Positions 1 through 64,000 of a DNA stretch of 64,000 bases are shown here, piece after piece. Every line of letters begins with the position of its first letter. Within the stretch, counting starts at the first letter, position 1. This DNA comes from an uncultured delta proteobacterium. GTDB lineage: Bacteria > Myxococcota > UBA727 > VGSZ01. The position numbers and the translations under genes were made by a program. The stretch spans positions 32,001 to 96,000 of the forward strand of contig CAVZJB010000016.1 in NCBI GenBank assembly GCA_963775425.1, read 5' to 3'. The notes under the pieces are model-generated. The model saw only the letters and a list, made by a program, of their open reading frames with translations, was not told the origin of the DNA and did not search any database.

Positions 1-1
1 G

Positions 2-1627
2 ATGACCATCCCGCTTCATCGGCTGCAGAGCGGCGGCCTGCTGCTGTTTGCCTTCTTCATGATCAGCGACCCCAAGACCACGCCCGACGCCCGCGCGGGT
101 CGCGTGCTCTACGCGTTCATCGTCGCCGCCGGCGCGCTCTTCGTGCAGTTCGGCCTGTTCGGCACCAACGGCATCCTGTGGTCCCTGTTTCTGTGCGCGT
201 TCCTCGTCCCGGTCATCGACCGCTTCTTCAAGGGGGAGCGCTACGTGTGGGCCCGCGCGCGCACCGCGCGTGTCTCGCGCGGCGGTGTGCTCGCCTCGCC
301 CGTGGCGATCGCCGTCATCGCGCTCGTCGCTCTCGGCGCCGGCGACGCCAAGGCGTTTTGCGGCTTCTACGTCGCCAAGGCCGACGCCAAGCTGTTCAAC
401 AAGGCGTCGCAGGTGGTGCTCGTGCGCGACGAGGAAAAGACCGTGCTCACCATGGCCAACGACTACCAGGGCAAGGTCAAGGACTTCGCCATGGTGGTGC
501 CGGTGCCCACCGAGATCACCCGCGCGCAGATCCACATCGGCGACATGAAGACCATCGATCACCTCGACGGCTACACGGTGCCGCGGCTCGTCGAGTACTT
601 CGACGGCGACCCGTGCTACCGGCCGCCGCCGCCGCGCCCCATGATGGCGCCCTCGGCGGCGCGGCGGGGCGCGGGAGCCGCCAGGAGCGAGGCGCTGGCG
701 GACCGCGCGCGAGCCCTCGGCGTGACCATCGAGGCCACCTACACCGTCGGCGAGTACGACATCCTCATCCTGAGCGCCAAACAGAGCGACGGCCTGGTCA
801 CCTGGCTGAAGGAGGAGGGCTACAAGATCCCCGACGGCGCCGAGCCCGTCGTCGACAGCTACCTCAAGCAGAAGATGCATTGGTTCGTCGCCAAGGTGAA
901 CCTCGCCGAGCACGACAAGCTCGGCGGCGGGAAGCTTCGGCCCATCCAGGTCGCCTATGAGTCCCCGAAGTTCATGCTGCCCATCCGGCTCGGCACGGTG
1001 AACGCGCAGGGCACCCAGGACCTCATCATCTACGCGCTCACCAAGAGCGGGCGCGTGGAGACCACCAACTACAAGACCGTCAAGCTCCCCAGCGACCTCA
1101 ACGTCCCCGAGTACACCAAGGACGTCTTCGGCGACTTCTACAAGGCGATGTTCGGCCGTCAGGTGCAGAAGAACGACATGCGCTCCGTGATCACCGAGTA
1201 CGCCTGGGACATGAGCTTCTGCGATCCGTGCGCGGCGCAGCCGCTGTCGACGCAGGAGCTCAAAGACCTCGGCGTGTGGTGGATCGGGCAGGGCGACGGC
1301 TACCACGGCTACGGCGGCAACAACGCGTTCGTCACGCGCCTGCACGTCCGCTACGACCGCGGCCACTTCCCCGAGGATCTGGTGTTCCAGGCCACGAGCG
1401 ATCGGCAGAACTTCCAGGGGCGCTACATCCTGCAGCACCCGTTCAAGGGGGACCTGTCGTGTCCCGCCGGCAAGCAGTACAAGCGCGCGCTGTACGCGCG
1501 GGAGAAGAAGGAGGCCAAGACATTGGCCGACCTCACCGGCTGGAAGCTCGCCGACATCGAGAAAAAGATGCACCTCGGCCGAGCGCCGTCCGACGACAAC
1601 ACGTGGTACCAGAAGCTCTGGAAGTGA
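2..1627 (+). CDS. RnfD/NqrB-like membrane domain fused to DUF2330 domain (5'-truncated by window edge)
   Basis: The N-terminal hydrophobic segment contains LFAFFMISDPKTTP (RnfD/NqrB-type FMxxDPxTTP motif). An internal signal-like stretch ending AKA is followed by the DUF2330-type start FCGFYVAKADAKLFN, then VGEYD and CDPC motifs. No in-frame stop separates the domains. Confidence 0.75.
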   Translation: MTIPLHRLQSGGLLLFAFFMISDPKTTPDARAGRVLYAFIVAAGALFVQFGLFGTNGILWSLFLCAFLVPVIDRFFKGERYVWARARTARVSRGGVLASPVAIAVIALVALGAGDAKAFCGFYVAKADAKLFNKASQVVLVRDEEKTVLTMANDYQGKVKDFAMVVPVPTEITRAQIHIGDMKTIDHLDGYTVPRLVEYFDGDPCYRPPPPRPMMAPSAARRGAGAARSEALADRARALGVTIEATYTVGEYDILILSAKQSDGLVTWLKEEGYKIPDGAEPVVDSYLKQKMHWFVAKVNLAEHDKLGGGKLRPIQVAYESPKFMLPIRLGTVNAQGTQDLIIYALTKSGRVETTNYKTVKLPSDLNVPEYTKDVFGDFYKAMFGRQVQKNDMRSVITEYAWDMSFCDPCAAQPLSTQELKDLGVWWIGQGDGYHGYGGNNAFVTRLHVRYDRGHFPEDLVFQATSDRQNFQGRYILQHPFKGDLSCPAGKQYKRALYAREKKEAKTLADLTGWKLADIEKKMHLGRAPSDDNTWYQKLWK

Positions 1628-1631
1628 ACCG

Positions 1632-2960
1632 ATGAACGCACGCACCCTCACCGTCGTCGCCGCAACCGTCCTCTTCAGCATGAAGGCGAGCGCCTTCTGC
1701 GGCTTCTTCGTGGCGAAGGCGGACGCCAAGCTGTTCAACAAGTCCTCGCAGGTGGTGCTGGTGCGCGACGAGGACAAGACCGTCCTCACCATGGCCAACG
1801 ACTACCAGGGCAAGGTCAAGGACTTCGCCGTCGTCGTGCCGGTGCCCACCGCCATCACCAAGCAGCAGATCCACATCGGCGACATGAAGGTGATCGATCA
1901 CCTCGACGGCTACACGGTGCCGCGCCTCGTCGAGTACTCGGATCGGAACCCGTGCGAGCCCATCTACAAGGACAAGGCGCGCCGCTACTCCAAGATGGCG
2001 CCGATGATGGAGTCCGCCAAGAAGGACAGCGCCGCCGAGCGCGCGAAGGCGCTCGGCGTGAAGATCGAGGCGAGCTACACCGTCGGCGAGTACGACATCC
2101 TCATCCTGAGCGCCAAGCAGAGCACGGGGCTCATCACCTGGCTCACCGAAGAGCACTACAAGATCCCCGCGGGCGCCGGCCCCGTCGTCGACAGCTACCT
2201 GAAGCAGAAGATGCATTGGTTCGTGGCCAAGGTGAACCTCGCGGAGCACGACAAGCTCGGCGGCGGCAAGCTCCGGCCCATCCAGATCGCCTACGAGTCA
2301 CCGAAGTTCATGCTGCCCATCCGCCTCGGCACGGTGAACGCGGACGGCACCCAGGACCTGATCGTCTACGCGCTGACCAAGAGCGGGCGCGTGGAGACCA
2401 CCAACTACAAGACCGTCAAGCTGCCGTCCGACGCCGAGATCCCGGAGTACACCAAGGACGTCTTCGGCGAATTCTACAAGGCGCTCTTCGCCCGCACCGT
2501 CGAGAAGAACGACATGCGCTCCGTGATCACGGAGTACGCGTGGGACATGAGCTTCTGCGACCCGTGCGCGGCGCAGCCCCTGTCCACGCAGGAGCTCAGG
2601 TCGCTCGGCGTGTGGTGGATCGGGCAGGGCGACGGCTACCACGGCTACGGCGGCAACAACGCCTTCGTTACGCGCCTGCACGTGCGCTACGACCAGGCCC
2701 ACTTCCCCGAGGACCTCGTCTTTCAACAGACGAGCGACCGCCAGAACTTCCAGGGGCGCTACATCATGCGCCACCCCTGGCGCGGCCCCATGAATTGCTC
2801 GGCCGCGGGCGCCTACAAAAAGCAGGTGTGGGAGCGGGAGAAGAAGCAGGCGCAGACGCTGGCCGACCTCACGGGTTGGAAGCTCGCCGACATCGAGAAG
2901 AAGATGAACCTCGGCGCCAAGCCCGCCGGGGACAAGTGGTACAACAAGCTCTGGAAGTAG
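1632..2960 (+). CDS. DUF2330 domain-containing exported protein (tandem paralogue of upstream gene)
   Basis: Signal peptide ending ASA|FCGFF. Colinear and highly similar to the C-terminal ~420 aa of 2..1627, with long identical stretches. Confidence 0.85.
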   Translation: MNARTLTVVAATVLFSMKASAFCGFFVAKADAKLFNKSSQVVLVRDEDKTVLTMANDYQGKVKDFAVVVPVPTAITKQQIHIGDMKVIDHLDGYTVPRLVEYSDRNPCEPIYKDKARRYSKMAPMMESAKKDSAAERAKALGVKIEASYTVGEYDILILSAKQSTGLITWLTEEHYKIPAGAGPVVDSYLKQKMHWFVAKVNLAEHDKLGGGKLRPIQIAYESPKFMLPIRLGTVNADGTQDLIVYALTKSGRVETTNYKTVKLPSDAEIPEYTKDVFGEFYKALFARTVEKNDMRSVITEYAWDMSFCDPCAAQPLSTQELRSLGVWWIGQGDGYHGYGGNNAFVTRLHVRYDQAHFPEDLVFQQTSDRQNFQGRYIMRHPWRGPMNCSAAGAYKKQVWEREKKQAQTLADLTGWKLADIEKKMNLGAKPAGDKWYNKLWK

Positions 2961-2976
2961 GGCGGGCCCCGCGGCG

Positions 2977-3441
2977 TCACATCGAGGCGTCGTGCTTGAT
3001 GCGCCAGGCCTTTGCGCCCGGCGGCTTTACGAGGCCGATGACGGAGTAGCCCTCCGCGTGCGGCTTCTTCGCGAACGCGAGCTTCCACTTCATCGCCACC
3101 GATGCCGCCTGCGGGCCCGCGGCGACGTCGAGGATCTCGAACGACAGCGCGCCCATCTGCTCCCTGCTGGCGTACTTCTTCTTGTAACGCTCGAGGACGG
3201 CCTGGCGCGTGCGGGTGAGACCCGAGGGAGAGACGAAGACGGCGTCGTCGTCGTAGTGGCTGCAGAAGGCGTCGATGTCTCCCGCGGTCCATTCGCGCGC
3301 GGAGAGGTCGAGGAGGGCGCGGAGCTTGGTGTCGGCGTCGACGGGGATGCTGAGCGTGTCGGCTCGCGCGCCCCCCGACAGGACGGGCGACAGGACGGGC
3401 GCGAGCGCGAGCGGGAAGGCGAGGGCCTGGCGGCGCTTCAC
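2977..3441 (-). CDS. NTF2/SnoaL-like (DUF4440/YybH-like) exported protein
   Basis: GTG at 3441 overlaps the GNAT stop (GTGA). N-terminus KRRQAL followed by a hydrophobic stretch. Contains WTAGDIDAFCSHY and ends WRIKHDASM, typical of NTF2-fold proteins. Confidence 0.7.
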   Translation of the reverse strand: MKRRQALAFPLALAPVLSPVLSGGARADTLSIPVDADTKLRALLDLSAREWTAGDIDAFCSHYDDDAVFVSPSGLTRTRQAVLERYKKKYASREQMGALSFEILDVAAGPQAASVAMKWKLAFAKKPHAEGYSVIGLVKPPGAKAWRIKHDASM

Positions 3442-3974
3442 GGCACGTCCTTGAGCTCGCCGGGCAGGACGCTCATCAACGACAGCGATTGGAAACGGCC
3501 GTCGCGGAAGTACGCGTGGCGCCTGTCGCCTTCGTGCAAGAAGCCGAGCTTCTGGTAGCTCCGCACGGCGCTCGTGTTGGTCGGGAAGACCTCGAGCTCG
3601 ACGCGCACGAGCCCGAGCTCGCCGTGGGCGTACTTGACGAGGGTGTGCATGGCGTCGGTGCCATACCCCTTGCCGCGGTCGGCGGCGCGCCCGACGAGGA
3701 TGCCCACGAGGCAGCCGCGGTTCTTCCAGTCGATGCGATGGATGCCGCAGGTGCCGAGGAGCCGGGGCGCTCCGTCGTTTTCGGCTTCGAAGGCGAACAC
3801 TTGATCGGTCTGGCTGGTCTGGATGGCCTCGTACCAGCGGCTCTCGTCGGCGAGCGACAACGGCCGATACGACGCGAGCGTCGCGCGCGTTTGCGGATCG
3901 TTGAACCACGCGGTGATGGCCGGCAGGTCCTCGCGCTCGACGGCCCGCAGTCGAACCTTTTTCCCCATGAGCAC
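3438..3974 (-). CDS. GNAT acetyltransferase, RimJ/RimL family
   Basis: KVRLRAVEREDL N-terminus, acetyl-CoA motif RGKGYGT, and N..AVRSYQKLGFLHEG. GAGGAGG Shine-Dalgarno precedes GTG 3974 (alternative ATG 3968). Confidence 0.85.
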   Translation of the reverse strand: MLMGKKVRLRAVEREDLPAITAWFNDPQTRATLASYRPLSLADESRWYEAIQTSQTDQVFAFEAENDGAPRLLGTCGIHRIDWKNRGCLVGILVGRAADRGKGYGTDAMHTLVKYAHGELGLVRVELEVFPTNTSAVRSYQKLGFLHEGDRRHAYFRDGRFQSLSLMSVLPGELKDVP

Positions 3975-4125
3975 GGCGGCCTCCTCGTCGTCACCGCGGG
4001 CTACACCTGCAGCGTTCGTGTGCCAACAGGCCCGGCCGCTGTGTCGAACCGAACACGCTCGTGTGCGATGGACATCACGGGGGCGATCTTCGTCGACGCC
4101 GGCGCACCGGTCGTACGATCGAGGC

Positions 4126-5112
4126 ATGTCGAGCGACGGCGACTTGCCTCCGCTGCTGACGACCGCAGGCGCTCCTCCCTCGCGCCCCGCCCGAGACGCG
4201 TCCGCGCCGCGCGCGCGCCGGCGGCTCGACCCGACGGACGTCCGCCTGCGCCGCGCCCGGCGCCTCCAGCTCGCGCGGCGCGCCTGCCTCGCCGCGTCGT
4301 TCGGGTTCGCCGTCGTCGTGCCGCTCGCGCACGCCGCCGCCAACGCCGTCGACGACGGCCGCGCCGCCGCGGGCCTCCCGCGCCCCCCGCTCCTCGGGGC
4401 GCCGTGGTCGGTGTCGCTCTTCGGCCTCGAGCTCACAGACCCGCTCGCCCTCGCGAGCCTCGCCGCCGCCGGCGCCGGCGCGCACGCCCTCGCCGCGGCG
4501 GCGCTGGGCGCGCTCCCCGTGATCGCGCTCGTGATGCTCCTCGGGCGCTACTTCTGCGCCTGGCTGTGCCCGTACGCCGTCGTCGTCGCCGTCAGCAACG
4601 CCGCGCGCAGCATCCTGCGCAAGGCGGGCGTGCCGCTCCTCGACGTCCGCCTGCCGCGCGCGACGGCCTTCGTCGTGCTCGCCGCGCTCCTCGCCGCCAG
4701 CGCCGTGGCCGGCTTCGCGCTCGCGCCGCTCGTCTACCCGCCCGCCATCGCGGGCCGCGCCTTGTGGAGCTTCGCGGCGTTCGGGAGCGCGGGCGCCGGG
4801 GCCGTCGTCGTCGTCGCGCTCTTTGCGTTCGACACGTTCGTCTCGCGCGCCGGCTTCTGCCGATCGCTGTGCCCCGGCGGCGCGATGTTCCGCGCGCTCT
4901 CCGTGCTCTCGCCGGTGCGCGTGCGCCGGACGCCGGCGCGTTGCACCGACTGCGGCGTCTGCGACGCCGTCTGCAACATGGGCGAGTCCCCGATGACCGA
5001 CGCCGTCGACGCCGGCTGCGACCGCTGCGCGCGCTGCGTCTCATCCTGTCCCACGGGCGCGCTCGACCTCGTCGCCATCGGCCGGCCGCGCCGGAGAGGA
5101 CCCACGCCATGA
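4126..5112 (+). CDS. NapH/MauN-family membrane polyferredoxin (quinol dehydrogenase subunit)
   Basis: Several TM helices, LTDPLA motif, two Cx3CP motifs (FCAWLCPY, FCRSLCPGG) and a C-terminal 2x[4Fe-4S] domain (CTDCGVCDAVC, CDRCARCVSSCP). Confidence 0.85.
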   Translation: MSSDGDLPPLLTTAGAPPSRPARDASAPRARRRLDPTDVRLRRARRLQLARRACLAASFGFAVVVPLAHAAANAVDDGRAAAGLPRPPLLGAPWSVSLFGLELTDPLALASLAAAGAGAHALAAAALGALPVIALVMLLGRYFCAWLCPYAVVVAVSNAARSILRKAGVPLLDVRLPRATAFVVLAALLAASAVAGFALAPLVYPPAIAGRALWSFAAFGSAGAGAVVVVALFAFDTFVSRAGFCRSLCPGGAMFRALSVLSPVRVRRTPARCTDCGVCDAVCNMGESPMTDAVDAGCDRCARCVSSCPTGALDLVAIGRPRRRGPTP

Positions 5113-5687
5113 CGGGGGACTTCACCCGCCTCACCCGCCGCGAAGCCCTCGCCGCCGGTGCCGCCGGCGTCGCCGCCCTCGCCACGGTCGGCGTCGCGGG
5201 CGCCGCCGCCGCGCTCGCGGGCATGGGGCGCCTCGAGGCGCTCCGCCCGCCGGGGGCGCTGCCCGGCGCCGCGTTCGCGGCCGCGTGCATCGGCTGCTTC
5301 CGCTGCGCCGAGGTCTGCCCGCCCGGCGCCATCCGGCTCACGCCGCTGCCCTCCATCGACCCGTCCCGCAGCGCGTGCACGCTGTGTATGCAGTGCGGCC
5401 CGGCGTGTCCCACCGGCGCCCTCGGCGTCGTCGCGCTCGACGACGTCGCCCGCGTGGTGCGCATGGGGAGCCCCCACCTCGACGCCGACGCCTGCCGCGC
5501 CTGGCGCGCGCGCCCCTGCTCGCTCTGCTCCGACGTGTGCCCCGTCGACGGCGCCGTCGTCCTCGATGGGCGCCTCCGTCCTCACTTTGATAATTCAAAA
5601 TGTGTCGGCTGCGGCCAATGCACCCAGGCGTGCCCCGTGGAGCCGCAGGCCATCCGCATCCGCCCGCCGGAAGGAGCCCGCACATGA
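5109..5687 (+). CDS. NapG/MauM-family Tat-exported polyferredoxin
   Basis: TRREAL twin-arginine signal, LRPPGA motif and four CxxCxxCxxxCP-type clusters. ATG overlaps the upstream stop (ATGA). Confidence 0.85.
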   Translation: MTGDFTRLTRREALAAGAAGVAALATVGVAGAAAALAGMGRLEALRPPGALPGAAFAAACIGCFRCAEVCPPGAIRLTPLPSIDPSRSACTLCMQCGPACPTGALGVVALDDVARVVRMGSPHLDADACRAWRARPCSLCSDVCPVDGAVVLDGRLRPHFDNSKCVGCGQCTQACPVEPQAIRIRPPEGART

Positions 5688-7678
5688 CCGCGGGCCCACC
5701 GTCGCGGTGGAAGCGGCGCGACGCGCTCAAGCTCGGCGTGGTCGGCGGGGCAGGGGCCGCCGCGGCGGCGCTCGGTGTCGCCGGCACCGTCGCCGCGCGC
5801 GAGGTGGAGCGCAAGGGGGAGTGCCGCTTCTGCACCATGCACTGCGGCACGCTCGCCACCGTCCGCGCCGGCCGCGTCACGTCGGTGCGCGGTGACCCCG
5901 AGGCCCGCACGCGCGGCTTCCTCTGCGCCCACGGCCGGGCGCTCCCCGAGGTCATCAACGGGGATGCGAGACTTTCACAACCATGGAACTGTATGACCGG
6001 CGGCGCGAGCTGGGAGCGCGCCTTCGACGACATCGGCGGGCGCCTGCGCGCGCTGCGCGACGCCCACGGGCCGGAGTCGCTCGCGGTGATGACGGGGTGG
6101 CCCTTCGTCCGCCACCCCATGATCCACCTGCTTCACCGCTTCTGCCGCGCGTACGGCACCCCGAACCTCGCTACCGTCGCGAGCCTCTGCGAGGCCGCCG
6201 GGCGCATGGGGCGGACGCTTCTGTGGGGCAGGAGCTACACGCCGGACCTCGACAAGGTGCAGACCCTCCTCGTGTGGGGCGCCGACCCGCCGCGCACGGC
6301 ACCGCCGTTCGGCTTCCTCGTGGCGCGCGCGCGCACGCTCGTCGTCGTGGATCCCGTAAAGACCGAGCTCGCCAAAAACGCCCACCGCTGGGTCCGGGTC
6401 CGACCGGGCACCGACGCCGCGTTTGCGCTCGGCCTCATCCGCGCCGTCTTCGACGCGGGTCTGCAGGACGAGGCGTTCCTCGCCGCGCACACCGTGAACG
6501 TGGCGTCGCTGCGGCAGCTCGTCGAGCCGTGGACGCCGCAGCGCACCGCCGAGGTCACCGGCTGCGGCGGCGACGACGTCACCGCCGTCGCCGCCCTGTT
6601 CGCCCGCGCCCCCGCCGGCGTCTGGGACGGGCTCGGCGTCGAGCACCACAAAGACGGCGTCGACACCGCGCGCGCCATCTCCGCGCTGGTGGCCGTGTGC
6701 GGGCACAAGGACGCCCAGCGCTTCGAGCGGGCGGACCCGCTGTTGCGCATCGAGCAGCAGGGCCCCGTGCCGCCGGCGCCGAGCACCCCGCCGCTCGGCG
6801 TCGAGGAGCACTCGCTGTTCTGCGCGCTTCATCGCCAGGCGCACGCGAGCGCGCTGTGGCCGGGCATCCTCGACGGCCGCGTGCGCGGGCTCGTGTGCTT
6901 CGGCGCCAACCCCGCGCTCACGTCGCCGGACAGCGCGCTGGTGCGACGCGCGCTCGCGAAGCTCGACCTCGCCGTCGTCGTCGATCCGTTTTTCTCCGAG
7001 ACCGCGGCGCTCGCGCACTGGGCGCTGCCGGCGGCGAGCTTCGCCGAGGGCACGCCCGGCGACGGCCCGGCGGTGGTGCCGCCGCAAGGGGACAGCCGCA
7101 CCGACGCGGACATCCTGTTTTCGCTCGCGCGCGCCTGCGGGCTCGGCGCGTATTTCCCGTGGCGGGGAATGGCCGAGGCCTTCCGCGGCCCGCGCACGGT
7201 CGTCGACGACAAGTGGGCGAGCGACATCGTGGCGGCCCAGGTCCCGCGCTTCGGCGACCCCATCGACCTGTCGTTCCCCTGCGCGGTGCCCTCGAGCGCG
7301 CCCCCCTCGGGGGCCGGCGTCGACGGCGCCGGGCCAGCGTTCCCCCTGCGGCTCGTGACGGGGCCGCGGCAGCGGGCGTACATCAACTCGCAGTTCCACG
7401 AGGTGCGGGCCGTCGCCCGGCTGCTCCCGCGGCCGCTCGCCCGCCTGCACCCGGCCCACGGCGTCGCCGACGGCGCCCCGGTGGTCGTCGAGACCGCGCG
7501 GGGGCGCGCGACGTTCTTCGCGGAGGTCACCGAGGACGTGGCGCCCGACGTCGTCGTCGTCCCCCACGGCTGGCCCGGCGACGCCGACGCCAACCGCCTG
7601 ACGTCGTGGGACGGGCGCGACCCGATCTCGGGCTTCCCCGAGCTGCGGGCGCTCGCGTGCCGCCTCGTTTCCAGCTAG
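5684..7678 (+). CDS. Tat-exported molybdopterin (Mo/W-bisPGD, DMSO reductase superfamily) oxidoreductase, substrate unknown
   Basis: KRRDALK Tat signal, CX2CX3CX26C [4Fe-4S] motif, VVVDP, RPGTDAAFALG, GANPALTSPD, VDPFFSETAALAHWALPAA, and C-terminal dinucleotide-binding domain ending DPISGFPE. Confidence 0.85.
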   Translation: MTAGPPSRWKRRDALKLGVVGGAGAAAAALGVAGTVAAREVERKGECRFCTMHCGTLATVRAGRVTSVRGDPEARTRGFLCAHGRALPEVINGDARLSQPWNCMTGGASWERAFDDIGGRLRALRDAHGPESLAVMTGWPFVRHPMIHLLHRFCRAYGTPNLATVASLCEAAGRMGRTLLWGRSYTPDLDKVQTLLVWGADPPRTAPPFGFLVARARTLVVVDPVKTELAKNAHRWVRVRPGTDAAFALGLIRAVFDAGLQDEAFLAAHTVNVASLRQLVEPWTPQRTAEVTGCGGDDVTAVAALFARAPAGVWDGLGVEHHKDGVDTARAISALVAVCGHKDAQRFERADPLLRIEQQGPVPPAPSTPPLGVEEHSLFCALHRQAHASALWPGILDGRVRGLVCFGANPALTSPDSALVRRALAKLDLAVVVDPFFSETAALAHWALPAASFAEGTPGDGPAVVPPQGDSRTDADILFSLARACGLGAYFPWRGMAEAFRGPRTVVDDKWASDIVAAQVPRFGDPIDLSFPCAVPSSAPPSGAGVDGAGPAFPLRLVTGPRQRAYINSQFHEVRAVARLLPRPLARLHPAHGVADGAPVVVETARGRATFFAEVTEDVAPDVVVVPHGWPGDADANRLTSWDGRDPISGFPELRALACRLVSS

Positions 7679-7727
7679 CGCTCCTCGCCCGCTGGCGTCG
7701 GCGGCGCTCCTCGGGTAGGTCAGCGCC

Positions 7728-11098
<3,371 letters not shown>

Positions 11099-11102
<4 letters not shown>

Positions 11103-11836
11103 ACGGCCCAGGCGCGCGTCCCGTGTTCGCTTCGATGGGGCCGCGCGGGGCGGGCCCGCGCCCCACGTCGAGCGCGCCTTCGCGGCGCGGGCCCGCGGCC
11201 TGCGCGCTCGGCGCCGCGGCGCTCGCGGTGTGCACCGCGGGGTGCCCCAAGCACGCCAAGCTCAACGAGCACCCGGACGTCCCCGCGTGCCGGGCGGCGG
11301 CGACCTCGACGGCGTCGGTGCCGCTGTGGACCGGGGGCGCCATCGCCGTGCGCTTCGCGAACGAGGCGGCGCCCACGTGTCCGGCGCCGGGCCGGATCTT
11401 CGTCGACGCCGCCGCCGGCAAGGGGCTGCGCTTCATCCAGGTCGTCGACGTCGACGTGCCCGCTCCGGACAAGGACGCCCCCGGCGCGCCGCTCACCCTC
11501 GTGCGCGCGCCGCACCGCTGGGTGTTCCTCGACGTCGCCCCCGAGGTGCGCAAGGACAACGCGCCCTTCGTGAACGGCAGCGACGACGGCACCTTCTGGG
11601 ACAACCCGGCTTGGCTCGACGCCGCCAAGGAAGACCAGCGCTGGGCCGCGCGCAGCTACGCCGTCGTCGCCCACGGCACCGAGGTCGACGCCGTCGGCGG
11701 CTTCACGTGGGGCTTCACCCGCCACGCGGGCGAGACCGCGGCGACGGCGGTGGCGCCGGCGCCCCTCGACGCCGCCGCCTGGCGCGCCGACCGCGCGCTG
11801 CTCGAGAAGGCGTTTTCGTCGTGGAGCTTCGAGTAG
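11099..11836 (+). CDS. hypothetical lipoprotein (start uncertain, possibly ATG 11135)
   Basis: Lipobox-like TAGC after a hydrophobic stretch. Fills the gap between carB and the hydratase gene with GC-rich third codon positions. Confidence 0.55.
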
Positions 11837-11867
11837 CCCCGCGCGCGCGTTCGTCGTAGACGGCGGC

Positions 11868-12665
11868 ATGACCCTCGTCGACATCAACAAGAGCGAAGGC
11901 GTCGCCGTGCTCACGCTCGAGAACGCGCCGGCCAACTGTTACAGCTACGAGATGATGAAGGAGCTCGACGCCGCCGTGCTCGACGTGCGTATGGACGAGA
12001 GCGTCCACGCCGTCGTCGTCACCGGCGCCGCGGGCGCGGCCGACAAGCCGCAGTTCTTCTGCGCTGGCGCCGACATCGCCATGCTCGAGACGGCCACGCC
12101 GGCGTTCAAGTACGCCTTCTGCCTCCACGCCAACGAGACGCTCAACCGCCTCGAGCAAACGCCCAAGGTCGTCGTCGCCGCGCTGAACGGCCACTGCGTC
12201 GGCGGGGGCCTCGAGGTCGCCCTCGCGTGCGATCTCCGCTTCGCCGTGCGCCCGGCGGGCAAGCCGTACAAGATCGGCCTTCCCGAGATGAAGCTCGGCG
12301 TGCTCCCCGGCACCGGCGGCACCGCGCGCCTCACGCGCCTGCTCGGCAAGTCCAAGGCGCTCGAGCTCATGCTCGAGGCAAAGACCGTCGCCGTCGACGA
12401 GGCGCTCGCGCTCGGCCTGGTCAACCGCGTCGTCGACTCCCTCGATGACGTCGTCGCGTTCGCCCGCTCGCTGTGTCCGCCCGCGTCGCCGTCCCTGGCC
12501 GCCGGGCTCATCAAGCGCTCGGTGCAGTCCGGCGGCGAGATGAGCTTCGAGGGCCACCTCGCCCTCGAGCGCGAGCTGCAGCAGCGCCTCTTCACGTCCG
12601 CCGACGCCATGGAAGGCATCAAGGCCTACGTCGACAAGCGACCCGCGAAGTTCACGGGTCGCTGA
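11868..12665 (+). CDS. enoyl-CoA hydratase/isomerase (crotonase family)
   Basis: FFCAGADI, ALNGHCVGGGLEVALACDLR, GLPEMKLGVLPGTGGT, C-terminal EGIKAYVDKRPAKFTGR. Confidence 0.93.
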   Translation: MTLVDINKSEGVAVLTLENAPANCYSYEMMKELDAAVLDVRMDESVHAVVVTGAAGAADKPQFFCAGADIAMLETATPAFKYAFCLHANETLNRLEQTPKVVVAALNGHCVGGGLEVALACDLRFAVRPAGKPYKIGLPEMKLGVLPGTGGTARLTRLLGKSKALELMLEAKTVAVDEALALGLVNRVVDSLDDVVAFARSLCPPASPSLAAGLIKRSVQSGGEMSFEGHLALERELQQRLFTSADAMEGIKAYVDKRPAKFTGR

Positions 12666-12673
12666 CGCGCCGC

Positions 12674-13642
12674 TCAGCTCGTGACGCGGTAGAAGTGCAT
12701 CCCGGATTGGATGTTCGACAGGTTCACGAACGCCGCGTGCGACGAGGAGTTGTTCGCGACCTTCCCGTTGCCCATGTAGATGCCGATGTGGTGGCCGTTG
12801 GGGAAGATCACGACGTCCCCGGGCTTCAAGTCCTTCTGCGCGACGGCGACGCCGCGGCCGTTTTGCAGCGCGGCCTCCACCGAGGGGACGTAGTTCGGGT
12901 TGGAGCCGACCTTGGCGAGGCCCGCGTTCGACAGGATGTTGTTCACGGACCAGGCGCAGGCGAGGTTGCCGCCGTCGGGGCCCGCCGCCGTCGACGTGCC
13001 CATGTAGTTCTTGGCTGCATCGGCGATGCGGGCGTTGATGGAGCCAGCGGGCGGAGGCGGGTCCGCGGTGGCGATGGCCTGGGCCGCCTGTTGCTGGAGC
13101 GCGCCGCTGTTTTTCGACGGTCCCTGGGCGGCGTAGCTGCCGCTCGACGGGAGCATGCCCGGGCGGCGCGCGGGGCTCTGGCCGCTCCACGCGGGGGCGC
13201 GGTTGTTGCGGGCGTTGTCCTCGGCGATCAGGCGGTCGAGCAGCGCGAAGAGATCGTCGATGTCGTTGACGCCGGAGAGATCGTCTTTGTGATCCTGGAT
13301 GAACTTCTTGGCGGCGGCGTCGAACTGCGGCTTGGAGATCTTTCCGTCGCTGGGCAGGTAGCCGAGCTTTTGCAGCTTCTCGGTCATCTGCTGGGTGAGC
13401 GCCTGCTCCTCCGGCGACGGCGGCGGCGGCATCTCGACGCGCTGCATGCCCTGGCTCGAGAGCACGCCGCGCGCGCCGGCGCGGTCGACGGGCTTCGGGC
13501 CGGTGGAGGTCGGGGCTGGGACCTCGGACGACGTCCCGGTCGCGGCCGCGGCGTCCATTGCCATCTTCTCCTTGAGTCGCTCGATTTCGGCGAGCTGCTG
13601 CGGGTCGAGCCCGCCTGCGCCGCCGCCAACCTTGATCGCCAT
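12674..13642 (-). CDS. NlpC/P60- or CHAP-like cysteine peptidoglycan hydrolase with low-complexity N-terminus
   Basis: C-terminal domain has the Cys (NLACAWSV) and His (KPGDVVIFPNGHHIGIY) pattern of the NlpC/P60 superfamily. GGAGG SD precedes ATG 13642. No signal peptide. Confidence 0.7.
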   Translation of the reverse strand: MAIKVGGGAGGLDPQQLAEIERLKEKMAMDAAAATGTSSEVPAPTSTGPKPVDRAGARGVLSSQGMQRVEMPPPPSPEEQALTQQMTEKLQKLGYLPSDGKISKPQFDAAAKKFIQDHKDDLSGVNDIDDLFALLDRLIAEDNARNNRAPAWSGQSPARRPGMLPSSGSYAAQGPSKNSGALQQQAAQAIATADPPPPAGSINARIADAAKNYMGTSTAAGPDGGNLACAWSVNNILSNAGLAKVGSNPNYVPSVEAALQNGRGVAVAQKDLKPGDVVIFPNGHHIGIYMGNGKVANNSSSHAAFVNLSNIQSGMHFYRVTS

Positions 13643-13779
13643 GAGGGCCTCCGGGGGGAGTAGGGGTGAACCTGGTGGTTTTCGGCCCCACGCCGGTGGG
13701 GGTCCGTCGGACAAGAGGCGGAGCCCTCCGATTCGGCGTAGTCTCGGGAGGACGATGGTGAGTTGACGGTTTCGACGTT

Positions 13780-15444
13780 ATGGTAACCCGGGCGCCGGTC
13801 ATCGACGGGAAGTACACGCTGCTGCGCAAGCTCGGCGCAGGCGGCATGGCCGAGGTGTTCCTCGCCAAGCAGCTCTCCGAAGGGAACTTCGAAAAGCTCG
13901 TCGTCATCAAGCGCATCCTGCCGCAGCTCGCGTCGGGCCACTCCAACACCGACTTCGTGCGCATGTTCCTCGACGAGGCGCGGCTCGCGAGCGATCTGCG
14001 GCACCCGAACATCGTCACGGTCATCGACGTCGGCAAGACCAACGAGACCTACTACATCGTCATGGAGTTCCTGCACGGGCAGGACGTCCGGAAGATGCAG
14101 CGCAAGAACGCGGCGTGGGGCGAGCAGATCCCCCTCGGGCACTGCTGCCAGATCGCCATCGACGGCGCCGCAGGCCTCCACTACGCCCACAAGAAGGTCG
14201 ACCTGCAGGGACAGCCCCTGTCCATCGTGCACCGCGACGTCAGCCCGCAGAACATCCTCGTCACCTACGAGGGCGCCACCAAGATCGTCGACTTCGGCAT
14301 CGCCAAGGCGGCCACGCAGACGACGCATACGTCCACCGGCGTGCTGAAGGGCAAGTACACGTACATGAGCCCGGAGCAGGCCCAGGGCGACGTCGTCGAC
14401 GCGCGCACCGACCAGTTCGCGCTCGGCATCGTGCTGTGGGAGCTGTTGACGATGCGGCGCCTCTTCAAGCGCGAGACCGAGGTGCTCACGCTCGAAGCCA
14501 TCATCATGGGCAACATCCCGAAGGCCTCGCGCTTTCGCGAGGACCTGCCCAAGAGCATCGACGACATCGTCATGAAGTCCCTGGCCAGGGACAAGAAGGA
14601 CCGCTTCGCGGACTGCGAGGAGATGGCGCTCGCGCTCGAGGACGCGCTGGCGAAGGAGGGCGTCGTCCACTCGCAGAGCCGGCTCGCGCAGTACATGCGC
14701 CGGCTGTTCGCCGACGCGCTCGCTGAGGAGGCCACGCTCGGCCTCGTGAACCCCGACGGCAGCGTCTCCAAGAACTTCACTCCGTTCACGCTGCCGGCGC
14801 AGGGGGAGGCGGCGGCCGCGTTCGAAAAGGCGGCGGAGCCACCGCCGCCGGACGCCACCACCGCCGATCGCAAGAACGCCCGCAGCAAGGACGACACCGC
14901 GTCCAAGAAGCCGGAGACCTCGCCCAAGGCCACCGCCGACAGCAACACCGAGCCCACCGTCGCCAACGAGCCCAGGCCGAAGGACCGCACCTCGGACGCC
15001 CGGCGCGAGGACCGCAGCGACTCGCGACGCCGCGATCGCGATCGACCCCGCGATCGACCCCGCGATCGCGGCGCCGATCGCGATCAGGCCCGCGATCGCG
15101 ATCGGCGGGATCGCGATCGGGGCGGGGAGCGCGTGCGCATGCCCTGGGCGGTGCTCGGTGCCGGGGCGCTGGCGGCCGTCGCCGTCGTCGGTGGCTACGC
15201 GGGCTACGCCACGTGGTCCAGGAGCGGTCCGGCGACGCTCATCATCCGCTCGGAGCCCCGCGGCGCGGAGGTGAGCGTGGACGGCAAGCCCACCGGCCAG
15301 ACCACGCCCGCGCTCCTGCGCGACGTCGAGGCCGGCATCCCGCACAAGGTGCGCGTCGAGGTCGAGGGCAAGCCGGCCGTCGAAGAGATCTTCACCATCG
15401 GGCACCGCGGCGAGACCCTCGAGCTCAAGCTCGACATCCGTTGA
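13780..15444 (+). CDS. membrane Ser/Thr protein kinase with C-terminal PEGA domain
   Basis: LGAGGMAEV, VVIKRI, HRDVSPQN, DFGIAK and YMSPEQ motifs, then an Arg/Asp-rich linker, a TM helix and PEGA-like IRSEPRGAEVSVDGKPTGQTTP. Confidence 0.95.
   Translation: MVTRAPVIDGKYTLLRKLGAGGMAEVFLAKQLSEGNFEKLVVIKRILPQLASGHSNTDFVRMFLDEARLASDLRHPNIVTVIDVGKTNETYYIVMEFLHGQDVRKMQRKNAAWGEQIPLGHCCQIAIDGAAGLHYAHKKVDLQGQPLSIVHRDVSPQNILVTYEGATKIVDFGIAKAATQTTHTSTGVLKGKYTYMSPEQAQGDVVDARTDQFALGIVLWELLTMRRLFKRETEVLTLEAIIMGNIPKASRFREDLPKSIDDIVMKSLARDKKDRFADCEEMALALEDALAKEGVVHSQSRLAQYMRRLFADALAEEATLGLVNPDGSVSKNFTPFTLPAQGEAAAAFEKAAEPPPPDATTADRKNARSKDDTASKKPETSPKATADSNTEPTVANEPRPKDRTSDARREDRSDSRRRDRDRPRDRPRDRGADRDQARDRDRRDRDRGGERVRMPWAVLGAGALAAVAVVGGYAGYATWSRSGPATLIIRSEPRGAEVSVDGKPTGQTTPALLRDVEAGIPHKVRVEVEGKPAVEEIFTIGHRGETLELKLDIR
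15031..15120 (+). repeat. Arg-Asp low-complexity repeat (CGCGAT units) in kinase linker
   Basis: Encodes RDRDRPRDRPRDRGADRDQARDRDRRDRDR and contains 10 GATC sites in 90 bp. Confidence 0.7.
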
Positions 15445-15489
15445 CGTTCGCGCCCGCCATCTTCTCCGGCACCTGCCCGAGAAGCTGGC

Positions 15490-16062
15490 CTAGAAGAGGC
15501 CGCCCTTCTGCTTCTGCTCCGCGGCGAACTCGTCCTTGGTGAGCACCTCGGTGCGCAGCAGGTACTCGGCGGTGGCGTCGGAGCGGACCGCGATGAGGTG
15601 ATCGCCCGCGCGGAACACGCGCTGCTCCTTGACGAACACGCCCTGCTCGTTGGTGTCGCGGAAGATGTCGGCGCCCTGGCTGTCGAAGTCGAAGTCGTCG
15701 ACGCACGCTGGCTCGAACCAGGTGATCTCGGTGTCGGCGCCCGGGCCGAGCTGGGTGCGCCAGAAGAGCTTCACGCGGATGACGGCCTCGCCCTCCGTGG
15801 GAACGATGAAGAAGCGTTGCCCGGGGAAGTTGCCCTCCAGGTACGACTCCTCCTCGACCATCTTGCAGCCCGCGGTGGTGTTGCAGATGGGGATCTCGTC
15901 GAGGCAGTCCGACAGCGTGGCCTTGTCGATGAAGGCGGCCTCGCTCCCGAAATCACACCCGAGCGTGGCCGCGAGCGCGGCGGTGCCAAGGGCGCCGGTG
16001 AGCAGACGCATCAGCGACCGGAGGGAGCGGCCGCGCGTAATGAGGGTGCAGGTGGTGCGCAT
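15490..16062 (-). CDS. Cys-containing lipoprotein, co-transcribed with the VWA protein (alternative start 16011)
   Basis: Lipobox TLGC and cysteines in DCLDEIPICNTTAGC. Starts 5 nt after the VWA gene stop. Confidence 0.7.
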   Translation of the reverse strand: MRTTCTLITRGRSLRSLMRLLTGALGTAALAATLGCDFGSEAAFIDKATLSDCLDEIPICNTTAGCKMVEEESYLEGNFPGQRFFIVPTEGEAVIRVKLFWRTQLGPGADTEITWFEPACVDDFDFDSQGADIFRDTNEQGVFVKEQRVFRAGDHLIAVRSDATAEYLLRTEVLTKDEFAAEQKQKGGLF

Positions 16063-16067
16063 GGGGG

Positions 16068-18056
16068 TCACTCGAACAGGACGAAGCGGAAGTCGTCGAC
16101 CAACTGCTCGGCGAGGTCGGGGTCCTTCTTGTCCGGCTTGATGAACGTGTACGGGAGCTGCGCCACGCGGAAGATGCCGAACGCGTCGGGCACCTCGCCG
16201 GGGACCTCGCCGAAGTAGATGCGGATGTCGTTGAAGCCCTTCGGGCGGCCGTCGGCGGCCAGGGTCTGCACGAGCGTGACGTTCCGGACGCGAAAGTCGA
16301 TGCACTGCCGCTGCGCCGACGCGACGCGCAGGAACTCGTCGACGGGGAAGGGCGGCAGGATGGCCTGAGACACCGTCACCGTGATGCTGCGCTTGCACGG
16401 GTCGACGTCCTTGCACTTGGCCCGCAGCGTGTACGTGCCGTCCTTGCCGACGTCGACGGCGGCGCCGAAGTCGGCCTCCGCGGCGTCGCGCCAGGCGAGG
16501 ACGCGGCGGCCGTCGGGCGCGATGGCGAAGCTGAGCTGGCCGTTGCCGAGGGTGGAGCCGGCGCTGACGTCCTCGATGGTGACGCCCGTGATGTCGCGCG
16601 GCTGCGACGCGAACACCAAATCGCGGATGCCGAGGTCGGTCTCGCGGTAGAGGTACCCGAGCTCGTTGCGCGCCTTGGCGTCGGCGCTGCGCGGGTCCGT
16701 GTGGTTCTTGAGCTCGACGTTGTTGGGCGTGCCGTCGAAGTCGCTGTCGGTGAGGCCGTCGTCGAGGAGGAAGTTGGTGCCGGAGAGCACCTCGAGGAGA
16801 TCGGGGCTGCCGTCGGCGTCGGTGTCGAACAGCGTGGCGTCGAGGCGGAGCAGGGCCTCCTCGCAGTCGGTCAGGCCGTCGCCGTCGCTGTCGAGGGTGG
16901 TGACCACCGCCGGATCGATGGGCTCGCACGGCGTGGGCGTGTCGGGCACGAGCGGGTCGAGGCCTACGGTGGACAAGAGCAGCTCGACCTTGTCGCCGAT
17001 GCCGTCGCCGTCGGTGTCGCGCTTGGTGGGATCGGTGCCGTAGATGAGCTCGTCGTCGTCGGACAGGCCGTCCTCGTCGCTGTCGGCGACGGCGCCGTCG
17101 TCGGTGGCGATGGCGTTGAGGTTGGTGACGATGAAGGTCTTTTCGAGGAAGACGTTGCGCGCGCTGTTGATGTCGACGGAGACGAGGTTGAAGGCGGTGG
17201 GCGAGCAGTTGCCGGAGACGATGGCGCCGGTGTCGTCGCGCTGACAGATCGGGCGGTACTCGCCGGCGCCGGCGAAGGCCATCCCCTGCAGCTCCGTCGC
17301 CGTCGGCTGGAAGGTGGCGGGGTTGGCCGACAGCTCCGACAGGTCGATGGCGTGGAGCTGGAAGTCGGCGCCGCCATTGTCGAGGACGAACTGGCGGAGG
17401 CTGGCGACGCGCGTGGACAGCTCGCAGGCCGTGTCGCAGTCGGGGGTGGTGGACAGGACGTTGTCGTCGGTGGGGCCGCCCTGGACGACGACGATGACGT
17501 ACTTGGTGCGCGAGCGCGGGCCCTTGGGCGTGGACAGCAGATCGCCGTCGACGAGGCTGGTGGCGAGCGAGAGCGCCTCACCGAGGCGGCGGCCGCCGTC
17601 GGTGGTGGGCGGCATGGGGACCGTCAGCGCGCCGGCGGCCTCGACGATCGCCTGCGTGTTGGACGTGAAGCCGCCGTCGGGCGCGACCTGGCTCTCGCCG
17701 CCGTAGCGGATGAGCGCGAACTCGGCGTCTGGGGCGCGCAGGATGCCGACCTCGTCGCGGATGGCGTTCACGCGCTGCGTGGAATACGCGGCGAGCACCG
17801 TGGGGTCTGCCGGCTGATCGATGGGCACGTTGGCCGACGCGTCCACCACGAACACGACGCGCAAGGGGAAGCTGCGCTCCGCGGGGTTGTCGGTGCACAC
17901 CTGCCCGACGAACGCCACCTTGTCCGCCTGCGACGGCACGTCGACGGGGTCGTAGAGCGTGGCGGCGGAGCACGAGGCCACGCACAGCGCCGCCACCCCG
18001 ACGAGGGCGACGAGCGACACGCGTGCGGCGAAGTTTTGCAGGTGGGCTCGGCGCAT
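16068..18056 (-). CDS. VWA-domain lipoprotein with thrombospondin type 3-like Ca-binding repeats (myxobacterial Mts/CglD-like adhesin candidate)
   Basis: Lipobox VASC, VWA entry FPLRVVFVVDASAN, and five repeats DSDEDGLSD, DTDGDGIGD, DSDGDGLTD, DTDADGSPD, DSDFDGTPN. Start chosen from TATGCT-N6-ATG. Confidence 0.75.
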   Translation of the reverse strand: MRRAHLQNFAARVSLVALVGVAALCVASCSAATLYDPVDVPSQADKVAFVGQVCTDNPAERSFPLRVVFVVDASANVPIDQPADPTVLAAYSTQRVNAIRDEVGILRAPDAEFALIRYGGESQVAPDGGFTSNTQAIVEAAGALTVPMPPTTDGGRRLGEALSLATSLVDGDLLSTPKGPRSRTKYVIVVVQGGPTDDNVLSTTPDCDTACELSTRVASLRQFVLDNGGADFQLHAIDLSELSANPATFQPTATELQGMAFAGAGEYRPICQRDDTGAIVSGNCSPTAFNLVSVDINSARNVFLEKTFIVTNLNAIATDDGAVADSDEDGLSDDDELIYGTDPTKRDTDGDGIGDKVELLLSTVGLDPLVPDTPTPCEPIDPAVVTTLDSDGDGLTDCEEALLRLDATLFDTDADGSPDLLEVLSGTNFLLDDGLTDSDFDGTPNNVELKNHTDPRSADAKARNELGYLYRETDLGIRDLVFASQPRDITGVTIEDVSAGSTLGNGQLSFAIAPDGRRVLAWRDAAEADFGAAVDVGKDGTYTLRAKCKDVDPCKRSITVTVSQAILPPFPVDEFLRVASAQRQCIDFRVRNVTLVQTLAADGRPKGFNDIRIYFGEVPGEVPDAFGIFRVAQLPYTFIKPDKKDPDLAEQLVDDFRFVLFE

Positions 18057-18207
18057 CGCGCGAGCATAGCGCGCTCGTCGTGGCTGCCGCACGCCGGCGC
18101 CTGGGGGCGGCGGCCCCGCCCAGCACGGGGATGCATGCCCCGCGTGTGCCCGTGTGCGCCTCGCGGCCCGCGGGCGCGCGGCCCGCGGCTTCGGCTAGGA
18201 TGCGGGG

Positions 18208-19368
18208 ATGCGCAACGCCTGGCTCGCGTCGTCGTCCGCGTCGTTGTTGTTCCTCGCCTGCGGCTGCGAGGTGCTGCAGCCGGCGAAGCCGCCGCCCGAG
18301 CCCCAGCCCGGCACGTTCCTGTCGACGCCGTTTCCCGACGTGCGATCGCTCAACGACGTGATCGTGCTGAAGCCCGGCCTCGCCTACGCCGTCGGCACCG
18401 GCGGCACCATCCTCAAGCTCACGGGCACCACGTGGAGCAAGGAGGACAGCGGCGTCACCGACAATCTCGAGTCCATCTCGGGCTTCCTCAAGGACGCCGG
18501 CAGCGACACCGAGACCGAGGTGATGCTCGCGTGCGGCTTCAACGGCGTCGTCCTGCAGCGCACGGATCCGGGCGCCTGGGCGGTGGTCCCGTCGGGCACC
18601 ACCAACGTGCTGTTCTCCGTCGCCGTTCGCAGCGAGACCGACGGCTTCGTCGTCGGCGACGCCGGGACGGTGTTGCGCTGGGACGGAACGCAGCTCGTCG
18701 ATCAGACCACGCAGACGCTGCAGCTGGTCGTCGGCCTCACCTGCAGCGTCGACACGGACTGCGGCGGCGGCAGCGTCTGCAACGGCGGCACGTGCAACAG
18801 CTTCTTCCCCATCCCCGAGCCCTTGAAGGGCGTCGGCGGCGGCAGCACCATGCTCGCCGTCGGCGCGCGCGGCGCCGTCTACAGCTTCGACGCCGACGGC
18901 GATCCGGTGAGCGGCCGCTGGCAGCGCGAGGACTCCGGCACCACGCGTCCGCTCGCGGGGATCTTCACCGAGTCGGGCGTGTGGATGCCGGCCACCGACG
19001 GCGTGCTGCTGTTCAGGAACGGCGCCGACGACTACGACGACGAGAGCTTCCGCACGCCGGCGCCCGTGTTCCTCCAGGACGTGTGGGTCGACGGCGGCAA
19101 CATCTTCGCGGTCGGCCTCGGCCAGGACATTTTCCATCGCGACGGCAGCGGGGCCTGGAGCCTCACCACGGTGGCGGAGGACGCCGAGATGCGCGGGATC
19201 GACGGCTTCGAGGCGCCGCCGGACGACGATCCCAAGGGCGATCCCATCGCCACCTTCATCGCCGTCGGCGGCGGCGGCCGCATCGTGCGCGGACCGTTCG
19301 TCCTTCCCGTCGACGGCGAATCGGTGCTCAGCACCCGCCTGAGCGACACGGACTTCGTATCGCCCTGA
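18208..19368 (+). CDS. beta-propeller-like (WD40/YVTN/BNR-type repeat) lipoprotein with inserted Cys-rich module
   Basis: Lipobox ACGC, repeated AVGxxGT/VVL...W blades, and inserted CSVDTDCGGGSVCNGGTC. Confidence 0.7.
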   Translation: MRNAWLASSSASLLFLACGCEVLQPAKPPPEPQPGTFLSTPFPDVRSLNDVIVLKPGLAYAVGTGGTILKLTGTTWSKEDSGVTDNLESISGFLKDAGSDTETEVMLACGFNGVVLQRTDPGAWAVVPSGTTNVLFSVAVRSETDGFVVGDAGTVLRWDGTQLVDQTTQTLQLVVGLTCSVDTDCGGGSVCNGGTCNSFFPIPEPLKGVGGGSTMLAVGARGAVYSFDADGDPVSGRWQREDSGTTRPLAGIFTESGVWMPATDGVLLFRNGADDYDDESFRTPAPVFLQDVWVDGGNIFAVGLGQDIFHRDGSGAWSLTTVAEDAEMRGIDGFEAPPDDDPKGDPIATFIAVGGGGRIVRGPFVLPVDGESVLSTRLSDTDFVSP

Positions 19369-19421
19369 CGCCTACAGCGGTGCCCTCGTCTTCGGCGGCC
19401 GGCCTCCGCTATGCTGCCGCC

Positions 19422-19820
19422 ATGCTGAAGGCGCTCCTCGTCGCTTCCCTGGTCTGTTTCTCCGGCTCGGCCCTCGCGGCCCACCATGCGCCGCACGCGA
19501 AGGCGTCGTCGTCGGTGAAGCTCGCCAAGAGGTCGCGCCACTCGAAGAAAGCCGACAAGGCCAAGGAGAAGGAGAAGGCGGAGCCGGCGGACCGGCCCGG
19601 GCCCCACTCCGATCCTCGCGCGGCGGCCCCCGCGGCGGTGACGCCGGCGGCGGAGGCGCGGCACGGGATGTCCCGCATCGAGTTCGATGATCGCCTCGTG
19701 CAGGGGCAGACCAACAAGGCCAACGCCATCTATCTCTTCGAGCGCCGCGCGAGCGCCCTGCGGTCACTGCTCAAGAAGCGCACGAACTTCCACGAAGAGA
19801 TCGACGAGACCCTCGAGTAG
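19422..19820 (+). CDS. GltF/CglF-like small exported protein
   Basis: Signal peptide, K/A/P-rich linker, and C-terminal IEFDDRLVQGQTNKANAIYLFERRASALRSLLKKRTNFHEEI resembling the GltF family. Lies directly before the GltG-like gene. Confidence 0.65.
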   Translation: MLKALLVASLVCFSGSALAAHHAPHAKASSSVKLAKRSRHSKKADKAKEKEKAEPADRPGPHSDPRAAAPAAVTPAAEARHGMSRIEFDDRLVQGQTNKANAIYLFERRASALRSLLKKRTNFHEEIDETLE

Positions 19821-19862
19821 CCGCCCGGTCCTCGCCGTTCGAACGTGAAAAAGGAGTAGGGC

Positions 19863-22076
19863 GTGCTCGTCCTCCAGGTCTTCATCATGAGAAACGGTGC
19901 CTTCGAGGGCACCGAGATGGTCACCGGCGATCGCATCGAGATCGGCCGCGACCCGCAAAACGCGCTCGTCCTCGACGACGAGTCTTGCTCGCGCCGCCAC
20001 GCGGCGATCTTCGAGCACGACGGCAAGCTCGCCATCCAGGACCTCGGCAGCGCCAACGGCACGCGGATCAACGGCGAGCCGGTGGGCAACGGGCGTTTCA
20101 TCGGACCGCGCGACGACATCGCCGTCGGCGTCTTCATGCTCAAGGTGAAGCTGATGTCGGGCGCCGCGCGCGCGGCGGCGCCGGCGCCCATGGCGCCTGA
20201 TCCCACGCGCATCGTGCAGGTGCCGCAGCCGGTGCTGCCGCAGCCGTCGCGCGCCCCGGTGCCGAGCGCGGGCTCGCTCGCCATCGGCAGCGCCGACAAC
20301 GAGCGCACCGCCGTGGGCCTCGAGATGGCGATGACCGAGGCGTCGACGCCCGGCGCCATCTCGGGCAGCTCGAGCGAGGCCACGTTGACGGTGCCCGGCC
20401 CGCCGCCGGTGCCGATGTCGATGTCGGAGCCGTCGTCGCCGAGCCTGCGGCCCGAGCTCGAGTCGCACCCCGACGTCACCGCGCCCGAGGCGTCGCTGCC
20501 GGCGCTCGCGGAGGCGCCCACCGTGCCGAGGGGCACGCAGCGGCCGCAGCTCACCAGCCCGACGCCGCAGGCGGCGCCGGGCCGGCACCTCCCGCGCCCG
20601 GCGGCGCCCGACGTGCCGATGCCGATGGCGATGGACGACTTCCCCATCCCCGCGGCGCCCGTCAACACCGACGGTGAGCCGCTGCCGGCGCTGCGCTTCG
20701 CCCCGCGCTTCCTCGAGGAGGAGCTCGTCGAGGAGGAGACCGAGCCCGTGTGGTCGCTGGTGCAGCGGCTGGTGAAGCCGAGCGGCCCGGAGAAGAGCAA
20801 GGAGCCGCTGCTCGAGGTGCTGCACTACCGCGGCGAGCACGTCGTCGACCACAGCGTCTTGCGTCCCGGTGACACCTTCCGCCTCGGCGCGGGCATGAGC
20901 CGCGCCGAGCGACGGGAGGCGGGCATCGACAAGGTGGTGCCCATCGCGCGCCTGAAGAAGGGTGGCGTCGCGGAGGTGTTTCAGCGTGAAGAGGTGTCGG
21001 GGCGCTTGCTGCGCGGCAACCAGCAGACCGAGGTGAAGCCCGGCGGCGGCCCGGTGCCCATCACCGAGGGCGAGCTCGCGAGCCTGCGCGTGGGCAACGA
21101 GCGGGTGTTCCTGCGCTTCGCCGGCGCGCCTCAGCTCGTGTGGACGCGCGACGACGCCGCCGAGGATCGCTTCAACCGCCGCTTGAACGGCATCGCCGCC
21201 GGAGCGTCGGTGGGGTTGTTCCTCATCTTCGCGCTCATCTCGTGGATCCTGCAGTACCGAAACGCCGATCAGGAGATCATCGCGCTCGAGGACGACAGCT
21301 TCGCCGAGGTGGAGATGAAGCCCCTCGAGATGGAGAAGCCGCCGGAGCCGGAGAAGCCGCCGGAGCCCGTGGAGACCAAGGAGCCCGAGGCCGTCCCCGA
21401 CAAGAACCCCACGCCCGTCACCAAGGCGGACAACAAGCCCGCGCCCAAGGAGCAGGCGGCGAAGAAGCCCGGCGTGATGGACATCCTCAACAACATCCCG
21501 AAGGTGAATTCGTCGGCGTCGAACCAGAACCTCACGGCGGCGCTCTCGAACATCAAGGGCGTGCGCGTGCCCGGCGGCGCCGCCGGCGTGAAGGTGAGCG
21601 CGCTGATCGGCAAGGCGCCGACGTCGGGCGTGCAGATCGGCGGCGCGGCGGGCGGCTTGTCGACGAGCGGCATCAACTCGCTGTTCCGCAAGGACGGGCA
21701 GGCGGGCGCGCTCGGGGGCAAGGGGGACAGGAAGGTCGCCGGACGCGTCACCACGCTGCCCCGTCAGATCGTGCGCAAGGGCGAGGGCTCGCTGTCGAAG
21801 GAGGAGATCCAGAAGGTCATCCAGCGGCACATCGGCGAGATTCAGTACTGCTACGAGAAGCAGTTGCGGACGCAGCCGGGCCTCGCGGGTCGCGTGCAGC
21901 TCGAGTGGGTGGTGGCGCCCGGAGGTCGCGTCACCGTCGTCAAGGTGGCGAACTCGTCGCTGCCGAGCGCCGCCGCCACGGGCTGCATGGTGTCCAAGGT
22001 GAAGCGGTGGAAGTTCCCGTCGCCGAAGGGCGGGTCCGTCACCGTGGTGTTCCCCTTCGTGTTCAACACCGTCTAA
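19863..22076 (+). CDS. GltG/PglI-like protein: FHA domain, Pro-rich linker, TM helix, TonB-C/AgmX-PglI C-terminal domain
   Basis: FHA motifs IGRDP..SRRHA..DLGSANGT, one TM helix, and C-terminal IQYCYEKQL...GRVQLEW...GCMVSKVKRWKFPSPKGGSVTVVFPFVF. AAGGAG SD. Confidence 0.85.
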   Translation: MLVLQVFIMRNGAFEGTEMVTGDRIEIGRDPQNALVLDDESCSRRHAAIFEHDGKLAIQDLGSANGTRINGEPVGNGRFIGPRDDIAVGVFMLKVKLMSGAARAAAPAPMAPDPTRIVQVPQPVLPQPSRAPVPSAGSLAIGSADNERTAVGLEMAMTEASTPGAISGSSSEATLTVPGPPPVPMSMSEPSSPSLRPELESHPDVTAPEASLPALAEAPTVPRGTQRPQLTSPTPQAAPGRHLPRPAAPDVPMPMAMDDFPIPAAPVNTDGEPLPALRFAPRFLEEELVEEETEPVWSLVQRLVKPSGPEKSKEPLLEVLHYRGEHVVDHSVLRPGDTFRLGAGMSRAERREAGIDKVVPIARLKKGGVAEVFQREEVSGRLLRGNQQTEVKPGGGPVPITEGELASLRVGNERVFLRFAGAPQLVWTRDDAAEDRFNRRLNGIAAGASVGLFLIFALISWILQYRNADQEIIALEDDSFAEVEMKPLEMEKPPEPEKPPEPVETKEPEAVPDKNPTPVTKADNKPAPKEQAAKKPGVMDILNNIPKVNSSASNQNLTAALSNIKGVRVPGGAAGVKVSALIGKAPTSGVQIGGAAGGLSTSGINSLFRKDGQAGALGGKGDRKVAGRVTTLPRQIVRKGEGSLSKEEIQKVIQRHIGEIQYCYEKQLRTQPGLAGRVQLEWVVAPGGRVTVVKVANSSLPSAAATGCMVSKVKRWKFPSPKGGSVTVVFPFVFNTV

Positions 22077-22079
22077 GCC

Positions 22080-22589
22080 GTGCTGTCACTCGCCCTCCTC
22101 GTCGCGCTGCAGGCGCCGCTTGCACCCACGCCCATCGGCGCGCCGCCGCCGGCGCCGGCGGCGGCGGCGCGTGCCGAGGACGCCGTCGTCATCGCCCTCG
22201 ACAATCGGATCGTGAAGGACCAGGCGCCGGGGGCGTTTTTGACGCGCACCGTCGCCGCGCTCGAGAAGCTCCGCGGCGTGCGCGTGCTGCGCATCTCCGA
22301 CGGCAGGAAGCGCCTCGACGCGCGCGGTGACAAGGAGCTGTCGCGCTGCGCCGACGACGCGGGCTGCCTCGCCACCGCGGCGCGGGAGATCGGCGCGGAC
22401 ATCGTCGTCACCGTGCGCCTCACGCGCCGAACCGGGGCCTACTTCCTCGCGCTCACGCGCATCAGCGCCCTGCGCCCGCAGATGAGCGATGACGCCGCGA
22501 CGCTCGCGGGCAGCGAGCAGGACGCGTTGAAATTCGTCGCCGACGCCGTCGCGGAGCTTTTCCCCGACACGGAGGAAAAGGCCCCGTAG
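22080..22589 (+). CDS. exported hypothetical protein within the Glt-like cluster
   Basis: Signal peptide and a CADDAGC pair resembling periplasmic domains of myxobacterial PEGA proteins. Starts 3 nt after the GltG-like stop. Confidence 0.6.
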   Translation: MLSLALLVALQAPLAPTPIGAPPPAPAAAARAEDAVVIALDNRIVKDQAPGAFLTRTVAALEKLRGVRVLRISDGRKRLDARGDKELSRCADDAGCLATAAREIGADIVVTVRLTRRTGAYFLALTRISALRPQMSDDAATLAGSEQDALKFVADAVAELFPDTEEKAP

Positions 22590-22795
22590 CGCAGCCCCCG
22601 CGCCCCGAGGACTCCGTGCGACGGCGTGCGCGCGACCCGCGCTGCGCGCAGGTGCGGCCGGGCAGGCGCGATGTCGGCGCCGGGTGTGCGCCTCCGCGCG
22701 AACGCCGTGCGTACGTCGCCCGCCGCGGACGGCGTGGCGCCGCAAAGAACGTCCCACGCTCGCGCCGAGGCGCCGAACGGATGTAGAACCACGAC

Positions 22796-23485
22796 GTGCA
22801 TTCCATCGCGAACCCCACCGCACCACGCGGTCGTGCCTGCACCGCAGCCGCCGTCCTCGCCGCGTTGACGCCTCTTTTGGCCTCAACGCATGCGCGCGCC
22901 GACTACGACGATGAGGACAGCGGCGGCAACGCCGTCGTCATCCAGGAGCGCGAGTTCAAGATGGCGAACGAGTTCACGCTGTCGACGGGCATCCTGCCGC
23001 TCGATGCGTTCCAGAAGGGCATCCCGCTCACGGCCCGCTACACGCTGCACTTCGACGACTTCAACGCCTGGGAGATCATCGGCGGCACCTACAGCCTCAA
23101 CCTCGACAGCGGGCTGTCGGGCATCCTCGCCGACAAGTTTGCGGTGCAGGCCGAGATCCTGCCCAAGCTCCTCGTCGTCGCCGACACCAACTACGTCGCC
23201 AAACCGTTCTACGGAAAGTTCGCGCTCTTCAACAAGATGATCATCTACGAGGAGCTCTTCCTGAACGCGGGCTTGACCGTCAGCTACTGGTCCGACGGCT
23301 CCTTCCGGCCGGGACCCGACTTCGGCGCCGCCATCCGCTTCTTCGTCTGGGACTTCCTGTCCTTGCGCTTCGATATCCGGCACGCGCTCGTCATGAACGG
23401 CATCCCCTACTTCGACCCGAACGCGCAGGTCGACGGCGTCCTGCAGTTGCTCGCCGGCGTCTCGTTCAACGTGGGAGGCGGCTGA
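22796..23485 (+). CDS. outer-membrane beta-barrel protein (GltA/GltB/NfsA/NfsB-like)
   Basis: Signal peptide, VIQERE.K, PLDAFQKG, KPFYGKFA, alternating beta-strands and C-terminal GVSFN. Confidence 0.8.
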   Translation: MHSIANPTAPRGRACTAAAVLAALTPLLASTHARADYDDEDSGGNAVVIQEREFKMANEFTLSTGILPLDAFQKGIPLTARYTLHFDDFNAWEIIGGTYSLNLDSGLSGILADKFAVQAEILPKLLVVADTNYVAKPFYGKFALFNKMIIYEELFLNAGLTVSYWSDGSFRPGPDFGAAIRFFVWDFLSLRFDIRHALVMNGIPYFDPNAQVDGVLQLLAGVSFNVGGG

Positions 23486-24138
23486 TGCCCGCCGTCCTTC
23501 GCACCGTCCTTTGCACCGTCCTCGCGCTCGCGGCGGCGGCGCCCGCGCTCGCCGACAACGATGACACGGACATCAAAGAGCCCACGCGCGTGGTGATCCA
23601 AAACCGCAAGTACAAGCTCGGCACGGAGCTGACGTTCGAGGCGGCCACCCTCCCGCTCGATCCCTTCTACAAGGGCATCGCGGGCACCGCGCGGCTCACG
23701 TTCCACTTCAACGACTTCAACGCCTGGGAGGTCGCCGGCGGCACCTACAGCTTCAACCTCAACTCGAGCCTCACCGATCAGCTCGAGAAGAACTTCGGCG
23801 TGCAGGCTGCGCAGCTCCCGGGGCTGCAGTTCATGGTCGAGAGCGACTACATCATGAAGCCGTTCTACGGAAAGTTCGCCCTCGCCAACCGCACGCTGCT
23901 GTACCAGGAGGTCTACCTGGCCGTCGGCGGCACCGCGTCGTTCTGGACGGACAACTCGCTGCGCTACGGACCCAACTACGGCGGCGGCATCCGCTTCTTC
24001 CTCGCGGAGTGGTTCAGCTTGCGCTTCGACATCCGCCACGCGGTCGTGTTCTCCAAGATCCCGTTCGTCGACAAGGACGCCACCCTCGACGGCGTCCTCT
24101 ATCTGGGCGTGGGCGCGTCCTTCAACCTCGGAGGCTGA
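23485..24138 (+). CDS. outer-membrane beta-barrel protein (second GltA/GltB-like paralogue)
   Basis: VIQNRKY, PLDPFYKG, KPFYGKFA and C-terminal GASFNLGG. Clearly paralogous to 22796..23485. Confidence 0.8.
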   Translation: MPAVLRTVLCTVLALAAAAPALADNDDTDIKEPTRVVIQNRKYKLGTELTFEAATLPLDPFYKGIAGTARLTFHFNDFNAWEVAGGTYSFNLNSSLTDQLEKNFGVQAAQLPGLQFMVESDYIMKPFYGKFALANRTLLYQEVYLAVGGTASFWTDNSLRYGPNYGGGIRFFLAEWFSLRFDIRHAVVFSKIPFVDKDATLDGVLYLGVGASFNLGG

Positions 24139-24140
24139 CG

Positions 24141-25745
24141 ATGATCCTCGCGCTCACCGTCGCCCTCTCCTTCGGGCTGGCCGGCGCCGACGCCAAGGCG
24201 TCGCCCGCCCCCGCGGCCGCGCCGGCCGCCGGGGCGCAGCCCGCCCCAGGTGACAAGCCCGCCGACGCCGACAAGCCCGCCGAGGGCGAAGGCGAAGGCG
24301 ACGACAACGAGACCGTCGTCTCCACCGTGCCCGACAGCGTCTTCGACGAGGCCGTGCAGGACTTCGACCAGGGCAAATACAAGAGCGCCGCCGAGAAGTT
24401 CTGGCACTACCTGAGCGGCAACGAGCAGACCGCCGACCACTACGAGTGGGCCGAGTTCTACATCGCGCGCTCGTTCCTGCGGATGGGCCTGAACCACGCC
24501 GGCGTCGAGTACCTGTACAACGTCGCCAAGGAGCGCAAGCGCCCGGAGCTGCTGCCGGAGGCGCTGCGCGAGATCGAGCACATCCGCGACACCGTGCCTT
24601 TCGATTCGGAGCTGCTCGACACGGACCTCCTGCGCGGCGGCGACTTCGGCGCCCTCCCGCCCGACGTGAAGAGCTTCGTCGAATACCAGCAGGGCCGGCT
24701 CGACCTGCTCGACGGCCGGCGCGAATGGGCCCAGCGCCACTTTGATCGCCTCGCCCACACGAGTGACGACGAGCAACGCGTGCAGCGCTACGCCCTGCGG
24801 GCGCGTCTGGCGGAGGCCATCGCCGACCTCAAGGCCACGCACGCGCAGGACACCAAGGCCAAGCGCGACAAGCGCATGCACGCGCAGGAGATGCTCGTCG
24901 ACGTCGCCAAGTCCAAGATCGACGACTTCAAGGTGAAGAACGACGCCAAGCGCGTGGTGGCGGAGCTGCTGTTCGAGGAGAAGGACTTCGACGGCGCCCT
25001 CAAGATGTACAACTCCATCGAGGTGCCGTTCCTGTCCGAGGAGGAGGCCAACCTCTTCCTGGAGAAGGCGTGGACCCGCTACTACAAGGGAGACGCGCGC
25101 GGCACGCTCGGCATCCTCCTGACGCTCGACGCGCCGTCGTACCGCAAGTTCTTCAAGCCGGAGCGCTTCGTGCTGAAGGCGCTCGCGTACAAGTCGCTGT
25201 GCCACTACGCGGCGGCCAAGGCGGCGGCGCGGGAGTTCCTGCGGCGCTACGGGTCGTCGCTCGAGGAGATCCGGCGCTCACGCGACCCGCTCACCGATCC
25301 CGTCGTGCGCACCGCCGCGGTGCAGAGGAAGAAGCCCAAGCGCATGTACGCGTTCCTCGATTCGCTCCAGCACGAGCGCGACAACGTCGACCGCTTCTCC
25401 GACGAGTTCGGGCTCGCCACCCACCTGGCCCGGATCTACGACCTCAAGATCGCCGAGGTGAATCGCTCCCTCAATCGCGTGGTCAAGGACGAGGCCGTCA
25501 AGGTGGCCACGGAGCTGCTCGACTACGAGGAGCAGGCCCGCCTCGTCGACTACGAGGTGAGCCTCGAGGTGTTCAAGCGCCTCAAGAAGGGCAATGGCAA
25601 GAAGGTGGTGGACCAGGAGCCACCCATCCCGCTCGGCTCGCGGCAGGTCTACTACCGCTTCGACGGTGAATATTGGAACGACGAGCTGCACGACTACCGC
25701 TTCCGCATCGACAACCGCTGCTTCGGCGAGGAGCTGTTCGAATGA
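24141..25745 (+). CDS. GltC/NfsC-like periplasmic TPR protein
   Basis: Signal peptide, TPR-like helices (LFLEKAWTRY, PERFVLKALAYKSLC), and C-terminal FDGEYWNDELHDYRFRIDNRC similar to the GltC tail. Follows the beta-barrel pair. Confidence 0.75.
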   Translation: MILALTVALSFGLAGADAKASPAPAAAPAAGAQPAPGDKPADADKPAEGEGEGDDNETVVSTVPDSVFDEAVQDFDQGKYKSAAEKFWHYLSGNEQTADHYEWAEFYIARSFLRMGLNHAGVEYLYNVAKERKRPELLPEALREIEHIRDTVPFDSELLDTDLLRGGDFGALPPDVKSFVEYQQGRLDLLDGRREWAQRHFDRLAHTSDDEQRVQRYALRARLAEAIADLKATHAQDTKAKRDKRMHAQEMLVDVAKSKIDDFKVKNDAKRVVAELLFEEKDFDGALKMYNSIEVPFLSEEEANLFLEKAWTRYYKGDARGTLGILLTLDAPSYRKFFKPERFVLKALAYKSLCHYAAAKAAAREFLRRYGSSLEEIRRSRDPLTDPVVRTAAVQRKKPKRMYAFLDSLQHERDNVDRFSDEFGLATHLARIYDLKIAEVNRSLNRVVKDEAVKVATELLDYEEQARLVDYEVSLEVFKRLKKGNGKKVVDQEPPIPLGSRQVYYRFDGEYWNDELHDYRFRIDNRCFGEELFE

Positions 25746-28700
25746 GGCCCCGCGCTCCTTCCCGTGTCGCGCGCCCGACGGTCGCGCTCGCCGGCGCCCT
25801 CCTGTGCGGCACCGTCGTGTGCACGTTTGCGACGTCTTGCGGCACCACCACCGCCGCCAGCGGCGCCATGGGCAAGCTCGAGAGCGAGAAGCAGGAGCTG
25901 ATGCGCCTCAAGCGCGACATCGTCAAGGTCGACAAGTCCGTCGAGGTCACCAAGCAGCTCATCCAGCGCAGCAAGGGCGAGCGCTATCTCCCCGACCTCT
26001 ACTTCCGCCTGGCCGAGCTCTACATTGAGAAGTCGCGCCTGGTGTACTTCCGCATCCTCGAGGAGGCAGGCGCCGACGACAAGGCCGCGGTGGTCGCGCC
26101 CGAGGCCCGCCTGTTGAAGGACCAGGCCATCGCCGTGTACCGGCGCATCCTGTCGGAGTTCCCGGACTACCCGGACAACGACAAGATCACGTTCTTCATC
26201 GCGCACGAGTACCGCGAGCTCGGCAACTTCCAGGAGATGATCAAGACGTACGAGGAGCTCATCTCCAAGTACCCCAAGAGCAACTTCCGCTTCGAGGCGT
26301 GGCTCATCCTCGGCGACTACCACTTCGACAAGGGCGACATCGACGAGGCCATCGCCAACTATCGCTCCATCCTGAAGGGGCCGGAGACGTACGCGCACAA
26401 CATGGCGCGCTACAAGCTCGCCTGGTGCTACATCAACAAGGACAAGACCAACCTCGCCGTCGACCTGTGGGAACAGGCGGTCAAGACGCCGACCCCGCCG
26501 GAGCCGGGGGCGGAGCAGACGGGGTCGTCGCTCATCGAGAAGCCCGCGCGCCTCGACGTGCGCCAGGACGCGCTGCGCGACCTCGCCTACTACTACGCCG
26601 AGGCCCGTGACCCGCGCACCGCGCTGCCGTTCTTCCAGAACCTCACGGTGTCGAGGTCCGAGTACAAGATGGCGCTCGAGAAGCTCGCCAAGCGCTTCCA
26701 GATCAAGACCATGTACGAGGAGTCGGCCAAGGTGTACCGCGAGCTCATCCGCGTGTCCGCCGACGTCGACCGCGACCTCGAGTGGGCGGAGGCGGTCTAC
26801 GAGGCGGCGGTGGCGGCCAAGGATCTCGCGCACGCCGACGACGACGTCGTCATGCTCTCGGAGGTGTCCGCCCGCTACAAGTACTGGTGGCGTGCGAACG
26901 AGGAGGACAAGAAGGTCCTCAAGGACTTCGAGCTCCTCACGCGCAATCTCTCCACCCGCCTGCACGCGCTGGCCAAGGAGAAGAAGGATCCCGACCTCTA
27001 CGCGCGCGCCGCCACGGCGTACAAGAGCTACCTCTCGGTGTTCGAGGACAGCCCCGAGCGCTTGGCGATGGAGTGGAACTACGCGGAGACGCTGTTCTCC
27101 GCCAAGCAGTTCGTGAAGGCGGGCCGCCAGTACGAGCAGGTGCTCAAGGACCTCTCGCCCGCCGGCAAGCCGTCCGCGGCCGGCAAGAAGCCCGCGGACG
27201 CCAAGGGCAAGCCGGACGCCAAGGCCGGCAAGCCGGACGCCAAGGCCGGCAAGCCGGACGCCAAGAAGGGTGACGTGAAGGTCGCCAAGGCGGACGACAA
27301 GAAGGCCAAGCCGACGGCGCCGGCGCCGTCGGACCTCGCCAACACCTCGGGCTCCCTCGAGGGCGACCGCAAGCAGGCGATGTACTCGGCCATCCTCAGC
27401 TACTTCGAGGCGTTGAAGAACGAGGAGAAGGGCACGCGCTTCGACTCCATGATGGCGCGCGAGGGCATCAAGGACCTCGGCGGAAAATTCGTCGCCAAGT
27501 ATCCCGACGATCCCAACACGCCCAACGTGAAGTTCAACGTCGCGCGCGCGTATTACGAGCAGGGCCTGTACGACAAGGCCATCGAGCTGTTCGTCGCGTT
27601 CGTCAAAGAGCACCCCACCAACAAGGACGCCAACACCGCCGCCGAGCTCACGCTCGACTCGTACTCCCAGAAGGAGGACTTCCTCGGCCTCGCCAAGCAG
27701 GCCAAGGAGTTCGCCACCATGCCGCTGCCCGACGCCGCCAAGTTCACCAAGATGGCGAGCGACGCCGAGCAGGAAGAGATCAACCGCAAGACCATCAACG
27801 CCGAGAGCGGCAAGGTGGCCGAGGCGCTGTCTTCCTTCGTCGGCGCGCACAAGGGTGACGCGGTCGCGGCCAAGGCGCTGTACCAGGCCTTCGTCATCGC
27901 CAAGGACCGCCGGAACATCTCCGACATGGAGAAGACCGGGCGCCAGCTCCTCGCCGACTACGGCAACACCAAGTACGCCAAGGAGGTGCTGCCCGGGCTC
28001 GCCGAGCAGGCCATCCGCGTCAGCCAGATCGAGCACGCCGCGCAGCTGTACGAGGAGTACGCGCGCCGCTATCCCGAGGGCCAGGCCTCCGACGACCTGC
28101 TCGAGGGCGCCGCCGGCATCCGCACCGGCCTCGGTCAGTTCCCTGAGGCCATGAGCGACTACGAGCGCCTCACCAAGCAGGGCGAAGAGGGCAGGCGGCC
28201 GGGGTGGTTCGCCAAGCTCGCCGAGATCGCGGCGCGCAGCGGCGACTGGCGTCGCGCCGAAGACGCCGCGCTCGCCATCGCCGACAACGGCGCCCACGCG
28301 GTGCTCGCCAACTGCATCGCGGGCGAGGCCGCGCTCCGCACCGCCAAGCCCGACGTCGCCAACGAGCGGCTCCAGGCCGCGGTCATGGCCGCGCAGAAGA
28401 ACCGCGGCAACGAGGACGGCCCCGAGTGGGTCGCGCGCGCGCTCTATCTGCTCGGCGAGATCGTGCGCACCGACTACGAGCGCGTGCAGTTCGGCGTCGG
28501 CGACGAGGGCGCCGCGCTCCAACAGAAGTTCCAGCTCCTCGACGAGCTGCAGGCCACGTACGTCGAAGCCATCAAGGTCGGCGATCCCGAGTGGGCCATG
28601 GGCGGCCTCTACCGCGTGGCCAACGCGTACAAGCAGGCCGCCGACTTCCTGGACAACGCGCCGTCGCCGCAGGGCGCGTCGCCGGAGGACGAAAAGCAGT

Positions 28701-29284
28701 ACCGCGCGGCCCTCGCCGAGCGCTCCGGCCCGCTGCGCAAGCAGGCGGCGGAGGCGCTGCAGGCGTGCAAGGACCAGGCGAAGAAGCTGGAGGCGTTCAA
28801 CCGCTTCACCAAGGCGTGCATGTCGGGCGCGCAGGTGCAGGACGACGGGGACAACCCCCGGCCGCGCCCGGCCGGCGTGGCCATCCCGAACCGCGACAAG
28901 CTCGAGGCCAAGCTCGTCGAGAGCCCCAAGGACGTGAACACCCTCACGCAGCTCATCCGGGCCGCCATCTCGGTGAAGGACTACCCGCTCGCGGGCGTCC
29001 TCGCCGAGCGCGCGCTCGAGATCGACGAGCGCAGCTCGGCGCTCAACAACCTCCGCGGCGTCGCCTTCGCCGGCTCCAACCAGATGCAGGCGGCGGCGGG
29101 CGCGTTCAAGAAGGCCACCAAGCTCGACAGCCACAACAGCGCGGCGTGGGCCAACCTGGGCACGCTCTACTCGCTGTACGGCAACGAGGACCGCGCGCGG
29201 GAGGCTTTCTTCCACGCGGGCAACTTCGACGCGTCGTCGCCCGACGTCATGACCGGCGCCGCAGCCGCGAAAGGAGGCCGCTGA
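25742..29284 (+). CDS. GltD/AgmU/NfsD-like large TPR protein (probable lipoprotein)
   Basis: Hydrophobic leader with ATSC, PDLYFRLAELYIEKSR, many TPRs, MARYKLAWCYIN, about 1180 aa. ATG overlaps the GltC-like stop. Confidence 0.78.
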   Translation: MRPRAPSRVARPTVALAGALLCGTVVCTFATSCGTTTAASGAMGKLESEKQELMRLKRDIVKVDKSVEVTKQLIQRSKGERYLPDLYFRLAELYIEKSRLVYFRILEEAGADDKAAVVAPEARLLKDQAIAVYRRILSEFPDYPDNDKITFFIAHEYRELGNFQEMIKTYEELISKYPKSNFRFEAWLILGDYHFDKGDIDEAIANYRSILKGPETYAHNMARYKLAWCYINKDKTNLAVDLWEQAVKTPTPPEPGAEQTGSSLIEKPARLDVRQDALRDLAYYYAEARDPRTALPFFQNLTVSRSEYKMALEKLAKRFQIKTMYEESAKVYRELIRVSADVDRDLEWAEAVYEAAVAAKDLAHADDDVVMLSEVSARYKYWWRANEEDKKVLKDFELLTRNLSTRLHALAKEKKDPDLYARAATAYKSYLSVFEDSPERLAMEWNYAETLFSAKQFVKAGRQYEQVLKDLSPAGKPSAAGKKPADAKGKPDAKAGKPDAKAGKPDAKKGDVKVAKADDKKAKPTAPAPSDLANTSGSLEGDRKQAMYSAILSYFEALKNEEKGTRFDSMMAREGIKDLGGKFVAKYPDDPNTPNVKFNVARAYYEQGLYDKAIELFVAFVKEHPTNKDANTAAELTLDSYSQKEDFLGLAKQAKEFATMPLPDAAKFTKMASDAEQEEINRKTINAESGKVAEALSSFVGAHKGDAVAAKALYQAFVIAKDRRNISDMEKTGRQLLADYGNTKYAKEVLPGLAEQAIRVSQIEHAAQLYEEYARRYPEGQASDDLLEGAAGIRTGLGQFPEAMSDYERLTKQGEEGRRPGWFAKLAEIAARSGDWRRAEDAALAIADNGAHAVLANCIAGEAALRTAKPDVANERLQAAVMAAQKNRGNEDGPEWVARALYLLGEIVRTDYERVQFGVGDEGAALQQKFQLLDELQATYVEAIKVGDPEWAMGGLYRVANAYKQAADFLDNAPSPQGASPEDEKQYRAALAERSGPLRKQAAEALQACKDQAKKLEAFNRFTKACMSGAQVQDDGDNPRPRPAGVAIPNRDKLEAKLVESPKDVNTLTQLIRAAISVKDYPLAGVLAERALEIDERSSALNNLRGVAFAGSNQMQAAAGAFKKATKLDSHNSAAWANLGTLYSLYGNEDRAREAFFHAGNFDASSPDVMTGAAAAKGGR
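27206..27265 (+). repeat. 21-bp tandem repeat (GKPDAKA x ~3) in the GltD-like linker
   Basis: ggcaagccggacgccaaggcc occurs twice perfectly plus an 18-bp partial copy. Confidence 0.85.
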
Positions 29285-29922
29285 TGCGTGCGTTCGTCGC
29301 CGTCCTCGCGCTCGGGCTCGCGAGCGGGTGCGCGGGCTTGTCCCACCGCGTGGATCGCTCGCTCCTCGACCAGGTCCCCAACGAAGAGCTGCTCTTGCTC
29401 TTCGACGCCGAAAACGCCGTGTTCATCGCGCGCGACGAGTCCGACCTCGCCACGCGCAACCTCGAGGACGCGCGCAAGGCGCTCAAGCGCGCAGACGCCT
29501 ACAAGAAGGTCATCGAGGAGCGCCGCACCTCGGGCGCCGCCATCGACAGCGCCGAGGTGCTCCAGCTCCTCGAGCAATGGAACGACGCGCGCATCGAGAT
29601 GCGCAAGAAGGAGGTCGCGCTGCGCGAAGAGGAGCTCAGCACCTCCGGCGTCCGGCTGTGGGCGGCGCGCGCGCGCTACGAGCGAGCCAAGGCCAAGCTG
29701 GTCAAGGACTTCAACCCCGCCGGCGGCGCCAACATCGACCTCGCGGACTTCGACGAGCAGGTGAAGGACTGGGAGGCGAAGGAGCAGGAGGTCCTCAAGG
29801 GCTTGAAGAAGCGCGAGGACGCCATGCTCGCCGCGCGCGAGGCCTACATCGCGCTCGCCGTCCAACTGCAAAAGGCCTCCAAGGGCGCCTACGGCGGCCC
29901 CTGGGCCAATCTCCTCGATTGA
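29284..29922 (+). CDS. coiled-coil lipoprotein of the Glt-like operon
   Basis: Lipobox ASGC and an alpha-helical charged body. ATG overlaps the upstream stop (TGATG). Confidence 0.75.
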   Translation: MRAFVAVLALGLASGCAGLSHRVDRSLLDQVPNEELLLLFDAENAVFIARDESDLATRNLEDARKALKRADAYKKVIEERRTSGAAIDSAEVLQLLEQWNDARIEMRKKEVALREEELSTSGVRLWAARARYERAKAKLVKDFNPAGGANIDLADFDEQVKDWEAKEQEVLKGLKKREDAMLAAREAYIALAVQLQKASKGAYGGPWANLLD

Positions 29923-29976
29923 GCTAGTTTCGCAAGCGGCCGCTCCCGCCGGTCGCAGTGACAGAGGCCCCTTGCC

Positions 29977-32040
29977 GTGATCTTCGCCTCCCTCGTGCTC
30001 GCCCTCGCCGCCGCTCCCGATGCGGGCGTCCCCGCGCCGCCGCCGGCTCCTGTCGAGGGGGGCTCGCGCGACGAGGTCCACCTCTCCGACGGCCCCGCCG
30101 AGGTGCCCCCCAAGAAGGCCGGCATCCCGTTTTACGAAGACCTGGTGAAGAAGACGCCGGGCAATCCCAACGCGCACCAGCAGCTCGCCGCCGCCTTCGC
30201 GCGCCAGGGCAAGACCGACGACGCCCGCCGGGAGGCGCGGCGGGCCATCGAGCTCGCTTCCGCGCTCAACCCGGGCGACGAGGGCGCCAGGGCCGCGGTG
30301 GCGGAGGCGCACCAGGCGCTGGCGCTCGTCGAGGAGGGCGCCGGCAACCTCGCCGCCGCCGAGAAGGAGCTGAACGAGGCCACGGCCGCCGACGGGAACG
30401 TCGAGTACAAGCTCGACCTCGCCCGCGTGCTCTTCCTCCAGTCCAAGATTGGCGGTGATCACGGGGCGGAGGCGGTGTGGAACGACATCGCGCAGAGCTT
30501 CGCCGCCGACGTCGACGTGCAGTTCGCGCTCGCCGACGCCTACAAGGACCTCGGCCGCTACGAGGACGCGTCCGCCGCCTACGAGCGGGCGCTCGCCCTG
30601 GCCACCGAGCCGGGCAGCGAGAAGCGCATCGATATCCTCCTCGAGGAGGGGCGCATGCTCGCAGACCGCGGCAACAACACGCAGGCGCTCGGGCTGTTCA
30701 CGCAGGCCCGCTCCGAGGCGCCCGGGTCCGCGGAGGTGCTCTACAACCTTGGCGTGCTCTACGTGCGGCTCGGCCAGAACGACGCCGCCGTGAACGCGTT
30801 CAAGGATGCGCTCAAGATCGACCCCGACCTCGTGAAGGGGCACAACAACCTCGGCGTCGCCCTCGACAAGGCCGGGCGCCACGACGAGGCCATGGCGGCC
30901 TTCCAGAAGGCCGTCGAGCTCGACGCGCGCTTCGCCGACGCCGCCTACAACCTCGGCCTCGTCAGCTTCAAGCTGCACAAGTTCAAGGAGGCGCGGGCCG
31001 CGTTCGAGAAGGCGCTCACCATCAATCCCGAGATGGCCGACGCCAAGTTCTACCTGGGCGAGGTCTACTACCAGCTCGGCGACCACAAAAAGGCGCTGCA
31101 GGTCTACAAGGAGGCGCTCCGCAGCAACCCCGAGGACGGCTCCTCGCACCGCCGGCTGGGCGACATCTACCTCGAGAAGGGCGACGTCAGCCTGGCCATC
31201 GGCGAGTACTGGGCCGCCGTCGACGCCGACGAGAAGGACACCTCCAACCGCGCGCAGTTGATGCGTGTGCTGCTGGTCCGCAACGACGAGGGAGACGTCC
31301 GGCGCGCCGTGAAGCTCGGCGACGACGGCCTCGACCTCGACCCTTCGGCGCTCGAGGTGCGCGAGGCGCTCTCCGAGGCCGAGGTGCAATACGGGCGCTC
31401 CAAGCGGGCGGAGCAGGTCCTCGAGGCCGGCACCAAGGTGATGCCGGCGGACCCGCGCACCCACGTGTTGCTCGGGCGCTTCCTCCTCGACCAGGGCAAC
31501 CTGCCGGGGGCCAAGCTGAGCATCGATCAGGCGCTCAAGCTCGATCCGAAGAACGCGCCGGCGTTGGCGGCGTCCGGCAAGCTCGCGGAGCTCGGCGGCG
31601 ACAGCAAGACGGCCATCAAGCTCTTCAAGCAGGCGCTCGCCCTCGACGCCACCCTCACCGACGCCCGCGCCGACCTCGGGCGCATCCTGTACGTCGAGGA
31701 CAAGAACACCGAGGCGCTCAAGGAGCTCAAGCGCGCCACCGAGGACGCACCCAAGCTCGGCAAGGCGTGGTTCTACCTCGCGTTCGCGCAAAACAAGGCA
31801 GGCCGAGGCGAAGCGGCCGTGGAGAAGTCGCTCAAAAAGGCGGTGGAAAACCAGCCGGACCTCGCCGAGGCGCACTTCCAGCTCGGCTGCATCGCCCTGC
31901 ACCAGCATCGCCTCAACGACGCCAAGAAGGCCTTCGAGGCCGCGGTGAAGGCGCGCGATTCGTACGAGGAGCCGCGCACCTATCTGGAGCTCATCGCCTC
32001 GGGCGCGGCTCCGTCACAGTGCACGAGCGAAAAGAAGTGA
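29977..32040 (+). CDS. exported multi-TPR protein (possible GltE-like component)
   Basis: Signal peptide and many canonical TPRs (YNLGVLY, HNNLGVAL, AYNLGLV, HFQLG). Confidence 0.8.
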   Translation: MIFASLVLALAAAPDAGVPAPPPAPVEGGSRDEVHLSDGPAEVPPKKAGIPFYEDLVKKTPGNPNAHQQLAAAFARQGKTDDARREARRAIELASALNPGDEGARAAVAEAHQALALVEEGAGNLAAAEKELNEATAADGNVEYKLDLARVLFLQSKIGGDHGAEAVWNDIAQSFAADVDVQFALADAYKDLGRYEDASAAYERALALATEPGSEKRIDILLEEGRMLADRGNNTQALGLFTQARSEAPGSAEVLYNLGVLYVRLGQNDAAVNAFKDALKIDPDLVKGHNNLGVALDKAGRHDEAMAAFQKAVELDARFADAAYNLGLVSFKLHKFKEARAAFEKALTINPEMADAKFYLGEVYYQLGDHKKALQVYKEALRSNPEDGSSHRRLGDIYLEKGDVSLAIGEYWAAVDADEKDTSNRAQLMRVLLVRNDEGDVRRAVKLGDDGLDLDPSALEVREALSEAEVQYGRSKRAEQVLEAGTKVMPADPRTHVLLGRFLLDQGNLPGAKLSIDQALKLDPKNAPALAASGKLAELGGDSKTAIKLFKQALALDATLTDARADLGRILYVEDKNTEALKELKRATEDAPKLGKAWFYLAFAQNKAGRGEAAVEKSLKKAVENQPDLAEAHFQLGCIALHQHRLNDAKKAFEAAVKARDSYEEPRTYLELIASGAAPSQCTSEKK

Positions 32041-32047
32041 CGCGCTC

Positions 32048-33454
32048 ATGAACAACGTCGTCTGCATCGGCGCGCAGTGGGGTGACGAGGGCAAAGGTCG
32101 CATCGTGGACCGGCTCTCCGAGCGCTGCGACGTCGTCGTGCGCTTCCACGGCGGCAACAACGCGGGCCACACCGTGGTGGTCAACGGCGTCACCACCGTG
32201 CTCCACCTCGTGCCGTCCGGCGTCCTGCACCCCGGGAAGCTCTGCGTCATCGGCAGCGGCTGCGTCGTCGATCCCGAAGTGCTCATCCAGGAGCTCGAGA
32301 TGCTCGCCGCGCGCGGCGTGCTCCCGCCGCTTGCGCCCGTGCCGGCCACGGGGGTCCCTGCCGCGGCGGTGGCGGCGCCGCCGAAGGGCACCGGCCAAGA
32401 CGGCGGAGACGTCGGCGGCGGCCGCCGCCTGGTCATCTCCGATCAGGCCCACGTCATCCTCCCGTTCCACAAGCGCATCGACAAAGCGCGCGAGGCCGCG
32501 CGCGGTCGCGGCAAGATCGGCACCACCGGCCGCGGCATCGGCCCCGCGTACGAGGACAAGGCCGCGCGGCGCGGGATGCGCGTCCACGACCTCGTCGACC
32601 CTGTGAAGGTGGCGCAGCACATCCGCGACGGCGCCATGTTCGCCTCGTCGATGCTCGAGGCGCTCGACGGCGAGCCCTACAAGGGCTCCGAGATCGAGGA
32701 GATGATCGCGCGCACGCGCGCCCAGGGTCAGCAGCTCAAGCCGTTCGTCGACGACGCCGGCGACGTCGTCGCCAAGGCCGCGGCGCGCGGCTCCCGCGTG
32801 CTCTTCGAGGGCGCGCAGGGCACCTTGCTGGACCTCGACCACGGCACCTATCCGTATGTGACGTCGTCCAACTGTCTCGCCGCCCACGCCGCCGTCGGCA
32901 CCGGGGTCGGGCCGCAGGTGCTCGGACGCGTGCTCGCCGTCGCCAAGGCGTACACCACGCGCGTCGGCGAGGGCCCGTTCCCCACGGAGATGGACGAGGA
33001 GACCGGCCACAAGATGCGCAAGCTCGGCAACGAGTTCGGCGCCACCACCGGCCGCCCGCGCCGCTGCGGTTGGCTCGACCTCGTCGCCCTCAAGTACGCC
33101 GTGCGGCTCAACGGCGTCACCGACCTCGCCGTCACCAAGCTCGACGTGCTCGTCGGGTTCGGCGACCTCCAGGTGTGCACCGCCTACGAGCTCGACGGCG
33201 AGCGCATCGAGCGCTTCCCCCACGACGCCGACGTGCTCGCCCGCGCCAAGCCGGTCTACGAGACCTTCCCCGGCTTCGGCGATCAGCCGCTCGTGAAGCC
33301 GGGGGCGCCGGCGCCCAAGACGCTCGACGAGCTGCCGCAGAACGTGAGGAGCTACGTCCACATGATCGCGGATCGCCTCGGCGTCCGCTTGAGCATCGTC
33401 GGTGTCGGCCCTGGGCGCGGGCAGGAGCTCTTCCTCGAGGATCCGCTCGGATGA
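32048..33454 (+). CDS. purA: adenylosuccinate synthetase
   Basis: GAQWGDEGKG, GGNNAGHT, IGTTGRGIGPAY, EGAQG, GTYPYVTSS, TTGRPRRCGW, TKLDVL. Confidence 0.98.
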   Translation: MNNVVCIGAQWGDEGKGRIVDRLSERCDVVVRFHGGNNAGHTVVVNGVTTVLHLVPSGVLHPGKLCVIGSGCVVDPEVLIQELEMLAARGVLPPLAPVPATGVPAAAVAAPPKGTGQDGGDVGGGRRLVISDQAHVILPFHKRIDKAREAARGRGKIGTTGRGIGPAYEDKAARRGMRVHDLVDPVKVAQHIRDGAMFASSMLEALDGEPYKGSEIEEMIARTRAQGQQLKPFVDDAGDVVAKAAARGSRVLFEGAQGTLLDLDHGTYPYVTSSNCLAAHAAVGTGVGPQVLGRVLAVAKAYTTRVGEGPFPTEMDEETGHKMRKLGNEFGATTGRPRRCGWLDLVALKYAVRLNGVTDLAVTKLDVLVGFGDLQVCTAYELDGERIERFPHDADVLARAKPVYETFPGFGDQPLVKPGAPAPKTLDELPQNVRSYVHMIADRLGVRLSIVGVGPGRGQELFLEDPLG

Positions 33455-34821
33455 CGCAGGCGACGCCGAGCGAGGTTCGGCGTGTCACCCCGGGTGGGGA
33501 ACGGCTGGATCGAGAGGCGCAGAAGCGTCGTGAGCTCACCTCGAGCGCGCTCGAGCGCACCCGCGCCGTCGTCGACGAGGTGCTCGGGCGCGCCGGCCGC
33601 GACGGCGAGCGCATGGTCTGCTACGCGCGCATCGCGCTCGCCGGGGTCATCGCGCTCCTCTGGCCGGTGGCCACGTGGGACGAGCTGCAGGCCGGGGTGC
33701 CGTCGGACTTCGCCGTCATCGGCCTGGCGCTGGCGGCGCTCGTGTTCTCGGGGTGGATGCTGCTGCGGCTGCGCCGAGGCACCGTCTCGAGCGGCGTCCG
33801 CACGCTCTCGATCTTCGCCGACGCCGCCATCGTCCTCGGGCTGCTGGCGAGCTTCGTGGCGCTGCCGCCGCCGGGCTATCTCGGCATCGGCCGCATCTCG
33901 GGCATCGGCGCCGCGTACTTCGCCATCCTCGCCGCCGGCATCCGGCTGTCCAAGCGCGGCGCCGTGCTCGCGGCCATCATCTTCACCGCCGGCATCGCCG
34001 CCCTCATGATGACCGACGTGATGCGAAACGGCGTGCACGACACGCTCGGCAACGTCGTCACCATCGGCGCCCTCGTGGTGACCGCCGGCGTCTTTTCGTG
34101 GCTCATCGCCACGCGGACGCACGCCTTGGTGCTCGAAGGCGCCGCGCAGACGCTGCTCGCGGAGCGGGCGCGGGCGCGCCTGGGCTCCTACGTCTCGGAG
34201 GAGGTGGCGGAGCACGCGCTCGAGGCGGACAGCATGCGCCTGGGCGGCGTGCGGCAGGACGTCGCCATCCTGTTCTCCGACCTGCGCAGCTTCACGTCGA
34301 CGTCCGAGAAGATGGACCCCGAAGATCTCGTGCGCGAGCTCAACGAATACTTCGAGCTGATGGTGGCGGCGGTGACGGTGGAGCGCGGCGTCGTCGACAA
34401 ATACATCGGCGATTCGATCATGGCCGTGTTCGGCGCGCCGGTGAAGCGCGACGACGACGCCGCGCGGGCCGTGCGCGCGGCGTTCGGCATGGAGCGGGCG
34501 CTGGAGACGCTGAACGCGTCGCGTGAAAAGCGCGGGCTGCAGCCGCTGCGTCACGGCATCGGCGTGCACTACGGCACGGCCGTGGCGGGGAACATCGGGA
34601 CCGCAGCGCGCGCGCAGTACACGGTCATCGGCGACACGGTGAACGTCGCCGCGCGGCTCGAGAGCTGCACGAAGGACGTCGGCGTCTCGGTGCTGGTCTC
34701 GCAGGCCGTCGTCGACAAGCTCGCAGGCGTCGAGGGCCTCCCCGCGCTGCAGCCCATGGGCGACGTCAAGGCCAAGGGCCGCGAAGAGAAGATCGCGGTG
34801 CACACGTTCTCTGCGGGGTGA
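33451..34821 (+). CDS. membrane-bound class III adenylate/guanylate cyclase
   Basis: About six TM helices, then ILFSDLRSFT, DKYIGDSIMAVFG, GIGVHYG, YTVIGDTVNVAARLES. The Lys in DKYIGD suggests ATP specificity. Confidence 0.92.
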   Translation: MTQATPSEVRRVTPGGERLDREAQKRRELTSSALERTRAVVDEVLGRAGRDGERMVCYARIALAGVIALLWPVATWDELQAGVPSDFAVIGLALAALVFSGWMLLRLRRGTVSSGVRTLSIFADAAIVLGLLASFVALPPPGYLGIGRISGIGAAYFAILAAGIRLSKRGAVLAAIIFTAGIAALMMTDVMRNGVHDTLGNVVTIGALVVTAGVFSWLIATRTHALVLEGAAQTLLAERARARLGSYVSEEVAEHALEADSMRLGGVRQDVAILFSDLRSFTSTSEKMDPEDLVRELNEYFELMVAAVTVERGVVDKYIGDSIMAVFGAPVKRDDDAARAVRAAFGMERALETLNASREKRGLQPLRHGIGVHYGTAVAGNIGTAARAQYTVIGDTVNVAARLESCTKDVGVSVLVSQAVVDKLAGVEGLPALQPMGDVKAKGREEKIAVHTFSAG

Positions 34822-34883
34822 CGGCGGGCTCAGCGGGGTGACGACGCGCGGTGACGACGGGCCCGTACGACGAGGGCGCGCGC

Positions 34884-35786
34884 TCACGCGAGCTCGAGGG
34901 GACGGGCGAGGCGGTAGCCGAGCCCCTTTCTGGACTCGATGACGTCGAGAGACGGGTTCCCCGCGGCCAGCTTGCCGCGCACCTTGCGGACCAGGCCGCG
35001 CAGGTTGGCGTGCGTCGGCGCCTCCGACTTGAACGAGAGGGTCTCGAGGAGCAGCGCGGCAGGGACGAAGCCGCGCACCGCCGCGTCGAGCGCGCCCTCG
35101 TCGTCGAAGCGGCGGGCGAGCACGCACAGCAGCTCGTACTCGAGCTCAGAGAGTTGCACGCGCTCGTCGCCCCACAGCGCCATGGCGCCACCCTCCGTCA
35201 CCGCGCACACCTTCAGCGGCCGACCGTCGTCGAAGCGCATGTCGCGCCGCGTGTCCATCGGCGGCTCGCGGGCCTGCGCCCGCAGCGCCTCGGCCACGGC
35301 GTCGACGTCGTCGTCGTCGACGGGAACGAACAGGAACGACACGCGCCGGCCGAAGGAGATCCGGTCCAGGGGCTCCAGCGGAAAGCGCCGGCTGACGGGC
35401 TCCCCGTTCACGAATGTGCCGTTTTCGCTCTGCGCGTCCGCCACGAACCACGCGTTCGAGCGCGGACGGTGCTCGAATAGCGCGTGCGCCAACGACACCG
35501 TCCGCTCCGCGATGCACAGGTCCGACGCCCGCGACCTGCCGACGGTCGCCGACTCGTACCCCACGACGGCGACCGCGTGCCCGGCGCCGAAGGCGTCGAC
35601 GAGCACCGCGTTGCGCGCGCCCGCCACGGGCTCGGCCGCGCGCGCCGCGATCTGCTCGGGGCACAGCTCGACGTCTCCCGCGCCGTCGCCGCCCTCGGTG
35701 GTCACGCGGGCGTCGCGCGCGCACGTCGAGCAGAGCAGACCGCGCTCGCGAGGGTGCGTTCGACAGGCGAGACACAGCGCGTCCAT
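34884..35786 (-). CDS. Zn-finger-FHA-winged-helix transcription regulator
   Basis: N-terminal CLAC..CSTC, FHA (VGRS..VSLAHA..SENGTFVNG) and OmpR-like wHTH C-terminus (LSELEYELL..LVRKVRGKL..IESRKGLGYRL). Confidence 0.78.
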   Translation of the reverse strand: MDALCLACRTHPRERGLLCSTCARDARVTTEGGDGAGDVELCPEQIAARAAEPVAGARNAVLVDAFGAGHAVAVVGYESATVGRSRASDLCIAERTVSLAHALFEHRPRSNAWFVADAQSENGTFVNGEPVSRRFPLEPLDRISFGRRVSFLFVPVDDDDVDAVAEALRAQAREPPMDTRRDMRFDDGRPLKVCAVTEGGAMALWGDERVQLSELEYELLCVLARRFDDEGALDAAVRGFVPAALLLETLSFKSEAPTHANLRGLVRKVRGKLAAGNPSLDVIESRKGLGYRLARPLELA

Positions 35787-35932
35787 CCTTCGAGGATAGC
35801 GGTCACGTCGTGTGAGCGGGCGCACGCGCGCACGCTCAGCGCACGCAGCGCCATCCCTCGGGTGCTCTCTCGCCGCGAGGGCGGCGCGTACGGTCTCCTC
35901 ATCGCCGGCGACGCGCCGGCAGGAGGTGGCGG

Positions 35933-36685
35933 ATGCTCGTCTATGCGTGGGCCTTGAGCGACATCGGCAGGAAGCGGGGGGACAACCAGGACGCGTTCCT
36001 CATCGCGCACGAGCTGAAGCTCTTCGCCGTCGCCGACGGCATGGGGGGACACAAGGGCGGCGCGGTGGCGTCCGACCTCGCCGTGCGTACCCTCGAGGAG
36101 AACGTGCGCCAAAGCGGGGGCGACGCCGCCACCCGCCTCGCTCGCTCCGTGCAGGCCGCCAACCGCCGCATCCACGAGCTCGCGCAGAGGGACCCCGAGC
36201 TCGACAACATGGGCACCACCACGTCGAGCCTCTTGTTCACCGGCGACCGCGCCGTCATCGCGCACGTCGGCGACAGCCGCGTCTACCTCGTGCGCGGCCG
36301 GCGCATCGTGCAGCTCACGGACAATCACTCCTTCGTCTTTCAGCAGCTCAAGGCCGGGCTCATCACCGAGGAGCAGGCGCAGCGGAGCCCCTATCGGAAC
36401 ATCATCATGCGTGGCGTCGGCATCGCCGCCGACGTCGAGGTCGACATCGTGAGCGTCGAGGTCTGCTCCGCGGACACCTTCGTCATCTGCTCCGACGGCC
36501 TGTCGAGCCTGGTCCGTGACGAGGAGATCCGACAGGCCGTCGACGACAACTTCCTGCACCGCGTCCCCGAGGTCCTCGTGGACCTGGCCAACGAACGCGG
36601 TGGAAACGACAACATCACCGTCGTCGTCGCCTACGCGGTGGACGAGGCCGAGATGGCGCTTGCCGCCGCCGCGTCGGGAGGCTAG
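35933..36685 (+). CDS. PP2C-family Ser/Thr protein phosphatase (Stp1/PrpC-like)
   Basis: SDIGRKRGDNQD, VADGMGGHKGG, MGTT, HVGDSRVY, CSDGL, GGNDNITVV. GGAGG SD. Confidence 0.95.
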   Translation: MLVYAWALSDIGRKRGDNQDAFLIAHELKLFAVADGMGGHKGGAVASDLAVRTLEENVRQSGGDAATRLARSVQAANRRIHELAQRDPELDNMGTTTSSLLFTGDRAVIAHVGDSRVYLVRGRRIVQLTDNHSFVFQQLKAGLITEEQAQRSPYRNIIMRGVGIAADVEVDIVSVEVCSADTFVICSDGLSSLVRDEEIRQAVDDNFLHRVPEVLVDLANERGGNDNITVVVAYAVDEAEMALAAAASGG

Positions 36686-36693
36686 GGTCACGG

Positions 36694-36709
36694 TTGACAA
36701 GAATGTCAA
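36694..36709. promoter_or_regulatory. palindromic operator-like site TTGACA-N4-TGTCAA upstream of thiolase
   Basis: Perfect 6-bp inverted repeat ttgaca-agaa-tgtcaa in an AT-rich patch, 7 nt before the GGAGG SD (36717-36721). Confidence 0.55.
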
Positions 36710-36726
36710 ACTCACCGGAGGCCGCC

Positions 36727-37887
36727 GTGACTCTCGCAGACCGTGACGCCGTGATCGTCGATGCCGTTCGCACCGCCCGCGGCAAGAAGAAGGGGGGCGC
36801 GTTCGTGGACGTGCACCCGCAGGAGCTGCTGGCGCAGACCCTCCAAAAGGCGGTGGAGAAGAACAAGCTCGACCCCACCCTCATCGACGACGTCATCATG
36901 GGCTGCGTGACCCAGGTGGGCGAGCAGGGCCTCAACGTCGGCCGCGGCGCGGCGCTCGCCGCCGGGCTGCCCATCGAGGTCCCCGGCGTCACCCTCAACC
37001 GCTTCTGCGGCTCCGGCCAGCAGGCCGTGCACTTCGCGGCGCAGGCCGTGATGTCGGGCGTCAACGACGTCGTCCTCGCCGGCGGCATCGAGTCCATGTC
37101 GCGCGTGGCCATGGGCAGCGACGCCGTGGGCAACAGCGAGAGGAACACCGAGGGCCCCAACAGCAAGATGCTCGTGGAGCGCTTCCCCGGCCTCGTGCCC
37201 CAGGGCCTGTCCGCGGAGATGGTGGCCAAGAAATACGGCCTCTCCCGCGCCGACTGCGACGCCTTCGCCCTCGAGAGCCAGAAGCGCGCCGGCGCGGCCA
37301 TCGAGCAGGGCCGGTTCAAAAACGAGATCGTCGTCGTCAACGGCCTCGAGCGCGACGAGCACGCGCGCCCGAACACCACGCTCGAGGGCCTCGCGGCCCT
37401 GAGCCCGCCGTTCCAGGAAGACGGCGTGGTCACCGCGGGCAACGCCTCCGGCATCGTCGACGGCGCGTCCTGCGTCCTCGTGATGTCGGCCAAGAAGGCC
37501 AAGGAGCTCGGGATGAAGCCCCGCGCCCGCATCCGCTCGATGGCCGTCGTCGGCAGCGAGCCCGAGATCATGCTCACGGGCCCGATGCCCGCCACCCGCA
37601 AGGCCGTGCAGCGCGCGGGGCTCTCCCTCGGCGACGTCAGCCTCTTCGAGGTCAACGAGGCGTTCGCGTCGGTGCCGCTCGCGTTCATGCAAGAGCTCGA
37701 GATCCCGCACGACAAGGTCAACGTGAACGGCGGCGCCATCGCCCTCGGCCACCCCCTCGGGGCCACCGGCGGGATGCTGTTCGCCACGCTCATCAACGAG
37801 CTCGAGCGACGCAACCAGACGTTCGGCGTCGTGACGATGTGCATCGGCTATGGCATGGGCACCGCCACGGTCGTCGAGCGCATCTGA
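36727..37887 (+). CDS. acetyl-CoA C-acyltransferase (thiolase)
   Basis: NRFCGSG (catalytic Cys), VTAGNASGIVDGA, NEAFA, GAIALGHPLGATG, MCIGYGMG. GTG start chosen for its GGAGG SD. Confidence 0.95.
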   Translation: MTLADRDAVIVDAVRTARGKKKGGAFVDVHPQELLAQTLQKAVEKNKLDPTLIDDVIMGCVTQVGEQGLNVGRGAALAAGLPIEVPGVTLNRFCGSGQQAVHFAAQAVMSGVNDVVLAGGIESMSRVAMGSDAVGNSERNTEGPNSKMLVERFPGLVPQGLSAEMVAKKYGLSRADCDAFALESQKRAGAAIEQGRFKNEIVVVNGLERDEHARPNTTLEGLAALSPPFQEDGVVTAGNASGIVDGASCVLVMSAKKAKELGMKPRARIRSMAVVGSEPEIMLTGPMPATRKAVQRAGLSLGDVSLFEVNEAFASVPLAFMQELEIPHDKVNVNGGAIALGHPLGATGGMLFATLINELERRNQTFGVVTMCIGYGMGTATVVERI

Positions 37888-37933
37888 CCCCGCCGACATC
37901 GCGCGGGGCCCGGGCGTACGGTAGAGTCGCGGC

Positions 37934-38611
37934 GTGAGCCTCGCCGCTGCCGGCCTGTTGTGTGCGCTCGCGTCGCTGGCGCAGGCCCCCCCGTCGTCGT
38001 CGTCGTCGGTGGCGGCGCCGTCGTCGTCGCCGGCTGCGGACGGGAGCGCCGCCTCCTTCGTCGACCGCGTCGTCGCCAAGAAGCTCCTCGACGACGGCCG
38101 CTCCGGGGAGGCCAAGGCCGTGCTCCCGGGCATCAAGGCCCCGGGCAAGGCCGAGGCCCCCGCCGACGCCGCGGCCGAAGCGGCGAAGGAGCTCGGCAAG
38201 GCCGAGGCGCTCCTGAAAAAGAAGGACGCCAAAGGCGCGCTGGTCGCCTTCCGCCGGGCGCTCGCCAAGGCGCCGAAGACCGCGGCCCCGCTGTGGGGCA
38301 TCTCCCGGGCCGCCGACGCCGCGGGCGACAAGGCCACCGGCAAGCGCTTCGCGCAGTTGTGCGTGCGAAGCACCGCCAAGGACCGCAGCGCCGGGATGCT
38401 CTCGTCGTGTCGGTGGCGCGCGGAGCAGCCCGACGACCTGCCGCCGGGGCCGCCGGCGTCCGGGCCGGGCGCGCCGGGGCAGGGCACGACGGGCGCCTTC
38501 GCGGCCGGCCTCCCCACGGGCGCCCTCCCGCTCAACGGGCCCCCGAACGGCCCCCCGAACGGCGCGGGGGGCAACGCCCCCTCGACCCCGCCGCCGTCGA
38601 CGCCGTATTGA
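37934..38611 (+). CDS. exported hypothetical protein with a TPR-like segment and Pro/Gly-rich tail
   Basis: Signal peptide, helical repeat (KAEALLKKKDAKGALVAFRRAL), and TAGAGT-N6-GTG upstream. Confidence 0.55.
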   Translation: MSLAAAGLLCALASLAQAPPSSSSSVAAPSSSPAADGSAASFVDRVVAKKLLDDGRSGEAKAVLPGIKAPGKAEAPADAAAEAAKELGKAEALLKKKDAKGALVAFRRALAKAPKTAAPLWGISRAADAAGDKATGKRFAQLCVRSTAKDRSAGMLSSCRWRAEQPDDLPPGPPASGPGAPGQGTTGAFAAGLPTGALPLNGPPNGPPNGAGGNAPSTPPPSTPY

Positions 38612-38618
38612 GGATCCC

Positions 38619-38921
38619 ATGCCGCGCGTCGACGACCTCGAAGGCATTGCGAAGAAGTCCAAGAAGCCGCTGCCGTGGTACGGCCTGGCCATGGAGTACC
38701 GCTCCCTCGGCAGGCTCGACGACGCCGTGGCCACCTTCGCGAGGGTGCACGAGCTCGACGCGGGCTACGTGCCCGCGTACTTCATGTGCGCCCAGGTCCA
38801 CGCCGAGCGCGGCGCCGTCGACGACGCCAGGACCGAGCTCGATCGCGGCATGGACGCGGCGCGGGCCGCCGGCGACGAGCACGCCCTCGGGGAGATGCAG
38901 GCCATGCGGGAGACCCTGTGA
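38619..38921 (+). CDS. small TPR protein
   Basis: PWYGLAMEYRSLGRLDDA and YVPAYFMCAQV TPR motifs. GAGGA SD. Confidence 0.75.
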   Translation: MPRVDDLEGIAKKSKKPLPWYGLAMEYRSLGRLDDAVATFARVHELDAGYVPAYFMCAQVHAERGAVDDARTELDRGMDAARAAGDEHALGEMQAMRETL

Positions 38922-39385
38922 CGCGTCGCCGCCTCGCCCTCGTGGCCGCGCTCGCGTGCGCCGTGGCCGCCGGCGCCGGCTGCGGCCCCGCCTGCCGCGG
39001 CATCGACGTCAAGACCATCGATCTGCAGTGCTCCGCGTCGTCCACGTTCGACGGCGAGATCCACTTCGACGACGCGGCCACCTACGCGAGCTTTCTCCTC
39101 GACGACTGCCTGCCCGAAGACACCGATCAGCAGCGGCAGGCGCTCGTCGACGCCGTCGACTTCACAACGGACGCGGTGTTCGTCTCGAGCGGCTTGCGCC
39201 AACAAACGGCGCGCTGCATCGCGGACCGCAAGCAGGACGGCGTCGACGTCTGCGACGACGGCCTCCGCGTCGCCTTCGCCGACACCCTCAGCGACGCCGA
39301 CCCCTGCGGCGGCCGCTGGACGGTGGCGTTCTCGCTGCCGCGCTCCGAGCTGCGCGCGGCGCTCGACACGCCCATCGGCCAGTGA
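38918..39385 (+). CDS. Cys-rich lipoprotein
   Basis: GTG overlaps the upstream stop. RRR plus hydrophobic stretch and GAGC lipobox, with six further cysteines. Confidence 0.65.
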   Translation: MTRRRLALVAALACAVAAGAGCGPACRGIDVKTIDLQCSASSTFDGEIHFDDAATYASFLLDDCLPEDTDQQRQALVDAVDFTTDAVFVSSGLRQQTARCIADRKQDGVDVCDDGLRVAFADTLSDADPCGGRWTVAFSLPRSELRAALDTPIGQ

Positions 39386-39386
39386 G

Positions 39387-39725
39387 TCAAGTGCTGGTGG
39401 GCACCGAGGTGCCGAAGCAGTCGAGCACCTGCGGCTGACACACCGCCGGATCGGTGCTCGCACGCGTGACGTCGTCGACGCAGTGGGCGCTGTCGACGGT
39501 GACGGCGGGGTTCTCCTGACAGCCGAGCGCGCAGTCCTCGAGGTCCGTGCGCTCGCCGCTCTCGATGCGCTTGCCGTCGAGGTCGTCGTTGGGCCGGAAC
39601 GTCACCTCGCACGCGAGCGTGTGCTGGCAGAGGTTGTCGCAGCTCACCTCGCCGCCGCAGCCGGCGAGCGCCGCCGCGGCGATGCAGGCGGCGGAGGCCA
39701 CGACGAGGCGCGCGGGCGACGGCAT
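39387..39725 (-). CDS. small Cys-rich lipoprotein
   Basis: LAGC lipobox, CxxxC pattern (CDNLCQHTLAC, CALGC), and TACTTT-N6-ATG upstream. Confidence 0.7.
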   Translation of the reverse strand: MPSPARLVVASAACIAAAALAGCGGEVSCDNLCQHTLACEVTFRPNDDLDGKRIESGERTDLEDCALGCQENPAVTVDSAHCVDDVTRASTDPAVCQPQVLDCFGTSVPTST

Positions 39726-39773
39726 GGCGCCAAAGTACCGCGCGCGCTCGCCGCGTCATAGGATCGTTCGCGG

Positions 39774-40637
39774 ATGCTCGCGCTGGCGCTCCTTGCCCTC
39801 GTCGCCGCCGACGACCCCGGCTTCGGCGGCGCCCAAACCGACGACGCGGCGGAGGCGCCCGCCGAGGCCCTCCCCGACGACGGCGGCTGCGTCATCAAGG
39901 GCGACGACGGCGTCTGGCGAAGCTGCGATGAAGCGCTCGCGTTGAAGGCCGCGGCCAAGGAGGCCAAAGCCCCCGCCGACGCCGGACCGCTGCGGGACAT
40001 GAGCCCCGAGGCGCAGGCGCTGCGCGCGCGCATGAAGGCGGCCGAGGAAGCGGCGCAGGCGCCGCCGCCGCCGCCGAAGACCAAGCTCGAGATAGCGCTC
40101 GACAAGGCGCACCTCGACCCGGCGACGATGCCGCTCCTCGCTTTGCGCGTGGAGCTGGCGCGGGCGCAAGAGGGGCTCGACGCGCTCGTGGACAAGGGGG
40201 CCGGGGGCGACGCCCGAGAGGCCGCGGAGAAGAAGCTCGCGAGCATCACGGCCATCGACGACGACGTCGAGCGCATCGCGCTCCACCGCATGGACGTGTG
40301 CGCGCAGCGGCGCGGCAACAAGCCGCTCGTGAAGAACTATCGGATGACGGCGGGGGGCCCCGTGCTGCTCACGGTGGCGGAGATGATGGCGCGCCTGCCG
40401 CTCGTCGACCCCGCGGGGTGCGAGCGCATCATCCTCATCGACGACAAGGTGGTCGAGCGCGTGAAGCGCGTGCACGCCTTGCGCGAGGAGCTCGCCACGC
40501 GCGACTTCGGTTGGACGGAGATCGACGAGCGCAAGGCCCTCGAAAGAGAGCTCGCCGCGCTCGAGGCCGAGCTCGCCAAGGACGCGACGCCCGCGCTGTC
40601 GGCGCCGGGCGTGAAGGATCCGTACGGCCGGCGCTGA
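39774..40637 (+). CDS. exported hypothetical coiled-coil protein
   Basis: Short signal peptide, helical charged body, codon usage consistent with coding. Confidence 0.6.
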   Translation: MLALALLALVAADDPGFGGAQTDDAAEAPAEALPDDGGCVIKGDDGVWRSCDEALALKAAAKEAKAPADAGPLRDMSPEAQALRARMKAAEEAAQAPPPPPKTKLEIALDKAHLDPATMPLLALRVELARAQEGLDALVDKGAGGDAREAAEKKLASITAIDDDVERIALHRMDVCAQRRGNKPLVKNYRMTAGGPVLLTVAEMMARLPLVDPAGCERIILIDDKVVERVKRVHALREELATRDFGWTEIDERKALERELAALEAELAKDATPALSAPGVKDPYGRR

Positions 40638-40672
40638 CGTCGTCGTCGCGGTGGCGTGCCGACGGCGTACGG

Positions 40673-43092
<2,420 letters not shown>

Positions 43093-43096
<4 letters not shown>

Positions 43097-44448
43097 TTCG
43101 GGTGGGACTTCAACCACTCGCGCACCTTGAAGTCGCCGTCGGCGCCGCCGAGGTCGAGGTACCGCTGCAGGTGGTAGCGCACCTTCTGCACCTCGTCCTC
43201 CCGGTTGAAGATGCGCGCGAGGGTGCGGTGCGGCTCGGGGTTGCCCGGGTCGAGCGTGAGGGACTCGGTGAGCTTCTGCTTGGCCGTGGCGAGGTGGTTG
43301 TCGCGGTAGAGCTGCTGGCCCTCCGCGGCCAGCACCCGCGCGCGACGCAGCCGCGCCGCCCGCGCCCCCGCCGCCTCCTGCCGCGCGAGGTCCCCGTCGC
43401 GCTTCTTCAACGCCGCGTCGACCTTGTCCTTGAGCGCGGCGCACGGCGCGCACCCCGGGGAGAGCTGCAGCGCGTCGGCGAGCTTCTTCTGTGCGGCGTC
43501 GAGCTCGCCCGCGCCGAGGAGCTGCGCGGCGGCCTTCGCCATGTCGACGGCGATCTCCGCCGGCGTCGGCGGTGGCGGCGGCGGCGGCGGCTTTTTGTGA
43601 AGCGGCTGCAGGAAGGGCAAACCGCCGCTCGGCACCTCGACCACCTCCTTGTACGGCTCGTAGTCGATCAGCGTCAGCTCCACGACGTGCGACCCGGTGC
43701 GCAGGCGCTTTTGCACCGGCGACGTCCCGAGGGTCTTCCCGTCGACGACGACCGTGGCGCCCGGGGGGACCGTCGTCACCGTGAGCACCGCCGTGGCCCG
43801 CGCCACGAACGCGATGCCGCCGACGAGCGCCACCACGCCGAACATCACGAGGAACGCGGCCTGGGTCGCGGACAGCGAACGCTTGGCTTTCTTTTGGGCG
43901 ACCTGCGTCCCCGCGCGCGTCCCCGCGTGGGTCTGCCGCGTCATGGAGGTGCGCGAGCCCTCGGCGAGGGCGCTGCGCTCCGCCCTCGACATCCGCGAGC
44001 GCGAGCGGCTGGCGCGCGACATCTCGCGGTCGGTGAGCTCCTCGTTCACCCGGCGGTCGGCGGGGTAGCGGCCGTCTTCCTCCTCGTCGCCGCCCTCCTC
44101 GGCCTCCTCCGCGATGCGGCTCGGGTCCTTCCGGCGCCGCCGGCCGCTGCGCTGCATGGTGCCCGTGGCCTCGCCGTCCTCCTCGAGGGGCTCCTCGGGC
44201 GGCGGGGTCTTGTCTTCGTCGTCGTCGCCGTCCTCGGCCCGCTTGGCGGCCTTCTTGGCCTCACGCTGGGCCTCGATGGCTTCGAGGTCGATCATCGACG
44301 TGCGGTCCGCGGGGGACGCCGGCACCGGCTCCTGGAGCAGCGGGTTGCCCGACAGCTCCGCGGGCAGATCCACCAGCTCCTCGCCGTCTTTGGGGCACGT
44401 CACGACGTCGTCGGCGTACCGCTCCTGGCAATCGGGGCAAATCTTCAT
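43093..44448 (-). CDS. Zn-ribbon / TM / PEGA / TPR membrane protein
   Basis: MKICPDC...CPKDG, acidic and Arg/Ser-rich linker, TM helix, PEGA (TTVPPGATVVVDGKTLGTSPV), poly-Pro and TPR end. Stop overlaps the recG ATG. Confidence 0.8.
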
Positions 44449-44478
44449 TCCCCGCAAGCATATCGGTAATCTCACGCG

Positions 44479-46263
<1,785 letters not shown>

Positions 46264-46278
46264 CGCGCGGGCGCGTGC

Positions 46279-46755
46279 CTATCGGAACAGGACCTTGACG
46301 ACCTCGCCCTTGCGAGGGCCCTTGGGTGAGCGGATCTCGATCTCCTCGCCTTCGGTCTTGCCGATGAGGGCGCGGGCGATGGGAGACGAGATGCCGATCT
46401 TCTTGAGCTCGAGGTTGGCCTCGTCGTCGCCGACGATGGTCCACACCTGCTCGCTGTCGCTGTCGTAGTCGATGATGGTGACGGTGGCGCCGAAGACGAC
46501 CTTGTCCCCCGAGAGCTTCGTCGTGTCGATGACGGTGGCGCGCGCGAGCCGCGCCTCCACCTGTGCGATGCGGCTCTCGATGAACGCCTGCTTCTCGCGG
46601 GCGGCGGCGTACTCGGCGTTCTCCGACAGGTCCCCGTGCGCCCTCGCCTCGGCGACCTGCGTAATGATCGCCGGACGCTCGACGCCCTTGAGGCGCTGAA
46701 GCTCTTCCTTGAGGGCCTTGTGGCCCTCGACGGTCATCGGGAACGTGTCGCTCAT
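46279..46755 (-). CDS. greA: transcription elongation factor GreA
   Basis: EARAHGDLSENAEY, VVFGATV, ISSPIARALIGK. Confidence 0.97.
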   Translation of the reverse strand: MSDTFPMTVEGHKALKEELQRLKGVERPAIITQVAEARAHGDLSENAEYAAAREKQAFIESRIAQVEARLARATVIDTTKLSGDKVVFGATVTIIDYDSDSEQVWTIVGDDEANLELKKIGISSPIARALIGKTEGEEIEIRSPKGPRKGEVVKVLFR

Positions 46756-46807
46756 GCCCGCACGCTAACCGCGTGCGCCGCACGCCTCAAGAGCCTAAGC
46801 TTTTGCC

Positions 46808-47518
46808 ATGGTCTCCTCGCGCTTGCGCCTCGGTGGGTGGCGCTCACCCGTGGTCCTCGTCGTCATCGGGCTCCTCGTGGTCTCGTACGTCGTCGTCGGC
46901 ATCTTGCTGAACGTCTCCGGCGGCGGAAACGACGTCTTCGCCTTGCTCGCGCTCGACCCTGACGCGGTGCTCCACCACGGCCAGGTGTGGCGGCTGTTGA
47001 GCTACGGCCTCCTGCATGACCCGTCGAACCCGTTCCACGTGTTGATGAACGCGCTGATGCTGTTCTTCTTCGGCCGCGACCTCGAGCGCCGCTACGGCCC
47101 CGCGCGCTTCGTCGCGTTCCTCGTCGGCGCCGTGCTCGCGGGCGGCGTCGCGGTCACCGCCGTGTCGCCTTTCTTCCACCACGGCGCGATCGGCTTCTCC
47201 GGCGCCGTCGAGGCGTGCACCGTGGTCTGGGCGCTGCAGAACAGGAACGCCCAGGTGCTCTTGTTCTTCGCAGTGCCCATGCGCGGCATCCACATGCTGT
47301 GGCTCGCGGTGGCGATGTGGCTCTTCGACGCCGTGAGCGTCTCCAACGTCTCGGCCGCCGCGCACTTCGGCGGCATCGTGTTCGGCCTCGCGGTCTATTT
47401 CGCCACCGCGCGCAGAAACCGCATCTCGCTGTTCGTCGACGACCTGCTCGTGAAGCTGCACCTGAAGAAGCGCCCGCGCCTCACGGTGGTGCCCAAGAAC
47501 GATCGCTGGGTGAACTGA
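46808..47518 (+). CDS. rhomboid family intramembrane serine protease
   Basis: WRLLSYGLLH, HVLMN, GFSG (catalytic Ser), AHFGG (catalytic His), multiple TMs. Confidence 0.9.
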   Translation: MVSSRLRLGGWRSPVVLVVIGLLVVSYVVVGILLNVSGGGNDVFALLALDPDAVLHHGQVWRLLSYGLLHDPSNPFHVLMNALMLFFFGRDLERRYGPARFVAFLVGAVLAGGVAVTAVSPFFHHGAIGFSGAVEACTVVWALQNRNAQVLLFFAVPMRGIHMLWLAVAMWLFDAVSVSNVSAAAHFGGIVFGLAVYFATARRNRISLFVDDLLVKLHLKKRPRLTVVPKNDRWVN

Positions 47519-47549
47519 TCAGCGACCGGAGGGAGGCGGCCGCGCTTGA

Positions 47550-48191
47550 TCAGAACGTGTTCGACGCCGGCGCCGGCCGGACCTCGGGCGGGTCTTCCTG
47601 CGTCAGCGTCGTCGTGCCGCCCTCCAGGAGCGTGGTCGAGGGATCGAAGAAGAACGACGGGTCCCCGTAGTACGGGTCGACGATGGCGAGGTTCGGGTCC
47701 ACGGTCATCTCCACCGAGGTGTTCGACTCGGTGGCCTCGGCGCCCGCGCAGTTGACGGCGGCCTGCAGCAGGTCGTCCATCTTGCGCTTGCTCACCTGGA
47801 TCTTGCGGAACTCGTAGCGCGAGCGCTCGGTGTCGTTGGCGGAGAGCGCCTCCTGCAGGGAGACGATGGCGTCCTCCGAGACGCGCAGGATGCCCTTCAT
47901 GGCGGTGACCTGCTCGTTGACGCAGGTGAGCTGCACGGCGTCCTTCTTTTCGCGGGCGTCCTTGAGCTCGTCGAGGCCCTTGCTGAGGCTCGCGCGCATG
48001 CTCTCGACGCTCTGCTGCGCGACGTCGAGGTACTTCTCCATGGGGACGGCGTTGGCCGGGTCCTCCTCGTCGCTGTCCTTCTTGAGGTCCTCGGCGCCCG
48101 CGGGCGCGTCGGCGGGCGCAGGCGGGGTCTCCTGGGCGAAGGCGAGGCCGGCGCCGAGGAGCAGGATGAGGGCGAGGGGACGCGGGAGCAT
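47550..48191 (-). CDS. exported hypothetical protein (helical, two cysteines)
   Basis: Signal peptide ending AFA|QE. KDAVQLTCVNEQ and AAVNCAG resemble a myxobacterial conserved hypothetical pattern. Confidence 0.65.
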   Translation of the reverse strand: MLPRPLALILLLGAGLAFAQETPPAPADAPAGAEDLKKDSDEEDPANAVPMEKYLDVAQQSVESMRASLSKGLDELKDAREKKDAVQLTCVNEQVTAMKGILRVSEDAIVSLQEALSANDTERSRYEFRKIQVSKRKMDDLLQAAVNCAGAEATESNTSVEMTVDPNLAIVDPYYGDPSFFFDPSTTLLEGGTTTLTQEDPPEVRPAPASNTF

Positions 48192-48275
48192 CGGTTCAAC
48201 CTTGGCAAGGGGCCGGGGCCCGGTCAAGTCGATGATGGGTGCCGGACGCTGCGCTTTGTGTTCAATTGCCGCCGC

Positions 48276-48827
48276 ATGCGGATCGTCCTCGCCAGCGCGT
48301 CGCCCCGGCGGCTGCAGCTCCTTCAGGGCTGCGCCTTCGACGTCGAGGTGCGCGCGCCCGGCGTCGACGAGGCGAAGCTCCCCGGGGAGGCGCCGGCGGC
48401 GATGGTCCAGCGGCTGGCGCACGCGAAGGCCGGCGCCGTCGACGTCGACGACCGCGCCGTCGTGGTCGCCGCGGACACCACCGTCGTCCTCGACGGACGT
48501 GCGCTCGAAAAGCCCGACGGCGCCGCCGACGCGGTGTCCATGCTCACGCGGCTGTCGGGGCGCGCGCACGATGTGCTCACCGGGTTCTGCGTGCGGGGGC
48601 CGCGGGGCGAGCGGGTGGGCCTCGTTCGCACCGAGGTGCGCTTCCGCCCGCTGAGCGCCGCCGAGATCGAGGCCTACGTGGCCACCGGGGAGCCGCTCGA
48701 CAAGGCGGGCGCCTACGGCATCCAGGGCAGGGGCGGCGCCCTCGTCGACGCCGTCTTCGGCTCCTACCCGAACGTGGTGGGCCTGCCGGTGGCGGAGGTC
48801 GTCGCCGCCGTTCGCGAGGTCGCATGA
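48276..48827 (+). CDS. maf: Maf family nucleoside triphosphate pyrophosphatase
   Basis: IVLASASPRR, AADTTV, LEKP, EPLDKAGAYGIQG, NVVGLP. Confidence 0.93.
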   Translation: MRIVLASASPRRLQLLQGCAFDVEVRAPGVDEAKLPGEAPAAMVQRLAHAKAGAVDVDDRAVVVAADTTVVLDGRALEKPDGAADAVSMLTRLSGRAHDVLTGFCVRGPRGERVGLVRTEVRFRPLSAAEIEAYVATGEPLDKAGAYGIQGRGGALVDAVFGSYPNVVGLPVAEVVAAVREVA

Positions 48828-49507
48828 GCACCCCCCCCGAAGACGTCGCCCACCGCCTCGCCGGTGTCCGCGCCGCCCTCGCCGACGCCTGCCGCGCCGC
48901 CGGACGACCGGCCGGGAGCGTGCGCCTGGTGGCCGCGAGCAAGGGCCAGCCCGCGGCCGCGATTCGGGCGGCGGCGGCGGCGGGCCAGCGGCTCTTCGGC
49001 GAAAACTACGCGCGAGAGATGCGAGATAAGCGCACAGAGTTGGCGGGTTACACCAAAGACCTCGAGTGGCACTTCATCGGCCGCGTGCAGTCCGGCAACG
49101 CCAAAGAGATCGCAGGTGCCGCCCTCGTGCATGGGGTGGGCTCGCGCTCCCAATTGGAGGCGCTGGCGCGCCACGGCCCCGTGGCCGCGCTCCTGCAGGT
49201 CTCCCTGTGGGGGGAGGCATCCAAAAATGGTTTCATGGAAGCCGAGTTGGAGCGCGATCTTGAGGGGTTGCTCGAGGTGGACGGCGCCGCGGTTCGAGGC
49301 TTCATGGCGATGCCCCCGCCGGGCGTGGCCGCGCGGGAGGCCTTCGCCGCGGTCCGCGCGCTCCGGGACAGGCTCGCGCCGCAGCTCCCGGAGCTGTCCA
49401 TGGGCATGAGCGGCGACTACCGCGAGGCCGCCCTCGAGGGGGCCACGCTCGTTCGCGTGGGCACGGCGATCTTCGGGCCCCGGCCCGCCAAGAAGGAGTC
49501 CGCATGA
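48824..49507 (+). CDS. yggS: YggS family PLP homeostasis protein
   Basis: LVAASK (PLP Lys), FGENY, WHFIGRVQ, LSMGMSGDY, VRVGTAIFG. Confidence 0.93.
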   Translation: MSTPPEDVAHRLAGVRAALADACRAAGRPAGSVRLVAASKGQPAAAIRAAAAAGQRLFGENYAREMRDKRTELAGYTKDLEWHFIGRVQSGNAKEIAGAALVHGVGSRSQLEALARHGPVAALLQVSLWGEASKNGFMEAELERDLEGLLEVDGAAVRGFMAMPPPGVAAREAFAAVRALRDRLAPQLPELSMGMSGDYREAALEGATLVRVGTAIFGPRPAKKESA

Positions 49508-50280
49508 AGGTGGCCATCCTCGGCGTCGGCGGGCTCGGCTCGGCCATGGCGGCCGGCCTCGCGCGGCAGGGCATCGCGCTGGCGCTCGCCGACCGGCATC
49601 CGGACAAGCTCGAGCCGTTTTCGGCCACCGCGGAGATCTACGCGGACCCCGCCGCCGCGGCCGCCGCCGCCGACGTCGTCGTCCTCGCGGTCAAGCCCAA
49701 GGCCACCGCCGCGCTGGCGCGCTCCCTGACCCTCGGCCCCGACGCCGTCCTCGTGTCGTGCGCCGCCGGCATCCCGACGGCGAGCCTGCCGGGGGCGGCG
49801 GCGCGGGCGATGCCGAGCATCGGAGCGGCCGTGGGCGCGTCGACCACCGCGGTGTTCCTCTCGGAGCGCTGCGTGCCCGCGCGGGACCTGCCGCGCATCC
49901 TCGAGGTCTTCGGCGCGCTCGGCCCCGTGCGCGAGGTGTTCGACGAAAAGCACCTGCACGCGGCCACGGCGGTGGCGGCCTCGGCGCCGGCGTGGCTGCT
50001 CGTGGCCGTCGAAGCCCTCGTCGACGGCGGGGTCGAGGCCGGGCTGCCCCGCGCCGACGCGCTCGCGTTCGCCCGCGGCGCGCTCGAGGCGGCCGCCGCG
50101 CGGCTCGAGGAGGGCGCGGAGCCACAGGCGCTGCGGGCGCTGGTGACGTCGCCGGCGGGGACCACCGCCGCGGGGCACGCCGCCCTCGAGCGGGCCGGCG
50201 TGCGCGCGGCGTTCCAGGAGGCCGTGCGCGCCGCCGTGGCGCGCAGCCAGGAACTCGCGGGCGGATCCGGGCGGGCATAA
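49504..50280 (+). CDS. proC: pyrroline-5-carboxylate reductase
   Basis: GVGGLG Rossmann motif, LAVKP, RAMP, VTSPAGTT, and position after yggS. Confidence 0.88.
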   Translation: MKVAILGVGGLGSAMAAGLARQGIALALADRHPDKLEPFSATAEIYADPAAAAAAADVVVLAVKPKATAALARSLTLGPDAVLVSCAAGIPTASLPGAAARAMPSIGAAVGASTTAVFLSERCVPARDLPRILEVFGALGPVREVFDEKHLHAATAVAASAPAWLLVAVEALVDGGVEAGLPRADALAFARGALEAAAARLEEGAEPQALRALVTSPAGTTAAGHAALERAGVRAAFQEAVRAAVARSQELAGGSGRA

Positions 50281-50289
50281 GATGCCCAC

Positions 50290-50865
50290 ATGCCCATCAC
50301 GCCCCTGGACATCCAGCAGCAGCGCTTCCGCACCCGCTTCGGCGGCGGGCTCGACAAGGTCGAGGTCGACGCGTTCTTGAACGCCGTCGCCGCCGAGGTC
50401 GAGCGGCTCATCCGCGAAAACAACGAGCTCAGGGAGGAGGAGCGCACCCTGAAGCGCCTCCTCGACGACCACCGCGCGCGCGAAGAGGCCCTCAAGGAGA
50501 CGATGATCACCGCGCAGCGGGTCACCGACGAGATCAAGAAGGGCGCCGAGAAGGAGGCCGACATCATCATCGGTCGCGCCGAGCTCGAGGCCGAGCGCAT
50601 CCAGGAGCAGGCGGTGCAGCGCAGGAGCGACCTGCTGCTCGAGATCGCCGAGCTCAAGCGGCAACGCGCGCAGTTCATGGCGCAGCTCCGCGGCGTGCTG
50701 AATACGCACCACAAGCTCCTCGACGTCAGCGAGGAGGAAAACGCCCGCGGCGTCGAGGAGAACCTCGCCGTGATGCGCCGGACCCCGGCGCGCCCGGCCC
50801 CGGTGAGCACGCTGCCCGCCGGCACCCCCGGCGCCGAGGACCCCACCCGCGCGCGCAACGGGTAG
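50290..50865 (+). CDS. divIVA: DivIVA domain protein
   Basis: ITPLDIQQQRF..GLDKVEVDAFL N-terminal motif followed by coiled coils. Confidence 0.9.
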   Translation: MPITPLDIQQQRFRTRFGGGLDKVEVDAFLNAVAAEVERLIRENNELREEERTLKRLLDDHRAREEALKETMITAQRVTDEIKKGAEKEADIIIGRAELEAERIQEQAVQRRSDLLLEIAELKRQRAQFMAQLRGVLNTHHKLLDVSEEENARGVEENLAVMRRTPARPAPVSTLPAGTPGAEDPTRARNG

Positions 50866-50880
50866 GCGTTCGCCCTCCCC

Positions 50881-51141
50881 GTGAGCGTGCGCGTCGCCGT
50901 CAGCGTGAAGCCGCGCTCGAAGAAGGAGGGCGTCGAGGTCTCCGCCGCCGGCGTCGTCGTGCGCGTGCGCGCCCCTCCCGTCGAGGGCGCGGCCAACGAG
51001 CGCGTGCTCGAGGTGGTGGCGGACAAGCTCGGCGTCAGAAAGAGCGCCGTGCGCATCTTTTCGGGCGAGACCAGCCGCCACAAGGTGCTCGAGATCGACG
51101 CCGACGACCTCGAGGACGTGAAGGCGCGCCTCGCGCGCTGA
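50881..51141 (+). CDS. DUF167 (YggU/UPF0235) family protein
   Basis: VKPRSKK, APPVEGAAN, SGETSRHK, and conserved yggS-proC-divIVA context. Confidence 0.88.
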   Translation: MSVRVAVSVKPRSKKEGVEVSAAGVVVRVRAPPVEGAANERVLEVVADKLGVRKSAVRIFSGETSRHKVLEIDADDLEDVKARLAR

Positions 51142-51145
51142 CGCC

Positions 51146-52603
51146 TCAGCGGCGCACGGCTGCGATGCCCGGCACGGGGCGGCCCGCGAACGGCAGGAGG
51201 CGGCCGGCCTCGTCGACGACGGGGTCGCCGAAGTCCGCGAACGACAGCGCGCGGATGGTGGCGACGGCGGCGGCGCCGTCGTCGGCGTGGGGGACGCCGC
51301 GGCCGTCGAGGTAGATCGGGTGGAGCACCAGGCCGACGAGGCGGCCGTCGGCGGCGACGGTGGCGTCGAGGACGACGCTCTCGCCGTCGGGGCCGTGGAC
51401 GTCGAAGGTCTTCCACGAGCACGCGTTGCCGAGGCTGTAGGCGATGAGCCGCCCGCGGCGGACCTCGAGCGCGCGCAGGACGTGCGGACCGCTGCCGAGG
51501 ACGAGGTCGGCGCCGGCGTCGACGACGGCGTGGGCGAAGGTGACGACGTCGCCGCGGGGCTCGCCGTGGAAGACCTCCTCCCCCGCGGCCGGCGGCACGT
51601 GGCGCGCCGACGGCCCTTCGGCGCCGGCGTGGAAGGCGACGACGACGACGTCGCTGCGCGCCTTGAGCCACGCGACGACGCGCGCGGCGAGCCGCGGGTC
51701 GCGCACCGACAGCGACGACGCGTAGGTCGAAAAGCCCACCACGGACACCCGCAGGCCTCGGCGCACCAGGCGCACGGCGCGGGCGGCGCCGGCGGCGGCG
51801 ATGCCCGCGTCGTCGAGGGCGGCGACGGTGGAGGCGAGCCCGGCGAAGCCGAAGTCGAGGGCGTGGTTGTTCTCGACGGAGACGACGTCGAGGCCGGCGG
51901 CCTTGAGCGCGGGCGCGAGGCGGGTGGGCGCGCGGAACGCGGCGCAGACGTCCTCGTCGAGGGACGCGCACTTCTTGCTCTCGCCCTCGTCGGCGAGGGC
52001 GGTCTCGAGGTTGCCGAAGCCGATGTCGGCGGCCTTCAGGGCGCCGCCGGCGTCGTCGAAGGAGCCGCGGCCGTCGTCGGGCGGGACGACGCCGTCGTCG
52101 CCGCGCCCGAGGTGGACGTCGCCGACGGCGGCGATGCGCAGCGTGGGCGCTGCTCGCGGGCCGGTGCCCGTCGGCGCCGGCGCCTGCGCCGCCGGGGCCG
52201 GCGGCGGCGCCGCACGGAGCAATCGCCAGGTCTGCAGGCGGCCCTTGCGCAGGAGGAACGTGTAGCGGCCGCGGTCGCCGGCGGGCAGGGCGGGGACGAG
52301 CGCGCCGAGCTCGTCCCACGCGGCGAACGCGCCGTCGACGTCGCCGGCGGCGAGGCGCGCGAGGGCGACGCCGAACGCGGCGCGGGCGCACCTCGGGTCG
52401 GCGGCGTGCGCGGCGGTCCACGCGGTGAGCCCGGGGCGCTTCCCGGCGATCGGCGACCGGAGGGAGCGGCCGCGCGTGATCGCGCGCTCGGCCTCGGCGT
52501 TGCAGCGGGGCGTCAACGGCTGCGACGCCGCGGTGAGCGGCTCGGCGTCCTCCGGGGGGCCCGCCCCGGCGAGGAGCTGCACGAGGACGACAAGCGCGAC
52601 CAC
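51146..52603 (-). CDS. CapA/PgsA-family metallophosphoesterase-fold exported protein with extra N-terminal domain
   Basis: AAVGDVHL, GNLET, ENNHALDFG, FHAGAE, GSGPHV, AYSLGN, plus a signal peptide. Confidence 0.85.
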   Translation of the reverse strand: MVALVVLVQLLAGAGPPEDAEPLTAASQPLTPRCNAEAERAITRGRSLRSPIAGKRPGLTAWTAAHAADPRCARAAFGVALARLAAGDVDGAFAAWDELGALVPALPAGDRGRYTFLLRKGRLQTWRLLRAAPPPAPAAQAPAPTGTGPRAAPTLRIAAVGDVHLGRGDDGVVPPDDGRGSFDDAGGALKAADIGFGNLETALADEGESKKCASLDEDVCAAFRAPTRLAPALKAAGLDVVSVENNHALDFGFAGLASTVAALDDAGIAAAGAARAVRLVRRGLRVSVVGFSTYASSLSVRDPRLAARVVAWLKARSDVVVVAFHAGAEGPSARHVPPAAGEEVFHGEPRGDVVTFAHAVVDAGADLVLGSGPHVLRALEVRRGRLIAYSLGNACSWKTFDVHGPDGESVVLDATVAADGRLVGLVLHPIYLDGRGVPHADDGAAAVATIRALSFADFGDPVVDEAGRLLPFAGRPVPGIAAVRR

Positions 52604-52630
52604 GGGCGAACGCTACCCCGCCGGCGCTCG

Positions 52631-52677
52631 CGTGACGACGTGGGGCGCCGGGAGGGCCCGCGCCTCACGTCGTCACG
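52631..52677. terminator. 18-bp GC-rich inverted repeat (possible terminator hairpin)
   Basis: cgtgacgacgtggggcgc ... gcgcctcacgtcgtcacg, 17/18 matched with an 11-nt loop. Lies ~54 nt downstream of the abiEii-like stop, with no U-tract. Confidence 0.4.
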
Positions 52678-52730
52678 TCGGTGGAGCGCGCCTTGTCGTG
52701 GAGCGGCCGCGGTGCCTCGCGTCGAGGTCG

Positions 52731-53456
52731 TCAGCGGGGGCGCTTCGGCCTGGGCGCGAGCTGGCGGATGTGCTTCCACAGGACCGCCGGGGGCACGGGG
52801 ACGAGGCCCGGCGGCGGCGTCACCATCTGCAGGGCGCGCATGCACGCGTCGAGGCGCCCGGGGCGGCGCCGCAGGGCGTCGATCGCCTTGCCGAGGTCGC
52901 GCTCGATGCTGGCGCCGTACGCGCCGGCGGCCTTGTCGATCGCGCGCCGCAACGTGTCTTTGTCGACGTTCATCATGGCGAGGTCGATCAGGTCGCGGCT
53001 GTGCACGCTGTCGTCGGCCCAGCGGTCCGAGAGCGCGAGCAGCTTGCTCGCCGCCATGTCGAGGGCGGTGAGCGTGGCCACCCCGCAGATGCGATCCTCG
53101 GGCGGCGCGAGGGAGATGCGGCCCTCGAGGACAATCTCGAGCTTGACCTCGGCGCCGCGCACCGCGAGCAGCGTGCGAACGCCGTACTGGTCCGCGCGCA
53201 CCTCGCGCGCCTGCGTCAGCGACGCCTTCGGCCGCGCCAGCGCGCGCACGCCGCCGGCGACCACGCGCTGGCGGAGCGCGCGGTAGCCGGCGACCTCGGA
53301 GACGAGGAAGTCGATGTCGAGCGACTCGCGGTACTCGCCGTACCGGAGCGCGATGGCCGTCCCCCCGCCGAAGAGGCACGCGTTGTCCTCGAGGATCTGC
53401 GCGTCGAGCGCCTCGAGCACGGTCGCGATCCGGCGGTGGTGCTCGCGCTCAAACAA
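52731..53456 (-). CDS. AbiEii/AbiGii-family nucleotidyltransferase toxin
   Basis: FGGGTAIALRYGEYRESLDIDF (GGT..RxSxDxD), ASKLLA, RDLIDL. TTG start overlaps the antitoxin end. Confidence 0.85.
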   Translation of the reverse strand: MFEREHHRRIATVLEALDAQILEDNACLFGGGTAIALRYGEYRESLDIDFLVSEVAGYRALRQRVVAGGVRALARPKASLTQAREVRADQYGVRTLLAVRGAEVKLEIVLEGRISLAPPEDRICGVATLTALDMAASKLLALSDRWADDSVHSRDLIDLAMMNVDKDTLRRAIDKAAGAYGASIERDLGKAIDALRRRPGRLDACMRALQMVTPPPGLVPVPPAVLWKHIRQLAPRPKRPR

Positions 53457-53919
53457 GGAGCCGCGCCCCCCCGAGCCCCTCGACGAGGCGCCGGATCAGC
53501 GCGCGCTCGGCGTCGCTCAGCCGCGCCTGGTCGACGTGGCGCCAGTTCCTCTCGTAGACGGACAGCGCCTCCCGCGGCGTGAGCGAGCTCGCGTCACCGA
53601 GCTGCCAGGAGAGGCGCTTGAGCTCCGGGTACGCCGCGAGCGCGACGCGCCGGGGGAGCTTGGCCTTCGGCTTCGGCGCGCGCGCGTCGACGAGCTCGAG
53701 CTCGAGCCCCAGCGCCGCCACCGCGTTCATGTACGCGCCCATCGTCACCGAGGGCTCCCCGCGCTCGACGCGGTGGAGCGTCATCCGGGACATGCCCGCC
53801 GCCTCCGCCGCCTCCGTCGCCGTCACCGCGAGCGCCTTGCGCCGCGCGCGCAGGCGGGCGCCGATGGCGGCGAGCTTCTCCGCCGCGGTCGGGCCGGTCG
53901 GGGGCGCGGGCGCAGGCAT
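53449..53919 (-). CDS. XRE-family HTH protein, putative antitoxin
   Basis: IGARLRARRKAL..AEAAGMSRMTLHRVERGEPSV HTH, C-terminal YPELKRLSWQ..YERNWRHVD, translationally coupled to the toxin. Confidence 0.85.
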   Translation of the reverse strand: MPAPAPPTGPTAAEKLAAIGARLRARRKALAVTATEAAEAAGMSRMTLHRVERGEPSVTMGAYMNAVAALGLELELVDARAPKPKAKLPRRVALAAYPELKRLSWQLGDASSLTPREALSVYERNWRHVDQARLSDAERALIRRLVEGLGGARLLV

Positions 53920-53967
53920 GTATCTCATTTTAGTCATTTCATTGATTTTGTCTACTATGAGATACGT
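53918..53967 (-). promoter_or_regulatory. sigma70-type promoter with overlapping inverted-repeat operator of the TA operon
   Basis: Minus strand TAGACA (53954-53949), N16, TAAAAT (53932-53927), N7, ATG. Perfect 9-bp inverted repeat GTATCTCAT (53920-53928) / ATGAGATAC (53957-53965), extending to 13/16 bp. Confidence 0.7.
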
Positions 53968-54055
53968 CCTGAGGCGCCGCCGCAGCCCCCCGGCCCGCGA
54001 CGCCGGCGGCGTACGTCCGCTTGTCCATTCGCTATGTCGTGACCACGGTGCCCTG

Positions 54056-54985
54056 ATGCTCGCGCTCCTCGCCGCGCTCTTCTTCGCGGCAGCCCCCTGT
54101 GAAGCCCCGGTGCGCGTGGTCGGCCACGGCGTGCCCGCCGGCGTCGAGCGTGACCTCGCGGCGGCGGCGCCGGCGCTCGAGCGCAAGGTGGCGTCGGCGC
54201 TGTCGCTGACGTCGTGCGCCCCCATCACCGTCGAGCTGCTGCCGGCCATCGAGGGCGCCGCCGACCTCGAGCCGCCGTTCCTCTTGCCCGCCTGGGCCGC
54301 CGGCGCCGCCGAGCCCGGCGACCGCCGCATCGTCGTCGCCGTCACCGCCAAGGGCGAGCGGCAGGATCGCGAGCGCATCCTCTTGCACGAGCTCGCGCAC
54401 CTCGGCGTACGCGAGGCCGCGGGCGGGGCGCCCGTCCCGCGCTGGCTCGACGAGGGGGTCGCGCGCACGCTCGCGGGCGAGGAGGGCAGGGACGAGGAGG
54501 CCCTCGCGCGCGCGCGCATCTCCGACAGCCTCTTTCCCCTCGCCGCCCTCGCCGACGGCTTCCCCGCCCGCGGCGACCTCGCCGCCGTCGCCTACGCCGA
54601 GTCCGCGCGCGCCGTGCGCGTCATCGACGACGCCGGCAACGACGGCGCCGGCGCCGCCGCCGGCCGCATCGCCCCGGTGGCCCGCTTGCTCCGGGCGCTC
54701 GGCGCCGGGGCCAGCGTGGACGACGCGCTCTATCGGGTGGTCGGCAGGCGCACGTGGCAGGTCGACGTCGACGTCGCCCGCTCCATCCCCAAGGCGCGCG
54801 CCTGGGCCATCGTCGGGATGCAGGCGGACCTCGCCTACGTCCTCTCCGCCCTCGTGTGTGCCTGGGCGGGCCTGCGCGCGCGCCGCCAGCTCAAAAGGCG
54901 CATGGCCGCCCTCGACGACGAGGGCGCGGGCCTGCTCGGGCCGCCCCGCGATGTCGTCCTGCGTCGCTTTCGCGTCACGGCTTGA
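54056..54985 (+). CDS. peptidase MA-clan (gluzincin) metallopeptidase-like protein
   Basis: Signal peptide, LLHELAH zinc motif, downstream PRWLDEG, C-terminal TM helix. Confidence 0.8.
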   Translation: MLALLAALFFAAAPCEAPVRVVGHGVPAGVERDLAAAAPALERKVASALSLTSCAPITVELLPAIEGAADLEPPFLLPAWAAGAAEPGDRRIVVAVTAKGERQDRERILLHELAHLGVREAAGGAPVPRWLDEGVARTLAGEEGRDEEALARARISDSLFPLAALADGFPARGDLAAVAYAESARAVRVIDDAGNDGAGAAAGRIAPVARLLRALGAGASVDDALYRVVGRRTWQVDVDVARSIPKARAWAIVGMQADLAYVLSALVCAWAGLRARRQLKRRMAALDDEGAGLLGPPRDVVLRRFRVTA

Positions 54986-55017
54986 ACCGCTCTCGTCGTC
55001 GGTGCTAACTCCGGCGA

Positions 55018-58000
55018 ATGAGCAACGGGCAACCCGACCTCGACGGGGCTCCTGCGCAGGGCACACCTCCGGGAGACACGGCGGGCGATCCCGAGCTGCT
55101 CGTCGAGGAGGCCACCGGGGAGTTCTCCCACAAGCAGCAGGCGGCGGCGCCCGCGTCCGCGGCGGCAGGAGAGCCGGCCCAGCCCGTCGCGCCTCCGCTC
55201 CCGGTGCCGGCCGCCGGGGCCCCGCCGTTTCAGCCCACGCCCGAGGACGCCCAGCGCGCCAAGGACCGCATCGACGGGCTGGTGAAGGAGGCCCGCGCCA
55301 CCGAAGGCGCCGAGGCCGCGCCGCTGTGGTTCGAGGCCGGCCGCCTGTACGAGAGCGAGCTCGGTGACTTCAAGAACGCCGCGGGCCACTACCAGGAGGC
55401 CCACAAGGCCGACGCCGGCTTCCTCCCCGTCATCCACGGGGCCCGCCGCCTGTTCGCCACGCTCGGCAAGTGGGGCATGGTCGTGGTCCTCATCGATGAG
55501 GAGCTGAAGCTCCCCGGTGCGCCGCAGACCGCGCTCCTCGTCGAGAAGGCCCGCATCCACGAAACGCGCCTCGCGCGCCCCGAGGACGCCGTCGCCCTCT
55601 ACCAGCAGGCCCTGCAGATCAATCCCGGCTACGCCCCCGCCATCGACGGCGTCGTGCGCCACCTCGAGCAGCGAGGCGCCTGGGGCGACATCGCCAAGGT
55701 CTTGCGCGAGGGCGCCGAGCGCACGCCGCGGCCGGCGCAGCGCGCCGCCTGGCTCCTCGAGGTCGGTCGCATCCTCGAGGCGCGCCTCGGCGACGACGCC
55801 GGCGCGCTCGCCGCGTACGAGAAGGCCGACGCCGAAAACCCCGGGCGCCGCCCCGTCCTCGAGGCGCTGCGCCGGCTCTACGCGCGCGCGGGGAACGCCT
55901 CGGCGCTCGGCGCCGTCCTCGAGCGCCTCGCCGACGGCGCCAGCTCCGCCGGCGAGGCCGTCACGTTCCTGTGCGAGCGCGCGCGCATGCTCGCGGCCGC
56001 CGGCGACGAGCGGCAGGCCGTGGCGGCCCTCGAGGAGGCCCGCGAGCGCGCCCCCGACGACGCGCTCATCCTCGGCGACCTCGCGCGCTTGTACGAGCGG
56101 CTCGAGGTCTGGCCGTCGCTCGTGGAGACGCTCGAGGCGCACGCCCGCGGCACCCACGACCGCGCCGAGCTGCTCGCGCTCTTCGCCGAGGCCGGCAAGC
56201 TCGCCGAGGAGAAGCTCCAGGACGTCGAGCGCGCCATCCGCCTCTACGGCAGTTGTGTCGAGGTCGATCCGAGCTACGGGCCGGCGCTCACCGCGCTCGG
56301 CAAGCTCTTCGCCAAGACCAAGCGCTATCGCGAGCTGTCGAGCGTCTACGACGTCCAGGTGTCGTCGGCGGCGGACGCGCAGCAGAAGGTGAACCTGCTG
56401 TTCAAGCAGGCGGAGCTGCTCGCGGATCGGCTCGGCGACGCCGACGGCGCGCTGCTCCGCCTCACGGAGGTCCTCCGGCTGCAGCAGGGCTGGGTGCCCG
56501 CGCTCAAGCTGGCGTCGTCGCTGTACGCGCGCATGGGGCGCTGGGAGGAGCTGCTCAAGACCTACGAGCTCGAGCTGCAGTCGATGTCCGAAGGCGGGCA
56601 ACCCGATCGCGACCAGGCCATCTTCCTCCTCGAGAAGATCGCCAGCGTCGTCGAGGACAAGCTCGACGATCCCGCGCGCGCCGTCGAGGTCTACAAGCGG
56701 ATGCTCGAGGTGCAGCAGGGCTACCTGCCGGCGCTTCGCTCGCTCGGGCGCCTCTACGCGCGGCTCGAGAAGTGGGAAGAGCTCATCGCGGTCAACGCCG
56801 AGGAGTCGCAGATCGTCGGCGACCAGAACCACATCGTCTCGCTCATGTTCAAAAACGGCGAGATCTTCGCCGAGAAGCTCGGCCGCACCGACGAGGCCAT
56901 CACGGCCTATCGCCAGGCGCTGCAGTTGATGCCGAACTACCTGCCGGCGCTCAAGGCGCTCGGCTCCATCTATGCGCGCTCGGGCCGCTTCACGGACCTC
57001 ATCGCCATGCACCGCGAGGAGGCCGAGGTCGCCCGTCGCGCGGAGCAGCGCGCCCAGCTCCTGTACATGGTGGCGCAGATCCACGACGAGAAGCTGGGCG
57101 ACCGGAAGGCCGCCGTCGCCGCGTACCAGGAGGTGCTCAAGGAGGACGCGCGCTACCACCCGGCGATGCGCGCGCTCGCCCGCATCGCCTCCATGGACGG
57201 CGCGTGGGAGGACCTGCTCGAGGTCTACAAGATGGAGCTCGACGTGCTCTCCGAGGCGCGCGATCGCTCGCTCCTGCGCTGCCGCATGGCGGAGCTCCAG
57301 GACCGCCGCCTCGGCCGCGTCGACGACGCCGTGAAGACCCTCGAGGAGGCCATCGCCGACTCGAGCTACCTGCTGCAGGCGCACGAGCAGCTCGTCGCGC
57401 TGTACGCCCGGCTCGGCCGCGCCGAGGACGAGGTGCGCGCGCGCGAGCAGATGCACCAGGTGCTGCCCGACACCGACAGCCGCGTGGCCAACCTGCGCGT
57501 GCTCGCCAACCACGCGCTGCACCGCCTCGACGATCCCGCGGCGTCCCTCGACGCGGCCCAGCGCATCCTGTTCGAGAGCGGCCAGGACCGCGCCGCCCTC
57601 CGCCTCGGGCTGCACTGCGCGCTGCGCCTGCGCGACTACAAGCTCGCGGTGGAGCTGGCGGAGAAGCTCGCCCGCGTGGAGCCCGCCGCCGACGAGGTCG
57701 CCAACCTCCACCTGCAGGTCGCGGTGTGGAAGGAGAGCCACCTCGACCCCCCGCAGGACAGCCTGCCGAGCTACGTGCGGGCCCTCGAGTTCGACCCCGA
57801 AAACCCCACGGCGCTTCGTGCCGTGGAGCGCGCGTACGTCGAGCGCCAGGCGTGGGACGCGCTCTATGCCCTGTATGAGCGCGAGCGCGAGCGCGCGCAG
57901 CGCCCGGGCATCGTCGCGGACCTCTCGATGAAGATGGGCGAGATCGCCGAGCGTCGCCTGAAGAAGCTCGACGACGCCCTCGCGTGCTACGAGCGTGTCC

Positions 58001-60222
58001 TCGAGGGCGCGCCCGGCAACCTGGCGGCCATCACCCGGCTCAAGGACCTGTACGGCGCCCTCGGCCGCTCCAGCGACCAGTTGCGCATGCTCTCCCTGGA
58101 GGCGCAGACCTCCAAGGACCCGGCGCACGCCGTGAAGACGCTGCTCGAGGTGGGCGCGCTGCAGCGCGACCGCTTCAACAACGTCGACGCCGCCGTCGAG
58201 TGCTTCACGCGCGTCCTCGAGCGCGACGCCCTGCATTCGCAGGCCTACCAGTCGTTGGAGACGCTCCTCGTCAACAACTCGCGGTGGGAGGAGCTCGCCA
58301 AGCTCTATGTGACGCGCTCGTCGTCGGTGGCGGAGCTCCCGCAGAAGGTGGAGCTGCTCGTCAAGGCCGCCCACATCCTCGGTGATCGCTTGAAGCGCTT
58401 CGGCGCCGCCGCCGACGCCTACGAGCGCGTGCTCGAGCTCGTGCCCAACCACTCCGGCGCGCTCATGCAGCTCGGCCACCTCCGCTTCGCGTTGCAGGAG
58501 TGGGACGGCGCCGTGCAGGCCTACGCGCAGCTCGTGCAGATGGCCGGCGACCCGATGATGCTCGTGCCGGTGCACTACAACCTGGGCGTCATCTTCTCCG
58601 AGCACCGTGTCGACGCGCAGCGCGCCATCCAGCACCTCACCTCCTGCCTCGCCATGCAGCCGGACAACCGCGACGCGCGCAAGCGCATCGCGGCCAGCTA
58701 CGCCCTGTCGGGCTCGCCGGCGCAGGCGCTCGCGGCGTACCGCCAGCTCTGCGAGAGCTCCAACGACAAGGCCGAGAAGCGCGAGCTGCACATCATCCTC
58801 GCGCGGCTGTTCGAGCAGGCGTTCTCGGACCTCGCCCAGGCGGGCTCGCAGCTCGAAGAGGCCATGGCGCTCACCGACGACGCCGGCGACCGCAACCGGC
58901 TCCTCGACGAGATCGCGGGCCTGTACGAGCGCGCCGGCAACCTCCCCGGCCTCATCGACACCAGCGCCAAGCAGGCGGAGCAGCTCGCCGCCGTCGACCC
59001 CAAGCGCGCCGCCGACCTGATGTTCAGGAACGCGCGCATCCAGCTCGAGCGCATCAAGGACGCCGACGGCTCGCTGAGGTCCGCCCGCCGCGGCCTCGAG
59101 GTGAACCCCGATGACGTCGAGCTGCGCGGCTTCCTCGCCGACCTCTACGCCCGCATCCCCAACCAGCAGCTCCTCGCCATCGAGGAGCACCGCAAGATCC
59201 TGCGCGCGGGCCGCGTGCGGCCGGAGAGCATCCGCGGGCTGTTCAAGGCCTGGCAGGCGCAGCGGGCGCACGATCGCGCGTTCGTCGCGGCCGAGATCCT
59301 CTCGTTCCTCGGCGCCGCCAACGACGCCGAGGAGCTCTTCTTCAACGACAACAAGAAGCGCTTGAAGAAGGAGTCGCAGGAGGGGCTCGACGGCGGTCAG
59401 GTGAAGGGCTGGGTGCTCCACCCCGGCGAGCGCAACGCCGTCCACGACATCCTCGCCGCCGCCGCGGTGGACCTCGGCAAGCCCCTGGCGGACGGCGACC
59501 TCGAGCCCGTCGAGAAGCGCCTGCTCCTGCGGCCCAAGGCCGATGACCCGGTGCGGCGCCTCGCCGACGAGATCGCCAACAACTTCGGCTCGCGCCAGCA
59601 GGGCTGGGGCGGCTTCGACGTGCACAAGAGCGAGACCCGCCGCAGCCTCGTGCGCGCCTACGCCGCCGTCCCCGCCGTCGTCGTCGTTGGCGTCGACGTC
59701 GCCAAGCTGCAGCCCACGCGCGAACAGCGCTTTCTCCTCGGGCGCGAGATGCTCGCGTTGGCCGCGGGCCACACGCTCTTGCGCGGGCTCGACGCGCGCG
59801 GCCTCGGCGCGCTCATCACCGCCATCGGCCGCAACGTCGACAAGTCGTTCCCCCTGCTGGCCTCCACCGACGACCTCGACCTCCTCACGCGCAAGGTGGG
59901 CAGCGCGCTGTCGCGCAGGACCAAGGCGGCGCTGGCCGAGCCGGTGGCGGCGCTGACGGCGTTGTCGCGGCCCGTGGACCTCAAGGCGTTCCTCGAGGCC
60001 GTCCCGCTGTCGGAGCAGCGCGCGGGCCTCCTCGTGTCCGGCGCCTTCGACGCCGCGGTGCGCCTCATCGCGAAGGAGCAGGGGCGCCCGCTCGCGTCCG
60101 ACGCCACCAAGCTCGCCGGCACCCTGGAGAGCGAGCCCCGCCTCGCCGACCTCGTCGCCTACGCCGTCAGCGACGACCACTTCCAGGCCCGCCAGACCCT
60201 CCGCCTCGCCATCGACGCGTAA
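55018..60222 (+). CDS. giant cytoplasmic TPR-repeat protein (1734 aa)
   Basis: Continuous helical repeats (ALxxLxRLYxxxxxWxxL type) typical of myxobacterial AgmK-like proteins, no signal peptide, and a distinct C-terminal domain. Confidence 0.85.
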   Translation: MSNGQPDLDGAPAQGTPPGDTAGDPELLVEEATGEFSHKQQAAAPASAAAGEPAQPVAPPLPVPAAGAPPFQPTPEDAQRAKDRIDGLVKEARATEGAEAAPLWFEAGRLYESELGDFKNAAGHYQEAHKADAGFLPVIHGARRLFATLGKWGMVVVLIDEELKLPGAPQTALLVEKARIHETRLARPEDAVALYQQALQINPGYAPAIDGVVRHLEQRGAWGDIAKVLREGAERTPRPAQRAAWLLEVGRILEARLGDDAGALAAYEKADAENPGRRPVLEALRRLYARAGNASALGAVLERLADGASSAGEAVTFLCERARMLAAAGDERQAVAALEEARERAPDDALILGDLARLYERLEVWPSLVETLEAHARGTHDRAELLALFAEAGKLAEEKLQDVERAIRLYGSCVEVDPSYGPALTALGKLFAKTKRYRELSSVYDVQVSSAADAQQKVNLLFKQAELLADRLGDADGALLRLTEVLRLQQGWVPALKLASSLYARMGRWEELLKTYELELQSMSEGGQPDRDQAIFLLEKIASVVEDKLDDPARAVEVYKRMLEVQQGYLPALRSLGRLYARLEKWEELIAVNAEESQIVGDQNHIVSLMFKNGEIFAEKLGRTDEAITAYRQALQLMPNYLPALKALGSIYARSGRFTDLIAMHREEAEVARRAEQRAQLLYMVAQIHDEKLGDRKAAVAAYQEVLKEDARYHPAMRALARIASMDGAWEDLLEVYKMELDVLSEARDRSLLRCRMAELQDRRLGRVDDAVKTLEEAIADSSYLLQAHEQLVALYARLGRAEDEVRAREQMHQVLPDTDSRVANLRVLANHALHRLDDPAASLDAAQRILFESGQDRAALRLGLHCALRLRDYKLAVELAEKLARVEPAADEVANLHLQVAVWKESHLDPPQDSLPSYVRALEFDPENPTALRAVERAYVERQAWDALYALYERERERAQRPGIVADLSMKMGEIAERRLKKLDDALACYERVLEGAPGNLAAITRLKDLYGALGRSSDQLRMLSLEAQTSKDPAHAVKTLLEVGALQRDRFNNVDAAVECFTRVLERDALHSQAYQSLETLLVNNSRWEELAKLYVTRSSSVAELPQKVELLVKAAHILGDRLKRFGAAADAYERVLELVPNHSGALMQLGHLRFALQEWDGAVQAYAQLVQMAGDPMMLVPVHYNLGVIFSEHRVDAQRAIQHLTSCLAMQPDNRDARKRIAASYALSGSPAQALAAYRQLCESSNDKAEKRELHIILARLFEQAFSDLAQAGSQLEEAMALTDDAGDRNRLLDEIAGLYERAGNLPGLIDTSAKQAEQLAAVDPKRAADLMFRNARIQLERIKDADGSLRSARRGLEVNPDDVELRGFLADLYARIPNQQLLAIEEHRKILRAGRVRPESIRGLFKAWQAQRAHDRAFVAAEILSFLGAANDAEELFFNDNKKRLKKESQEGLDGGQVKGWVLHPGERNAVHDILAAAAVDLGKPLADGDLEPVEKRLLLRPKADDPVRRLADEIANNFGSRQQGWGGFDVHKSETRRSLVRAYAAVPAVVVVGVDVAKLQPTREQRFLLGREMLALAAGHTLLRGLDARGLGALITAIGRNVDKSFPLLASTDDLDLLTRKVGSALSRRTKAALAEPVAALTALSRPVDLKAFLEAVPLSEQRAGLLVSGAFDAAVRLIAKEQGRPLASDATKLAGTLESEPRLADLVAYAVSDDHFQARQTLRLAIDA

Positions 60223-60226
60223 GCGG

Positions 60227-61237
60227 TCACCCCACAACGAGGACGGCGGCGCCTTCGATGCGACCGCTCCTGAGGTCGTCGAGGGCGCGGTTGGCGTCCT
60301 CGAGGGGATACCTCGTCGTCGTCGTGCGGATGGGCACCTCGGGCGCGAGCGACAGGAGCGCCTCGCCGTCTTTGCGGGTGAGGTTCGCGACGGAGCGCAC
60401 CACGCGCTCGCCCCACAACAGGTCGTACGAAAACGACGGGATGGGGCTCATGTGGATGCCGGCGCAGACGACGACGCCGCCCTTGTCGACGTCGCCGAGC
60501 GCCTTGGGCACGAGCGCGCCCACGGGCGCCAAGAGGATGGCGGCGTCGAGGACCTCGGGCGGCGGCTCGTCGGAGCCCCCGGCCCACACGGCGCCGAGCC
60601 CACGCGCGAACGCCTGCGCGGCCCCGTCGCCCTTGCGCGTGAACGCGTACACACGCCTCCCGTCGTGGACCGCGATCTGCGCGAGGATGTGCGCCGCCGC
60701 GCCGAAGCCGTACAGGCCGAGCGCCTCGCCGCGCCCCGGGGGCGCGTCCCCCTCGGGGAACGCCATGCGGTACGCCCGGTAGCCGATGAGCCCCGCGCAC
60801 AACAGCGGCGCGGCCTCGACGTCGCCAAGCTGCGGCGGCAGCGGGAAGCAGTACGCGGCGTCGGCGACGGCGTGCGTGGCGTAGCCGCCGTCGCGCGTGT
60901 AGCCGGTGAACACGGCGTTGTCGCAGAGGTTCTCGCGCCCGCGCACGCAGAAGCGGCAAGCGCCGCAGGTGGCGCCGAGCCACGGGATGCCCACGCGCGC
61001 GCCCGGCTCCAAAGTCACGCCCTCGCCGCGCGCCTCGACGACGCCGACGACCTCGTGGCCGGGCACGAGCGGCAGCTTGGGGTGATCGAGCTCGCCGTCG
61101 ACGACGTGCAGATCGGTGCGGCACACGCCGCAGGCGAGCACCTTCACGCGCACCTGGCCGGGGCCGGGCGCGCGCGGCTCGATCTCACGCTTCACGAGAG
61201 GCGCGCGCGGCGCCTCGAGGACCATGGCCCACGCCAT
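60227..61237 (-). CDS. zinc-dependent alcohol dehydrogenase family protein
   Basis: CGVCRTDLH, GHEVVG, structural Zn CGACRFC..ENLC, PLLCAG, YGFGAAAH. Confidence 0.93.
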   Translation of the reverse strand: MAWAMVLEAPRAPLVKREIEPRAPGPGQVRVKVLACGVCRTDLHVVDGELDHPKLPLVPGHEVVGVVEARGEGVTLEPGARVGIPWLGATCGACRFCVRGRENLCDNAVFTGYTRDGGYATHAVADAAYCFPLPPQLGDVEAAPLLCAGLIGYRAYRMAFPEGDAPPGRGEALGLYGFGAAAHILAQIAVHDGRRVYAFTRKGDGAAQAFARGLGAVWAGGSDEPPPEVLDAAILLAPVGALVPKALGDVDKGGVVVCAGIHMSPIPSFSYDLLWGERVVRSVANLTRKDGEALLSLAPEVPIRTTTTRYPLEDANRALDDLRSGRIEGAAVLVVG

Positions 61238-61291
61238 GGGCAAGGCTACCAAAGCTCCGCCTCGACGCCGCAGCGTTCGGAGGACCGCCCG

Positions 61292-62716
61292 CTAGGTCTC
61301 TGCGAGCAGCCATGCGTCGAGGCGGTCGAAGCCGCCGCTCTCGCGGACGCGGTAGGCGGCGTGGTGGAACTCCGCTCCGTCGTGGCCGTGATAGCGGACG
61401 TCGACGCGCTGGCGACCCGGATCGAGCTCGAGCGTGGTCACGTTGTTCCGCCCGCTCGCCCAGTCGAACTGCGCGCCGAAGAGGAAGGGCACGAGGGCAT
61501 GGGGGATCTGTGCGCCCGGCCCCGCGAGCACCTCCATGGTCTTTCCGCCGACGCCCCACGCGCTCGCGCGCGCGATCATCGCGAGGTGGAAGTCGCCCGA
61601 GAGGAAGAGGACGCCGGGGATGTGGTTGTGCTCGATGTGCCCGAGGAGCTCGGTGCGTTGCTCGGCGAAGGTCTCCCAGCGATCGCGGATCGACGTCGAG
61701 AAGATCGGCGGGAACCGCGTGATGGGCACGGAGTTCACGATGATCTTGAACACGGCCGGGCTCTCCGCCAGCCCGCGCTTGAGCCAGTCCATCTGTTCGG
61801 GGCTGATGTACTGGTGCGGCGTCTGCGAGCGGTCACGCTCGCCGCGACAGTCGAGGACGAAGACCTCCGCGGTCTTGCCGAAGCGCCTGCTGCGCCACAG
61901 GCGATCGGGGCAGGGCGCGCGGCGGCACACGGGCATGTGCTCGAAGAACGCCGCGCGCGCGGCCGCGAGCTTGTCGGGCGACACCGAGGCCGGGCACCAA
62001 TCGTTGTCGACCTCGTGATCGTCCCAGGTGACCATGAAGCCCGTCGACGCGCGAAACGCCTGGTAGCCCGGCTGCGAGAGGTTCTCGCGCCACCGCGAGC
62101 GGTACGCCCGGAGGTCCTCGGAGCCGTCGGCGTACACGGCGTCGCCGAGCTGGATCATCATGTCGAGGTCGCTGCGCTCGCCGGCGCGGGCGAGCACGCT
62201 CTGATCCATCCCGTTCATGGTGCAGCACGTGGCCCCGATGCGCACCGGCACCAGGGCGTCGTCGACGGGCGCGGTCTTGAAGCGGCCCACGCGGCTGCGC
62301 CGCGACGGCGCGTCGCCGGCGAGCGCGTAGAAGGTGTAGCGGTACTCCGTGAACGGCTCGAGCGCGTCGACGTGCACCTGCACCGCGCCGCGCGCACCGC
62401 GAGGGACCTCGTGGTGGACCACCTGTCGCCAGCCGTCGCCGTCGTGCCGCCAGACCGCGAGGAGGAGCGCCGAGTCACCGTCGTAGTGCGTCCAGAGCTG
62501 CGCGCTGTCGGGCGTCGGATCGCCGGCGTTCACGCCGAGGGAGAACGCGCGTGGATCCTCGGGCACGGACCCGGGGTCGACGTCGGGCGCGACGTCGGCG
62601 CGCGCGTGCGCGGCGCCCGCCTTGGCGAGGATGCCGGCGGCGGTGACCGCGCCGAGCTGGAGGAAGCCTCTGCGCGTGTGCGCCGCCGGCCGCGGGTGCT
62701 CTCGATGTTTGCTCAT
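61292..62716 (-). CDS. phoD: alkaline phosphatase D family, Tat-exported
   Basis: TRRGFLQ Tat signal, FSLGVNAGDP, LGDAVYAD, WDDHEVDND, LDCR, LSGDFH. Confidence 0.88.
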   Translation of the reverse strand: MSKHREHPRPAAHTRRGFLQLGAVTAAGILAKAGAAHARADVAPDVDPGSVPEDPRAFSLGVNAGDPTPDSAQLWTHYDGDSALLLAVWRHDGDGWRQVVHHEVPRGARGAVQVHVDALEPFTEYRYTFYALAGDAPSRRSRVGRFKTAPVDDALVPVRIGATCCTMNGMDQSVLARAGERSDLDMMIQLGDAVYADGSEDLRAYRSRWRENLSQPGYQAFRASTGFMVTWDDHEVDNDWCPASVSPDKLAAARAAFFEHMPVCRRAPCPDRLWRSRRFGKTAEVFVLDCRGERDRSQTPHQYISPEQMDWLKRGLAESPAVFKIIVNSVPITRFPPIFSTSIRDRWETFAEQRTELLGHIEHNHIPGVLFLSGDFHLAMIARASAWGVGGKTMEVLAGPGAQIPHALVPFLFGAQFDWASGRNNVTTLELDPGRQRVDVRYHGHDGAEFHHAAYRVRESGGFDRLDAWLLAET

Positions 62717-62766
62717 GCCGCCGCGCAACCATACGCACTGCGCGCACGAACGGCAGGCCGCGCTGA

Positions 62767-63789
62767 TCAGGGCGACGGCGCGTCTGGGCGCGTACGCACA
62801 CGCAGCGGCGGATCCCCGCAGACGCTCTCGATGGTGAACGGCGTCGGATCGGGGACCCGCTTGTCGTCCATGAGCGCGTCGAGGGTGCGCACCGAGAAGC
62901 TCGAGCACCCCTGCGCGCGGTAGCGCCGGCGGCGCTCGACGATGTCCGGCCGGTGGAGCAAGCGGCAGTAGCCCGGGAGGGCGCGCTTTACGCCGTCACC
63001 GAGCGGCCCGCTGTAGACCGTCGGGTAGAAGCTCTCGTTCCAACACGGGTTCACCCAGTCGGCGAAGCGAAAGGGGCGCGCCAGGCGCCAGCGCCCGCCG
63101 CCGAAGACGAGCCCCGGGTGCGGCCCTTCGCACCACGAGCGCATGAGCTCGAGCCCCTGGAAGTTCGCCTCCATGTCGCCGTAGCTGAAGACGTTCCAGA
63201 ACGCGCCGCCGAGGATCCCGGACTCCTGGCGGATGCCGACGTCGACCGCCGCGCGCAGCGCGTCGTCGACGCTCTTGCCCGCGGCGCGCGCGCGCTCGTA
63301 CGCGTTCCAGTAGCGCGGACCGTTGGTGAAGAAGTGCCCCATCTTGTCGGTGCCGAAGGTCACGCCGGCGACGTTGATGGTGGGATCGATGTCGACGAAG
63401 ACGCCGTACGGCTGCAGCCCGAAGTAGCGATACATGCTCACGGGCGCGTATCGATCGAGGAGCTCCGACGTCGTCGCCGGGCGATACGGGAAGTGCCAGT
63501 CCCGCGTCGCGCCCACGGCGAACCAGACCGCGGTGCGGAACTGTTTGCCCATGAGGTGCAGGGCCACCTCGGAGCACGTGCGCGCCTCGGGCCGGCAACG
63601 GTTCACCTCGCGCAGGCCCTCGGCGAACCCCGCGTTCACCTTGTCGTCGATGACGCGGGTGCCGTCGGGGACGCGCACGTACCAGGCGTAATACGCGTCG
63701 GTCTCCGCCGCGCGCGCGGGGACGGCGAGCAGCGCGGCGGCGCCCACGACGACGCAGGCTGCGCAGCGTTGTCGCGAACGGCTCGTCAC
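62767..63789 (-). CDS. exported hypothetical protein
   Basis: Signal peptide ending ARA|AETD, GTDKMGHFF and FSYGDMEANFQG motifs, TAGCCT-N6-GTG upstream. Confidence 0.7.
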   Translation of the reverse strand: MTSRSRQRCAACVVVGAAALLAVPARAAETDAYYAWYVRVPDGTRVIDDKVNAGFAEGLREVNRCRPEARTCSEVALHLMGKQFRTAVWFAVGATRDWHFPYRPATTSELLDRYAPVSMYRYFGLQPYGVFVDIDPTINVAGVTFGTDKMGHFFTNGPRYWNAYERARAAGKSVDDALRAAVDVGIRQESGILGGAFWNVFSYGDMEANFQGLELMRSWCEGPHPGLVFGGGRWRLARPFRFADWVNPCWNESFYPTVYSGPLGDGVKRALPGYCRLLHRPDIVERRRRYRAQGCSSFSVRTLDALMDDKRVPDPTPFTIESVCGDPPLRVRTRPDAPSP

Positions 63790-63902
63790 CGGCGCAGGCT
63801 ACGCGCGGCCGCCGTCGGACGCGAGGCGCAAGGGGCGCCGTTTTCTTTCGCCGCGTCGAACACGCACGGGCCGTCCGCGGTGCCCCGTTCGGTGGACGAC
63901 AG

Positions 63903-63958
63903 CCGGGGTGGGGACAGGGCGCACGGATCCTCCGAAGGCACACGCGCCCCCACCCCGG
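63903..63958. other. long GC-rich hairpin in intergenic region
   Basis: CCGGGGTGGGG (63903-63913) / CCCCACCCCGG (63948-63958) with extra internal pairing. Confidence 0.35.
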
Positions 63959-64000
63959 TTTGGGCACTTCGCGGGCAACCGGCTGGTTTTGCACGCGATC

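Follow-up and report, generated by a model that had tools for sequence, protein, structure and literature searches.

A Glt paralogue cluster of probable G5 class with conserved gene order and a vWA/TSP3 lipoprotein neighbour in an uncultured member of the Myxococcota

The window analysed here is a stretch of 64,000 nucleotides from the genome of an uncultured delta proteobacterium of the phylum Myxococcota. It carries a nine-gene cluster encoding Glt-type envelope proteins (genes 1 to 9 below), preceded by three lipoprotein genes:

15490..16062, minus strand: small Cys-rich lipoprotein, 173-190 aa (lipobox ATLGC)
16068..18092, minus strand: lipoprotein with vWA domain and bacterial TSP3 repeats, 674 aa (Pfam TSP3_bac and a weak VWA match)
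18208..19368, plus strand: beta-propeller-like lipoprotein, 386 aa (weak BNR/Ycf48-type match)
19422..19820, plus strand: gene 1, GltF-like exported protein, 132 aa (NCBIfam CglF and profile-profile comparison)
19863/19887..22076, plus strand: gene 2, GltG-like bitopic inner-membrane protein (FHA, TM, TonB_C/AgmX-PglI)
22080..22589, plus strand: gene 3, exported protein with a predicted TolB N-terminal-domain-like fold, 169 aa (AF2 model)
22796..23485, plus strand: gene 4, outer-membrane beta-barrel 1, GltA/GltB family (TIGR04565)
23485..24138, plus strand: gene 5, outer-membrane beta-barrel 2, GltA/GltB family, tandem paralogue (TIGR04565)
24141..25745, plus strand: gene 6, exported GltC-like protein, G5 class, 534 aa (NF033756)
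25742..29284, plus strand: gene 7, G5-class GltD-like TPR protein, 1180 aa (GltD tree)
29284..29922, plus strand: gene 8, predicted three-helix-bundle lipoprotein, 212 aa (lipobox, AF2 model)
29977..32040, plus strand: gene 9, exported TPR protein in the GltE position, 687 aa (NF033758, generic TPR)

All nine frames of the cluster are open on the plus strand and have a coding-type GC3 of 0.80-0.96. Stop and start codons overlap at 23485 (1 nt), 25742-25745 (ATGA, 4 nt) and 29284 (1 nt), and two other gene pairs are 3 nt (22076/22080) and 2 nt (24138/24141) apart. Both the nine co-oriented genes and the overlapping codons had been described in the original prediction, made from the sequence alone, and both are confirmed. 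The gene order is F-G-x-barrel-barrel-C-D-y-TPR, where x and y are the products of genes 3 and 8, respectively. The functional unit probably extends leftward as far as 15490.

The GltF-like protein has a signal peptide, a basic and Pro-rich linker and a conserved C-terminal motif. It scores 22.7 bits (E 7.5e-5) against the NCBIfam model of CglF, which is GltF (cut-off 90), and profile-profile comparison with GltF/NfsF gave a probability of 97.3% (E 2.4e-11). Within this genome, its profile matches only the gene at 19422 and the GltF genes of a gliding and an Nfs-like cluster. The GltG-like protein, whose gene starts at either a GTG (19863) or an ATG (19887), has the expected FHA-TM-TonB-C layout: a cytoplasmic FHA domain (Pfam, 58 bits), a single hydrophobic span near residue 436-455 and a periplasmic TonB_C/AgmX-PglI region (TonB_C, 23.3 bits). 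It matches NF033760 with 157.1 bits (cut-off 650) and NF033768 with 112.1 bits (cut-off 40). The two beta-barrels are indeed paralogues, 52% identical, and belong to the TIGR04565 family (cut-off 60), with 51.8 bits for the first barrel and 70.2 bits, above the cut-off, for the second. The GltC-like protein scores 69.7 bits (E 2.1e-19) on NF033756, the GltC model with a cut-off of 450, and has a C-terminal E-W-N-D-E-L motif that is invariant. Its orthologues are 36-41% identical in Myxococcus and Archangium and 26-31% identical in Thermodesulfobacteriota and Bacteriovoracaceae.

The GltD-like protein shares 24.5% identity over 1065 aa (tblastn) with the Nfs-like GltD of its own genome. In Myxococcus sp. 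Y35 its best match is in a cluster referred to here as L070 (306 + 240 bits), the others reaching at most 108 bits. It also has a YbgF/CpoB-type TPR match (TIGR02795, 74.3 bits), all YbgF matches being below cut-off. Its earlier description as a GltD-like lipoprotein holds for the family, as seen in the tree described below, but lipoprotein status is uncertain, since the lipobox-like FATSC is absent from homologues such as the one in Myxococcus. Gene 9 encodes a protein without a lipobox that scores 122 bits on the GltE model NF033758 (cut-off 225) and higher on generic TPR models. Its putative assignment as GltE rests on position and generic TPR similarity.

Besides the window cluster, the genome encodes three others: a true gliding cluster, one that is Nfs-like and, beside mglA, one that is G4-like. 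The gliding cluster, a separate canonical glt locus on contig C4, passes the cut-offs for GltC (503.8 bits, cut-off 450), GltE (238, cut-off 225), CglF (106.1, cut-off 90) and CglE, and scores 531.2 bits on GltG (cut-off 650). The Nfs-like cluster is located on the same contig as the window cluster (C16:578-592 kb). The CglE (GltH) model matches none of the nine cluster proteins, and among them the GltJ model matches only the GltG-like protein, in the C-terminal tail that is shared.

A GltD tree of 16 homologue rows, with SH-aLRT as support, has four clades, Glt (100), Nfs (99), G4 (100) and a G5-type clade (100). The last contains the window protein together with proteins from Myxococcus sp. 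Y35, Archangium, MAGs, Thermodesulfobacteriota and Bacteriovoracaceae. Could the cluster nevertheless be this organism's canonical Glt or Nfs machine in a shuffled gene order? The protein families do agree, but GltC, GltE, GltG and CglF are all far under their equivalog cut-offs (GltG 157 of 650, GltC 69.7 of 450), the gliding and Nfs-like clusters exist separately, and the window GltD falls outside both clades. We regard this reading as refuted by the separate clusters and the GltD tree, the probability left to it being negligible. The prediction of a further Glt-family machine distinct from Glt and Nfs is borne out: the families match, the window protein lies outside the gliding and Nfs clades, and this is not the only glt locus of the genome.

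Myxococcus sp. Y35 encodes four GltD homologues. One lies beside mglBA, as in G4, one is in a cluster with the A-to-H order of Nfs, one is located apart from gltC, as in Glt, and the fourth is in L070. The L070 cluster also carries MtsC (NCBIfam equivalog, 594.6 bits, cut-off 350), which one citing passage equates with MXAN_1334. Because a gene count from MtsC leads to it, we identify the GltD homologue of L070 with MXAN_1327, a mapping that also follows by elimination against G4, Nfs and Glt. Passages of Luciano 2011 (PMC3169522) give MXAN_1327 as the gltD homologue of paralogue G5 and MXAN_1922 as that of G4, and the function of both paralogues as unknown. We conclude that the cluster is very probably the copy of the G5 class (MXAN_1327 type) in this genome, a fourth lineage beside Glt, Nfs and G4. 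The paralogue class itself is already known (G5 of Luciano 2011), and the window cluster is a further copy of it.

Gene order was compared in 79 loci, 38 of which have at least 9 kb on both sides and are referred to as full-flank loci. Here the F-G-barrel-C-D order is conserved, with F found by profile in all 38, G in 36 and D in 38; a syntenic TPR gene in the GltE position is found in 23/38. Two barrels are present in 11 of these loci and one in 27. Since F-G first is the conserved class order in three phyla, Myxococcota, Thermodesulfobacteriota and Bdellovibrionota, the proposal that the order was permuted by a local rearrangement is not borne out. Synteny is kept in related MAGs, where orthologues are 72-88% identical and in the same order. 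At the level of the phylum the class is widespread, with GltC-like matches at E <= 1e-30 in 224 of 401 sampled Myxococcota genomes, in addition to Thermodesulfobacteriota and Bacteriovoracaceae MAGs.

The Nfs order is A-B-C-D-E-F-G-H and includes a GltH homologue. Like Nfs, the window cluster is a Glt paralogue contained in one locus with no motor in cis; unlike Nfs, it is F-G-first, lies outside the NfsD clade and has a separate Nfs-like cluster on its own contig. Like the Agl-Glt gliding machine, it has homologues of GltA/B, C, D, F and G and a TPR protein at the position of E, relies on a motor of TolQR type encoded in trans and is associated with a vWA lipoprotein. It differs from Agl-Glt in its clade, its scores below the equivalog cut-offs, the rotated gene order, the extra three-helix lipoprotein and the absence of a GltH (CglE) match.

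The closest comparison is with G5 of M. xanthus, made here via the L070 cluster of strain Y35. The two share the GltD clade and have no motor in cis. The L070 order is F-G-barrel-C-D-(lipoprotein)-three-helix lipoprotein-TPR, like that of the window, and a vWA/TSP3 gene is located divergently upstream in both. Differences are the TolB-N-like gene after G, found in the window alone, two barrels versus one, and a short propeller-like lipoprotein unrelated to the 768-aa one in Myxococcus. In addition, the MtsC/MtsD-type genes are not adjacent to the window cluster, being located on contig C3, and protein identity is about 30-42%.

Two subunits, the products of genes 3 and 8, had been considered non-canonical, which holds for the first but not for the second. 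The AF2 model of the gene 3 protein (pLDDT 87.2) has TolB as top match in VIA (7mx5_B, Z 11.1, rmsd 2.5, 110 aligned), followed by LpoB, PelC and CsgG-type chains, and Foldseek also places TolB first (E 1.0e-3). It has 31 homologues, 50-71% identical, every one of them an unnamed or hypothetical protein from a MAG, and its profile has matches in only 2/38 full-flank loci. As judged from the model, the protein is TolB-N-like in fold, and by its distribution it is an addition specific to this lineage, where it may act as a periplasmic adaptor for the TonB-like GltG domain.

The gene 8 lipoprotein, encoded between D and the TPR gene, is predicted to form three helices (33-82, 90-143 and 153-198; AF2 pLDDT 90.1). 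We found no Pfam family for it, PDB sequence matches were just weak coiled-coil ones (E 0.11-0.89), and a Foldseek search with the model gave no match at E <= 0.001. The gene is single-copy in this genome, and the family comprises 619 representatives at E <= 1e-3. Its profile matches 19/22 Myxococcota-labelled full-flank loci, 0/7 from Thermodesulfobacteriota and 0/3 from Bdellovibrionota. By this sequence distribution, gene 8 belongs to the usual set of subunit genes in Myxococcota G5-type clusters.

As had been noted, the window contains no motor genes; none of the MotA/ExbB family were found by Pfam in 22 further window ORFs. This extends to the whole 1.33-Mb contig, on which none of the seven MotA/ExbB matches of the genome is located, supporting a motor in trans. 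Three of the seven are AglR-like, and R-Q-S sets are found on other contigs at C4:249.7-251.6 kb, C4:466.7-468.5 kb and C5:656.3-658.2 kb. When motor assignment was examined with the AU test, alternative placement gave p 0.58 and 0.62. The motor-less state is not special to this cluster: none of the nine MotA/ExbB genes of strain Y35 adjoins its glt, nfs, G4 or G5-type locus. Across the class, AglR-like genes are directly upstream in 18/38 full-flank loci (Thermodesulfobacteriota 7/7, Bdellovibrionota 3/3, Myxococcota 5/22), and R-Q-S directly precedes F-G-barrel-C-D in Thermodesulfobacteriota, Bacteriovoracaceae and some Myxococcota MAGs. Such relatives resemble the ancestral core complex of aglRQS and gltC, D, E and G in one locus that passages of Luciano 2011 and Wartel 2013 describe for Gamma- and Betaproteobacteria, Geobacter and Fibrobacter, the comparison being with that textual description.

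The propeller-like lipoprotein gene at 18208 occupies the place that motor genes have in other lineages. Its PSII_BNR/Ycf48 matches are weak and under cut-off, no similarity to the 768-aa propeller of Myxococcus was found, and the gene is syntenic only in close relatives (6/79 loci). The absence of the cis motor genes of relatives such as L026, with a different gene in their place, would fit a cluster decaying into a non-functional paralogue after loss of its motor. Against this are the nine open frames and their GC3, the retained translationally coupled junctions, the 72-88% identical orthologues in unchanged order, and the clusters of Myxococcus and Archangium, which are motor-less as well. 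Decay is accordingly very improbable.

The original prediction left the cargo unknown. The cargo itself would still be an inferred one, but the question is not wholly open, as the conserved vWA/TSP3 neighbour provides a candidate. The window vWA protein has a TSP3_bac match of 37.4 bits and a weak VWA match in Pfam, and scores 36.7 bits on CglD (NCBIfam). It is homologous to a Myxococcus gene located between mtsC and the G5-type cluster (L070:1835-3508 in strain Y35; 31% identity over 458 aa, E 2e-43), for the product of which it is the best match in this genome. That gene, next to mtsC, presumably corresponds to MXAN_1333. Unlike the mts locus, the window contains neither an MtsC nor an MtsD equivalog (the vWA protein reaches 109.8 of 800 bits on MtsD); MtsC/MtsD-type and propeller homologues of this genome are found on contig C3.

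In 27/38 full-flank loci the cluster is accompanied by a linked vWA/TSP3 homologue (Thermodesulfobacteriota 7/7, Bdellovibrionota 3/3, Pseudomonadota 4/4, Myxococcota 12/22). It is absent within 10 kb in the other 11, among them 10 of the 22 labelled Myxococcota. No vWA homologues were found beside the other three Glt-type clusters of this genome. On the minus strand, the vWA gene is followed immediately by that of the small Cys-rich lipoprotein. We found no Pfam family for this lipoprotein, and homologues in or beside G5-type clusters of other Myxococcota occur in 19/79 loci (11/38 full-flank). For gliding, published work describes CglB, a vWA lipoprotein, as recruited by the Glt platform in the outer membrane (GltABCHK) and the vWA/TSP-type CglD as an anchor of the apparatus. 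By its sequence and linkage, we propose the CglD/MtsD-like vWA/TSP3 lipoprotein as the putative cargo or adhesin.

Our preferred reading, which we consider somewhat likelier than all others combined, is that the cluster encodes a motor-driven envelope complex handling vWA/TSP3 adhesins. We suggest the following mechanism, to which, taken as a whole with its contacts, motor and cargo, we give slightly less than even chances. A proton-driven motor of the TolQR/AglRQS type, encoded elsewhere in the genome, would engage the GltG-like protein; Wartel 2013 reports that AglR binds GltG and NfsG in two-hybrid tests. Force or conformational change would then run through the GltF-like exported protein and the GltC-, GltD- and GltE-position proteins as TPR scaffolds, and reach an outer-membrane platform made of the two GltA/B-type barrels and the three-helix lipoprotein. 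At the cell surface, this platform would hold, expose or move the calcium-binding vWA/TSP3 lipoprotein together with the small lipoprotein as its partner. The outcome would be adhesion or cell-cell cohesion, not gliding or spore-coat assembly.

Alternatively, a G5-type machine may move a polymer, either a polysaccharide or some other component of the matrix, in the way that Nfs moves the glycan of the spore coat, the vWA/TSP3 gene being a frequent neighbour only. Passages of Wartel 2013 propose Agl-Glt/Nfs as versatile surface transporters of sugar polymers, perhaps also of proteins or lipids, and the 11 loci lacking a nearby vWA gene agree with this. However, polysaccharide synthesis or export genes were not seen among the scanned ORFs beside the window cluster, nor polysaccharide genes in the scanned accessory ORFs of four representative loci, and linkage to vWA/TSP3 is seen across three phyla and in different arrangements of the genes. 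We consider polymer transport unlikely.

Less likely still is a role in envelope maintenance like that of Tol-Pal, as an outer-membrane tether or in division, with a TolQR-type motor and no cargo. The TolA/TonB-like anchor, the YbgF/CpoB-type TPR modules and the TolB-N-like fold of the gene 3 protein all recall Tol-Pal, and one AglRQS-like motor set adjoins secDF. Yet Pal, the TolB propeller and equivalog-level matches are all absent, YbgF included, so that the resemblance is one of parts and principle, and further MotA/ExbB sets exist in the genome for Tol and Exb. The TolB-N-like gene, being restricted to this lineage, cannot determine what the class as a whole does.

Adhesin handling, if correct, bears on the origin of the adhesin coupling of the gliding machine. 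The class has one gene order, frequently its own motor and a steady linkage to vWA/TSP3 lipoproteins. We speculate, as a possibility that we rate well below even, that G5-type machines are old motor-coupled "adhesin engines" found over three phyla, in which a TolQR-like motor, acting by way of a conduit of GltG, GltF, TPR proteins and barrels, would control the surface display or movement of integrin-like, calcium-binding vWA/TSP3 lipoproteins. They would be the missing machinery behind Mts-dependent cell-cell cohesion in Myxococcus, the use of CglB and CglD in gliding would be a later specialisation of this principle, and in the lineage of the window the TolB-N-like protein would have been recruited as an adaptor for the TonB-like part of GltG. 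For the window alone the significance is more modest, that of a well-preserved G5-class member with two lineage-specific additions.

Locus-tag searches of the open literature on the neighbouring genes found no paper linking those genes to Glt. The Myxococcus cluster directly adjoins the mts genes for cohesion, which offers a testable hypothesis, namely that the G5 class energises or organises cohesion adhesins. The mts locus is reportedly needed for social motility and cohesion, a role reflected in NCBIfam names and in one citing passage. If the mts locus is indeed needed for social motility, the motility of the MXAN_1327 mutant makes a requirement of G5 for Mts function less than obvious. Passages of Luciano 2011 (PMC3169522) describe a polar MXAN_1327 mutant as motile as normal on hard agar and, in the legend of Figure S5, also as twitching on soft agar. 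It should be noted that the polar insertion in MXAN_1327 spares F, G, the barrel and C.

The nine genes at 19422-32040 (+ strand) encode a distinct machine of the Glt family, with a motor supplied in trans. They fill this stretch as co-oriented open reading frames with third-position G+C of the coding type, in a window of high G+C (0.65-0.77). In brief, the genes encode, in order:

Gene 1 (starts at 19422, +): GltF-like; small exported protein with a weak match to the NCBIfam model named CglF
Gene 2 (+): GltG-like; FHA domain, one transmembrane span (about residues 436-455) and TonB_C domain; GltG model 157 bits, AgmX-PglI tail 112 bits
Gene 3 (starts at 22080, +): no family found
Genes 4 and 5 (+): two barrels with a mutual identity of 52%; TIGR04565, 51.8 and 70.2 bits
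Gene 6 (+): GltC-like, 69.7 bits
Gene 7 (+): GltD-like; TPR protein of 1180 aa
Gene 8 (starts at 29284, +): lipoprotein, no family
Gene 9 (ends at 32040, +): TPR protein of 687 aa; the top Glt-specific match is GltE, 122 bits

All Glt scores of these proteins in the family scans are far under the curated cut-offs. Stop and start codons overlap at 23485, 25742-25745 (ATGA) and 29284, and spacers of only 3 nt (22076/22080) and 2 nt (24138/24141) separate other genes. Translational coupling is predicted from these junctions. Longer gaps are found ahead of the first barrel gene (206 nt) and the last gene (54 nt). Promoter and terminator scans of 15000-34000 gave no more sites than shuffled sequence. 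Open reading frames, junctions and family scans thus agree with the description in the original prediction of nine co-oriented genes of Glt-like families with overlapping stop and start codons.

A search for a separate canonical glt locus in the 8.26 Mb genome (18 contigs) found one on contig C4, and two other Glt-like clusters besides the one in the window. The cluster at C4:414.9-428.4 kb passes the cut-offs (score/cut-off) for GltC (503.8/450), GltE (238/225), CglF (106.1/90) and CglE (142.8/70), with the gene order barrel-barrel-C-D-E-F-G-(GltG/J-like)-H. Judged from its sequence, it is the true gliding cluster. The NCBIfam CglF model scores the small gene between gltE and gltG, and is thus in practice a GltF model. 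The cluster at C16:578-592 kb, on the same contig as the window, has the same order with intermediate scores (GltC 247, GltG 290, CglF 74, CglE 112), and reads as Nfs-like. A third cluster, at C4:248-260 kb, adjoins mglA/mglB, has its own TolQ-like gene inside and reads as G4-like, after the Myxococcus xanthus cluster of the GltD paralogue MXAN_1922. That the window cluster is itself the gliding or the spore-coat machine is ruled out, since the genome has both elsewhere and the Glt scores of the window proteins are so far sub-cut-off.

Homologues of the GltC-like protein number 78, including the query itself. They are mostly derived from MAGs, and all but the query are unnamed or carry only generic names (hypothetical, TPR-repeat or TolA-binding protein). 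A pattern scan using one genome per species gave 356 stretches, of which 301 were confirmed as relatives and 79 kept as loci. These include Myxococcus sp. CA023 and Y35, M. vastator and Archangium gephyra (36-39% identity), as well as MAGs labelled Desulfobacteraceae, Desulfomonilia, Desulfobulbia and Bacteriovoracaceae (26-31% identity).

Luciano (2011, PMC3169522) names exactly four gltD homologues in M. xanthus, gltD, nfsD, MXAN_1922 (G4) and MXAN_1327 (G5), states the function of G4 and G5 as unknown, and describes mutants of both as having normal motility. Myxococcus sp. Y35 likewise has four GltD homologues and matches to the GltC model at four places. In the first set the genes are split like those of glt (GltC 1078.5 bits), the second is in Nfs order, the third adjoins mglBA, as G4 does with MXAN_1922, and the fourth is syntenic with the window cluster. 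The edge gene of this fourth locus is MtsC by equivalog (594.6 bits, cut-off 350), and MtsC is MXAN_1334 according to a 2025 paper. Counting from MtsC via a vWA/TSP3 gene, a propeller gene, F, G, barrel, C and D leads to MXAN_1327, which is a second, independent tie of the Y35 locus to G5.

We built a GltD tree of 16 rows, none left out, with a quick IQ-TREE search. The clades were recovered with SH-aLRT values of 100 (Glt), 99 (Nfs), 100 (G4) and 100 (G5-type, stem 1.66), the Glt, Nfs and G4 references coming from two genomes only. The window GltD-like protein is nested in the G5-type clade. Profile scores and tree place it outside Glt and Nfs, as the proposal of a distinct machine had it, and the tree also places it outside G4. 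The first reading overstated the peculiarity of the cluster, because the G5 class to which it belongs had already been described, if not explained. In one transcriptome paper, MXAN_1327 appears among 'Tad-like pilus' genes upregulated with prey. We treat this label as an annotation slip and take the expression as a weak hint.

Using tblastn with the window proteins, we found the order F-G-barrel(s)-C-D throughout the 79 loci. In Myxococcota loci D is followed by a three-helix lipoprotein and then the TPR gene. The F-G-first order had been read as a permutation. Compared with Glt and Nfs it is indeed a rotation, but one that the class as a whole conserves rather than a local event. The counts below rest on the 38 loci whose flanks reach 9 kb or more on each side. 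Phyla are named as in the database records, and for some MAGs this naming is plainly loose.

Features of the 38 loci with full flanks
GltF-like: 38/38 by profile, 31/38 by tblastn
GltG-like: 36/38
GltD-like: 38/38
TPR gene: 23/38
Three-helix lipoprotein (29284 type): 23/38 by profile; Myxococcota-labelled 19/22, Thermodesulfobacteriota 0/7, Bdellovibrionota 0/3
22080-type protein: 2/38
Two barrels: 11/38
AglR-like gene: 18/38; Thermodesulfobacteriota 7/7, Bdellovibrionota 3/3, Myxococcota 5/22, labelled Pseudomonadota 3/4

Of the two subunits predicted to be non-canonical, the 22080 type is lineage-specific, but the 29284 type is a regular part of Myxococcota loci. Seven AglR-bearing loci had their open reading frames listed (L026, L031, L035, L041, L042, L064 and L072), and in all seven the AglR-like gene and two ExbD-like genes lie directly 5' of the GltF-like gene. 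The relative L026 (GltC identity 49%) still has these AglRQS-type motor genes (R-Q-S) in front. The closer relatives L009, L010, L013 and L016 have a propeller-like lipoprotein at the motor position, as has the window.

The genome encodes seven MotA/ExbB-family genes, none of them on the contig of the window, and three belong to Agl-type R-Q-S sets:

C4:249.7-251.6 kb: inside the G4-like cluster; pairs with one of two Y35 sets (SH-aLRT 91-94)
C5:656.3-658.2 kb, on contig C5: pairs with the other Y35 set (SH-aLRT 98-100)
C4:466.7-468.5 kb: after secD/secF, in relatives too; Y35 counterpart absent

The expectation that the window holds no motor genes and that the machine is driven in trans was thereby borne out. 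The secDF-linked set groups with the cluster-linked motors in both the AglR tree and a concatenated R-Q-S tree. We dropped it as the cognate motor when an AU test kept the opposite placement (p 0.58 and 0.62), which leaves three candidate sets and no winner. According to Wartel (2013), AglR binds GltG and NfsG, and the second M. xanthus AglR homologue, MXAN_3003, is described there as binding neither. This leaves room for a different partner of MXAN_3003. The pairing of the G4-linked set with one of the two Agl-type sets of Y35 suggests G4 as the system to which the second, orphan motor of Myxococcus belongs.

The AglR/Q/S-like genes of the G4-like cluster (C4:248-260 kb, L104) lie between its GltE-like and GltG-like genes, and no MotA/ExbB gene was seen near the Y35 G4 locus. 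At C4:464-471 kb (L106), secD and secF are followed by the third AglRQS-like set and then by a gene for an MMPL-like protein of 745 aa. The secD/secF context is kept in L109, of the same order, and in L107, of the same family, the MMPL-like gene again comes after the motor genes. The nine MotA/ExbB genes of Y35 showed no counterpart of this motor set.

To the left of the cluster, on the opposite strand, lies the gene for a lipoprotein of 674 aa that combines a vWA domain with bacterial TSP3 repeats. A small Cys-rich lipoprotein gene comes directly after it. The 674-aa protein is 31% identical over 458 residues (E 2e-43), spanning lipobox, vWA domain and repeats, to the Myxococcus protein whose gene is flanked by mtsC and the propeller gene, and is the best match of that protein in the genome. 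A vWA homologue was scored as linked when it matched with 100 bits or more across 300 residues or more and its gene lay no further than 10 kb from that of the GltC-like protein. By this measure 27 of the 38 loci have one (Thermodesulfobacteriota 7/7, Bdellovibrionota 3/3, Myxococcota 12/22, labelled Pseudomonadota 4/4, unlabelled 1/2). The gene is upstream of the cluster in Myxococcus loci; in Thermodesulfobacteriota-type loci it is downstream of D, with a TSP_3-repeat protein and a lipoprotein of about 755 aa. No vWA homologue was found beside the gliding, Nfs-like or G4-like cluster of this genome. According to published gliding work, exposure of the vWA lipoprotein CglB is controlled by the outer-membrane platform that recruits it (GltA/B/H/C/K), and CglD, a vWA/TSP-type lipoprotein, is a calcium-dependent anchor of the gliding apparatus. 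Based on the conserved neighbourhood and the analogy with CglB and CglD, we propose that the vWA/TSP3 lipoprotein would be the cargo of the cluster machine.

The 768-aa propeller flanks G5 in Myxococcus. By BLASTP it has no similarity to the propeller-like lipoprotein of the window, or to the 755-aa lipoprotein of Desulfobacterota-type loci. On another contig, C3 (443-449 kb and 651-653 kb), we found homologues of Myxococcus MtsC (44% identity), a second vWA/TSP3 protein and the 768-aa propeller (48% identity), so the mts-like genes are dispersed in this genome. A literature search found no use of the name mtsD.

The 29284 lipoprotein, encoded by a single-copy gene, is modelled as three long antiparallel helices (pLDDT 90.1). 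Pfam gave nothing specific, and no significant relative was found by PDB sequence search (weak coiled-coil matches, E 0.11-0.89) or Foldseek (non-significant, BAR-like helical matches only). In a 50%-clustered library, 619 representatives of the family match at E <= 1e-3; the number falls to 211 at 1e-10 and to 48 at 1e-30.

The 22080 protein has 31 homologues, all in MAGs of the lineage of the window, with nothing specific in Pfam and no match in a PDB sequence search. Its model (pLDDT 87.2) most resembles the TolB N-terminal domain (Z 11.1, rmsd 2.5 Å, 110 residues; second TolB chain Z 9.7), followed by LpoB, PelC and CsgG-type chains (Z 8-9). TolB is also the top Foldseek match, at a borderline E of 1e-3. 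In the Tol-Pal system the N-terminal part of TolB contacts the TonB-like domain III of TolA. By analogy, the 22080 protein, whose gene starts 3 nt after the GltG-like gene, might contact the TonB-like C-terminal domain of the GltG-like protein, an idea we put forward as speculation. Weak matches to this TolB-N-like domain, which has a conserved Cys pair, occur in another 16 open reading frames of the genome, one at C4:242.1-243.1 kb, near the G4-like cluster.

A GltC-like match at E <= 1e-30 was found in 224 of the 401 Myxococcota genomes sampled (223/400 without one matching genome, G196, flagged as unpublished), nearly always as a single copy, and in 189 of the 316 genomes that are at least 90% complete. 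It is common in some families (144/172; 18/18) and was not found in others (0/67; 0/21). A search of the open literature by locus tags MXAN_1324-1336 found no paper linking the G5-cluster genes and their neighbours. What is new here is how broad the G5 class is and how fixed its architecture, that it has a cis motor in other lineages and a steady vWA/TSP3 neighbour, and that it adjoins mts in Myxococcus. Also new are two lineage-specific additions in the window: a TolB-N-like gene and a duplicated barrel gene.

Several other genes of the window were noted:

2-2960 (+): two tandem DUF2330 genes
13780-15444 (+): Ser/Thr kinase with PEGA domain, next to the two lipoprotein genes on their left
34884-35825 (-): FHA protein
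35933-36685 (+): PP2C phosphatase
44479-46263 (+): second kinase, with TPRs
52731-53456 (-): AbiEii-type nucleotidyltransferase toxin gene (type IV toxin-antitoxin)
55018-60222 (+): 1734-aa protein, TPR repeats almost throughout

The PEGA kinase is syntenic in the close relatives L009, L010, L013 and L049, and three Myxococcaceae MAGs have similar phosphorylation-gene matches close to their cluster. The FHA domain of the GltG-like protein could be a target of regulation by the flanking Ser/Thr phosphorylation proteins. Giant TPR proteins (GltI/AgmK) are parts of the gliding machine. The first DUF2330 reading frame starts with a short RnfD/NqrB-like match, possibly because frames are wrongly joined there, at the edge of the window.
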